64,000 bases of DNA from Takakia lepidozioides. Its lineage: Eukaryota; Plantae; Bryophyta. The notes beneath the pieces are model-generated. The model searched no databases and had not been told where the DNA came from. It saw nothing but the letters and a program-made list of their open reading frames with translations. Below are positions 1 through 64,000 of the stretch, one piece after another (the stretch's first letter is position 1; each line of letters starts with the position of its first letter). The stretch spans positions 31,372,001-31,436,000 of the forward strand of contig CM060732.1 of assembly GCA_030704615.1 (NCBI GenBank), given 5' to 3'. The position numbers and the translations under genes are program-made.

Positions 1-627
1 ATGACATACCAAAAATGAGCCAAGTCCACCGTGGAAATTGTGAGATTATAGCGTTGGCCCGGACCTCAAATATCGGGTCCCCAAAGAAAAAGTGAGAAAG
101 AAATAGGTTTGACCAAATCAAAACCTAGCTTTCTCTAATTTTGCTTGCCCCAAGACCCACCATTTCCAAATCAATAGTGGAGTGGCCATGACCCACTAAT
201 TGCAGGTCCAACTGATTTTTTCACCTATGCTTGCTATTCATGCAATTACATGGGGGTTGAAATTTATTTCAAAAAAGGATGTCGGTGCATTACAAATGGA
301 TGTATGAACGTTTATCGAAAATAAAGTTTTGTTTTAATTATAATAAATGATGACAACCTACAATTTTGTCGGTACATACCAATAAATAATATATGTGATT
401 TATAAATATAATAACCAAAGTTGATACATTTATTATAGTAGTTCATATTTTTTCTATTTCCTTTAGGAAATATTCTTTGCTTTTAGAGTTTTCAAGTCTC
501 TCACGATCTCGCTTAGTTTCTTCCAACATTTCTATACATCTTTCACAGTTTTTGACAATGTTGCCTATAGTCCAACTCTCTTAATTAATTACAATAGAAA
601 GAAAAAAATAGATTGAAATACTTAGAA

Positions 628-2860
628 TTAGATTGTTACATGTCCAACTCCGCTGCCTCCACGAAAACCCTTCGAAACAGAATCCAAACCTCCAAGGCTC
701 ATCTGAGATGTGAATTCTTCACCAACACTCACATCTCCGGTGAGATTCAACATGGCCATGTCCGATAAGCCAGAAGTTGAGGGACATGGGAACTCCTCGC
801 TTGGAGAGAAAACCAGGTGAGTGCTTTGCACTAGATGTTGGCAGTCATAAATCAAATTGTTGCGTCAAAATTTGTCCTCCATATTAATTCCATCTCAATT
901 CCCCCATCTTTACACACCATGCTCCCACCTGTAGCCCCTCATCTGACCTCTCCACAAATTCCTCTCCCCCTCCCAGACCTGCACTCGGTATGACAATATA
1001 ACAGACCTGGCCCAACGTATGACAAGCGGCAACTTCTCAAACTTTGCACCCATGATGTCCAAATCATATTCATCTACATATGACTTTGAGAAGTGTCTGA
1101 ACCTATGTAGATAATCAATGAGGACAACGGTCTCTTACACATTCCAGGTAATAGTTTGATGGGTCTGGAGTCCGAGACGGAGTTGATTTCGGGAATGTTG
1201 GAGGGTTTGCAATATAACAACTTGGTTGCACAAATGGTTGACAGGTTGAGCCTTATTTTCCGTATTGATCAGAAGCTAACGTTTGCGTTTCACTGGCGAA
1301 ACCCAACTGTTGGGTGGTTATTGGATATTTTACAAACAATATTTTAGCATATGTTTGTAACAATTCATATATTGGGGTTCTAATGCCACATTGTTTACGT
1401 TCACTGACCTTTGAGTTCCAACAAATATATTTGTGGGTATTTGTGCTAACGTGAGTTAAGCTTTGGACGATTAGCTATAGATTGGATAGAAGAATTAAAG
1501 ATCTTGATTGGGAAGGACGTAGATCTTGTAGAACTTACTTCAAGTTTCCATGCACCTCCCAAGAGTGGTCATATTTTCCAAACTTTCGGTCTTCAACCAG
1601 AGTGTCTCCGAGAGTAATATATTTGTCCCCCTTCCGAATAGTAAGCATATTGTCTTCGAAACTTGAAATAAGTTCTACAATATCTATGTCATTCCCAATC
1701 AAGATCTTTAAATCTTCCATCCAATCTATAACTAATCGTCCAAAGTTTAACTCACGTTAGCATAAATACCCACAAAATATATCTACCGGAACTCAAAAGG
1801 TCAGTGAACGTAAACAATGTGGCATTAAAACCCCAATATATGAATTGTTGCAAACATATGCTAAAACATTGTGTGTAGAATATCCCCAATAACCACCCTA
1901 CAGTTGGGTTTGGCCAATGAAACGCAAACATTAGCTTATTATCAATACGGAAAATAAGGCACAACATGTCAACCATTTGTGCAGCCAAATTGTTATATGG
2001 CAAAGCCTCCAACATTCCCGAAATCAGCTCTGTCTCGGACTCTAGACCCAGGAAACTATTATCTGAGATACGCATCGCCTGTATCGACGTACCTACAACA
2101 AAGATAAATCAATTCCAAACGTTAGACAAATGACCATTTCCAACATTAGAGTTCAACTATAAACCTCACAAAAAACTAACATGTTTTACCTCATTCCCAA
2201 TCAACATCTTCAACTCGTCTTCACAATCTTCCAGGAATCCTGGATCTCTCTAGACTCGAATCCAATGTCAATGTCCCACGCAGTTGCAGTATTTCTTAGG
2301 AATGACCCAAAAAGCAAGACCCTCCAGACATTCAATTGCTGATGAGGTATGCATGTACATCTACAGCCCTTATATGATCACAAGTGAACTTTTCCAGCAA
2401 AAAAAGAAGCATTTCAGCTAGGACCGGCCAAGGAGCTAGGAACGCTGTCACAAATAGGTTAAGATCAGTTCTGATCGGATGTATTGCATCAGTTTTGTAA
2501 AGCAAAGATAGGTTGTTAAGATCTCGGTCAGCAGTTGAGGATGTTCCATTCTTCAAGAGTCTATCTCATGGTGATGTCAGGATCATGTGGTGGTCATCAG
2601 AGCACTCCGGGGAAAGGGTGGAGTTCTGATTGCCAGGCAAAACTCCTCCATATTGTATATGATGGCGTCTTTTCCATGAATCTTCCGCCATACTACCTCT
2701 TTCAAATGTTTTCCACGGAGCCATCGGAGACTACTATTTAGTCTTCTTCACAAGATAACCCAGGGGTTTTACATTTGTAGCTTCATACAAAACTACGACT
2801 AACATCATCCTCAACCATGTTCAGCACCACCTGTCAACACACACAGAAAACACTTACTAA
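628..2860 (-). pseudogene. Heavily decayed coding remnant of unknown family
   Basis: Minus-strand open stretches with protein-like composition: 628-855; ~910-1135 ETVVLIDYLHRFRHFSKSYVDEYDLD; 1535-1720; 2332-2556. They are separated by many TGA/TAG/TAA stops, with a GTAAGT..TTGACAG intron-like stretch near 2831-2857. No motif recognised. Confidence 0.3.
1144..2066. repeat. Long diverged inverted repeat (arms ~1144-1548 and ~1658-2066, ~109-bp spacer)
   Basis: Arms align as reverse complements with scattered mismatches. ORFs 1156+ and 1752- both translate to GLESETELISGMLE...FAFHWxNPTVGWLL. Confidence 0.92.
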
Positions 2861-3892
2861 GAATCATGTTTCTCCACAAGAATGTGTGGACCCCACAAGG
2901 TGAAGTAACAATATGGTGGTGTGGCTCTAATTATATAGCTACCACAATGGGTCTGCAAAATTTAGAGCAGGTTGCTAATTTGAATATAGATCTGACAAAA
3001 ATGTCACGGAAGAACAATCGGGAAAGGGCCAACTTCGACTTGACGGGTGTGTCAAGTAAAGGATGCAAAGCCAATCTCTCCGATGAAGACGTCTCCAGCA
3101 AAACCACATTATAGCTATGCACAATGTCTCGCAGGGCTCACAGACCACACGAATATCAAGAGACTGTGACACAAGACATCTGTAAATACGTGATGAAGGA
3201 TTTGGAAGTGACATGCGAATTTCCCAGTAGATCTTCTTGCACAGAGACTGGGAGTACTGGAGTGCGTCAAGTGAACCGTCTTCTACACTCTGCATCGAAG
3301 TTGTTTTTATCGAACTCATCATCGAAAGAAGAGAAAAAAGGAAGATCGCCAGTTATTGGAAACTCTTCTGATACGTGAAGCACGTGCCATCAAACTGGTC
3401 AGGAGTCACCCTGGACAAGTGATGTGGTGACGTCTATCTTAAAAGTCAGAGAAGAACAAGTCAATAACACAGCCACCCAAAAGAGAGCGAGTCTCCAAAA
3501 TAACTTGCATGAAATTTAGGCTCTTGTCCTTGGAACTACGTCAGTAACTTCAGTCGCTTCCCTTATGCTTCAGAAGCTTAGTGGGAACGTGATTAAAAAG
3601 AACGTTGAACTTCATGGGGTCGTACAAAGACTCCATTAGGGATCCTCTCTCCGACAATCGGCATTTTGACTTGACTTTATAAGCACAAATGTAGAGAAGA
3701 TAAGACCTTGCAGAAAACATAGAAGAACACTCAAGAAAATGGGAAACTGATGTATTTGACAAACATATTGAAACCAAAATTTAAAAATCATGAAGAATCT
3801 ATTACATGTAAATCAATTCCAAAGCGGGGGAGATTTTGCAAGCAAAATTACAACGAAAATACATTATATTCTATTCTATTCTATTCTATTCA

Positions 3893-4170
3893 GCAGAAAT
3901 AATAGAAAGTCAATCCAAGGATATGCAGGCTCGCCAGATTCAGCTAGAAAAAATATTGTTGGCCAAATCTTTGGACATCATCACCTCTAACTTACCAGAG
4001 GGTCTCGTTTCCGTAGATTCTCTCTTGAACGATGTGTGTCCAATCTGTTTTGATAGTTTTATTTGTGGAGAAAGCTTCCGCAGCTTCCAGTTTGCAAACA
4101 TAACTATCATAAAAAATGTATTGGCATATGACTTAAAGTTCATGCAACGTGTCATATGTGCATTGACAAA
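3893..4170 (+). pseudogene. RING-H2 zinc-finger (E3 ligase-type) pseudogene fragment
   Basis: CPICFDSFICGESFR, frameshift, then QLPVCKHNYHKKCIGI*LKVHATCHMC: all eight C3H2C3 ligands are present. The conserved Trp position is TGA at 4129-4131. Confidence 0.8.
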
Positions 4171-4834
4171 CTTTAGTAGTTTGATTTATGCTTCAAAAGT
4201 GCATCAATGACAAAATCGAGTTTGATTTCTGTAAAAAATAATAGATACATGTGAACTGTGGAATTCAAACGTTGTTTCATATAAGGTCAAATCTTGCCAC
4301 TTGGAATCATACATTGATTCTATTGATCACCCAAAATCCAAACTACTTCAACGTCTTCTCTACGGGATCAAACATAATCCGAAATGGTGTTTGTCGTAGT
4401 TCCACGAACATTTGAAGACTCTGCATGGTCGTTAGCCTTCAGCTTTTGAGACGGTAGAAAATTGATAGGTTTATCCATATCGCGCATTTGTGAGGAAGTG
4501 GATGTCCTCGTATACCCAAGTCCCTCCCACGTTTGGTACCAACTGTTAACGTGCTCATCGTGCAATTCCCCGCGTGTGGTTTTGTACCGGTTTGCCGTAT
4601 GGTGGGCTGACCCGAATGACCTTGTCTAATGTTGTGATTATTGTCATCGTGAAGATTTACTCTTGGGCATTAGTTGATTGAAGGGTTTTACATACATATT
4701 GCTGATATTTCTGAGCTAGATTGATAATGTTTTGCTTACCAAACGTAAATCTTCAATACGGTGTTACAACTCATGTGGTGATATCTGTTGATCGTCTCTG
4801 TCAACTCGAGCATTTTTTTTTTGGCGAGTGCTTG

Positions 4835-6038
4835 TGGATCTGAAGTCTGTCTTGGAAAGACTACTCATCGGCATTCTATTCCTCATTCTTTGGGGTTAGA
4901 GTCTTTAGCTTATGTTTGAGAAGAAAATTATTTTCCGTTTTTTTTGTCACAAGAAACGATGATTAATTGTCATCGTTTTCTAGAGTCAGGATGGACTGAT
5001 GAGTTGTTATTTTCAATTCTTTCTGGGAGTTTAAAAATTGCCGTAGGCATTCGTGTCGCCGTGTAAAGATTTGGAGCAAGATGTCGGGGCCTTTAAGACT
5101 TTAATGATTAGGTTTTTTGACCTTTCCTCTAATTTGGTTTGTTTGGGTAGTGAATAATACAGAGAATGATTAGTGTCCAATAATTTCACTAGCGAAACAC
5201 TAGTATGGAAGAGCAGTTCTTTAAATTATGGTGTCAATGTCAAGATTGTTTATTTTCTGATATGGCAGTTTCCTCGGGCATTATTACGGGGAAACCTTTT
5301 TTGTTTTTGGTGTTGGGGTGGCTTCAGATGAACGAGGGATTATTTTTGTTTGTAAAACTCTTTGTTTATTGTGATATCATTTGTTTATTCCGTTAGGTTG
5401 GGAGTTTACACATAAATTATTGTGTGCGTTTGGTGATTACATTATTTTTTGCTTCACGGATTCTGACATCTTCTCATATTCGAGAGTTTTTATGTCATCC
5501 AATTTGTCATGTGAGGTTTTTTGAAGATTCAAATTAGCTTTACGGAGCATGTGGATCTAAAATATGTCTTGGAAAGACTACTCATCTGCATTATATTTCC
5601 TATTCTTTGGGGTAAGAGTCTTTAGTTTATGTTTGAGAAGAAAAATATTTTTCCGTTTTTTTTTTTGTCACAAGAAACGATGATTAATTGTCAGGATGGA
5701 CTGATCCAATTCTTTGTAGGAGTTTAAATTGGACGACACATTTAAATCAGCGTTTAAATTCGTGTCGTCGAGTATAGATTTGGAGCAAGATGTCGGGGCC
5801 TTTAGGACTTTAGTAAGGAGGTTTTTTTTACCCTTCTTCCTACATTGGTTTGTTTGGGCAGTGAATAATATAGAGAAGATTAGTGTTCAATAGTTTTGCC
5901 AGCAAAACACTAGTATGGAAGAAGAGTCCTCTAAATTAAGGTGTGAATGTTAAGATTGTTTATTTTCTAATATCGCAATTTCCTCTGGCATTATTACGGC
6001 AATTTTTTTTTTTTGGGTTTTTGGTGTTGGGGTGGCTT
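4835..6038. repeat. Diverged direct duplication of ~490 bp (4835-~5325 and 5551-6038)
   Basis: Both copies run GTGGATCT...CTTGGAAAGACTACTCATC...GATTTGGAGCAAGATGTCGGGGCCTTTA...CACTAGTATGGAAGA...GGTGTTGGGGTGGCTT. Confidence 0.88.
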
Positions 6039-6200
6039 AATCCTTAACTTCCTATGGAACCGTTTTGGGTTTCATAGAACATGGTATATTAACGTAACTT
6101 TTGCAGATCTTAACCAGAGAACAAATCATCGTAAGGTATAGGCCTGCATCCCATAACAAACAAGTCGATGACAGAATCACGCAGAAGATGCGTATGTTAT

Positions 6201-6300
6201 GTACTATGGAATGGGCCGCCACATGACATTGTGGCGGGTAAGGTGGTGGCGAGCCGCCGCGGAAACCGCCATAATGGCATGTTGCGGCCCATTCCAGTAC
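6201..6300. repeat. GC-rich ~100-bp fold-back (small MITE-like or hairpin element)
   Basis: GTACTATGGAATGGGCCGCCACATGACATTGTGGCGG pairs with CCGCCATAATGGCATGTTGCGGCCCATTCCAGTAC. Confidence 0.7.
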
Positions 6301-7995
6301 GTAAAGGATTGAGTCTGCCGCCCTCTCATTGGCCTGCCAGTCCTAATCAAACACATTATGTTTCATAATGTGCTAGTGCAACTGGCATAATGTGCTAGTG
6401 GCGTGAGGCCTAGATTTCTGCTTTTTAATTTTCCTGGAAATACGCCATATTAGGCAGGCAAAATCCTTTACCTTTCCGTTCAGGAAGGAAAGCCAACAGC
6501 AAATCAAAGATAGAAGGATGCCAGACCACTTCTAAGTGGAAGAACAAGTTGCATATAGCAGTAAAGATTTAATAGTTTATCTTTATATTTTAATCATATT
6601 TTAGTTATTTTTAGTATTCATCTTTTTAGTCATAACCTAAATTAGAATCATTAAAAGTTATATTATTGTACGAATTAAATCAACACATATTTACTATTAA
6701 AAAATAATAATAAATTATTCAAAATTTAACTTTTATACAACCACTCACTTGTAACTACACAATGCTCTTAAACATGTAACAATCAGGTATATTATATATT
6801 ATATATATATATTCAAAAATAAGATTTGTCGCATGAGCACGGTTTTCATGAGATTTTGGAGAGTTTCGTAGTTTTTGCGTGAAAGCATTTTGGTTTCGCT
6901 AAAGCATATTCTCTGGATTCTTGGGGAATATGTGGAATATGCCTATGTGCTCGCGTAAGCAGGCTCACATTGCCGTGAGCCTGCTCACATCTACCCAACC
7001 TCCATGATTTCAAACAATGTCCCCTGTATATCTCTATTTGTGTGCCATGGCCATCAAACTCAAATTCAATGATTTCAACATTGAGGTCTTGTCAAAACTG
7101 TCGTGTATCCACTGTGTAATGAAATCCATCCACAAATGAATGGGTCTGTTCAATGCCTCTTGGAATAGATTGGACTCAATTATAATCAGTTGTTTTTTTT
7201 CTGGAATTTGAAAAAAAGCGCGAGTGGCTACAGAGTTTGGCAAAAAAAAATAGCCATTCATTCTGTTCATCCATTGAAATTAGGACAGAATCATCCATGT
7301 CTGTACATAAATCCATTTATATCATCCATATTTGGTGAATTCATCCATAATTTATTTTTCATTTGGAGAAATTTGCGATTTCATCCATGAAAAAATAGGG
7401 AATTTGTGACAGAATATTCAATTTTATTGCCTGAGGTCGAAATTTGGCGAAATTCGCCAAGAAAAAAAAACCTTGATTATAATGTTGTACTCACTTGCAA
7501 TATTATTGTCTTGAGTTTCACTTTGATTGATAGGAATAATCTTGTGGTCTTTCTTCACCCTTGACTACCCGCAAAATGTCATGCAACATTGATGTTTGGT
7601 TGTGAAAGAATGTGATATATCATATGAGCATTCTTTACATTCAAATTCTGTTGATTTGCAACATTCTCCATTTTCACCTACCTGCACATAAGTTCTTCGT
7701 CGCACAAATAACCATCAACTCTCCCCCAAACATATTCCAATTTGACATGGTAGTTGAAGAATAAACGCTAATATCAAAATATCGTACAATTTGAAGAAAT
7801 CACTTCCGTTCCAGAAGTGATTGATGAAGAAATTTTTGACTGCTACAAGTTGGAGCTGGTGAAACAGCAGCTTCCTTTTCACTAGATACTGTATGCCTGA
7901 TGCTGCTCTTATCTAGCCACCAAATCACTTGGGATGTAAGTCATCCTCTTGGATGACAAAATGTTCTTTTTCCACAAACCAAAGGACTCGAAAGA

Positions 7996-10759
7996 ATGAA
8001 ACTTTGTAACGTCCACAAGAAAGAGACCGCTGCGAGTGAGGCTCTTGCGAGGAGAGAGAGAGAGCGGGGGAGGGAGGGAGGTGCTAAGATGGGACAAAGG
8101 CGTGCTAAGAACGTTGAGGGATCTGCCTTGCTAGCTCCTCTTGCCTGCATTTCCAGCAACGAGCCTCGATCGCAGTCCCATCGGAGAACTCGAAGCGGCA
8201 GCATATCGGCAGCAGAGAGGGATCCTGCACAGAAGGAGAATGCCGTGCCTCCGAGTAAGGGGGAAGAGTATGGCGCATTTGCCAGGGCACTTTTTTCGAA
8301 TTTAAGAGCTTCGGGATGCCCTCGGGGAGCTGAAGATAGCTGTGCGAGAAAGAGACAGCCGCGAGGGCTTGCCGGGGGCCAAGGTTGCGCAGATGAGAAT
8401 GAGAAATCAGGCACCGGTGACGATGCGACGTCTGGACAGCTCCATCTTCCTTTGGGAACCCCGCACGCTGGGCCTAATCGTCTGGCTCATGTGTCTGTGC
8501 AAGCTGGAGTCAATGCCGGCGATGGCTTTGCTTGCGACATGGGAAACAGAGAAGCTTGTCCACTACCTGTGCCGGAGGCTGGGGCTGACATTCCTTTGCC
8601 AGCGGATGCAGTTCTCCCAACGGTGCGTTTCTGTTCTTCTTCCCTCTCGTACCTCATAGGTTTGTCATGCCTCTTTGCGCCTTGTGAGTAGTACAACGAT
8701 TGAAAACCCTAATTTATTGTTATACTTTAGCCCAAGGAAATGACAATGGTACATGTCTGGTACGAGGAGACCTGAATTAGCTCCACTGTTTCGAAACCTA
8801 GTCTTGCCAGCTAGCCGGAGGTCAATACCATCAAAGACAAGACAAACTACAAATTAAATCGTACAGAGGAGATTAGCCTGAAGCACAAGACACAGAGTGG
8901 CAGTGCTGGCACAAAAGGGGGAGAGCCAAGGCCACCATTGGCGAAAGTAATGAAGAAAGAACTAAGGATGATTAGTCTGCATTGCATTGCATGAGCATAT
9001 AACATGTAGAGGGTAAATCCAAAGACTCCCTAAGATTCAGTGCTGTACCTTGTTGCAACAAACGAGTAGAGATAAGTCCTAGAAGGATTATACCCTGCAC
9101 TTGTGGAGTAATTTTTATCATAGAGGTTCTTAGTACACTTCAAAGCGTCAGAAAAGCAGTGTCATTGTTGATATTATTTTTCAAGATTTCAAGGCCTGAA
9201 TTTCCTCCAGGAAAAATCGAGTGTTTGAAAGCAAAACAATTAAATTTAAACTTGTAGATTTCGAAGGCATCCAATGAGACATTCAGGATTATTCTAACTG
9301 GCTGTTGTAATCTAGCCAGGATCTACTCTTGTAGAGATAAGTTCTCTTAGGATTATACCCTGCACTTGTGGATAATTTTTATCATAGAGGTTCTTAGTAC
9401 ACTTCAGAGCGTCAAAAAAGCAGAGTCATTGTTGGTATTAATTTTCAAGATTTCAAGGTCGGAATTTCCTCCAGAAAAAACCGAATGTCTGAAAGCAAAA
9501 CAATTAAATGTAAACTTGTAGATTTCAAAGTCATCTTCCTTTTCAAATGAGGCATTCCGGATTATACTAATTGGCTATTGTTATCTAGCCAGGATCTACT
9601 CTTGGTCTGCCACTTACCTTTTATCTTGAATGTTGCAGTTGCAGGAGGCATACAAGAAGCTACATAGAAAGTATAAGAGACACAAGGTACGCATTTTGTA
9701 TGTAATGTTTTTCTGTACCATTTTGTTTGCAAACACTAGGCTGATCCTTGGCTACGGTGGTGTGGCAAATAGTTCGCAATGATTCTATGGTTGTTCGATA
9801 GGGCTAATGAAAGACATTATGCATGCCTTGTATAATAACTCATCTTCAAAGTTCCTGTGCTTTGAAGGCTAGGGAGCTAGGGGTGGCTAGCAAATTGTTG
9901 GAAGAGCAGCAACACCACAACACTGAATCTACTAAAGGTAAGTGTTTTCTGCAGCCCTGCCTGGTTTTTCCTGTAGAATGACTTCAGCAATACTGAAGCA
10001 TTTTATACTTTGTGAATGAGAGAGTGGAACTTTATAACATCCACGGGTAGCTCAAAGAGGGTATTGAAATAAGAAAATGAGAGGTAGATAGGCCCTGGAG
10101 AAATAGCTGAGAGAGAGAGAGTTAGTTAGTTAGTTCGTAGAGTTTGGGGAAGAGGTGTGAGAAAGACCTTTGTGCATCTGGTATTTTTTCCAGTACACAC
10201 ATAATGGTAGGAATGTATGACCTCCTGCTCAGAAGTCCGACTTGAAAGTCAGTGTCCAAATATTTAAGGTTTCAGGAGGTTTATCAAAGAATATTGCTTC
10301 TGAACAGTTTTTATGCAGTAGAATTTACAGGTTTTACGCTGTGCAGCAGCAGAGTCATGTATTGAAGAACTAAGGAAAGAGAATCTGCATCTCAGGAGAC
10401 AAATTGAGGAGTCAGGTGTTCAAGCAGTTCTGAACAGGTGGGATGTCATTTTGCACAGCAAGCTTGCTCTCTTGTGGTGTAGCCTGTCTGCCAAGTATGA
10501 TTTAATGGGTTTGCTGGTAATTCTTGAGTCCAGTGAGGTCTATGTTTGTGGCAAGTTGGTCCATCTTAACATTTGGTGGTGAAGTGTAGGCTGAGGTGGC
10601 TGGAGAGAGAGTACATAGAGAGCCAAGACAATCTGGCTAAGGAGCATGCTCGAAGTAAGTTTTAACATTAACACTCTTCTTGCATTGCATAGAGTGTGAC
10701 GTCACTACATCCAGTTTCATGTTGATGTACAGTTAAATATCTGATGACCTGTGTGCTTG

Positions 10760-10790
<31 letters not shown>

Positions 10791-12636
10791 GCTCTAATGT
10801 ATCATTGCCTCTGTTGATACCATTTTACAGATTTGGAATATCTCCCTTGTTTGTGAATTGACCATCATCTCCTACCCTGGCCCTTACTGCGCACCTCATC
10901 TTCATATTTTGCTACTAAAGGAACCAGCACACTCATTACAGATGCTGTGTTCCACTAACAAGATGGCTGGCTGTACCAGATGTTGAGTTGTTGCAGCATA
11001 TCTCTGAAATTGAATCCTCTGCTGCCATGGCTTTGAAGAGACAAGCTCCTGGATGGATGGATGCCTCCCAGCCAGCACCTTTTGATGTGCAAGCTGGTCA
11101 TGAAGAAGCACCAATGCAAGATGCAGTGTTCCCTCCCTGTCAACAGCCACAGGAGCCATTTTCTCAGTGTCCAACACCGGAGCAGGGCTTGTGCAAGAAC
11201 TCAATAAATCGTAGGCCCAGGGAATGTCCACTGGACAATGAAATTGGTGAACACCCTCGGTTACCAGGGCTCAGCAGGCCAGCCTGTAAATTCCATAATG
11301 TTTGTGTGCAAACGGACAAAGATCTTCAAGAGGGTCCTGAAGGGGTTAAACCAAGTGGTCCCTCTCCGGACTGCCTGAACCCGCCTTCGCCAACTCCAGG
11401 CAACAAACTTTCTACGACTGTTGCTTGCCATGTTGCAAGTTCATCATGTGTCAAGGCGGTGCCAGAAATGAGTCCTGGGTTTCAAGCCTGCAGCAGTGAA
11501 GTCACTCACATGTACATGGATCTGAGGAAAGGTATGTTATCTAGTGACTCCGCATGTGAGTTATGACAGGGGTAGGCTGCAAATGACCTTACAAACTAAA
11601 TTGGATGACCATGCCCAGCAGCATGTCTGCCTTAAGAAAAAGATAGAACAGTTCTCTCCTGGAAGATTATTGAACTTGAGGAAAGTTTAAAAAACCAGGA
11701 ATCTCTAGGGGTCCCGGACAGTGGCAGAGATGGAAATGCCTACAAGCAAGGTAGGAAGACAACTAGTTCCACCTTGTGTTAAACAGGAACTGGATCGAGA
11801 ACCACTTTCACAATATCAAAGGTATCTGGGGTTGGTATGTGTCCAATTGCAGGATTCCTTGCTGAGAGCAGGCTCTTGCAAGAGCTGGTGCAGCAATTAA
11901 CAGAATTAAGGCTGGTGCTTGACACTAAGGGGAAGGAACTGGGGGAGCCACCAAAGCTGATCTTTACCCATCTGTCAACTGGTAAGTGCTAGTCATGTTG
12001 TCATTTCCCAAAAGTGTCTTGCATTCTCAGGGCTAGATGCCTTTTAGTGCCCAGTTCAGTAGTAATCTATGAATGTGTTTGGTTTCTTCTATGATTCATT
12101 TGTACTGCGGTTGATGTGCTATTGTTTGTTTACCAGTAACTATATTGTCATCTTCCTCCTTTGTTTTTGTCTTGAGTGCAGGTCTGCATGTTCCATGAGA
12201 TTTTAACTAACCTTCCAATCTTCATGTATGATTTGATGGCCTGCTTTGGACATGGCCAAAGTGAAATTGATTTATTAATAATTGGGCCATGCGGCAGCTG
12301 GTTGCAACCATTCTAAACAAGTCCTGTGTGTGCGTCCAGTTACCTGCACAGATACCTTGCATCCGTCAGGTGCACAGTTACAATGGGTAAATTCTCTGTT
12401 TCTAAAATAGACTGTGACACAATGCAGGATTCTCATTTAAGTTGGAGAATGCTTCTGAGGATGAGACATGGCTGACAGAAGGCAGACAAGGTGCACTCGA
12501 GTGTCAGGTGCTGTGTTTAGGAACACTGGTGAAGCAGGCTCCTGCCTGGATGCGAGAGGACATCACGTTTGCAATAGACCAATTTCAGCTCTTCATTTGT
12601 CGACTCCTTAGAGCAACAAACGGTGGCAAATACTAG
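7996..12636 (+). CDS. TTN9: TITAN9-like / monopolin Csm1-Pcs1-like coiled-coil protein, 8 exons
   Basis: GT-AG exons with consistent phases: 7996(or 8089)-8622, 9639-9686, 9868-9937, 10347-10437, 10590-10654, 10980-11531, 11853-11981, 12428-12636. Contains LQEAYKKLHRKYKRHK, a coiled coil, and a C-terminal FTHLSTGFSFKL...LGTLVKQAPAWMREDITF resembling the plant TTN9 C-terminus (LGTxERxAPEWM). Start codon uncertain. Confidence 0.75.
9066..9604. repeat. Tandem duplication (~265-bp unit) in intron 1 of the TTN9-like gene
   Basis: GTAGAGATAAGT...GGATTATACCCTGCACTTGTGG...TCTAGCCAGGATCTACTCTTG occurs at 9066-9331 and 9331-9604. Confidence 0.9.
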
Positions 12637-13419
12637 ATTATATGATTTTTTTGTATCATAATTGATTGACTCTGGCCGAAGCCCTGCATAAATCAGAGCC
12701 ACTTCCCCTTGTGGGCACCACCCCCTGCTGGGGGTAAGCCTCTGTGTGTATATGAGATAAAGTTGCAAGTGATTTCTGTTTCGCACTGGACATAGCATTG
12801 GACTATCTATCGACCAAACCAGTGTGGGGTTTCAGCTACCTTTCTAACCTTCAGGCAATACATAGGTTGACTGATTCATGTTCTGCTTCCTTCCCTTCCC
12901 TTCCCTTTCCTTCCAATATGATCATACATGAAGACTTACCTCCCTTTCCTATGTAACTCACAGGGGCGACATCCAGTCTTTGTGGTCAGTCTTCCAACTG
13001 TACACCCCTCAAGAAAGAAATGTTTGAAGTTCGTTTAACGGCCGCGGATTTACAGCTAAACGAAACATCACAGTCCACATCACAGTCTACAGCCCAGACA
13101 CATCTCAAAAGGAAAGGAAGTTCAATGTCTGGGAGGCGAGAAAAAGACTACAAAGCTCAATCTGAGGGCAGTACTGAGTATAGTATTCTTATGTTGGTGG
13201 CAAAGTCATAGGGGTGTGAGCTGTTGGTTCCAGAGAGGGTGTGAAGATTCTGGAGGCATGCACGCTGGCTGCCGGTGTGTGGACAGACACGATTCGAGTA
13301 TCATGGCCACGACATACTGGTCTGAATCCAACACTGCATGCCTGTACGCCCTAAGTTACTCTACTGTCTGTTGTCTGCCCTCCAAACTGTCGAACACTCT
13401 CTGAACAACCACACTGCTA

Positions 13420-13455
13420 TACGTGGCGTTTTTCCGGCAGTATTCCGACACGTGC
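13420..13455 (+). promoter_or_regulatory. Paired ABRE/G-box-like motifs upstream of the patatin gene
   Basis: ACGTGGC at 13421-13427 and CACGTG at 13449-13454, just before a GA/CT-rich, 5'UTR-like region. Short motifs, so chance occurrence is possible. Confidence 0.35.
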
Positions 13456-14207
13456 TGTCCAGGTAAGGGCTGAAAAGTTGGAAGGGTGTTGCCGTGAAAG
13501 AAGAAGACGAAGATTTGTTTCCTCGAGAAAACAGGAAAGAGAGATCGAGAGGCGTGATTACACTTTTTTGAAAGCGAGAGCTTTACTATTTATCTCTCAG
13601 TTCCTGGCTGACATCATGCGAATCCTCTCCTTCTCCTCTTCGTCTTCATTTGTCAACTCATCCGGCAAAGCGTAGGCACTGTGTCACGCGAAATTGAGTT
13701 GAAAGACTTTATGTTGTGTTCTGCCTCTAAGGATTGCAACTTCATGTGGGCCAGTCGTGTTTGATGAGTTTCTACACCGGGCAAAAAGGTTCCTGATGCT
13801 TTGCTCTTTGCTGCTACCGTGCTCGGTCTTCTTTACTGGCGATGTTTTATCGAAGTTGAGTTGGAAAGCTGCACGTCTGTGGTCTGCTCTCTGAAGCGTC
13901 TTCTTAGGATTGAACTCTATGCTTGCTTACTTTGCTCAGCCTGTGCTGCAATTGACGTGCTCGTTTACCGACTCCATGCGTAAACCTGTACTTTTCTCGC
14001 AATCATCATCGTATGGAGGTGACAATTAGTCTCTCGTATCTGTTTTATTATGGTGCTGTGGGAAACTCGAGAAACCCGGTATGCAATTCACGACTATGAC
14101 TTTAGAATGTTGTCGGAGACCTTGTTTGGAACTTTTACACTGGTTATGTGGATCTGAGCTAAGTTTCTGAGTCGGCTGATGTGAGGGGCAGCTGTCACGT
14201 AGAGGAA

Positions 14208-17200
14208 ATGGAGGATGTTGAAAATGCAAACACAGCACCTGTGTCAGGGGATTCAAATGACTGTAACGGGCGCCAAGAATCCTCGTTACTGTCACAAGCC
14301 AGCTCGGAAGACCTGGGTCCAAGCCACGGAACTCTCCAAGAATCGAAAAAGGGTACTGGGGTATTGCATATTGCTTTGTAACGATCTTACTTAAGTAGAC
14401 AGTAGACTAGAGTAGTAGTGAAGGCTACAGGAACGTGTAAAATTGATGAGAGCATCAAATTCATAATACAGCCCTAACAGACATTTCAAAACTCTGTGGC
14501 CAAAGTAGGCGCGGTTGTGAACCCGGTGTTGATAGACCTTGCATGCATTGGCAGTGTTTATTTTTCTCCTATAATTCTTTCTTGTTTGTGTGTCCGCGGG
14601 CCCTTTGGGCCGTGCGTAACAAATCTCTTTCTTCTTTCTTTTCTTCTCTCCCCTCCCCTGCTTTATCATTGGAAGTGTCGATAATTGCAATACTGATACA
14701 TACTTTCTTGGAATTATCATCGCCTCCTCACACAGAAGGGGAGTCAGGCGGTCAGCAGACTCCATTGCAACCAACTGATTCCCAGGCTCTTCCTCCCAGG
14801 GTTCCCCCAAAATCATTCCGTGTTCAGATGAGGAGGGACACACCTCCTCCTAGGCTTTACCATGCATCCTCCATAGAAGAAGGACACGAAGATTTTGACT
14901 CAGAGACTGACAACGAGGAGGGACTCTCTCGGATGTCCAGCTACAACCTGGGAGCTCATGGGCTTTCAGGTAATCTCCCCATTGCAGCCGATAAATCGGT
15001 GCCCATCCGACCTGGTCCAATTGGAGGCCTGCAAGGTTGGGATAGTGACGTACTTGACCTGCCTGTTGGGGAAGGGGGCCCAACCAACCGCAGAAAAACC
15101 TGCATTTTGAGCTTGGATGGTGGGGGTATGCGGGGCCTTATTGCCGCACGCATCCTATCTCGCCTTGAAATAATCATACAGGTAACCATACTTTCTATTG
15201 ATCCCCATCTTCTTCTGTTTTTACTTCCCTGCAATGGATCCAGTGGTGCTCTGTCTGCTTTCATAGATTTAGTTACCAAGATTGGCTTATGCCCCCCTGC
15301 CCCCTTCAGACTGTTCCCTCTCTTATTATGCTGGCAAGATGAGCAGCCCTTATCACTTGCAGTGAATTACAATTTGTTAAATGTACAAAAACACAGCTGC
15401 GACCAGCCAGGTTTAATCCAGGAACCTCTAAATTATGGTATTGATGTTGCCTCTTGTTGCCTCCTTTATGCCTATGACCTTCCTGTACTTGAACGTATCA
15501 CTACATGGCACATACACTAACTTGGGGCAGTAGATCAGGCCTGCAGACCCAAATGTATTTGCAGCCCATATAGAGCACATTGACTGTCGATTGATGTTAT
15601 TAAGACAGATGCTGATGAGACATTATTTTTTACAGGAGAAAGTGGGAGGGGATAAGGTGAGACTATGTGATTACTTTGACTTGCTGGCCGGCACAAGCAC
15701 TGGTGCCATTTTGACAACAATGCTGACCACTCCTGATGAGCATGGGGAGCCCATTTTTACTGCAGCTGGTTGCTGCCAATTTTATAGTCAATACGGGAGA
15801 CACATATTCCACTCCCGGTGGTTGGACCCACTCCATGGCTCACTGCGCCAGTTCTACCGGCCCAAGTACTCTCCCCGAAGATTTGAGAACCTTCTAAAGC
15901 ATTATTTGGTGCGGGATGGAAGGGAACTTACTCTGTTGGACACTCTGAAACCACTTCTGGTGACATCCTTTGACATCTCAGAGGCCACCCCCTTCTTTTT
16001 TGTGCGTCAAGCTGCTCTGAAAGACCCAAGTCGTAACTTTAGGTAAGCAGTTTTCATGGTTATGCAGTTGTAGTAGCAAGTTTCTTGAGATAATCCAACC
16101 AGAATTGCTTTTATTATAAACGCCTGTCCTGGAGAAATCACCCATGACTGTATCAGGACCCATACTACTCTGCTGCATGGAACTGATGAAGTCAGACTCA
16201 ACAAAAATGGTTGACTTGTCTTGTCCTCTCAGATTGACTATGTGAAATTCAAGACTGTAGTCCTCTTTCTTCTTTTGTTCCTTTGTTCTTTATAGGTCTT
16301 TGGATTCTTTTTTGATAGAGCATTCACGGTTGCATGGTTTGCGGTCTATCTTTTCATTCAATTAGTTAACCTCCGACCTAAGCTTGGATTTCTCCTCCCC
16401 TCTTATATAGAAACTCTTCTGTCCCTCTCTACCCATTTCCTTTTCAGTGCGGTAATTGAGTCTGTGACCACAGGGCTACAGCAAGCACGGTCTAACAAGT
16501 ACATTGCGCTCTTTGCTGAACAAACATGCTTCAACCTACTAATACCGTGGTAACTCTGGTTGTTAAGGCTTTGGGAGGTGTGTCGTGCAACTGCAGCAGC
16601 ACCTACATATTTTCCACCTGCAGTTGTCTCGTCAGTTGATGGCCAGGTCACTGGCATACTCATCGATGGAGGCGCTATTCAAAACAATCCGGTCTGGCCT
16701 TTCTCTGTTGCATAAATTTTTCTGAGATCCACTACTAGTAAGCTCAATCATCAGTCTTTGTGAATTATCTGTAAGCCTGAACTTTCCCACCATGGAGAGC
16801 CTTCGGAGGAAGTAAGACTGTCATATTACGTGTACATGCCCTGACAAGGGCTGGAAAGTCTGACTAAACTTACCTGCTTTCAGATTTTACTTGTCTCTCA
16901 TGTTGATTCACACATAGAACTGGTTTCATTTCTCACAGAAAAGGACCTTGTGTCCAGCCTCATTAGAGATTCCAAGAAGGCTGAATTTGGTTGTTCATTA
17001 TCCATTTTTTATGGCTGGGGTTTGGGGTTTGCAGGCATTGGTTGCCTCAACGCATGTATTGAGCAATAATGATGAGTTTCCAGAAGCCAATAGTCTGCAA
17101 GATATTCTGGTACACCCTACTTCCTCATGTTTTTTGATGCAACTTCCACTAGGGTGGAGACTTTTCTGTGAACTCTAATTGACCCAGGCATTTCTTTTTC

Positions 17201-18924
17201 TTAAGCCTTTGTCGATAACTGTACTAGATATACCCATTGCCTGTTTTCTGTGAAGTTCAGCTATGATGGAGACTTGTAGTTCCTCTGAGATACTATTGCA
17301 CCTGGGACTCGCTGTGAAGCTTACCATATTCCACACACTCCGATAATTTTGGCACATCACTATGAAGTACGGGGGACAGTCTGTTGGCTGGCAACAAAAT
17401 GTACGATTTCATGCTAGCAGTGCTACTGCGGCTCTCTACCAAGGACGTGTGACATATGGTGGTGGGTGCATAGTCAGTCACTAATCATAGCTACTATGAA
17501 TGCATCCTGTGTAGCAACATGAGCATTTACATTGACAAGTCTGAATGTATTTTCCAGCACAGCTAGGCTAGTTACGGTTTTGGGGGCTGCAGATATTATC
17601 ACTGGGTGCTGGTCAGATGGACGAGAGACATGATTTGAAGAAGGCCAAAAAGTGGGGAATGGCAGGCTGGGTGCGCCCCATCATGAACATTATGATGGAT
17701 GGCTCTGCTGGTATGTTCTCTTGTGTTTTCATTTGTTCAGAAGGAAAGGCGATTGCATCCGGAACTTTGGCACTTAAGGTAGCACGTAACCAGATGGAGG
17801 AGATGAGGTTGAGCAAAATCTCTAGGTGAAGACAGTTCACATTCTTCTGACTACGACAGAAGACCATTTTGCCATGACCGGACCGCAGTTTAATGTTTTT
17901 GGGGCAATCAAGCCGCATATGCCATGCAGAAACTGCAATTGTTAGGCTATGTGGGGTGGAACCAACCGAAAGATGTTCTTTGCATTCTATCCTTGTCGTA
18001 AAATTGCAAATAGGAAAGAGGGGCTCTGCGCCAGGCCCTTAGTAAACCCACTAGGGCTTTAACAGAATGGGCTTTGGGAGGTCCACCTGTATTTTGCAGA
18101 TACTGTGGATTACCAGCTAGCTGCTGCCTATGCTGGCAACAACTGTGCTGAGAATTATCTCCGAATACAGGTACAAGTAAATGTCGTTTTTGAAGCTTGG
18201 CACTAACTGAGTTTTGAGGCTCTTAGGTGTTGTGTCTCTTAAATGTTAGTTGAATCTTGTTGTGGGAGATCTACAACTGTGAGCTTGACACACCCTTCAG
18301 TCTGTGAGACACGAGTTCTTGAATAGCCAGTTGTGAGGTTCACGCAGGAGGGTATAAAATTTGGCCAAAATGTTTGTGCTATTCTCACACAGCTTAAGGC
18401 AATCTGGGTACAAAAGAGAAGTGTAATGGTTTGCCAGTAGTCAGAAAGAAAAGGTGGAACAAAGTCGTGATGGTGGAGGTATTATTGTTGTCTCACTTGC
18501 ATGGGATGAAGATGGAGGAATGCAGTACTGACCTGGATGGGTTAGGGGTTGACAGCTTTCAGGCCTGCCGAATAAGACTGCACTCATGGATTGTGCAACC
18601 AAGGAAAACATCAGCGATTTGATCAACTGTTCTGACGAACTGTTGCAGCAAAAGGCAGTGATAAGGAATTCTTATGGTGAAAAAGTGACATTAGAAGAGA
18701 CCCATCTGGAGCGCCTTGGATGGTTTGCAGATCAACTCATATTGCAAAAGAAATTGCGTGAGGAAGGTCCCAAGGATCCAACCTTTTCCGACCATGCACT
18801 ACCACCTTATTTTAAAGAAGGGCTTGGCCCTGCCAGCCGCCTAGTCTCCCCTCTCTTTGCTCATATGTTTGAACACCATAATGTTTTTGGGGAAAATAAT
18901 AAAGCTCGATCCTTTCGATTTTAG
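14208..18924 (+). CDS. Patatin-like phospholipase (pPLA), 8 exons
   Basis: Exons 14208-14352, 14736-15181, 15636-16042, 16568-16691, 17035-17109, 17593-17710, 18100-18170, 18556-18924, all GT-AG and in phase. Motifs ILSLDGGGMRG, DYFDLLAGTSTG, ATAAAPTYFPP, IDGG..NNP, LSLGAG, NYLRIQ. Confidence 0.93.
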
Positions 18925-20157
18925 TCAGCTGTTTGAGTTGGAATGTGTGCGTGTATTTTGCTTGTTAGGAAGAGGCCCAAGAAAACAAGAGGATTGTGGG
19001 AGCATTCCACATAACAATCTTCAAGAGTGTCAAATCTCGGGAGGAAGGGAGGAAGTGGTTGTGGTTGGGAACCCTTTGGTTGAATGTTATACTGCATCTG
19101 GAAACTACACACGTCTGCATCCAGGACACATTAGATACTAAAGAAGGTGATATAATAGAATCAAGTAAAATTGGCTGAATTTGCAACTTGTACTAACATT
19201 GACATATCTGCATTTTGAGTGGATCCTTCATTTTCAACCCACCATAGCTCCCTTTGGTTGGGTGCATCTGCACGATCTTCGAAGTGATCTTGCAGAGAAT
19301 CAAAGTTGGCTTGCTGATGGCAGTGGCAAATTGGCCACAAAAAACATCCAGTTTTTATGGCTGTTCCATACTGAAAATCAACTCTTTACCAAGTTACTCC
19401 TGCTCAGAATTATTATGATGCTAAGTACAATAATAGCAGTAAAAAAAAGAAAAGCTTTTATCAAAATAAAAATAAAATAAAATAACAGCGGTAACTATAA
19501 GCCTGACTACTACAAATTCTTTAACCGGAGTAGTAAATAGAGGTAATTTACACAAATTTAGCATGCAGTGTTAAAGTTATTTATGCGAATTAATTCTAGG
19601 TCAGAGTTGATAAAAAGAAATGCCTCTCATTTTACAATAATTGGGACGTTATGGCGCACGCGCTGACCGGTGGGCCCCGCGCACGGACGCCTGGCTCCCC
19701 CCATCCGGACCCCCCGCTCGCCCGCCGCTGCGCGCAGTTGCCTACCTGCTGCCGCGGCCCACCAGCCGCGCACGCGGCAGCCCCGCCCCTAGTCCGGCAC
19801 GGCCGGTCCGCTGCCCGTGAGTCCAGTTCCCCTCAGTCCGCCAAACCGCCAGTCTGCCGGCCAGTCTGTTGTGCACGCCAGTCCGTTGTGCCAGTCCCCG
19901 CAAGTCCACCCAACAGTCCGTTGTGCCCGTCTGCTGCCCCCAGTCTGCCAGTCCGCGCCGGCCGAAGATCTGGATCGTCCATTCTGAGAAACCCATCCGC
20001 GCCATCCATGTTTAGGGCATGGAAGATCGTAACACCCTGCCACGAACTCGCCCACTCGTTCTTGTTGTCTCGTTCTTGCGGCTCTTTGTTGTCCAATGTT
20101 GCGGAGGTGACTTTGCACGCATGCGGCTGTTCTTCTTGTTTATGGCGATTTTAATGA

Positions 20158-23100
20158 CGATGAAGGGTGTGCCTGAACATGAGAAGGCTGGCGGGGCTCT
20201 ACAGCCACCATCGTGCATATGCTTCCACTATTTTCGCCTTTGTTTTGTGCTGACGTGCTTATTTTTTAGGACGATATGTGGAAAAATTGCATGAGTTTAC
20301 GGTTTGTGGTGTGTGTCCGAGTCCGAGCTCCTTCGTATGGAGCAGGAAACCATTGGTAATACGATAGCGGAAATCGCGGAAGCATATGCACGTGGGGGCG
20401 TGTATACATTGCAGAATTTATGTCCATCGATAAGACTGTTCAGGGGAGGACGTCTCTGCCACCACATGTCTGGGAACTGCGGAGAGTGTGAACGGATCAG
20501 GATCCAGTCCGAAGGTCCTCAAACATCCAGATGCACCTCCTGAAACATCACATCTCAACCACTACCGTCTCCTTGAAAACTGGACAATGGGAAAGGAGAC
20601 GTAGCCTGAGAGATGTTCACGTTGTTTGTGGATGTTCGAGGTCCTTACGACTGCAAATGCGCGTGGATCAACAGGCTCTTCGACTGCATCTTTGTCAGTA
20701 CTTTCTCTAAGCAGTGTATTGTGCCATGAGTATGGGCATATGCAAGTCTGCTGGACGGATGAAATGCAACCACGGCATGACGGCGACACCAAGCGTGGTT
20801 CTGATGGGATATCAGTCTGGTCTGTAAGGATACAAGTCGGGTGTGGCGCGAGTCTGTTCTTCACTGGACTACTAGGCCGTCATTGCCTGCCGAATTCCGA
20901 AGTGTCTTCTCTCGTCTTATCCCCGAAGTCTCTTCTCTCATCAGATTGTTGAACCGTTGGTCAGCTGGAAGTCCGTCTCTTCGGATATGAGTCCGTTTAA
21001 CTACTACCTTTTAATTATCCGCATTGTCGTGAGTCTGCTGAGCCGTCGGACTGCTGGTCTGTCTGTCTCTTCTGATATCAGTCAGCTGGACTGTCACAAA
21101 GTCAGTCTACTGTGGCGCAAGTCTGTTTGCGCTGGGTCTGTTGAGCCGTCATTATTATCACGTGTAAGTCTGCTGGATATATTAATGCAACGACGGGGGG
21201 AAGGGGCGCGAGTGATCTCGCGCCACGTCCGAACTCGGACAGAAAGTGCGGTTTACGGTTTACTCCCGTATCACCCGGCCGCCTAGGGGATACTTTGTCT
21301 TTTGGGATATTAGTCTGTTAGAAATCAGTTTATTGTCGCGCAAATTACTCTGCGCCAGTCTCTTCGTCAGTCTGTTGAACCTTCCGTCTGCTGGACTGTC
21401 CGTGCAGTGGCATACGAGTCTGTTGTTGCGCAAGTTTGTTTGCAGTGGGTCTGTTCGCCGTTATGTCATTAGGTTTAAGTCTGCTGGACGCAATAAATGC
21501 AGCGACGGCGGTAAGGAGGCCCAGTCAACGTCGCGGCACGTCATCAGACTCCGCACCAGACTCCGCACTCGCCTTAGGTTCCTCTCTTCGTCAGTCCGCT
21601 TAACCTCAGTCGTCAGTCTGTCCTTGCGGTGCACTATGAGTCTTTTGTCGAGGGTACTGGTTCTGCTCGACCCATGTCTTTGTCATCAGGAGTAAGTCTG
21701 CTGGACTTAATGCATGCGACGACGGCAGACTGATGATAGTCCCACTCATCCCGTCTGCTGGATTGTCCGTGCAGTGGCATACCGCCGCCAGCACGTGTGA
21801 GGGGTCTGCAACTATTTAATGCGATGGCCGGCCAAAAAAAGGGGCGCCAGTGAAATCTCGCCACGTCACTCCGCACATGCAGGGTTTACCTTGTTCTGCA
21901 CTTCCCACTGGACTTCTTTCGCACTGTTTCGTTTAGGCCCGTCCACTCCCATTTTGTGCGAGCCCGCTTTCCTTTGTGCGTGTTAGCTTTTTGAGGCCGG
22001 ACATTGCGTGAGCACCGAATCGTCGCAACAACCGTCACCTGTTGCCCGGTGAGCTTTCCCTCTTTGTGCTTTGTGCCTTTGGTTCTTTCCATTCTCTTTT
22101 CCGCTCTTCTCTGCTTTCTTATCTTAGTCCCCTGTCCTTCCTCCTTGCGCTGCAGCTCTTGTCTGATTCTACAAGCCATGGAGGATGCTTGCAAAGGGTG
22201 GAGCAGACTGGTTGCATTTCATGCACAAGTCCAGGCTAAAGGAGTGAAGGTACTGGTACTCACCTGAGAGTATGATGCGAAAATAGTCGAAGCATTCTTA
22301 GACCTCCGCGCAATCAAGCCTGCAGACTCCACTGGCAGAAGGATAAGCTCCACTGTCCCTTCTGTAGTGAAATTATCAAGGACAAAGTGCAACTAAAACC
22401 GCCATTGTGTTGACACGGGTTGCAAAAATAAGCGCGCTATATCCCACTGGCTTCAAGCCGTGGCAAGTTCAAAGTTCAATGAGGTGGTGAATGCAGCCAC
22501 CGCCAGACTCCGTGGCGCAACCCAAAGGCCCGCACTTTGGCGGCGGTGCACGCAAGCGTATAGGGTGGGTTCGGATGTTTCAATGCAAGATGTGCATGAA
22601 CCTGACATCGCCATCGCCTGTGGCTTCCCAAAAAAGGAACTTAGTAATGGGCCCAGAGAAGGAAAGAGAAAAGGCTGCAAGGTTTTGCTCGGGAGGCGAG
22701 GCAAAATCTCAATAGCAGACTCATCCCCAAGGCAGTCGGGAAGTGTTACGGGCTGTGCCAGGGAGACGGTCTATGCAGCAGATGCAGACCATCAGTACTT
22801 TGAGTGAGAGCCAGTCTGTTGAGCCGTCTGCAGACATCATTTGGATTGATGAATTTGCAGGTCTGGGAGGTGTCTCATCTCCCGTCGACATTGTCTTGCC
22901 TGACCAGTCAAGGGTTCACGTGGATGAAGTCCAGTCGAAAGAGACTACCAGTGGAGTTCTTCCTGGCACATTTCGCCTCATACCATTTGGGCTTCTCCCA
23001 TCGTGTGCCCACCAATGGACGATCCAGACTTCTTCCGTTTTTTCTACAGTTTCGCCCAGTCCGGACAGCTCAACAGAACCATCCGAGCAGCGGAGGAAAG

Positions 23101-26100
23101 TTGGTTGAGCTCCCTTGACGATGAGGAGGACGTCTGTGTCGATGACAACGATGAGGTAATGCCCAGTCTATCCCCACAGTTGGTAGTCTGTTGTAGTCTG
23201 CTGCGTCTCCTCCTGCAGTCCACTGTGTGCAAGTGTCTGTTGTCATAGAGTCTGCTGGTTCAGTCTACTATACGTGCGCAGGTATCTCTTGTCGTTGAGT
23301 CTGCTGGAGTCCCCTGGTTCCTTTGTTCTGTGCCACGATGCTCGTGAGTCTACCTACTCGGTCTGCTGCGTCAGTCTGCTTGTGGACTTGCTCGTCAGTC
23401 CCTGGAGTCCGCTGGTTCCTTTGTTTTGTGCCACGATGCTCGTGAGTCTGCTCGTGAGTCTGCTGCTAGTAAGTCCGATGCTGAGTGTTTTGGTTTTCTG
23501 GCATATACCAAGATGAACAAGCCAATAGTTGGGAGGCCTTGTGTGCTTGGCGGACGGTGAGCTCCGACCCTCCTTTAGCAGTGAATGCGGTGCACCGGGA
23601 AGTGGAGCGGGTGCGGGAGTACATCTTGTTTAAGTACCCTGGCTCAGTAGACGCCATAGCAGCACTGGACTCTGCAAACAAAACACGCGCCAACTCCCCG
23701 GTCAACACCATACTCACTACAAACTGGGTGGACACAGACCTCACCCAATCTGGTATCTAGCATACTCTTTCCCAGCAGACTCACAGTCAGCACAGTCTTG
23801 TCCAGCACACTCCCATGTACCAAACTCTCATCCAGCATACTCTCATCCAGCAGACTGCTATTCAGGAGACTCCCAACCAGCAGACTGCCACCCAAAAGAC
23901 GCCCATCCACCACACTGCTATCCAGCGGACTCCCAGCCAGCAGACTCTCATTGTCATGACCACCACGGGACTTTTTGGAGTTTGGCGCTTGCCATTGCCG
24001 CTCATTGATCCCGAAGCTGTGGACCTGACACTTGCCCATCTGAGGGTGGGGGAAGTCAATGCCAATGTGGATTGGTATAATGAGCTCCATCGCATTGTCA
24101 CGGATGGCCGGTGGCCTTTTGTTCCCTTTCATTATTCCATGGAATTTACTATGGCAGAAGCGAATGAAGTCCTCGAAAGCGCACATTCTGTTGCCCTGGC
24201 AGCCACGAAGGTCCAAAATGCCCCGCCACTGCTTGTCCAATTAATCCTCATGGATGACCCACGGCCTCAGGAACGCAGACATATGCCCATGGCACATCCT
24301 ACCTTTGGGGTGCGGGGAAAGCACTTGCTTGGAATTACTAAAGAGTACTTTGATCGCATTGCTAATTCTTTCCTTCACCATCGATGGATGCAGTTCGGCA
24401 ATTTCCGTTCATACAGTAAATTGGTAAAGGACCTGCAAAGTTTGAGGAAGTATTTGCTTCATTCAGATTCAGATGCGGGTAAGAAGAGTGTTGTGGATGA
24501 GGCGTTGCAATGGTTTGTTGCGGTAATGGAGTGGGCAGTGTTCGATATTGTGTTGAACAGACCGGATGTCTTCAAAGTCCTTTGGTGCGGCTCACCATTT
24601 GAAAACCGCATGCCAGCGATTCGCCATCTCGATGCAGCATGCTTGGGACGCCAAATCCAAGATATTGGTCTCATTGGCAACCTCCTAGAAGGTAATGCCA
24701 ATTTCTTCTGGACCGTTGTGAAGTTCATGGTCTTTTCTTCCACCATCCTGTCAGACTCACTTTGTCCAACTCATCTGTTTCAGGAATGTCCGATTTAGAC
24801 GAGCACGTGCAGTGTGCTTTTGATTCCCTTTCCAGAGGTGCACGAGAAGTTGTGTTGGTGTTACAGGGACTCCATGACACCGTTCAGCAGACTGCTGACG
24901 ACACCATTGCTCAGCAGACTGACCCACTGCAATAAAAAGAGCATGGACAGACTGTCAACACTATCCCAGCCATTGTTCAGGAGAGTGGGCGCACTACAGG
25001 CCACACCGAGGACGAGGAGACTCATGAGCAGACCGGTGAGCAGACTGAAGGACTGCCTCTGCACCAGACCGTGCAGCATACCGATGACGTCACTGTCAAG
25101 CAGACCGTCCAACATACCAATGAGCAGACCGGGCTGCAGACGGATGACCTGGCTGTGCACCAGTAGACTGTGCAGCATACCATTGAGCAGACCGTCCAGC
25201 AGACTGAAAGCAGTCACCACAATGACAATGCCCTGCAGACTGTCCAGCAGATTTGCGACCACACTGACTCGGAGGACCCAACTACACTTCCTGTCCACCA
25301 GTTCGGATCCTGGCTCGTTGAACAGAGTCGGCTGCACTGGCCTCAACGGGACCCTGTCTCTGAATTTCTGCGGAGTTCTATCAGTGCATTGACGGAGTCT
25401 TCTTTTCCCACCGGGCCATCTTCACATATTGGCACATCGTTTGAGGATATAAGTCGGGCACTGGTAAACCAACTCAACCCCATATCATTGACCTTACTGA
25501 AGAACTACACGATGTAGTTGCCGCGGATAATTCAGATGTCGGCGATAGTCAAGCTTTTTCTGCATCAGACCCTGAAGACACAGTTGACTTGCAAGTTGAT
25601 AGATTGATCTCCTCCCTGCAAGAGCAGACCGACCACGAGAGTGACCACGAGGCTGAACAGCAAACTGACCAGAGCAAAAAGCAGACTGAGGACAGTGAGT
25701 AGCAGACTGACGCTGAACATGGTCCTCTGAAGGAGGGCCAACATGCCATTCGCCCCGCCCACGAGAATGTCCACCAGACTCGACAGCAGACTGACCACAG
25801 CGGCGAGCAGACTGAGCAGCAGACAGGCCAGACTGAGGACACTGAGCAACAGACTGATGCCGAACATGGACAGACTAAGGGCCAACATGTCGTTCCCCCC
25901 GCACACGAGAGTGTCCACCAGACTCGACAGCAGACTGACCATAGCGGCGAGCAAACTGAGCACCAGGCTAACCGCTCTGAGCAGCAGACTGACGATAACA
26001 TTGGACAGACTGAGGGCCAACATGTCGCATACACAGAGCCTGTCATAATGCCCTTGGCTACAGCAGGTCCGGACTTGGGCGTTCAAGCAGGGGAGCAGTC

Positions 26101-26133
26101 TGCCCAGTCGCTTCCTTCCAATGACGCCGTACA
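20158..26133 (+). pseudogene. 5' exons of the MULE accessory gene(s): unknown domain plus acidic Q/T/E/D repeats
   Basis: Long open frames with few stops (22150-22800, 23500-23752, 23970-24729, 24866-26133) separated by AGTCTG-rich intron-like DNA. No family recognised. Confidence 0.5.
25620..26040 (+). repeat. Coding tandem repeat, ~135-144-bp units (QTDH..EQQT..EHGQTEGQHV)
   Basis: GGGCCAACATG recurs at 25735, 25879 and 26014; CCACCAGACTCGACAGCAGACTGACCA occurs twice, 144 bp apart. Confidence 0.8.
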
Positions 26134-26198
26134 GGTTGTGCCCTGCTGTCTTCCACCTCTGTGATTTCAGATTTATGTTCAATTTTTGTGTATTGACA

Positions 26199-26840
26199 CA
26201 CTACAGGAAAAGGGGGGCCTTTGCGACGCCCGCGCCATGCCGCAGCGTCGGGAAAACGCCCCTTTCGGGCACGCGGGAGCCGCAGAATTTGCGACGCCCG
26301 GCCGTCGCCCTATAGTCGCAAGGGCGTTTCCAAAATGACGTCGCAAAAATGCGACGTATGGAGGTTGCGAGCCCCCGCCCCAACTCCCGCGACTGCCGGA
26401 CGTCGGTTTTTCAGGCCATCCGCGCCGATGGCAGGAGCCTCTTCAAGCGACGTCTCGCCGCGCTGCCCTCCAGCCGACGGCGTTGGTGGGGGCGCCGGCG
26501 CGGCGTCGCATCCCTTTTTTTTTTCCTAACCTGACCGGGAGTCAGCCGGCTGGTACGCGAAGCGACGCTCGTGCGTCACTGCCAGCGACTATTGGGCATG
26601 GCACAAAACACCAAGAGTCGGTCTCCGCCACGCCCGGGCGTGGGTTGTTGCGACGCTCCGGCGTCGCGTTTTTTTTTTAATTTAAAAAAAAAAAAATGGC
26701 GCAGGCAGGTGGCAGTCTCCGGACTAAAAAACACGTCGCAGGGGGTGTCGGGCGTTGCTGCCCGCAAATGGGGTTTGCGATGCCCAACCGTCGCTTCTTG
26801 CGACCCCCGCCCAAAAAACACGTCGCGCTACAGTCGCGAG
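26199..26840. repeat. CACTA left TIR and subterminal repeat array
   Basis: Many direct and inverted copies of TGCGACG(C)CC / CGTCGC. Confidence 0.85.
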
Positions 26841-27115
26841 GGCAGCCTGGTGGGGGGGGTTGGGGGTTCATTTTGGGGGTGAATTGGGGGTGGTTTTTGT
26901 GTTTTTCCTGGTTTTGTATTTGGGGATGGGAGAACTTACAGTTCCATTTCTCTGAGTTAGCAGGTACACAATTGAGCAAGCATGAATCGAGGGTGAGGAC
27001 GTTGCGACACTTGAATAAGATGGAAGATGGAAAGATGGAAATATATTTACAAGACATGAGCTGAAAAGCTCACAAGGGTTCAGTAGACTGACCCTGGGAC
27101 CTACATGGACTAGGA

Positions 27116-28381
27116 CTAGTCATCCTCATCCTCATCCTCAGTGGAGGACTCAGTGCTATCCAATGAGCTTGATGACTCCGCGCCCTTCGCCAGAGCACGT
27201 AAATGAGGCGGCGTTCCCCTAAGTCCCACAGAGCTCTCATCCAATCCCTGGGCATGACCCTCGACCTCATCCATACTAGTGCCATGTAGTGCACTCATCC
27301 CCTCTGTGTTGGCCATGTTCTTCATGAGGGATTGCAAAACCATGCTCCTTGGCGTAGTTGTACTCTACCGGAGATGGCTTCCTCTCAAACGCGCGTTGCT
27401 ACACATGCCACAAATTAAAGTCAGTTCTTCGCGATGATGGAGCCAGAAAGAAGACATAACAAAATCCATAGGGAAGTACGACTTACAAATCGCAAGATAA
27501 AACCCTTGGATCCGCCGGCGCCCCACTTGTGTGTGGATTCATGCTTGTCAAGGCGGACTGATGTTGCTTCGCGTGCCCGGTCAAATTTGGCATTGTTTGC
27601 GGCATCAGTCTCTCCCGCAATGAGTGCATCCCACGATACCTATGCACCCCCCCCCCCCCCCCCCCCCCCAAAATTAGTGAATTACACACATACGTTGCAT
27701 CGAATCCACCTCATTAATGCACATGCGACAAATGGAAGGTGACATGATTCAGGATTTGCCAACCTGTGTAATTCCATAAGGTGGTTTGGGTATGGCCCCC
27801 TTTTCCATTGCCCTCCGAATGATCTGTCTAGCACGGTACCTCCTGTCCTTCAAGTTTCGCCCCACCATCTCCATCACCCTTGTGTCAGTCCAATTGCCCA
27901 GAAACCGGCGGTCTAACTCACGGGCATACGCCCGCTTCGCGCCGAAGTGCTGATCAGCCCACTCGATGTGCAAACGGAACCACCTCAATGCGAGTTCGAA
28001 GGCTGGCTTCTTCATAGCCTCCCAGAACGCACCGCGGGGGTCACCATGGTGATTCACCTCCACCGGTGGCACCACGATCTTTGTCAACTCCACGTCCTGT
28101 ATCGCCAAGGCCATCCCACCCTCTCCCTTCTTTGTAGCCTCCTTCCCCTGCTCCTTTGTTACCCCACTGCCCTCCCCCGCATGCACACTCACCCCTTCCT
28201 CTCCATGGGACTTCTTTTTCTTCTTCTTCTTTTCCTTCCCCTTCCCCGCTACTTCTTCTCTCTCATTCTCCCTCTCCCTTCTCTCTCTCTCCTCGGCAGC
28301 CCCTTCATTGATGGTAAAAGGGATCTCGGGAGATGAAGGCCTCTTCTTCTTACCTTTGGTGTTCGGGTCCTTCATGAACAT
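27116..28381 (-). pseudogene. CACTA second gene (TnpA/Transposase_24-like), 5' end interrupted by the PLE insertion
   Basis: Exons 28381-27764, 27639-27487 and ~27398-27116. Reads ...MVGRNLKDRRYRAR...KPPYGITQ|VSWDALI...HKWGAGGSKGF|QRAFERKPS; the W-x-x-L and H-x-x-G-x-GG pattern is typical of En/Spm ORF2 proteins. One frameshift. Confidence 0.65.
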
Positions 28382-29749
28382 GTTGTACAGCGATAACAAG
28401 CGTGAGACCCGATTCACCTAGGGTTCCACAATTCTCACTAACCTGTTGGTTCTTGTGGGGGCTTGTGATGGGACCAGGTGAGGGTCCTCACTTAGTGTGA
28501 TTTTTAAAGCTTGAATCTGATGACAAACCTGCAAGTGAAGTGACATCGACATCAGCTGATTATCCAGGGAGATGTCTCATTTTTGCCTCACTACATGACC
28601 AATCTGGATATGATTACAACCTTTATCTATGTGTTGAAGCAGCAAGTGCATTAGCGAGCCTTTTTAGAACACATGAATTCTATTAAGGACTCTGGGTTAT
28701 GATTTCCGCTGCATTGAAATATGGTACTGGAAGTAGGGTTTCCAGACCAAATGTATGCTCTTTTTTCATGCTTAGAGCACGATTTGCTACTCTGATATGT
28801 ACACTTTCAAGCAACACGGTAGGGGAGAGGCCAGAGCTTGCATATGGTTTATACTGAGCCCTGTATGCCTTTATGCAATATATGGAACCTCTGTGGATGT
28901 CTGAACCCCCTTTCCTTTTTACCTTGCATACAATCTGCTAAGGTAAGTAACCTGCTACCTCTTCATGTCACTCTGTAATTACAGATTGTATACAGTTGTG
29001 TTTGTGCAAACACCTTGTCAAGGTTGTAACATAATGACCCAAACCTAAACCAGGTCTGGTTGTTTTAAAGAGAAGCCCCTGCTGTTGCTTGGTAATCAAA
29101 GACTGATTAACCTACAACATGGCTCTGGATTTTATGTTACAAAAAAGATAGCTGTGTGTTTTTTGCTAGCTATGGCATATTCTGATACAAAACACTGTAG
29201 TAGAAAGCAGTTCTGGGAAATCAAGCTTACTAAACAATGCAATGAGTTTTGACTCTGTGTCATGATTACAAAAAGTTCTAAAAATGTAGCAGATAAGCTC
29301 TGGGTTTTTGTTATTAAAAAACTGGTTATCTTATCAAGTAACCAGATGATTTAATATCCCGGTTGTGTGATTAATGGAAAATAGCTGGAACTTTTGGGTT
29401 CCAGATTAGCAGTACTATTGCATGATATAGGTAAACATTTAATTGTTTGCTTAGATGCCACCCATAGCTTATAATTCTAAAACAGGCATAAAAACAGGCT
29501 GAACACTTGTTTAGCATACTGTTCCTTAGAATATAAAGCTGGATTATTATAAGGAGGGGATCTTCTAAGTAATCCCACCCGTATTTTCTTGTCATTGAAA
29601 TCTACCAGGTAGATTCTTTGTCTTTGAAATGTAATGGAGGTCCTCATAAGATCTGATTTGAAGTAGAGTTTGACTGATAATGCCTCTTCATGAGGTTGAT
29701 TTGTCGTAAAAATTGACCATGTCCCGACAAGACATAGTATCTTCCCTCT
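28379..29749 (+). repeat. Upstream pseudo-LTR-like direct repeat
   Basis: Near-identical to 41597-43002 (CATGTTGTACAGCGATAAC...GTATCTTCCCTCT), with a few SNPs and small deletions in this copy. Confidence 0.95.
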
Positions 29750-30646
29750 CTTTCCCTTGACCAATGTACTTAGTGGTGTCTGTACACGTTATCAGTCTTA
29801 CTCCCTTCACTTTCCAGATCTGTTTATGATGCACTGCCTTCATTTTTATGGCAGAAGGTGACCAAGCATGTTCCTGAATGGAGTGATGACCTCAAGGCAT
29901 TGGGGTACCAATCCCCTCTTCCCCCTCCGATTCCTGCTGTACAAGCTACCCTCACAAATCACTCCAAGTGATTTTCATTCTACAGTGCAAATGCTGGACT
30001 CTGCAGCTATTAATGATTCAGGTGATGAAAATCCTGTCCTATTGCTTGAGACACTAGCCCTGGAGGATTGGGTAGCCCTTGGAATATGTGCAAACAGAAA
30101 AGGCAGTTACCTTGTAAGACTCAAGGAATACAGCGATAAATTGGTTAAGATATTGGAGCAAGATGCTAGTGAAATGACGTTTTGGGAAAAGAAATGAGTT
30201 GCTATTGAGGAAGCACTCAGAATTGCTAACCCTGATGATGAGCAGTCAGCTCCCACGCAGAAATCCTCCAACACAATGGAAAAAAACTTCATTTCGTCCG
30301 TCACTAACCATCCCATACTCGGGAACATGGTGGTACCAGAAGGGGAATTGGATGCAGTGAGGGACTTCTGTGAACAAGTGGAACTTTCCCAAGTGGAGCA
30401 AGAAAGGGCTGCGGGAGCAACTCCAGGTAACCTGTAGTTTGTCCCTTGGATGCCCCCTAGAGCCGTGGAGCTTGAGGTTGCTAACAACAACCACATGATG
30501 TGGCACCCCCAGGCCAATATCAATCTGATTGCACCCATATCAATTGACATGTGGGTCAAATGGGCCAACCTTACACCTGCTGAACGCAGTAGGTGTGCAG
30601 CAGATGCAAAAGAAGGGATCCAAAGGTTCAAAAAAGAACCTATTGC

Positions 30647-31373
30647 TGTCGCGGCCCTTTGCCTTGAGGGCAGGGGGTCGGGACACATGAGGGGCTGCCC
30701 ATGTGGTGGGGGCAGCGGCAGCGATAGGTATGGGGGGCTGAAGCACCCTTGAGTGCCCAAGGCACTCAAGGAGGCGGAGGCGCTCACTAGGTGGAGCCCC
30801 GCACACCGGGTTGCGGTGGGGGTGGCTCCACAAGGGGTGGTGGTAGCTTAGCGGGACTTAGTGGGGGTGGCATAGGACTCACCATGGGGGCGGAGACCTC
30901 GTGGTGGGAGTCGTGGGGAGTCTTGGGACTCATCACGGTCCATAGGGGTCGTGGTGAGTGGGCCAAGACTCACCGCGACTCATCACCGGGAGTCGAGGGT
31001 TTTCGTGGTGGTTCGCCATAAAATGGCATGGCTGGTTATGAAACCCCCACGGACAGCTACAGAAGTATATATAGGGAGTAGTAACCCCGAGAACGGTGCA
31101 AGCCCGTTGGTGACCAAAAACCAGTGAGTAAGCGAGCGAGCCGGAAAGCGACCAAAAAGTGGGAAGCTGTTCCGGACTACCAACTACCAAAGGGAATTCC
31201 CGCTGGTTCCAAATCGGTGGAGGGTTCTTTGGGAGAACAAAGGGGGACCGTTATGCCCCGGTGAGCAGCCGAAGCTCCAAGTTGGCCAGGCGGCCAGATT
31301 GGGAGTCAGGCGCGCGCATCAAAGCGAGTAACTATGACTTGAGGGGGAGCTTACCGAAGTGAGGTTCGCGACA
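30647..31373 (+). repeat. 5' LTR, copy 1
   Basis: TG..CA ends; about 7 differences from the 3' LTR by eye; TATATA box near 31066. Confidence 0.95.
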
Positions 31374-31428
31374 CTTGGTATCAGAGCCTAGAGTTCAGTA
31401 CGCAATCGTCCTTGGCATTGGCCTCATC

Positions 31429-34400
31429 ATGGGGTCGGGCAAGCCGAAGCGAAAGCGGAACGGCCCAAAAGATGATGATCCTGGTAAGCCCGATGGGGGC
31501 GATGTGTCACGGAGGCGGCCATTTGAGGAAGCGATGCATGTTTCCAAAAACGAGGCCGCTCAAGAGCGGGAGGAATCCGAGGAGTCGGAGCCCGAGGAAT
31601 CCTTGAGAGCTCCGACAAACCAAGAGATGCCTCCCATGCCGGCAGCCTTTTGGGAAGGGTTGTTGGCGCAGTTTGATGGGACGTTGAAAGACGTGTTGAA
31701 GGCGGCTAATGCCACTTCCACTAAGGCAAAGTTTAAGGTGAAGCCTAAGGAACCCGGCACCTTCGAGGGCGTCCGAAATCGGAAGGCACTCAACACCTGG
31801 CTCCTGGAGCTAGAGCAGTACTTCCGGGCGGCCAAGTTGAGTGACGAGGATCGGGTGGAAGTGACTCCCACCTATTTGAGGGGCTATGCTCAACAATGGT
31901 GGCAAAAACGCCTTCACGACCGAGGTCCAAGCCCGGAAACCTTGAACTGGAGTGGGTTCAAGGAATTGATGAAGAGACAGTTTGTGCCCCTCAACGCGTC
32001 CTGGCTTGCCCGGGACAAGATGAGGAATTTGAAGCAAACAGATGACATTCGGGGTATGTCCAGGCTTTCAATGTGCTGTTGCTCGAAGTCGCGGACATGG
32101 CAGAACCAGAAATGGTCTTCAACTTTGTGGCGGGACTGGCCCCATAGGCCAGGCGGAAGTTGGAGGAGAAGCCACCCAAGACTTTGAACGAGGCAATTGA
32201 GAGGGCTGAATGTGTCTCGGATGTCCCTAGGGGTGAGAGACAAGGCCGTACGGAGCTGAACCACAAGAAGACCCGGCGGGAAGGTGACTCCTTCCGACCG
32301 GAAAAGAAGTGGGATAGGCCACGCGACGACAATGGCACGTGGAAATCGAAGGGAGGGCCTTCACACGTCAAGGCGGCACCCGGTGCTTCGAAAGGAAAAG
32401 TGGGTGGAGCGGCTTATGGCGGACAGAAGGCGACCTTTGATGGAGTGTGTTTCAATTGCGGAGAGCCCGGGCACATGGCCAAGAAGTGCACGAAACCTCG
32501 ACAATTGAACATGACTCGGGCAACCACGGAGCTGTCGGAAGATACCATCAGTCGCTTGGTGGAAGCGGTGGTCGCCAGGACTTGCAAGGTAGACAACTAT
32601 TCTTGTGAGTTGTATCAGGAAACTGGCGCCCTGCGTAAAGGGAGTCAGTTATTGTTCGTGGATGGGATAATATCCGGAACTAACGTGTCGTTGTTGGTGG
32701 ACACAGGAGCGTCGCACTCCTTCATGATGCCGGCGGCGGCGCGAAAGTTGGGACTCCCGACAAGTGACGTGGGGGCCTCTATTGAGGTGCGTTCTGCCAA
32801 AGGAGAACCACAGTGGATCTCATTTTGGGGATGACCTTTTTGAGCAAATCCGGAGCGGTCATAGATGGCCGCAAGAGAGTAGTCACGCTGCCATGTGGGA
32901 ATGGTGGCGAGGTCTTACGAGTGTCGAAAACGCCCAAATCCGTGGGAGGGCGAATAAACCTTCTATCAGCAAGGGAGTGGGCCATGGAGGAGGCACACGA
33001 GCCCCAGTTTTTGCTTTACATTAGAGAAGTGAAGGGAGAAGGCGATGGGGAGCCGAGCCCAGATTGGATCAAGGGGATTTTGGAGAAATACCAGGATGTG
33101 ATGCCGGAGGATTTACCAAGCGGCTTGCCACCGCGAAGAGGAGTTGACCACAAGATTGAGGTGATACCGGGATCGGAACCGCCTGCCAAGGCACCCTACC
33201 GGTTGAGCCACAGGGAGTTGGTCGAGCTGAAGACTCAGATCAAGGATCTAATGTCAAAGGGGTACATCCGGACGAGTAAGTCACCTTACGGAGCCCCGGT
33301 GCTATTCGCAGACAAGAAGGATGGGACGCTGCGGATGTGTGTCGATTATAGGGCTTTGAATAAGGTGACTATTAAAAACCGGTATCCTTTGCCAAGGATC
33401 GACGACCTTTTCGACCGGTTGGCAGGAGCGAAGTATTTCAGCCGGATCGACTTGCGCTCCGGCTATCATCAAATTCGGGTGGCGGAAGGAGATGAGGAGA
33501 AGACCGCGTGCAGGACAAGGTATGGTTCATATGAGTTCTTGGTGATGCCTTTTGGGCTCACCAATGCACCTGCGACCTTTAGCACGCTGATGAACAGCCT
33601 TTTTCAGGAGTGGTTGGATGACTTTGTGATCGTGTACATCGACGACATCTTGGTGTACTCGAAAACAAAGGAGGAGCACCTGGAGCACCTCAAAAGGGTT
33701 GCGGGAAGGGAAGCTGTACGCCAAAGTTTCAAAGTGCGAATTTGGGGTCACGAAAGTGGAGTTCCTGGGGCATGTGATTACACACGATGGGATCAAAATG
33801 GATAACAGAAAGGTGAGGGCGATCTTGGACTGGGAGCCTCCGACTTCGGTCCCAGGAGTGCGATCCTTCCTAGGACTCGCCTCTATTACCGGAAGTATGT
33901 GAGAAATTTCGCCAAGATTGCGGGGCCGCTGTCAGACCTTCTGTGTAAATCTAAAGTCTGGGCATGGAACACCTTTTGTGGCCAAGCTTTTGCTGAATTG
34001 AAGCAGCGGATGGCGGAAGCTCCAGTCTTGAAAATCCTGGAGTTCGATCGTCCGTTCGAGATACATACAGATGCCTCGGACTTCGCGATTGGGGGTGTAC
34101 TGATGCAAGATGGACGTCCAGTGGCTTACGAAAGTAAGAAACTGAATGAAGTGGAGCGACGGTGGCCGACGCACGAGAAAGAGATGAAGGCGGTGGTGCA
34201 CTGTCTTGAGCTTTGGCGCCACGATGTTGGTTCCAACCCAGTGAAGGTGTTCACGGACAATGTCACGGTGAAGTATTTTGCCACGCAGCCCAAGTTGTCC
34301 CCAAAACAACTTAGGTGGCAAGATACTTTGGCGGTGTTCGACGTGGATATCCAGTACAAACCGGGACGAGACAATGTGGTGGCCGATGCCTTAAGTAGAA

Positions 34401-35887
34401 AGCAGCAGCTCTTGTTGGTGTACAAGGGCGAGACGGCGCTCCAAAGGAAGATCCGGAAGGCTTGCCGGAAGGATGAACTGGCGAAGTCCGTGATGCAGGA
34501 CTTGAGGATGGGGGTTAAATCGCAGTTCCACTTGCAAAATGGACTGCTCCGGTATAAGCAAAAAGGTCTCTACGTGCCGAAGGGAGGGATCAGAGATAGC
34601 CTCTTGAAAGAATGCCATGATAGCCCGCTTGCAGGCCACAGCGGAGCCAAGCGCACTGCGGCACTCTTGAAGAAAGAGTATTTCTGGCCCAAACTGAGGG
34701 AGGAGGCAGAGGAGTATGTCAAGACATGCACCACATGCCAACAAAACTGGAGCGAGTACAAAAAGCAAGCGGGGCTGTTACAACCCTTGCCGATCCCAGA
34801 GGGGACTTGGGAAAGCGTCTCGATGGATTTCATGACTGCTATGCCGCTGTCAAAAGGATTCGATGCAATCATGGTGGTGGTGGATAGGTTCAGTAAAATG
34901 GGCCATTTCATCCCCACCAAGGAGACGGCAACGGCGCAGGAGACAGGACGACTTTACTTCGCCCACGTCTTAAAGCATCATGGAGTCCCAAAGGATATTG
35001 TCTCGGACCCCCAAAGTTTACGAGTAAATTTTGGAGGGCACTTTGGAAGAAGATGGGGACGAGGCTGAAGATGAGCACCGCCTTCCGACCTACGACCGAC
35101 GGCCAAAACAGAAAGAGTGAATTCCGTAGTGAAGCAGATCTTGCAGAATTACGTGTCGGCAGACCAAACAGACTGGGTGGAACACTTAGACGCGGCAGAG
35201 TTCTGTTATAATAACACAGAACACTCCGCAACGGGAGTTTCCCCTTTCGTATTGGTCTATGGAAAAGCACCTCTGGTGCCGACAAGTTGGGCCGCCCAGG
35301 ACGTTGAGGAACCGGCAGTAGCGGCGGTACTGGAAGAACGCGAGCGTTTGTTGAAGCTCGCAAAGTACAACATTGCCAAAGCTAGGAAACGGTATGAAAG
35401 GCAGTCGAATCGGAAGCGGAGGGAAGTGAAGTTTGAGGCAGGCACGGAGGTCTGGTTGAACATCAAGAATTTCCGACTACCTCTGGAAGTGAGTCCGAAG
35501 TTCGTACCTCCGTATACGGGCCCCTTTCGCATTCGGAAGGTTATGAATGAGGATGTGTATGAATTGGAGCTGCCGGCAAACAGCAAGGTGCACCCAGTAT
35601 TCCATGTCTCACTTTTGAAGCCTTACTTCAAATATGAAGCGCGTCCGAATCGGCATTAAGTGTTGCGTCCGCCACCTATGCTGTTGGATCATGAAAATGA
35701 ACCTGAGTACGAGGTGGAGGCAATACTTAAGTCGAGGAGGTTCAAGAACCGAGAAACGGAGTATCTCGTCAAATGGAAGGGCTATCATCATGTGGAGGCA
35801 TCTTGGGTGCGTGCCTCAGAAATGGGAAACGCATCCGAGGCGGTTGCAGCTTTCGAAGGGCGACCTCCAAAGCGGAAGAAGCGTTGA
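31429..35887 (+). pseudogene. gag-pol (gag, CCHC knuckle, protease, RT, RNase H, integrase, chromodomain), disrupted
   Basis: [69 protein letters not shown]. Several frameshifts, a ~90-bp protease deletion at ~32812 relative to copy 2, and a premature stop at 35657. Confidence 0.95.
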
Positions 35888-36791
35888 TGGGGACATCAAC
35901 TTTGGAGCGTGGGGGAGGAAATGCATGCTTAGCCCGGCTTAGCTAGCTTAGGAATCCGATTGCAAAAACTTATATTGTACAAAACGTGCTATAAATGAAA
36001 TGGCTTCCAAATGTTGTGCATCCTATTTTGTTTGGAATGGTGATGGATGGTATGGTTGGCTAGTGTGTAGAATGCATGCTAGCTTATAAAAGTGGGAGAG
36101 GTAAATTGGGTTAATCGTGTGTTTGCGTAGTGCCGAAATCGGGTGACCCCCATCCAAGGGGCAAGGAAACTTGCGCCTTCTTTGGGAGTTCACGTGCTAG
36201 TGCGCACCTGCCGCGTGCGCGTACTATAACTGCGCTACCGAGGGGGTTGCCTTGTAGTGCGGGCTAACGCGGAAGCTACGTGCTTCCGTTCACGTACTAT
36301 AATCGTGTAGCCTCGGGACGAAGTCGTAGTGCGGCTTCGGCGTGTTCCCGTACCTCAGGCCAGCATTCCAAGGCGGACCCAATTGTAGTGATTGGGGCGC
36401 ACGGTTGGTTCAAGGTTATCTTCCCAGTCAAAGAGGGTTCCAGGGAACCCTTGCTCAAGGTGATGCCAAAAGCGGCATCATGAGCGGTCACAAGCAATGT
36501 TGTTGCAGTAAGGCGATTCGATCCTCGGGGAGGATCGTTCCTTGGCCTTGAAGTAGGCTAAGAAGAGTGCACTGGGAGGAGCTGGAGAGGCTCCACCTTT
36601 GGCCGGGACTTGGAGGAAGTCGGCCGAACTAGCTAGTGGAGAGTAGAGTCAAGTGTGGGGTTTGGTTCTTTGCCATGGGACGCCATGGTACGGAAACAAA
36701 CTCCTTGATGTGGGACGCCACAACTTGGATGTTCGTTTCTACAAAATGGACAAGTCGATGAGGACATCGACTCCCTGTTGGTAGGGGTGTG

Positions 36792-37517
36792 TGTCGCGGC
36801 CCTTTGCCTTGAGGGCAGGGGGTCGGGACACATGAGGGGCTGCCCCTGTGGTGGGGGCAGCGGCAGCGATAGGTATGGGGGCTGAAGCACCCTTGAGTGC
36901 CCAAGGCACTCAAGGAGGCGGAGGCGCTCACTAGGTGGAGCCCCGCACACCGGGTTGCGGTGGGGGTGGCTCCACAAGGGGTGGTGGTAGCTTAGCGGGA
37001 CTTAGTGGGGGTGGCATAGGACTCACCATGGGGGCGGAGACCTCGTGGTGGGAGTCGTGGGGAGTCTTGGGACTCATCACGGTCCATAGGGGTCGTGGTG
37101 AGTGGGCCAAGACTCACCGCGACTCATCACCGGGAGTCGAGGGTTTTCGTGGTGGTTCGCCATAAAATGGCATGGCTGGTTGTGAAACCCCCACGGACAG
37201 CTACAGAAGTATATATAGGGAGTAGTAACCCCGAGAACGGTGCAAGCCCGTTGGTGACCAAAAACCAGTGAGTAAGCGAGCGAGCCGGAAAGCGACCAAA
37301 GAGTGGGAAGCTGTTCCGGACTGCCAACTACCAAAGGGAATTCCCGCTGGTTCCAAATCGGTGGAGGGTTCTTTGGGAGAACAAAGGGGGACCGTTATGC
37401 CCCGGTGAGCAGCCGAAGCTCCAAGTTGGCCAGGCGGCCAGATTGAGAGTCAGGCGCGCGCATCAAAGCGAGTAACTATGACTTGAGGGGGAGCTTACCG
37501 AAGTGAGGTGCGCGACA
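36792..37517 (+). repeat. 3' LTR, copy 1
   Basis: Matches 30647-31373. Confidence 0.95.
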
Positions 37518-38323
37518 ATTGATGTTTCTTGGCCATTGAAAACCTTCTACTACAAGCTCTGTGAGAAAGGGGACAACATGACTCTAAGGACAAAGAATGA
37601 CATGCCTATTGGTTCAACAAGGTCTCGGAACCACAAGAGTCAGTTGTTTAACTGGCATAGGCCATACATCAGATGTAATTGTGGATCTGGAGGTGCGCCG
37701 TCATCTTGTATGGGAAGTGTTGCTTGGTTTGACCACCTTGTGTGGTTCATGCTCAACAATCTGACGGTGTTCTTCCCCAATGATGCTTACCCATCTATAC
37801 AGGCAAAGTATTACAACTTCTTGGTATGGATGATGAAAGCTGCCAGAGATTATCATGGAGGCCGCATGCGAATTTGCTGCAGAACCTAATGCTAAATTAC
37901 TTAGCAAAATGGGTGAAGCAAAAGGTGCCAGATATGTTGAGAAGATGATTAAGCCTGGAGCTTTTTCTGACAGCCTTCCAAAACCACAATTCAGTGGCTA
38001 CAAAAGGCAGCGCCCGGATGGACAAACTCCTCTGCAGCAAGGCAAGACTGGTAACAACAGAGGCAGAAGCACACCTGTAAGAGGCAGAGGCTCGTACCAA
38101 AGAGGTGGGTGCTCTGGCCGTGGGCAGCATTCTAACAACAACTCTGACAGCTCGAAGATGATGACCAGAACTCCTTTTGGAGGTTCAGGTTCCAGTTCCA
38201 GCACTGCTATCAATATCGCCAGCCAAGAGCCTTTTCGAAATAGGCAAGGCAACGGGGAGTTCTCCCCAATCCACAAGAGAGACTTCAACTCGTGGATGGA
38301 CTTGTAACCGCCTCTCTCATGGT

Positions 38324-40570
38324 ATGCAACTCTACTTTGGTTGTGCAGATGAAATGTTTTTTCAAGAAGATGGAATCAGAAGAATTGAGATACATGCCTG
38401 GAACTTCATCACCCATGCATCAAAACCAGCCCCAATTGGTTTTGTACACATGGTGTACCCTAACCAGGCTATGGAATGGATAAGTCCTAAGGGTATGATA
38501 AAAGAAGCATTTTTGAATTTCGGACATAATGACCTGGCTATGTTAACTGAGGAAGTGATGTTTGGATGGACATACCATAAACAGAGTAGTACAAAGTACT
38601 ATATGCCTGCATCTATTTTTCGTGACTTTAACTTCCTACCTGATCTGATTGAATCTCCCCCTTGCCTCTGCAATACAGCCAAGAGGTTCAAGGCTTTTTG
38701 TGATGTGGATACTTTGACTGAGATTCAAATAACTGATTCTGCCCCCATACAACATGTCAGAACTATGGATCTGAACATTATAAGACATCCCAAGCTGAGA
38801 GAACTCTTCAGCAGGTATGAACCACATTCCACTGAAAAAAACCTTAATAAAGGATGTTGTTATAGAGATAGCTTCTGCCTTCTCTAAAACATGTGACATT
38901 CTTCATGTGAACATTTCAGAACCTTGGATAGTAGAATGCTGTCAATGGTTGAAGGTTACATGTTGGGACAGGCTGAAGAAAAAAGCCAGTTTGACATGGT
39001 GCAATTACTCTCATCATGAGGGTAACCCACTTGTCAAAAAAGAAGCTCGGGAGGAACTGGATTGGCTTCTTAAACACTTGTACATGTCTGGTCTTGATAA
39101 GGCTAACAACAACGTATGTTTTCTTTGTGTGAAGCACATCCGAACCCAAGCTTATCACCGGCTTATGGGTAAGGATTTCAAACCATGCACCCAAAATGAG
39201 GTATGGTCATCACCTGATTCAGTCTTGGAAAGCCTGTTTACTGAGGTACAGAATCTGATCCCTGAAGTTGAGGTGGCTTTTTGTAGTCTTCCCTACATGA
39301 TGGGAATATACAAGCTACACAAAAAAAAGTACCGTTGGATTACCAATGCACATAATTGTGTGTTCAGTGAAATTACTTGTCTTCTTACACGTGCCACTAT
39401 GTTCCTATTACCCTTGGTCAAGGAATGGGCCAAAGCACGTTTAGACACCTACAAAGAATTTTTCAAAGTGTCTACTGCCATGTATTGGATTATAGACAAC
39501 ATCACTGATTTCACTTTAAACCTCTCTGTATAAATCTATGATATGTTTGTGGCTGACATTACCAGTGCTATGAAAACATCCCTTTGGCAGGTGATGATAA
39601 TCTGGGTGATGCTATTGAATTCGTGATCAAAATTGCTTTCCAGCAATATCATGTAAACCACCCAAGGTCACATCACACCATTTGGATCCAAACCAAAAAC
39701 GGGATCTTCGAGAAGTGCAAGTGGAGTCTTTCTTCCCCAAAGAATGGTACTTGGATAGAGCTTCCTAAAGCCAAGTTGCTTCAGCTCCACAAGTGGTTGA
39801 TGTCCCACTGCTTCGTAGCATTGGGTGACCGTGTTTGGCATCAAGTGTCAGGTATTCCTATGGGATTTTCGTGTTCACCATTATGGTGCAACATATATTT
39901 CCTTTCCTATGAGCTTAAATTTATCTTGAGACTGGCAGCTCTTGGACAATATCAATTGATGCCTAAGTTTCAATATGCTTTCAGATATATAGACATCTGC
40001 TGGCTTAATATTGGCAATGCTATGTTATTCCTTAATCCTGACGCAGACAGGAGTAGCAGTAATCCATGGTGGATTTACCCATTGAATGTTGTGGAAATCA
40101 AACATGAATTGTTGAGAACCAAGCCAGGATCCCAATATGAAGGTTTGGAAGCCTGTTTTATGAACATTCAGATCTCTGTGTTAAACCCAGACTCAGGTGA
40201 GTTTCAATTTCAGAAATATGATAAGAGAAGACTCTTGCCTTTCTCCTATACTCAGTATATCCAGTTCTTATCCAATAGACCTGTGAATCAATCCTACAAT
40301 GTAGTGATTTCACAAGCCTTTCCGATTTTGTATATTTCCAGCAATGTTAATCTTGCTTGGAATGAATGCTATATTCTCATACATACCCTTGGGAGGAATG
40401 GTTTCAAAACCAAAAAACTAACCCGGATTTTGATAAGTTTCCTTGAGCAGGGCTCCTTCCCTGGTCTTTTCTTCCCTTTACAAGAGCTCATTGAAAGATT
40501 AAAAGGTACACTCTGCACTCATTCTTACATGATTGTATACATTTTTCCTTTGCAGTTTTTCTTTTTTTGA
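38324..40570 (+). pseudogene. PLE-type reverse transcriptase (ORF2), frameshifted
   Basis: PCLC..HVRTMDLNIIRHPKLRELF, GLDKANNN, LPYMMGIYKLHK..RWIT, ADIT/CYENIP, GIPMGFSCSPLWCNIYFLSYE, FRYID(-)ICWLN, KYDKR..F, SNRP..SYNVVISQ, L.RNGF. This is the motif order of PLE RTs, especially Naiad/Chlamys. One catalytic Asp codon is missing; frameshifts at ~38810 and ~39565; stop at 39531. Confidence 0.85.
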
Positions 40571-41596
40571 CCATGGGAGATGTGAGCGTAGACCTTCATA
40601 TCCATCTGGTTTTTCTAAAATAGAAAAACCAGCGATGAAGACTACAAAGAGAAGGGAGAGTTTTTATGAGAATGGGTCTGGTATGCACTCCCTTACGGGG
40701 TGAGTGCATACCACACTCATCCCATAAGGGAATGCCATACCAGGGGCTGGCTGGTGGGATCCCTCTCTCTCTCCCTCTGTACATGGATCCTGTTGGTAAC
40801 CTATTCCATAACCCAGAGGGTTTGGTACTAAGGTAATTTTTTACTAAACTATAATTAATTTTCTGCTATCTTCATCCATACCGGATATAGTTAATAATGG
40901 ATGAATTCCATTAAATGTTAATTATGGTTATCATTTTTTACCTGGTTCCTTTGGATTATTAAGGTCATTTATATCTAACCCTAATGAATGCCAGGTTCTG
41001 GTCATCGATTTTAGGATGTCATCCCTGCTGGATGACATGGCGATGACAACAGGGGAATATTCACCTTTCATTCCTTATTTTTCATCCCACATGGATGAAA
41101 TCGCAATGGTTTGCCATATTTCCTCTCCTGCCATAAAACTTGCACGATACTGTGCGTTTTTTCTACGGGAGATGAAGTGATGGTGTCAGAGGGATCTCTT
41201 AGCACGAATTTTATGATTTTGATGGCTATGGAGACGCTTCAATGCTGTTTACAAGTACTCTGGCAAGATTCCAGTCCTTTCTCATCTCCCTTGGGAGGCG
41301 TAACGACGGCGGTGCTTCAATTCCCTCAGTATGGTGACCTATTCCCTTGGTGGGCAATCTACCTTAGGCTGCCCGACTGCTTGTAGATCCTCTCTGGATC
41401 ATTAAGTTTCAGCACTGCTCATAAAAACTTAGGGGGTTTCTTCACCTGTTAAAATGCGCATAGATTTCAAGCAAACCATTGCTTGTTTGTGCTGTTGATT
41501 GTCAAGTGCTTGGAGCGATGTCGAGTCCTCTTCCGCAATCGATTAAGGTTGTGGATAACCTTGCTTGTGTTTAGAACTGATTCTTGCTTTAGAACT

Positions 41597-43002
41597 CATG
41601 TTGTACAGCGATAACAAGCGTGAGACCCGATTCACCTAGGGTTCCACAATTCTCACTAACCTGTTGGTTCTTGTGGGGGCTTGTGATGGGACCAGGTGAG
41701 GGTCCTCACTTAATGTGATTTTTGAAGCTTGAATCTGATGACAAACCTGCAAGTGAAGTGACATCGACATCAGCTGATTATCCAAGGAGATGTCTCATTT
41801 TTGCCTCACTACATGACCAATCTGGATATGCTTACAATCTTTATCTATGTGTTGAAGCAGCAAGTGCATTAGCGAGCCTTTTTAGAACACATGAATTCTA
41901 TTAAGGACTCTGGGTTATGATTTCCGCTGCATTGAAATATGGTACTGGAAGTAGGGTTTCCAGACCAAATGTATGCTCTTTTTTCATGCTTAGAGCACGA
42001 TTTGCTACTCTGATATGTACACTTTCAAGCAACACGGTAGGGGAGAGGCCAGAGCTTGCATATGGTTTATACTGAGCCCTGTATGCCTTTATGTGCTCAA
42101 TATATGGAACCTCTGTGGATGTCTGAACCCCCTTTCCTTTTTACCTTGCATACAATCTGCTAAGGTAAGTAACCTGCTACCTCTTCATGTCACTCTGTAA
42201 TTACAGATTGTATACAGTTGTGTTTGTGCAAACACCTTGTCAAGGTTGTAACATAATGACCCCAAACCTAAACCAGGTCTGGTTGTTTTAAAGAGAAGCC
42301 CCTGCTGTTGCTTGGTAATCAAAGACTGATTAACCTACAACATGGCTCTGGATTTTATGTTACAAAAAAGATAGCTGTGTGTTTTTTGCTAGCTATGGCA
42401 TATTCTGATACAAAACACTGCAGTAGAAAGCAGTTCTGGGAAATCAAGCTTACTAAACAATGCAATGAGTTTTGACTCTGTGTCATGATTACAAAAAGTT
42501 CTAAAAATGTAGCAGATAAGCTCTGGGTTTTTGTTATTAAAAAGCTGGTTATCTTATCAAGTAACCAGATGATTTAATATCCCGGTTGTGTGATTAATGG
42601 AAAATAGCTGGAACTTTTGGGTTCCAGATGAGCAGTACTATTGCATGATATAGGTAAACATTTAATTGTTTGCTTAGATGCCACCCATAGCTTATAATTC
42701 TAAAACAGGCATAAGAACAGGCTGAACACTTGTTTAGCATACTGTTCCTTAGAATATAAAGCTGGATTATTATAAGGAGGGGATCTTCTAAGTAATCCCA
42801 CCCTCCCACCCGTATTTTCTTGTCATTGAAATCTACAAGGTAGATTCTTTGTCTTTGAAATGTAATGGAGGTCATCATAAGATCTGATTTGAAGTAGAGT
42901 TTGACTGATAATGCCTCTTCATGAGGTTGATTTGTCGTAAAAATTGACAATGACCATGTTTGGTCCTGTCCATGTCCCGACAAGACATAGTATCTTCCCT
43001 CT
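41597..43002 (+). repeat. Downstream pseudo-LTR-like direct repeat
   Basis: Matches 28379-29749. Confidence 0.95.
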
Positions 43003-43073
43003 ATTTTTTGCTGTTCACAAAAGTAAACAAACCACAAGGGAGAGAGGGTGCAGAAAAAGTTAAAAGATAGTAC

Positions 43074-44267
43074 TCATAAGACGTTGTTTGTCGTAGCCTT
43101 GTGGCCATTGACCCCGCGCCCAGGTTGAGCGGAAAGAAAAGGGACAGAACCTGCCTCTGTCAAGGGCTGACGTTGGTAGTAAGACTTACCTTCATATATA
43201 GAATTAATCTGGGTTTTCCAGATATCCTCTAGAAATCCCTTCACACAAGCATCAAACTGTTGTGTGTGATTTGCCCAATAACTAGGCCTCAGGAGGGCCT
43301 GGGCTTTTGGCTCAGCCTTGAGACTTTCAAAGTTGGAAAACAGAGGTATAGTCACAATTCCCTTGATAGATTTGAAGAGAGCGTCTCTTTGGTGAGAGAA
43401 CCCCGGAGAGTGTATCAGAAAAATGTGTACTGTCTTCAGATTGCCCACACAACGGACAATTGCACTCTCCCTTTCCTCTCTGCTTCAGTTTCATGTTCAA
43501 ATGTAGGCTTCCTGCCCTGAGTTTAAATTTCAGTCTAGTGTCGAGAGTGGGTAGACCCTCTTACTACCAACGTCAGCCCCTGACAGAGGTAGGATCTGTC
43601 CCTTTTGTTTCCCCAAGAGAGGGGGCAACAAAGAAAAACAGAGAATGTGGGGGGGGGGGGGAGTGACTGAGCAGCAGCAGCTGCTGCTCAGTCACTCCCC
43701 CCCCCCCCACCTTCTTTTCTTTTCTTTGTTGCCCCCTTTTGTCTCCCTCTCACTCCCTCTCTCTGTCCCTCTTTGTCCCTCTCTCCCTCTCCCTCTCTCT
43801 CCCTCTCTTCTGTGATGCTCTCTTTTAAGCTCCCGACACCCTAAATTCAAGGTCAGATGGTGGGTTCAGCTGCAACATATGTCCAACACCAGATATCCTA
43901 AGTTAATCGACTCTATATCTTGGAAACAGGACCGCCCTGTCAAACAGGTTGAGCCCTTGGAGAAGAGAGTAAAAGAGATTCTCAAGGATCTGAATCTGGA
44001 CCCGCAAGTCTTGACCTTGCTGGATAAACCTGACTTAGAGAGTGTAGTGTCCAAAGCCATGTCTGTTACCAGAAAATTGTCCGATGAAAATGAAGTTAGG
44101 AAGAAAACTTCCCTGAACCTATTTCCAGTCTCTAACATGAGGGAGGACATCATGGATGCGCTCAAGGGTCTATCCCACTCTTGGCACCAGACCTAAATTT
44201 AAAGTCAGGGCAGGAAGACTACCTTTGAACAATAAACAGCAGCAGAGAGGAAAGGGAGAGTGAAATT
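43074..44267. pseudogene. Non-LTR (LINE) post-RT thumb/zinc-finger fragments in opposite orientations
   Basis: Plus strand 43843-44267: KVRWWVQLQHMSNTRYPK...KGL/KFKVRAGRLPLN. Minus strand 43560-43190: KFKLRAGSLHLN..CPLCGQSEDSTHF/LIHSPGFSHQR..FLEDIWK. 43458-43560 is the diverged reverse complement of 44165-44267. Confidence 0.6.
43620..43737. repeat. Strong palindrome/hairpin
   Basis: GGGGGCAACAAAGAAAA..GTG(G)nAGTGACTGAGCAGCAG-CAG-CTGCTGCTCAGTCACT(C)nCAC..TTTTCTTTGTTGCCCCC. Confidence 0.92.
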
Positions 44268-44910
44268 TCCCTGACGTACCTCTGCTGCTGCTAGTGCTTG
44301 AAGCGAGCTGGCGCGGCGAGCTACTGCGGTGCTGTCGCGGCTGCCAGCGGCGCGGGTCCCCGCCGCTGCAGGGCATATCTCCCCCGCTCACCACAGCTCT
44401 CTCTCTCTTCAGCTCGTTAGGTTGCGCCTCTGCGCGACATTCCTACCACACATGGGAGAGAGACATCAGCCCGTGCTTAGGGCAAGAAAAAAAGACAGAA
44501 AGTGAGGGAGGAGGCGGTGCTTACCTTGGGCGTTGGAGCGGCGTTGGGGCAAACTCCTTGGGGCCTTGCGACCACCTCGGGCTCAGCAGCAGGTGCGTTT
44601 CTCCTCCACCCTAAACCCCACTCTCTGAACTACCTCTCTCCCAAAGAACAAACGAAAAATGGAGGGGAAAGAGATGCTTCAAGCACTTAGGGGAAGAAAA
44701 AAAAAGCGCGGCGCCCACGTGCGACGCCCGGCCGTCACACGCCTGCGCCCGCCCTTTTTTTGAAATGTAAAAGTGAATTTTGCAACGGCTGGGCGTCGTT
44801 TCTTGCGACCCCCGGCCATAGAAATAAAATAAAACGCGTCGCCCCCCGCAACGGCTGTCCGTCGCGGGGTGCGACCCCCACGTAAAAAAACAAAAAAAAC
44901 TCGTCGTCCA

Positions 44911-46216
44911 ATGCAACGCCAGGGTGTCGCAAGAGGCGACAGCTGGCCTTTGACCCCCCCCCCGACAGGATTGAGTGTTGGTGCACTAAGTGTTGGGAAC
45001 GGATACCACCGGGCGGCACCAGACCACCGAGGCGGCGACCGCATGTTGTCGAAAAACATTACAAGAAGAACAAGATTGCGGATGCGGCAAAGGTGAGTGC
45101 TTTTCCCACCCCTCTCATTAACATTCATTCAAGGTACATTTAGGTTTATCTAATAATATAGTATGATTGGTAAGCATACATGAATCAAAATTATGACATA
45201 AGTATTGATGCGTTGTTCACTATGCACATTGCAGCCACGACTTGATGCCCAAGCTCGCAATCACATTGCACATGAGGCATTTCGCGCTGGTCTACTTGCA
45301 GAATTTGTGCCAGAGCATGTGCCCGATGTGACCAGTTGGTTCCCCCAGCAGCACGTAGATGAGATGCGTAGGGTCGAGGGGTATCGTAGGTGTCGTAGGC
45401 GTTATGGCCGGTGACAAGCAGGCCCACCCCCCCCCCCCCCCCCCTCCAGTTTCCTCAGGCGGTCCCCCTGATTGTGGCCTCCCCCCCCCATCTGTTTCTT
45501 TGTCTGATCCACCTCCGGTTGTACCTGATCCGGACGTTGTACCCTCGGCTGCACCTCCGACATTACATCCTCAACCACCTCCACTTTCATCTCCTCTGCC
45601 AGCAGTACCACCTCCACCTCCACCTCCACGTGCATGTGCCCCCCGAACCCCTAGGAGGGGTCGGCGTTCTCCTAGGATTACCAAAAGAACTATTGACCAG
45701 CCCAACAACATTGCCAAAGATGTCGGGGTCACCATCACAAAATCTGATCTCAATGGGAGACAACCCCCGTCTACGTACATCCTGTCCGTTGACACACAAA
45801 ATGTAGGGTAGGATGTATGGGGCTTCGAGGTGTAATGTACGGAACTCCGCGGAGGTGTAGTATGGACCGTAGTAGGGAAACAAGTCCACCGTGCTATTTC
45901 TCCGAGGAGGAACCACAATATCATTGACCGTGAATAAACCCCGACCCATAGCAGGGTCTGTAGCGGCTCTCACAACTAACCATCTCCCCCAATACTCGAA
46001 CTCCACATTTTCTCGGATGGGGGTGGGAGGGTCAAGATGATTCCCCCAACAACGATGGGACAGCGAAGCGATGGGCATGAGAGCTTTTGTGGTCATACGT
46101 CAGTATACTGTGAGGGGATGCACATGTTTGTGATGACATGTGCTAGTATGACTATTAGGGCTGGCAGCGAACTATTTGCATCATACGAGTTCTCCCGGGA
46201 TGATTGGGACCTCTGA
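44911..46216 (+). pseudogene. CACTA-borne gene: CxCxxC..H exon, Pro-rich linker and SET-like domain with an internal inversion (45668-46096)
   Basis: Exon RIECWCTKC..VEKHYKK|GTGAG. Inverted piece reads MGRGLFT.NDI..LFPYYGP..DGDP..GNVVGLVNSS on -. SET C-terminal TIRAGSELFASY is on + at 46151-46186. Confidence 0.75.
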
Positions 46217-47273
46217 TTACAGCGTGAGTGGGATGTGTATGATAGAAATAGGGTTCCTTTGAGACAGGGATCGCGTAGAGGGGCATTGTAGATATTCTCA
46301 TGATGTACTTTGTATACCTCCGATTAATCGATTGATGTAAATTTTTTTCTTGTTGCTCGTGTGGGTTGCAACTTTGCATATGTGATCTAAACATACTTAT
46401 GCACATGTGGACCAAATATGAGCTTGAACCAAGTTGATTCAATGGGTCATTCTAGTGTTGATCGCAGCTACGTGTAAATTGTGTTTCGCCTGCAGATGAT
46501 TTTTTTTTATTCCATTTTCAAGCCATATGCTTAATGATAGCATATGCAATGTGTGTGCAAAATTTGGGAGTAAACAAAAGTCATTTGGACCCATAACCAG
46601 ATTTTGTTCTCTCATTTGCACTCGAAAGTTGAGTTATCTTCAACTTCATGCACTCTTCATAGAGAGTTTTGCAAAAGTGACCCTAGAAACACACTTATTT
46701 TTTTTCCATTTTTTTTTGTCCCATTTTTTGCATGGATGTAGTGGTGCAAAGCCCGATGTCACAGAACAAAATAGAGCTAAAAATAAAATCATTATGCCCC
46801 TCAAAACCGCAATCATATATTTTCTAAATGCAAATATTTATTTTAAATTCGATTTAATTCAAAATTGGTGCAAGGGTGAGTGCGTCGTTGGGGAGGCATT
46901 TTATTATTATTATTATTTTTTGGCCTGTTGGATCTTTGTACAGGTGTTGCACACATATTTAAGCACATGTAGGAAAAAATGAAGCTGAGCCACATCCGTT
47001 TGTTGGGTGCAATGGCATGAGAGGATTTTTTTTCACATTAGTAAATAAAAATTGGTTGATAGGGTAAATGCGTCATGGGGGGGGGGCAAATGATTTTTGT
47101 TTCAGTTTGAAACTTTGCATGCGTGTACGTTGCACACATACATGTAATTATTGAATGACATATTTGATGCACACACACATTGAAGGTTGTTGTTTGCATT
47201 TCGCTTATAATGAAGTGTATGGTTGCAAGGACACATTATAATATATGTCCATATGTTTATTTGTTCATATCAG

Positions 47274-50200
47274 GACTTTGTCCATTCCTTCCCGGTCTTT
47301 TCTCTTGGCATCCCATCCGAAAACAACCCAAGTACATCAGGCGGGAGCCTTGGGCGAGACGCCGCCCCCACGGTACTGAACGATGATGACGATGACAGTG
47401 ATAGTGACATTGACAACAACAATGAGCATGGAATTAACCAGGAGGATATGCAAGCCATGTAGGATCTCTTAATGCATCATGTGGGCGCTGATGTGTCCCA
47501 TGAAGAGGGAACCCGGGCAATCGATGATCCTGAAATGGCCCCCTCAAATGACATGGAGAGGGAGGCGAGAACTCCCTGGTACGAAGGGGCGAAAGTGAGT
47601 CGACTTTCAACAATCTTATTTTTGCTCAATCTTCAAATTCGATTTGACATAAGTAATGTTGGGATGTCTGCCATAATGCGAACTATTGCAGACTATATCC
47701 TTGCTCCACACTTGAAACCCAAGATGCCACGGTCGCGGAAAGAGGCGTGCGAAGTCTTGGACTATGTGGGGATGGGCTATAAGAATTTGCATGCATGTCC
47801 ATGTGATAAAACCCTATACTACGGAGATGATTCGCATCTCACCAAGTGCCCAAAGTGCAAGAAAGACCGATATTGGGATGATGTCCAAGGGAAAAAAGTA
47901 CCACGCAAGGTATAAGCACCATTCCCCCTCGCATGAAGATTATTAGAGAGTAGTACTCATGCAAGATCTGATTGTGGTTTTGGAAGGAGTGAGTGAGGAG
48001 TGGAAGGAGCGACGTTTGGTTTTGACCATTCACACCCAAATGAGGGAGAGGTTGCATAAAGGGAAAGGCATAAAGGTGTTGTATTGTGTGTGCTAATGGG
48101 ATGATTACATGTGGGGGGCGTGGGGTATTTCATCCTAGAAAATGCATTACTTTCCGATCATCCCGCGATTGAGGGCACAGTACCGAAGCCCCGAATTGGC
48201 CAGACTCATGAGATGGCACGCCTCGCATCGGAGCCCCCCGGGAAAGGTGTGCGGGCCACAAGATTCACAAGCATGGAGGCATATTGAAGAGATGTGGCCT
48301 TTTCTCTTGGAGGACCCACGACATGTCCACCTCGGCTTTTCCTCGGATGAGGTCAACCCATTCTCTGTCCAGTCATGTAGTCATTCCACTTGGCCGGTGA
48401 CCATGTTGAATTACAACATCCCTCCGTATCTTTCAATTAAAAAAGGCCATATCATATTGGCTGCCATTGTGCCAGGTGAGTGTACTTATTTCATGTTTAT
48501 TATTGCCTTCGACTTTACATTAAACTTCTGATCTTTGACGCAATTTGGATGCAAGATTGATGAGTGACATAATCATGGAGTAAGACGTGTAATTCATTTT
48601 GTAGTATAATCTGCATATTGGTGGAGCATTGAAACAATGATGTGAATGTCTCAAAGGGAAAAAACAAGTGGCAAACATGGACATGTACTTGCGACCTCTT
48701 GTTGATGAACTTAAAGAGCTATGGAGGGGGGTCCCGGCATTGGATGCTTCACTTGACCCTATGGCCGGACAATCTTTTCAGATGAGAGACATCTTGCTTT
48801 GGACAATGTATGATTATCCAGGTATATTATGTTCCCCATGAACAACCCGCGTACATTCACTTGTCAATGCTGGATGAGGATGAGGATTGGAATTGATTGA
48901 AGTAGCGGCGACAGTCTTGTGCACCGTAGTGGGGTAGATGGCATTATGGGCCATGCACATGACAACTTTTTGTTTTTGCTAATGTGGCGGGATGTGTAGT
49001 ATAGGACTAACTGTTTGCTTGGGGCTAAGCACCAAAGGGTACCATGCATGCTTGCATTGTGACGATGATCTTGATGCACATAGCTCCCGTCATCTTCACA
49101 AGATGGTGTATCCCAACTACCACAAATTTCTTCCTATGAGCCATCGATGGAGAAGAAGAGAGAAACACTTGTTTGATGGTAAAGAGGAAGTACGTTCCCC
49201 CCCCCCCCCCCCTATATCACTGTCCGGGCAGTTTTGGGAGGACCGATGGAAGGAGGCCCATGTGGGCACGGACGGTGAAGTGGACGTGCCCGTCATGAAA
49301 CGACTTTCAATCTTCTACGAGTTGCCATATTGGGCAGTACATATTCCACAAAAACACCGTCAATATTCCTATGCATGCATGTGATATTGCACATTTGGTA
49401 TGCGTTGCATTGTCACTTTTACGTAAATTTTTTTGTGTAAGTCTTTGTGGGTGGGGATATATGTAGGACCTAAAGATTCGCCATCTTCTAGATCCCATGC
49501 ATATTGAGAAGAATGTCTGCTCGTCATTTTTTTGGGTTCTTCATGGCACGCCGACAAAGAAGAGAGTGGCTGCAAAAGGAGATTCTCTCGGTGTTAGAAA
49601 GGAGCTTGAGGAGCAGGGTCGCATGCCCCATCTATGGGCCGAACAAAATGGTGTGGACCCAAAGGGTGTTGTATGGTGGAAGTATAGGCGCGCACCTTGG
49701 CAATAGACAAAGGAGGAATACAAGAAAGTGATAGCCACCATAAGTGCTGTCCGAACACCAACTGGTTATGGGTCATCCCTCCGAACGAAGTTCAGCGAAG
49801 AAGACGGGGTCCATGGTTTGAAGTCTCATGACTACCACAATCTATTGCAAGATATCTTGTCCATTGTAGTACGTGGGACATTGACTCCCGAGGTTCGTGA
49901 GATAATCTATAGTTTGGAAGGTTTGTTCCGGTGGATTTGCTCCAAAGAGTTGGAAGAAGCAGATTTTCCACGCATGAAGAAGGAGGCGGCGGAGGTAATG
50001 TGTATGTTGGAGATGCACCTTTCTCCCTCCTTCTTTGACATCCAAGTGCACTTGGTAGTGCACTTAGTGGAAGAGGCTTCGATTGCCGGCCCCGTTCATT
50101 CTCGGTGGATGTACTTCCTTGAGCGTTATATGAAGACTTTGAAAGGATTTGTAAGACAAATGGCGCACCCGGAGGGTAACATGGCGGAGGGGTATACGTT

Positions 50201-51439
50201 GCAAGAAGCTATGTTCTATTGCACGGAGTACATGGCAAGGGTGGATGAGGAATCCCCTCGGATGTGGAAGGAAGAGGAGGATGCACGAACCAAAGATATT
50301 GTTTTGCCCAAAAAATCGAAGAGGGTAAAATTGCCGACCTTGGTGATTGAGCAAGCGCATGCTTTCATACAGAAGAACACCTCATCCATACATGAGTGGG
50401 AGACAAGATACAATAATCTTGTTCAGCAACGAGAGGAGGAGATGCTTGCATGGAGGCGGAACCATCCAAGGCCGGTTACTAGACGCCCACGACGAGGAGC
50501 GGGCCGCCGGAATGTTCTTTCACAAAATTTGCCCATGGAATTGCAGCCTCTAAGTTCATTCCAATAGTGGCTTCGGACTTCAGTTTATGACGCCGTTGCT
50601 GAAGGAGAGGTGGTTTCAGTTTTGGTGCAAGACATTGCAAGGGGCCCCTCTCAATTCGCGACCTCATACACGGCGGTTTGGGTTCATGGTCGTCATTTCC
50701 GCATTCGTGCTCTTGACATGAAGCGCAAAACAACCTTTGATTCTGGCTTGTGTGCCACATATTGGCAAGACTCCGTGTGGGGCAAGGGAGATACACGACC
50801 TGCTATGAGCAAACTTGAGTACATTGGAGAGCTTGAGAGCATACTCCAACTTCAGTATACAAGGTACCGGCCTCTTCTCTTCAAGGGAAGGTGGTTCCAG
50901 CCACATCTTGTGGGGCCCTCCACAACACTAGTGCAAGATGATTGTGGTTTCATGCGCGTCAATGCAGATAGGCTCAACCCTACTCATCGTCCTTCTGATG
51001 AGCTTTTTTCACGGCCTTCAGACATGGAGCAAGTTTTCTCCTCCGATGACAAAACAAGGGGAGAGAATTGGAAGGTGGTTGTGCATGCTCAGCCAAGAGG
51101 AAGACGTATTATCATGGTCTCGGATCTCCATGGGGTGAGGCAATTCCGGTGGACGGAGAGACTGGTCATAATGATGCTGATGATAGAGGTTGGGTAGAGG
51201 GGGTAGAAGAGGATGATGACGCCCCGGACAGTGCATCCTGGACCCTATATGATGAAGCTCTAGAAGATACGGATGTTGGAGAAGGAGACGAAGACACGGC
51301 CATTGACAACGAGGTGGAGGATGATTCGGAGGTGCCTTTTGAGAGCCGGGCCATTTATGACGATGACTCCGATGACGAAGAAGACTTGCAGCTTGATGAG
51401 GATGAAGAGGCTCCGGATGATGATGTTCAAGTTGATTAG
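47274..51439 (+). pseudogene. CACTA transposase (TnpD/Tnp2; Transposase_21, DUF4218, DUF4216-type regions)
   Basis: Exons ~47274-47909, 48139-48476, 48656-48821, 49005-49336, 49468-51439. Motifs HACP..CPKC, YFPIIPRL, LGFSSDEVNPF, STWPV, YLRPLVDELKELW, YDYPG, RHLLDPMHIEKNV, LKSHDYH, FFDIQVHLVVHL, GPVHSRWMYFLERYMKTLK. In-frame TAG stops at ~47460, 49704 and 50565. Confidence 0.95.
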
Positions 51440-51774
51440 ATACAAAATCAAAGCTATATAACAATTCTCGCACCGAACTGGACCCATCCCTTCGATTGAT
51501 TGTACATGTACATGCATATTGTACTTTATTTCTATGATTCATCAAATATGGCTGTGGCTGGTAGTCTTTTAAGAAAGAAGGCAGAGGCAATGACTATGTT
51601 GGAGCAACACATACAGATGTGGTATCAAGAGAATTATCAAAATGAATGTCACAATCTACAAGAAGGTCCACAACAACAAGCTAAACCATAAAGAAAAACA
51701 AACACCCTACCCCAGTACCATATGAAAAAAAAAAAAAAAAAAAAACCCCAAAGGCCCTAACCCTAAACCTAGAA

Positions 51775-52296
51775 AGCCCTGCCGTCACCGTCTGCGACCC
51801 CCACGCGTCGCAAACTGCGACGCGTTTTTTTGGGTTTATGAGGCCGGGGATCGCAAACGGCGACGGCCAGCCGTCGCAAACTGTGACATGTTTTTTTGTT
51901 TTGTAAGAATAGGGCAGCCGGGCAGTTTGCAACGCCCGGCCGTCGCAGGGGCCTTTTGCCCTTCATGCCACCATGCGACGGCCGGGCGTCGCATGAAAGG
52001 GCTGCAATGAAAGGGAAGGCAAGAAATGGTTTTTTTTTTTTTTTTTTTTTTTTTCGGCGTGCGACGACCGGCCGTCGCCAGAAAGGGCTGCCTTCTGCCC
52101 TTTGCTAGGGGCGACGTGTGGGCGTCGCATGGAAGGGCTGCCATTCTCCCTTCATCACTCCGTGTGACGGCCAGGCGTCACCGCCTGGCCCTGGCGCCAG
52201 GTTTCACTCCTGCGGGGTTTGTCTGCAACGGCCCGGCGTCGCAAACACGCTCCGCGGGGTTGACGTCGCAAACCCCCCCCCCCATTTGCTGTAGTG
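51775..52296. repeat. CACTA right subterminal repeats and TIR
   Basis: CGTCGCA/TGCGACG array ending in CTGTAGTG. Confidence 0.88.
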
Positions 52297-52299
52297 ACA

Positions 52300-53990
52300 A
52301 GATCTGTTGTACCTACAAGACTTGAGGACACCGTTTCCCTCTCAGGCAATTCCACAACCCGCCAATGTTGCTCATGTTGGCTCCCTAACTAGAAAATGTG
52401 GCTTACTTACAATGCCAACAGATGCACAGATTAGTTCAACGCATGCGACCCGTGAGGCTGCCAATACAGGTCTTGCAAGTGTGAACAAGCCTACAGACAT
52501 AGTCGTGTTGCGAAGCAGGACCGCATCACTTCGTCAGTCTGCTGAATCGAACCCGGTCACGGTAGTCGCCGAATCCCTGGGCACAAGTAGAGCAAAGAAG
52601 TGGACTGTCGTGGAGCAGACTCAGGAAATTCGGGAGGGTCCTGTTGCCAAGAAACCTGCGAAGAAAGGAAAGTCCGCTGTCTTTATGAACAAGGACTGCA
52701 AAATGGCATTGGATACGGACAAGGAAGTGGTTCTTCAGCGACAAATGCACCAGTGAGTAGTCCTCCCAGTCTGCTGAGTCTGGTCACTCCAGTCTACTCA
52801 GAAGTGTGAGTCTGCTCAGTCCGCTTGGTCTGGTGGGTCTGGCGAGTCCGCTCGGTATGGGCAGTCTGTTGAATGGAGTCAGTCCGCTCAGACTGTTGCG
52901 TACATGGGTTTTCACACAAGGCCGTGGTCTGTGTGCAGGTTGGGTTCTCGTTTTGCCGCGGCCCTGCGACAGAATGTCGCAGCCGGCAATTGCATGGTTC
53001 ACTTTCATGAAGGTGACCCCCAGTATGAGTGCTCCATCGGGCCTCCGGACCTGAAGCCACTTGAGACGGTGGAGTCGGAGTGCACAGATAGAATGCTGGA
53101 GCTGTGGTGTCGTTTCTATGAGAAGACGGTTGAGGAGAAGTACTCAAGTACTGTTGCTCTTCTGCCACCCTCAACGTGGTCTTGTATGATGACACATTGG
53201 GATGGGCCACAGGACAGGCTAGTGGAGTATCTGCATTCTTGCTGGAGCGTCCCTCGGAACGGCAAAGACATAAAAGACTGCCATTGTATAATCGTTCCGA
53301 TTGTGGAGGAGTAAGATCTCGCATACCTAGTCTGATCTGTCGGGCCAGTCTTTTGAATGATGTCACTACGTTCACACCTACCTCTCGCTGATTGAGTCCG
53401 TTCAGTCTGCTTAGTCTGGCAAATCTGCCCAGTCTTTTGAATGAGGACAGTCTGCTCGGTCTGCCCTCTCAGCCCTGAGTCTGCTCAATCTGCCGAGTCT
53501 GCCCATTATGCTGAGTCTGTTCATTATGCCGAGTCTGCTGAGTGATGAGTCTTGTGAGTCTGCTGAGTCGTGACTCTGCCGAGTCGGCTGAGTGTAGTGG
53601 GACCAGGACCTAGCCTACTTGCGAGTCTGTAGAGTCTGTTGGAGAGGCAATTGGAGTGGTCTGTTGAGAGGACTGCTGCCGTGAGACTCATGAGATTCGT
53701 CTTGCAGGGCGCACTGGAGTGTTGTTGTCATCGACGTGCAGAAAGGCTGCTACACTCACATGAACTCCATCGAGTCTTTGCATGGTTGCCCATATGTTTT
53801 GTCATGGATACGGAAGCTGCATGCGGAGTGTTTAGGCTACACTGTTGATTCACCGGGTTGGGAGGAGGTTAGGGCATTTCAGTTCAACCAGCCTGAAGTG
53901 CCCCAACAGCCATTCAGCTGGGAATGCGGGTTTTCGTCATGTCCTTCATCTAAGGATATTATGAATGGTTACAAACTGGGCATACTCAAA
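52300..53990 (+). pseudogene. Ulp1-like SUMO peptidase (C48) 3' exons of the MULE accessory gene
   Basis: Exon 52939-53310 ends CIIVPIVEE and splices in phase to 53708: AHWSVVVID...VPQQPFSWECG, giving the H-D-Q-C catalytic residues. Frameshift just after the Cys. Confidence 0.8.
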
Positions 53991-55270
53991 CCTCTTCTAA
54001 AAGGGCAGAGAGAGGAGTACCTTTCACGAAACACTGGTTTACGTTCAAGTTTGCACTTGGCCAACGGATGCAGTGTCTTAAGTACATCTTGACTGGTTTG
54101 ACCGCTGCTGAGAAAGTAGTATCCTCATAGATATCCATCTGGGCCCGAGATTAGAGGTGCACCATAGGACGCATTTGTCATGTAAGCATGCTTTTGAGCA
54201 TTTGCAACGAAATACAATATGACTTTGCATACACATCCTATTGGTCGCATATGAGTGCAGTCCTCTGGAGTCCACTGGTCAGCAAACAACCGAGAGTCAG
54301 CACACTGCCAGAGTATGGGAAGAGGGTATGCCTAGGCTTGTGAGCAGACATAGGGCAATGTCACCAGACTGACGAGAGTCCGACAGACTGAGGAGTTGGG
54401 ACCAGTCCGGCACACTGGCAGATGCGATTGGGAACCATGAGTCTGCACTGGTGAGCAGACTGTTGAGAGTCACCGGAGTGGTAGAGTACAGGCGGATGGC
54501 ATTGGCTAGTAGACTGCCAAGTCTGGTCAGCAGAGTAATGAGAGTCCACCGTGCTGAGAATGGCCAGTCTGATGGGCAGACCGCATGAAGCTCACTGGTC
54601 AGCCAGGTGCAGGCACGTCCAAAACCAGGAGACTGGTCTGCTCAGGAGAAGGCTCACACATCAGACTGTTCGAAGACTGAGTCCCAGCCTGGTACAACAG
54701 ACTGGTTCAGACACCATAAGACTGGTTGAGCAGACTGGTTCAGATGCCAGAAGACTGGTTTACCAGGCTGGTTGGCAGACAGGTTGGAAGTCTGGTGCAC
54801 ATGCAATCGTACCGCCGAAAATTTATTTCATGGGGAGAATGATACTATACCATTTCCTACATTTCCTACTCTACTTTACAACTGGTATACGGTCTGCGAC
54901 TCTCCGGATTGTGGAGTATATGTGTGCTGCAGGTGTTGGGCACCAACCCTCTTCCCTATTTTGCATAAGACCTTGGGTCGCGTTTTCCATGCCTCAGCGA
55001 AATCCCGTTTCCTTTTCAGCGACATATTGATGGAAGCTCTTTGCTGCCGCAGGGTGCAACATTCCTACAGCACTCTTGGCGAGAATATCAACAAGCTGCC
55101 CCCTACAAATACGAAGAGAAGACAATACATGTTTTTGTAGGTATTTGTCGTCCCCAACAATGCGAAGTATGTCTGCAAATTCTTCATCCATGGAGGATGG
55201 TACGAGGACAGGCTTCGCATCATAGGGGAAGTCATCTGTGGAAGGGCCCTCTGTTGCATTTCCCAAACCC

Positions 55271-58200
55271 GGGCAGGGACACATGAGGGGCTGCCCCTGT
55301 GGTGGGGGCAGCGGCGGCGATAGGTATGGGGGGCTGAAGCACCCTTGAGTGCCCAAGGCACTCAAGGAGGCGGAGGCGCTCACTAGGTGGAGCCCCGCAC
55401 ACCGGGTTGCGGTGGAGGTGGCTCCACAAGGGGTGGTGGTAGCTTAGTGGGACTTAGTGGGGGTGGCATAGGACTCACCATGGGGTGGAGACCTCGAGGT
55501 GGGAGTCGTGGGGAGTCTTGGGACTCATCACGGTCCATTGGGGCCGCGGTGAGTGGCCAAGACTCACCGCGACTCACCACCGGGAGTCGAGGGTTTTCGT
55601 GGTGGTTCGCCATAAAATGGCATGGCTGGTTATGAAACCCCCGCGGACAGCTACAGAAGTATATATAGGGAGTAGTAACCCCGAGAACGGTGCAAGCCCG
55701 TTGGTGACCAAAAACTAGTGAGTAAGCGAGCGAGCCGGAAAGCGACCAAAGAGTGGGGAGCTGTTCCGGACTGCCATCTACCAAAGGGAATTCTCCTAGT
55801 CCCAAATAGGTGGAGGGTTTAGAGGGAAGCGGAAGGGGACCGTTATGTCCCGGTGAGCAGCCGAAACTCCAAGTTGGCCCGGCGGCCAGGTTGGGAGTCA
55901 GGCGCGCGCATCAAAGCGAGTAACTATGACTTGAAGGGGAGTTTACCGAATCGAGGTGTGCGACACTTGGTATCAGAGCTTAGAGTTCAGTACGCGATCG
56001 TCCTTGGGATTGGCCTCATCATGGGGTCGGGCAAGCCGAAGCGAAAGCGGAACGGCCCAAAAGATGATGACCCGGTGAGCCCGATGGGGGCGACGTGTCA
56101 CCGAGGCGGCCGTTTGAGGAAGCGATTAATGTTTCCGAAAACGAGGCCGCTCAGGAGCGGGAGGAATCCGAGGAGTCGGAGCCCGAGGAATCTTTGAGAG
56201 CTCCGACAAACCAAGAGATGCCTCCCATGCCGGCAGCCTTTTGGGAAGGGTTGTTGGCGCAGTTTGGCGGGACGTTGAAAGACGTGTTGAAGGCGGCTAA
56301 TGCCACTTCCACCAAGGCAAAGTTTAAGGTGAAGCCTAAGGAACCCGGCACCTTCGAGGGCGTTCGAAACCGGAAGGCACTCAACACCTGGCTCCTGGAG
56401 CTAGAGCAGTACTTCCGGGCGGCCAAGTTGAGTGACGAGGATCGGGTGGAAGTGGCTCCCACCTATTTGAGGGGCTATGCTCAACAATGGTGGCAGAAAC
56501 GCCTTCACGACCGAGGCCCAAGCCCGGAAACCTTGAACTGGAGTGAGTTCAAGGAATTGATGAAGAGACAGTTTGTGCCCCTCAACGCATCCTGGCTTGC
56601 CCGGGACAAGATGAGGAATTTGAAGCAAACAGATGACATTCGGGGGTATGTCCAGGCTTTCAATGTGCTGTTGCTCGAAGTCGCGGACATGGCAGAACCA
56701 GAAATGGTCTTCAACTTTGTGGCGGGACTGGCCCCATGGGCTAGGCGGAAGTTGGAGGAGAAGCCACCCAAGACTTTGAACGAGGCAATTGAGAGAGCTG
56801 AATGTTTCTCGGATGTCCCTAGGGGTGAGAGACAAGGCCGTACGGAGCTGAACCACAAGAAGACCCGGCGGGAAGGTGACTCCTCCCGACCGGAAAAGAA
56901 GTGGGATAGGCCACGCGGCGAAAATGGCACGTGGAAATCGAAGGGAGGTCCCTCACACGTCAAGGCGGCACCCGGTGCTTCGAAAGGAAAAGCGGGTGGA
57001 GCGACTTATGGCGGACAGAAGGCGACCTTTGATGGAGTGTGTTTCAATTGCGGGGAGCCCGGGCACATGGCCAAGAAGTGCACGAAGCCCCGGCAATTGA
57101 ACATGACTCGGGCGACCACGGAGCTGTCGGAAGATACCATCAGTCGCTTGGTGGAAGCGGTGGTCGCCAGGACTTGCAAGGTAGGCAAATTTTCTTGTGA
57201 GTTGTATCAGGAAACTGGCGCCTTACGAAAAGGGAGTCAGTTATTGTTCGTGGATGGGATAATATCCGGAACTAATGTGTCGTTGTTGGTGGACACAGGA
57301 GCGTCGCACTCCTTCATGACGCCGGCGGCGGCGCGAAAGTTGGGACTCCCGACAAGTGACGTGGGGGCCTCTATTGAGGTGCGCTCTGCCAAAGGAGAAC
57401 CTCAGTTGGCGACAAGGTTGGCGTTTGATGTTCCTCTTCAACTGGGGAGTTGGGAGGGACGTGAGAACTTCACTATCTGCGAGATCGATGGAGTGGATCT
57501 CATTTTGGGAATGACCTTTTTGAGCAAATCCGGAGCGGTCATAGATGGCCGCAAGAGAGTAGTCACGCTGCCATGTGGGAATGGTGGCGAGGTTTTACGA
57601 GTGTCGGAAACGCCCAAATCCGTGGGAGGGCGAATAAACCTTCTATCAGCAAAGGAGTGGGCCGTGGAGGAGACACACGAGTCCCAGTTTTTGCTTTACA
57701 TTAGAGAAGTGAAAGGAGAAGGCGATGGGGAGCCGAGCCCAGATTGGATCAAGGGGATTTTGGAGAAATACCAGGATGTGATGCCGGAGGATTTACCAAG
57801 CGGCTTGCCACCGCGAAGAGGAGTTGACCACAAAATTGAGGTGATACCGGGATCGGAACCGCCTGCCAAGGCGCCCTACCGGTTGAGCCACAAAGAGTTG
57901 GTCGAGCTGAAGACTCAGCTCAAAGATCTAATGTCAAAGGGGTACATCCGGCCGAGTAAGTCACCTTACGGAGCCCCGGTGCTATTTGCAGACAAGAAGG
58001 ATGGGACGCTGCGGATGTGTGTCGATTACAGGGCTCTGAATAAGGTGACTATCAAAAACCGGTACCCTTTGCCAAGGATCGACGACCTCTTCGATCGGTT
58101 GGCAGGAGCGAAGTATTTCAGCCGGATCGACTTGCGCTCCGGCTATCACCAAATTCGGGTGGCGGAAGGAGATGAGGAGAAGACCGCGTGCAGGACAAGG

Positions 58201-61200
58201 TATGGTTCATATGAGTTCTTGGTGATGCCTTTTGGGCTCACCAATGCACCAGCGACATTTAGCACGCTGATGAACAGCCTTTTCCAGGAGTGGTTGGATG
58301 ACTTTGTGATCGTGTACATCGACGACATCTTGGTGTACTCGAAAACAAAGGAGGAGCACCTGGAGCACCTCAAAAGGGTGTTCCAAAAATTGCGAGAAGG
58401 GAAGCTGTATGCCAAAGCTTCAAAGTGCGAATTCGGGGTCACAAAAGTGGAGTTCTTGGGGCACGTGATTACACAGGATGGGATCAAAATGGATGACAGA
58501 AAGGTGAGGGCGATCTTGGACTGGGAGCCTCCGACTTCGGTCCCGGGAGTGCGATCCTTCCTAGGACTCGCCTCCTATTACCGGAAGTATGTGAGAAATT
58601 TCGCCAAGATCGCGGGGCCGCTGTCGGACCTTCTGTGTAAATCCAAAGTCTGGGTATGGAACACATTTTGTGGCCAAGCTTTTGCTGAATTGAAGCAGCG
58701 GATGACGGAAGCTCCAGTCTTAAAAATCCCGGAGTTCGATCGTCCGTTTGAGATTCATACAGATGCATCGGACTTCGCAATTGGGGGTGTACTTATGCAA
58801 GATGGACGTCCAGTGGCTTACGAAAGTAAGAAACTGAATGAAGTGGAGCGACGGTGGCCGACGCACGAAAAGAGATGAAGGCGGTGGTACATTGCCTTGA
58901 ACTCTGGCGCCACTATGTTGGTTCCAACCCAGTGAAGGTGTTCACGGACAATGTCACGGTGAAGTATTTTGCCACGCAGCCCAAGTTGTCCCCAAAACAA
59001 CTTAGGTGGCAAGATACTTTGGCAGTGTTCGACGTGGATATCCAGTACAAACCGGGACGGGACAATGTGGTGGCCGATGCTTTAAGTAGAAAGCAGCAGC
59101 TCTTGTTGGTGTACAAGGGCGAGACGGCGCTCCAAAGGAAGATCCGGAAGGCTTGCCGGAAGGATGAGCTGGCAAAGTGCGTGATGCAGAACTTGAGAAT
59201 GGGGGTTAAATCGCAGTTCCACTTGCAAAACGGACTGCTCCGGTATAAGCAAAAACGTCTCTATGTGCCAAAGGGAGGGATCAGGGATAGTCTCTTGAGA
59301 GAATGCCATGATAGCCCGCTTGCGGGCCACGGTGGAGCCAAGCGCACTGCGGCACTCTTGAAGAAAGAGTATTTCTGGCCCAAACTGAGGGAGGAGGCAG
59401 AGGAGTATGTAAAGACATGCACCACATGCCAACAAAACCGGAGCGAGTATAAAAAGCAAGCGGGGCTGTTACAACCCTTGCCGATTCCAGAGGGGACTTG
59501 GGAAAGCGTCTCGATGGATTTCATGACTGCTATGCCGCTGTCAAAAGGATTCGATGCAATCATGGTGGTGGTAGATAGGTTCAGTAAAATGGCCCATTTC
59601 ATCCCCACCAAGGAGACGGCAATGCGCAGGAGACAGGGCGACTTTACTTCGCCCACGTCTTAAAGCATCATGGAGTCCCGAAGGATATTGTCTCGGACCG
59701 CGACCCAAAGTTTACGAGTAAATTCTGGAGAGCACTTTGGAAGAAGATGGGGACGAGGCTGAAGATGAGCACCGCCTTCCGACCTACGACGGACGGCCAA
59801 ACGGAAAGAGTGAATTCCGTAGTGAAGCAATTCTTGCGGAATTACGTGTCGGCAGACCAATCAGACTGGATGGAACACTTAGACGCGGCAGAGTTCTGTT
59901 ATAATAACACAGAACACTCCGCGACGGGAGTTTCCCCTTTTGTGTTGGTCTATGGAAAAGCACCTCTGGTGCCGACAAGTTGGGCCGCCCAGGACGTTGA
60001 GGAACCGGCAGTAGCGGCGGTACTGGAAGAACGCGAGCGTTTGTTGAAGCTCGCAAAGTACAACATTGCCAAAGCTAGGAAACGGTATGAAAGGCAGGCG
60101 AATCGGAAGCGGAGGGAAGTGAAGTTTGAGGCAGGCACAGAGGTCTGGTTGAACATCAAGAATTTTCGACTACCTCCGGAAATGAGTCCGAAGTTCGTAC
60201 CTCCGTATGCGGGTCCCTTTCGCATTCGGAGGGTTATGAATGAGGATGTGTATGAATTGGAGCTGCCAGCAAACAGCAAGGTGCACCCAGTATTCCATGT
60301 CTCCCTTTTGAAGCCTTACTTCAAAGATGAAGCACGTCCGAATCGGCAGCAAGTGTTGCGTCCGCCACCTATGCTGTTGGATCATGAAAATGAACCCGAG
60401 TACGAGGTGGAGGCAATACTTAAGTCGAGGAGGTTCAAGAACCGAGAAACGGAGTATCTCGTCAAATGGAAGGGCTATCATCTTGTGGAGGCATCTTGGG
60501 TGCGTGCCTCAGAAATGGGAAACGCATCCGAGGCAGTTGCAGCGTTCGAAGGGCGACCTCAAAAGCGGAAGAAGCGTTGATGGGGACATCAACCTTGGAG
60601 CGTGGGGGAGGAAATGCATGCTTAGCCCGGTTTAGCTAGCTCAGGAATCCGATTGCAAAAACTTGTATTGTACAAAAATTTGTGATAAAGGAAATGGGTT
60701 CCAAATATTGTGCGTCCTATTGTGTTTGGAATGGTGATGCATGGTGTGGTTGGCTGGTGTGTAGAATGCATGCTAGCTTACAAAAGTGGGAGAGGTAAAT
60801 TGGGTTAATCGTGTGTTTGCGCAGTGCCGAAATCGGGTGACTCCCATCCAAGGGGCAAGGAAACTTGCGCCTTATTTGGGAGTTCAAGTGCTAGTGCGCA
60901 CCTGGCGCGTGCGCGTACTATAACTGCGCTACCGAGGGGGTTGCCTTGTAGTGCGGGCTAACGCGGAAGCTACGTGCTTCCGTTCACGTACTATAATCGT
61001 GTAGCCTCGGGACGAAGTCGTAGTGCGGCTTCGGCGTGTTCCCGTACCTCAGGCCAGCATTCCAAGGCGGACCCAATTGTAGTGATTGGGGCGCACGGTT
61101 GGTTCAAGGTTATCTTCCTAGTCAAAGAGGGTTTCAGGTGAACCCTTGCTCAAGGTGATGCCAAAAGCGGCATCATGAGCGATCGCAAGCAATGTTGTTG

Positions 61201-62209
61201 CAGTAAGGCGATTCGATCCTCGGGGAGGATCGTTCCTTGGCCTTGAAGTAGGCCAAGAAGAGTGCACTGGGAGGAGCTGGAGAGGCTCCACCCTTGGCCG
61301 GGACTTGGAGGAAGTCGGCCGAACTAGCTAGTGGAGAGTGGAGTCAAGTGTGGGGTTTGGTTCTTTGCCATGGGACGCCATGGTACGGAAACAAACTCCT
61401 TGATGTGGGACGCCACAACTTGGATGTTCGTTTCTACAAAATGGACAAGTCGATGAGGACATCGACTCCCTGTTGGTAGGGGTGTGTGTCGCGGCCCTTT
61501 GCCTTGAGGGCAGGGGGTCGGGACACATGAGGGGCTGCCCCTGTGGTGGGGGCAGCGGCGCGATAGGTATGGGGGGCTGAAGCACCCTTGAGTGCCCAAG
61601 GCACTCAAGGAGGCGGAGGCGCTCACTAGGTGGAGCCCCGCACACCGGGTTGCGGTGGAGGTGGCTCCACAAGGGGTGGTGGTAGCTTAGTGGGACTTAG
61701 TGGGGGTGGCATAGGACTCACCATGGGGTGGAGACCTCGAGGTGGGAGTCGTGGGGAGTCTTGGGACTCATCACGGTCCATTGGGGCCGCGGTGAGTGGG
61801 CCAAGACTCACCGCGACTCACCACCGGGAGTCGAGGGTTTTCGTGGTGGTTCGCCATAAAATGGCATGGCTGGTTATGAAACCCCCGCGGACAGCTACAG
61901 AAGTATATATAGGGAGTAGTAACCCCGAGAACGGTGCAAGCCCGTTGGTGACCAAAAACTAGTGAGTAAGCGAGCGAGCCGGAAAGCGACCAAAGAGTGG
62001 GGAGCTGTTCCGGACTGCCATCTACCAAAGGGAATTCTCCTAGTCCCAAATAGGTGGAGGGTTTAGAGGGAAGCGGAAGGGGACCGTTATGTCCCGGTGA
62101 GCAGCCGAAACTCCAAGTTGGCCCGGCGGCCAGGTTGGGAGTCAGGCGCGCGCATCAAAGCGAGTAACTATGACTTGAAGGGGAGTTTACCGAATCGAGG
62201 TGTGCGACA
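55271..62209 (+). mobile_element. Ty3/gypsy chromovirus, copy 2 (near-intact), 5' LTR truncated
   Basis: LTRs 55271-55965 and 61487-62209; PBS TGGTATCAGAGC at 55968; same family as copy 1. Confidence 0.97.
56021..60580 (+). CDS. gag-pol polyprotein with C-terminal chromodomain (about 3 small frameshifts)
   Basis: 927-aa open frame from gag through RT/RNase H; integrase core and GPF/chromodomain in the next frames. Shifts near 56070, 58870 and 59625. Confidence 0.9.
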
Positions 62210-63289
62210 AGGATGGTACGAGGACAGGCTTCGCATCATAGGGGAAGTCATCTGTGGAAGGGCCCTCTGTTGCATTTCCCAAACCCTCTTCGTCGCCCAC
62301 ACTTGCATGAACCCTAAACACATTATGCAATCCTCCATGAATGGTTCCCAGCGCCGTGCCACAAGCGCGCACTATGAGTCCATCCTGCAAGTGTGGATGA
62401 AGCAACTTCAGGACTCGGACTTGATGCTTGCACAAATTGCCCTTCATTGCCCATGGGCAAGTGCAAGAAGCCCATTCGCATCCGGGGTTGTAAACAATGT
62501 AAATTGTGTTCGGGTGATTGGTGCTTAGAACATAGGCTGGTTGCCCAGGATGGAACGAAAGAGTGACATTGCAAGCTGGGATATCGCGTGCCGCAAGCAC
62601 AGAACTGGACATGTACTTCTCCTGTTTGTCATTCTTTATGAATCCGTGCGTCTTCAGGTGAATTGCATACCAGTAGTGTGTTAGCACACGGCCTGTGAGT
62701 TCCCATATGAGCCAATCCACTCTACGCCCAGTCATTTTGCCTTTCCCCATCCTCAGTCTTGCCTTCAAGTTTCCATGGTATGCCTCAATGCTAGCATTGG
62801 TGTCTTGACTGGCATGCGGAACATGACGAGCTGCTGTACACCACATTGCTATTTTAGGACGCCATTCCTTATCGATGTAGTCTAGAAATTCATGCCCATT
62901 CGGATATTTCTTTCTCATGCGTCGGAGCGTTGTTGCTACCCATGCAAGACCTTCTTTGGGATTGATTGGTCCACCTCTACAGTACATGAGCCTCCTATAT
63001 CTTTCAGCAAGTTTGCGGCAGTGATAGGATCTTTGGTTTTCGCACATGATTGCTTCACCCAAGCCCGCCGGACATGCCAAAAGCAAAGGAAAATGAGCAC
63101 TCCTCGAAAAACAGCCGTGCAAAGTACACATGCCCACATGAGAGACTTCAAAGAGGACTTTGCCGGTGGACTTGGGCACTAACCCAATAGATTGTCTAGT
63201 AGTTGACTGGTCTGCCCGTATGTTCCAAATGGATTCAGGCAGCAGACTCGCCCACTCTAACCTGCCATGAGTGTTGCCCTCACGACACC

Positions 63290-63914
63290 GGACTCGCTTG
63301 CGAGCGGACTTGCTCGACCAGACTGAGGTCGCAGCAGACTCGCGCACGTGTGTCTTGCAGTGGACTGGTTGTGAACAGTCCCCTCCGGTGGACTCGTTTG
63401 CGAGCGGACTTGCTCGACCAGACTGAGGTCGCAGCAGACTCGGGCACGTGTGTCTTGCAACGGACTGCTTGCGAACAGTCCCCTCCGGCGGATTCGCCTG
63501 CGAGCGGACTTGCTCCACCAGACTGAGGTCGTAGCAAACTCGTGCACGTGTGTCTTGCAGCGGACTGCTTGCGAACAGTCCCCTCTGGCGGACTTGCCTG
63601 CGAGCGGACTTGCTCGACCAGACTGAGGTCGCAACAGACTGGCGCACGTGTGTCTTGCAGCGGACTGCTTGCGAACAGTCCCCTCCGGCGGACCCGCCTG
63701 CCAGTGGACTTGCTCGACCAGACTGAGGTCGCAACAGATTCGTGCACGTGTGTCTTGCAGCAGACTGCTTGCGAACAGTCTCCTCCGGCGGACTTGCCTG
63801 CCAGCGGACTTGCTTGACCAGACTGAGGTCGTAGCAGACTGGCGCACGTGAGTCTTGCAGCGGACTGCTTGCGAACAGTCCCCTCCGGCGGACTGGCCTG
63901 CCAGCGGACTTGCC
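63290..63914. repeat. Tandem array with an exact 100-bp period, ~6 units, inside a putative transposase intron
   Basis: C(G/C)AG(C/T)GGACTTGC starts at 63301, 63401, 63501, 63601, 63701, 63801 and 63901. A minus-strand GT donor (CTTACC on +) lies at ~63935-63940. Confidence 0.95.
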
Positions 63915-64000
63915 CTTAGGAGACCGGCAGCAGACTTACCCAGATGTTGCTGGCAACACACCCGAGCAGACTGACCTTGCAGCATACTTGCGCAAGTGAG

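Follow-up and report, generated by a model that had tools for sequence, protein, structure and literature searches.

A dead telomerase-related Penelope-like retroelement with no recognisable DNA-cutting enzyme in the moss Takakia lepidozioides

A split two-ORF element at the locus

The 64,000-nucleotide stretch of Takakia lepidozioides DNA analysed here (the window) contains, on its forward strand, a two-ORF element lying between direct repeats at positions 28379-29753 and 41597-43006. BLAST, global alignment and translation all agree on this layout, as described in the initial annotation (two ORFs flanked by near-identical direct repeats of about 1.4 kb). The element is split by a nested Ty3/Gypsy LTR retrotransposon (30647..37517, forward strand), foreign to it, with LTRs of 727-731 bp, Pfam matches to gag, PR, RT, RNaseH and IN, a PBS-like string (TGGTATCAGAGC) and the target site duplication ATTGC/ATTGA. 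This Gypsy element would have landed in ORF1 after the host element had itself inserted. An earlier placement of the whole inside a CACTA gene could not be confirmed: Pfam matches nothing in the ORFs at the junctions, and the CACTA-type domains DUF4218 and DUF4216 are found at 49728-51197.

The 5' part of ORF1, delimited by tblastn with the Ceratodon ORF1, occupies 29858..30646 (+) and carries a frameshift near 29953-29961 and stops at 30195 and 30435. Its 3' part (37518..38124, +) encodes the core domain and, after a frameshift near 37846, an RG-rich tail; the core contains a CxCX8C motif (CNCGSGGAPSSC, of the form CNCX8C) at 37674..37709 (+). In all, ORF1 has suffered two stops, at least two frameshifts and the Gypsy insertion. 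ORF2, at about 38324..40570 (+), encodes a TERT-like reverse transcriptase (RT) with frameshifts near 38808-38848 and 39563, and its catalytic YIDD has become YID-. The locus thus holds a broken copy of a telomerase-related Penelope-like retroelement (PLE) without a recognisable DNA-cutting enzyme, and this copy is dead, both ORFs being broken and the catalytic motif having lost one Asp.

Reverse transcriptase, ORF1 and relatives

All the RT motifs previously listed for ORF2 are present in its translation (CLC, HVRTMDLNII..LRELF, DKANNN, LPYMMGIYKLHK, GIPMGFSCSPLWCNIY, FRYID and YDKR), the CxC motif reading CLCNTAKRF. The assignment to PLEs stands, and the RT is of Naiad/Chlamys type, with CxC, DKA and a long stretch inserted between motifs A and B. 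ORF2 spans a TRBD-like region, an RT domain with a long fingers insertion, and a thumb/CTE. Its intact relatives are about 50% identical to it (E 1e-100) and belong to a family of hundreds of members, and the FRYIDD catalytic motif, CxC and DKA are invariant in 32 of them (C108, C110; D252, K253, A254). Some 100 residues separate D405 and G505 of motifs A and B; they form helices and strands in the model and are a candidate for an insertion-in-fingers domain (IFD) like that of TERT. The AlphaFold model of a relative's RT (pLDDT 82) comes closest to telomerase RT in structural comparison: the top 17 Foldseek matches are all TERT, with E from 5e-10, and VIA-align gives Z of 11.4-14.8 for TERT over residues 77-724 versus 9-11 over residues 288-710 alone for other RTs. 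DIRS/Ngaro elements were rejected, as no ORF has a Pfam match to a tyrosine recombinase and the RT is TERT-like.

The upstream, apparently separate ORF1 is real, and homologous to a protein family of about 520-600 aa in whose alignment C320, C322 and C330 are invariant. It comprises coiled-coil helices, a Cys-rich, zinc-ribbon-like CxC..C module and a disordered RG-rich tail, for which the label gag-like is loosely apt, but it has no fold match to any Gag; a search of the PDB with the whole ORF1 model gave no fold match, the best hits being helical bundles with Z of 5.7 or less. At the level of domains, only GRF-type zinc ribbons are hinted at, and these bind nucleic acids rather than cut them. 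In six intact relatives the ORF1 stop lies 14-130 nt upstream of ORF2, in varying frames, and among relatives no fused ORF1-RT protein was seen beyond the gene models of Chara and Selaginella. This organisation recalls LINE-1-type non-LTR elements, which are also bicistronic, with a coiled coil plus a nucleic-acid-binding part in ORF1 and the RT in ORF2, and which also leave 5'-incomplete, dead-on-arrival copies; they differ in their RT clade, in their APE or RLE nuclease and in having no terminal direct repeats.

The closest named relatives are proteins of Chara braunii (GBG83558.1) and Selaginella moellendorffii (EFJ12422.1), found by profile search at E 1e-115 to 1e-127. In both, the ORF1 core is fused to the RT, and the ORF1 profile matches their N-terminal extensions with hhalign probabilities of 99.2% (Chara) and 95.8% (Selaginella). 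In a midpoint-rooted RT tree from a quick search, built without reference PLE clades or TERT, the window and Ceratodon elements fall in one clade (99% SH-aLRT) that excludes Selaginella and Chara. Ceratodon purpureus and an ENA plant assembly yielded young, intact relatives in multiple copies, whose repeats are 99.6-99.9% identical.

Craig et al. 2021 (PMC8557442) outlined an endonuclease-minus (EN-minus) group, PLE-X, for stoneworts and spike mosses, and recorded moss BlastP matches to it. The element in the window matches this group in its taxa, its RT and its CxCX8C module, and to judge from these sequences it would belong to the PLE-X kind; the earlier proposal of an undescribed plant PLE lineage does not hold, since taxa and architecture match the published group (PMC8557442). 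Shared with PLE-X (Chara braunii and Selaginella, PLE-X1_sTam and relatives, of the Chlamys group) are CxC, DK(A), the long motif A-B insertion, the absence of GIY-YIG and a CxCX1-8C module upstream of the RT. In the moss elements, however, this module appears to sit in an ORF1 of its own, about 550 aa long and closed by a stop after an RG-rich tail, whereas in PLE-X it is an N-terminal extension joined across an intron. PLE-X families also carry canonical hammerheads (Craig et al. 2021, PMC8557442), while neither Rfam scans of the window and of two relatives (L001 and L002) nor a core-motif scan found any hammerhead ribozyme here; insertions here are dispersed and not in 28S rDNA, and the repeats are of fixed length, bounded by microsatellites and provided with a leader block. 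The N-terminal EN+ PLEs Chlamys and Naiad resemble the element in their CxC linker, lack of a canonical hammerhead, pseudo-LTRs and association with microsatellites, and probably in an IFD-like insertion, but the present element has no GIY-YIG and has an extra ORF1. Penelope of Drosophila virilis has pLTRs too, and the intron retained in its 5' region (PMC8557442) may be likened to the arrangement proposed below; unlike the present element, it has only one ORF, with GIY-YIG at its C-terminus.

Terminal repeats and conserved blocks

The canonical layout of these elements is L-A-L, where L is a terminal repeat of 1.2-2.2 kb and A an internal part of about 4.2 kb containing, from 5' to 3', a hairpin, ORF1, ORF2, a hairpin-capable block and a G-rich box. 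L begins and ends with the same pyrimidine microsatellite, specific to each family, and no conserved ORF was found in L. In the window the two repeats are 98.2% identical with gaps counted (BLAST), and differ in global alignment at 12 of 1375 aligned bases and by 4 indels (K2P 0.0088). They start with CATG and end with TTT, without TG..CA, as had been noted. The inferred full-length 3' L (40763..43006, +; 2244 bp) starts with a microsatellite right after the G-box, as in all relatives, and consists of a (CT)n-like start (40763-40780, +), an upstream part missing from the 5' copy (40781-41596, +) and the repeated part (41597-43006, +). The 5' direct repeat (28379..29753, +) would then be a partial copy, namely the last 1375 bp of L without its first 835 bp or so, and its first base is that of the leader block. 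The missing segment is argued from position and not from homology, because L of the window cannot be aligned to other families outside the conserved blocks, and it could also have been removed by a later deletion.

The same architecture occurs in Ceratodon A and B, L002, L003-L006 (four copies with identical boundaries), L007, L010 and L011-17; eight related families besides the window have terminal direct repeats (pseudo-LTRs), whose fixed length is atypical for PLEs. This recurrence shows that the 1.4-kb repeats did not arise by chance segmental duplication but are parts of the element, as first supposed, though the 5' one is a shortened version of a repeat of about 2.2 kb. PLEs typically form partial tandems (PMC8557442), and the upstream repeat might accordingly be a classic pseudo-LTR, what remains of another tandem copy truncated at a random 5' point rather than at a defined start site, as the shortness of the window's 5' repeat relative to its 3' L would allow; this we regard as very unlikely, given that repeat lengths are fixed within families and that the 5' repeats of the window and of L007, from different species, start at the same conserved block.

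That block, the leader block, lies at 28379..28477 (+) in the 5' repeat and at 41597..41695 (+) in the 3' repeat. Cross-family alignment places in it an ATG (at 28468 and 41686) and a splice-donor-like site (CAG|GTGAG at 28477/28478 in the 5' copy, and at 41695/41696 in the 3' copy). It is about 110 nt long and in all eight of eight families contains the motif ATGGG-N3-AG|GTGAG, read as ATG-GGN-NNA-G|GTGAG. A weak hairpin follows the 5' repeat (29765..29785, +), counterpart of one found 12-14 nt 3' of the repeat in all relatives, where position is kept and stems differ among families. At the other end of the internal part, alignments of relatives define a conserved block (40664..40762, +) with a hairpin-capable segment and a ACCAGGGG..GGTGGGA box. 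A covariation test on this block was not significant; in the word-depth profile of the contig, the bin containing it stands at tens to hundreds of times the adjoining bins. We found no published description of separate ORF1 and ORF2, of a fixed L-A-L (in eight families, with L of 1.2-2.2 kb bounded by pyrimidine microsatellites), of a leader block ending ATGGG-N3-AG|GTGAG in L, or of an internal part with a conserved block at either end.

Boundaries so exact, identical in four copies, together with a polypurine-like G-rich box directly before the 3' repeat and a conserved hairpin after the 5' repeat in all families, and an L that resembles a promoter part plus a transcribed part, are what would be expected of true LTRs made by retrovirus-like strand transfers, with the minus strand primed beside the 5' repeat, the plus strand at the G-rich box, and integration left to a host or trans-acting enzyme. 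We consider this unlikely, since the RT belongs to the TERT/PLE type, RNase H, integrase and TG..CA are all lacking, seven insertions show no regular target site duplication (TSD), and the window's 5' repeat lacks the upstream part, for which end-to-end copying of RNA is a simpler account. An LTR retrotransposon class was rejected for the element on the same absences; Pfam found neither RNase H nor integrase belonging to the PLE itself, in line with the initial annotation.

Integration and a proposed life cycle

How EN-minus PLE-X insert genome-wide without a nuclease was left as a question by Craig et al. (PMC8557442). No GIY-YIG or other nuclease was detected by Pfam in any ORF tested (window pieces, intact relatives and the long Chara and Selaginella models) at E up to 0.1-1, which upholds the earlier statement that GIY-YIG is absent on either side. 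Without GIY-YIG in the RT ORF, the EN+ PLEs (Penelope/Poseidon, Neptune, Nematis, Hydra, Naiad and Chlamys) were rejected as its class. A scan for CCCTAAA/TTTAGGG found no telomere repeats in or beside the element, again as previously stated, and copies are dispersed and internal in long contigs. Athena and Coprina, the EN-minus PLEs for which priming on an exposed DNA 3' end through RNA 3' repeats has been proposed, likewise have no endonuclease, but they are associated with telomeres and carry reverse-complement telomere repeats as well as hammerheads. The present element has neither, its 3' end is CT-type or T-rich, and its copies do not lie at contig ends, so that membership was rejected.

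The dispersed, non-telomeric copies and the one insertion with a 15-nt flank duplication (L006) might instead betray a nuclease, either cryptic in ORF1 or in the N-terminus of ORF2, where a conserved beta-rich segment of about 45 residues has Gly/Tyr-rich strands, or supplied in trans by another element. Against this stand the lack of any Pfam nuclease match at the E values above, the helical bundles retrieved by the whole ORF1 model and the zinc ribbons hinted at in ORF1, and the short N-terminal segment of ORF2 could not accommodate a complete GIY-YIG domain; we judge such a nuclease improbable. The best overall explanation, to which we assign a probability of about 0.72, is a dead EN-less PLE of the PLE-X kind, on the Chlamys/Naiad side, that spread without a nuclease of its own in the way proposed here.

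The mechanism of integration we infer as follows. The RNA would start at the leader block, and splicing of the leader onto ORF1 would supply the ORF1 start codon, the unspliced RNA serving as template. In Ceratodon A, ORF1 has no in-frame ATG until about residue 236, and in three families in-frame acceptors are present at the start of the open frame; since one AG in three would be such an acceptor by chance, the main support for splicing comes from the absent ATG and the invariance of the donor. None of the RNA runs searched contains the element, and no spliced junction was found in the JGI contigs scanned. Synthesis of cDNA would be primed on a pre-existing DNA 3'-OH pairing with the pyrimidine-repeat 3' end of the RNA, with no need for a nuclease of its own, and a homology-guided template switch would then supply the upstream part of L. 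The window copy would be a product without this final switch, and its 5' repeat would begin at the leader block for that reason; the copy was therefore probably promoterless from the moment of insertion.

That moss-type PLE-X join a TERT-like, nuclease-free RT, spreading genome-wide through pairing of a microsatellite-like RNA 3' end with exposed DNA ends, to a promoter repeat made by template switching and a spliced-leader start of ORF1, as a distinct solution among retroelements, is offered tentatively and may well prove wrong. If true, a target-primed enzyme related to TERT would have acquired, independently, a life cycle like that of LTR elements. The dead window copy led to young intact relatives whose fixed ends, leader block, hairpin-capable blocks and microsatellite termini are testable handles, and which bear on primer choice by telomerase-like enzymes. 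Priming by pairing is supported by three observations: in 5 of 9 insertions the terminal pyrimidine motif runs on into the 3' flank, Ceratodon A is inserted in a (TC)n of element B, and the 5' junction of the window element shows a CATG microhomology.

The window copy and its reverse transcriptase

A self-comparison of the 26-46 kb region of the window revealed two pairs of direct repeats. The outer pair (28379-29753 and 41597-43006) flanks the Penelope-like retroelement (PLE), and the inner pair (30647-31377 and 36792-37521) corresponds to the LTRs of a young Ty3/Gypsy element nested in ORF1 (30647-37517). This element, which inserted later into the outer one, carries gag, protease, RT, RNase H and integrase domains, a PBS-like string, TGGTATCAGAGC, that we take to be of the initiator-tRNA-Met type, and a 5-bp target duplication (ATTGC/ATTGA). 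Aligned globally, the outer repeats show four indels and 12 mismatches over 1375 positions (K2P 0.0088), and between the Gypsy LTRs there are 6 differences in 727 positions; since these divergences are comparable, the two insertions are of similar age.

The reverse transcriptase motifs quoted in the initial annotation are all present, distributed over three ORF pieces (38177-40570). ORF2 is frameshifted near 38808-38848 and at ~39563, and its catalytic FRYIDD reads FRYID-I, with the loss of one catalytic Asp, and ORF1 has suffered two stops and at least two frameshifts in addition to the Gypsy insertion. Judged from its sequence, the window copy is inactive. For its broken ORFs, which were read piecewise or with an X marking each break, we substituted intact natural relatives.

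The window RT pieces gave no Pfam match, RVT_1 stayed below threshold even in intact relatives (24-28 bits, cut-off 29.6), and PDB sequence searches gave no match. The last RT piece matched 58 proteins in the protein database at ~50% identity, with E-values down to 1e-102, one of them from Ceratodon purpureus. An intact copy in this moss (in a 14,381-bp locus on CM026427.1) has an ORF2 of 667 aa, and a search with it yielded a large family of ~700-aa proteins; the CxC pair, DKA, GIPMG and YIDD are invariant across 32 aligned members. We took the AlphaFold model of one member (mean pLDDT 82) to Foldseek, where the top 17 PDB matches were all telomerase RT. In VIA-align, TERT scored Z 11.4-14.8, residues 77-724 of the model aligning with human TERT 322-1076, whereas group II intron, retron, LINE-1 and HIV RTs reached Z 9-11 with coverage of the core only. 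At the level of the predicted fold, these matches are the signature expected for a Penelope-like RT. Upstream of the MEW that starts the RT homology, the N-terminus of ORF2 (window ~38340-38440; columns 50-95 of the ORF2 alignment) contains a conserved beta-rich segment of ~45 residues, with the pattern D-x-[YL]-G-R ... G-[FY]-[IV]-x3-Y-x-[SN]-R-A-[LM]-E-W, in which model confidence is low.

ORF1 and the affiliation of the element

Both ORF1 pieces of the window (29858-30646 and 37518-38124) have their counterpart in a 581-aa ORF that precedes the Ceratodon RT and defines a family of 520-600 aa proteins lacking Pfam domains. The most conserved stretch of the family, RPYLRCxC..GC.G...WFDH, includes a CxCX8C motif, in the window CNCGSGGAPSSC (37674-37709). 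The ORF1 model is confident over residues 11-432, where helical bundles are followed by a pair of long helices, by three short strands surrounding the cysteines and by further helices; the C-terminal 160 residues are disordered and Arg-Gly-rich. With the whole model, Foldseek found no PDB match at E up to 0.001, and a wide VIA search found no match to a solved structure (best Z 5.7, to helical bundles); neither these fold searches nor Pfam gave any sign of a nuclease in ORF1. Two independent signals hint weakly at a GRF-type zinc ribbon: an atlas match of residues 250-367 (TM 0.54, by target) and a sub-threshold Pfam hit to the cysteine motif of a Chara homologue. A capsid reading of ORF1 was discarded, as the capsid row in the atlas and language-model look-ups was unconvincing.

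With the RT alignment as query, an exhaustive profile search collected 4777 proteins. The nearest named relatives are gene models of Chara braunii (e.g. GBG83558.1, 989 aa) and Selaginella moellendorffii EFJ12422.1 (967 aa), both with an N-terminal extension before the RT that is homologous to the ORF1 core (hhalign probabilities of 99.2% and 95.8%, respectively). PLE-X families, described by Craig et al. [quoted passage not shown] By taxa and by architecture as read from sequence, the relatives of the window element match these families. The lineage is therefore not undescribed, a possibility that the initial annotation had raised for this plant PLE. In a quick maximum-likelihood tree, rooted at the midpoint and built without reference PLE clades, the window RT falls inside a clade (99% SH-aLRT) with Ceratodon and other two-ORF elements, and the Selaginella and Chara RTs fall outside it. 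Literature searches turned up no subsequent account of the moss-type elements.

Terminal repeats and a putative leader exon

For comparison we fetched Ceratodon elements A and B, five loci of one plant assembly from ENA, and metagenome contigs from three further families. All of them have an internal part of ~4.2-4.5 kb, with ORF1 followed by ORF2, between direct terminal repeats (L) of 1.2-2.2 kb whose identity within a copy is 95-100%. In one family, four copies share the same 6600-bp extent and the same 1205-bp repeats, so the repeats are not randomly truncated tandem tails. The pyrimidine repeat at the start of L, which is (TC)n, T-rich or (TCT)n depending on the family, recurs at its end. 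L shows no conserved coding potential, and its ORFs are devoid of Pfam domains. The gap between ORF1 and ORF2 consists of a stop plus 14-130 nt, with variable frames. A hairpin with a family-specific stem lies 12-14 nt after L in every family.

The internal part ends in a conserved hairpin-capable block and a ACCAGGGGTGG..GGYGGG box directly adjoining the first base of L. Covariation in this hairpin was not significant and no better than in shuffles, and RNAalifold favours an alternative long-range pairing over the local hairpin. The alignment of the block (window 40672-40766, with relatives) shows two downstream copies of CACACCAG, each a possible partner of the 5' strand CCUGGUGUG. Pairing with one gives the local hairpin and pairing with the other the long-range helix chosen by RNAalifold; the block may be an alternative-structure element.

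In the window, the position of the G-box and a (CT)n-like tract (40736-40780) argues for a 3' L of 2244 bp (40763-43006); a metagenome relative (L010) has a 5' L of 2.19 kb beginning at its (CT)n. The 5' repeat of the window comprises only the last 1375 bp of L, and its first base is where a ~110-nt block begins that all eight families conserve within L. The contig-limited repeat of a locus from another organism (L007) begins at the same point. At the end of this block, ATGGG-N3-AG|GTGAG is invariant and forms a consensus 5' splice site; the ATG is always 10 nt from the junction.

In the young copy Ceratodon element A, the first in-frame ATG of ORF1 comes no earlier than ~residue 236. At the very start of its open frame there is an in-frame AG acceptor, as there is in L003 (plant assembly) and L007, and joining at this acceptor yields MG(V/T) followed by the conserved N-terminus in all three; the joined model was assessed by frame arithmetic in natural relatives. 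The missing ATG together with the in-frame acceptors suggests that the start codon of ORF1 comes from the leader block. A leader exon within L would then supply this codon, the remainder of L would be an intron, and the template for reverse transcription would be the unspliced RNA, which is in keeping with the retention of introns known from PLEs (PMC8557442). The spliced junction of one family had 0 matches in JGI contigs, and the sequencing runs found to contain the window copy were DNA runs only, none of them RNA. Two candidates were rejected: N-myristoylation of the predicted MG start, since residue 6 is unfit in two of three families, and a splice acceptor at the AG of the hairpin that opens the internal part, since the in-frame acceptors lie further downstream.

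Contig depth in host DNA runs, which hints at copy number and does not mark ends, is tens to hundreds of times that of neighbouring bins at two conserved blocks, 40664-40746 (the hairpin-capable block and G-box) and 41682-41733 (the block in L with the splice donor), a pattern suggesting that many related or non-coding partner elements share both.

Insertion sites and neighbouring sequences

A regular target duplication is absent at seven complete insertions; one insertion has a 15-nt flank repeat with filler. No telomere repeats were found, in agreement with the initial annotation, which had seen none at the junctions. Ribozymes were absent from Rfam E-value scans, and a scan for the hammerhead core (CUGANGA..GAA) was also empty. 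In 5/9 insertions the 3' flank continues the terminal pyrimidine motif. Ceratodon element A (5850-12804 of its locus), in which no ORF is broken and the repeats are 99.9% identical, sits precisely within the (TC)n tract at the beginning of the 3' repeat of the older element B, a case of self-targeting of the family's own microsatellite. At the 5' junction of the window element there is a CATG microhomology. These three observations fit priming by pairing, in which the pyrimidine-repeat 3' end of the RNA would pair with an exposed DNA 3' end. The same logic has been proposed for Athena and Coprina at telomeres, whereas here we infer it for internal sites. End-to-end copying of a leader-initiated RNA would produce a copy starting at the leader block, and a full copy with both L repeats would need one more, homology-guided, template switch.

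The 3' flank in the window (43070-43744) is a very high-copy repeat, with contig depth ~1000x that of single-copy parts. It contains a near-perfect 120-nt palindrome (43615-43744), which lies outside the element and has many sub-threshold hits to microRNA families, the only Rfam rows in the ribozyme scans. The element had been placed inside a CACTA gene: ORFs with DUF4218 and DUF4216, typical of CACTA (En/Spm) transposase, do lie on the + strand at 49728-51197, but the ORFs at the junctions gave no Pfam match. On the metagenome contig L007, a gene fragment with a Replitron_HUH domain (9000-9230) is located ~1.4 kb downstream of the PLE.
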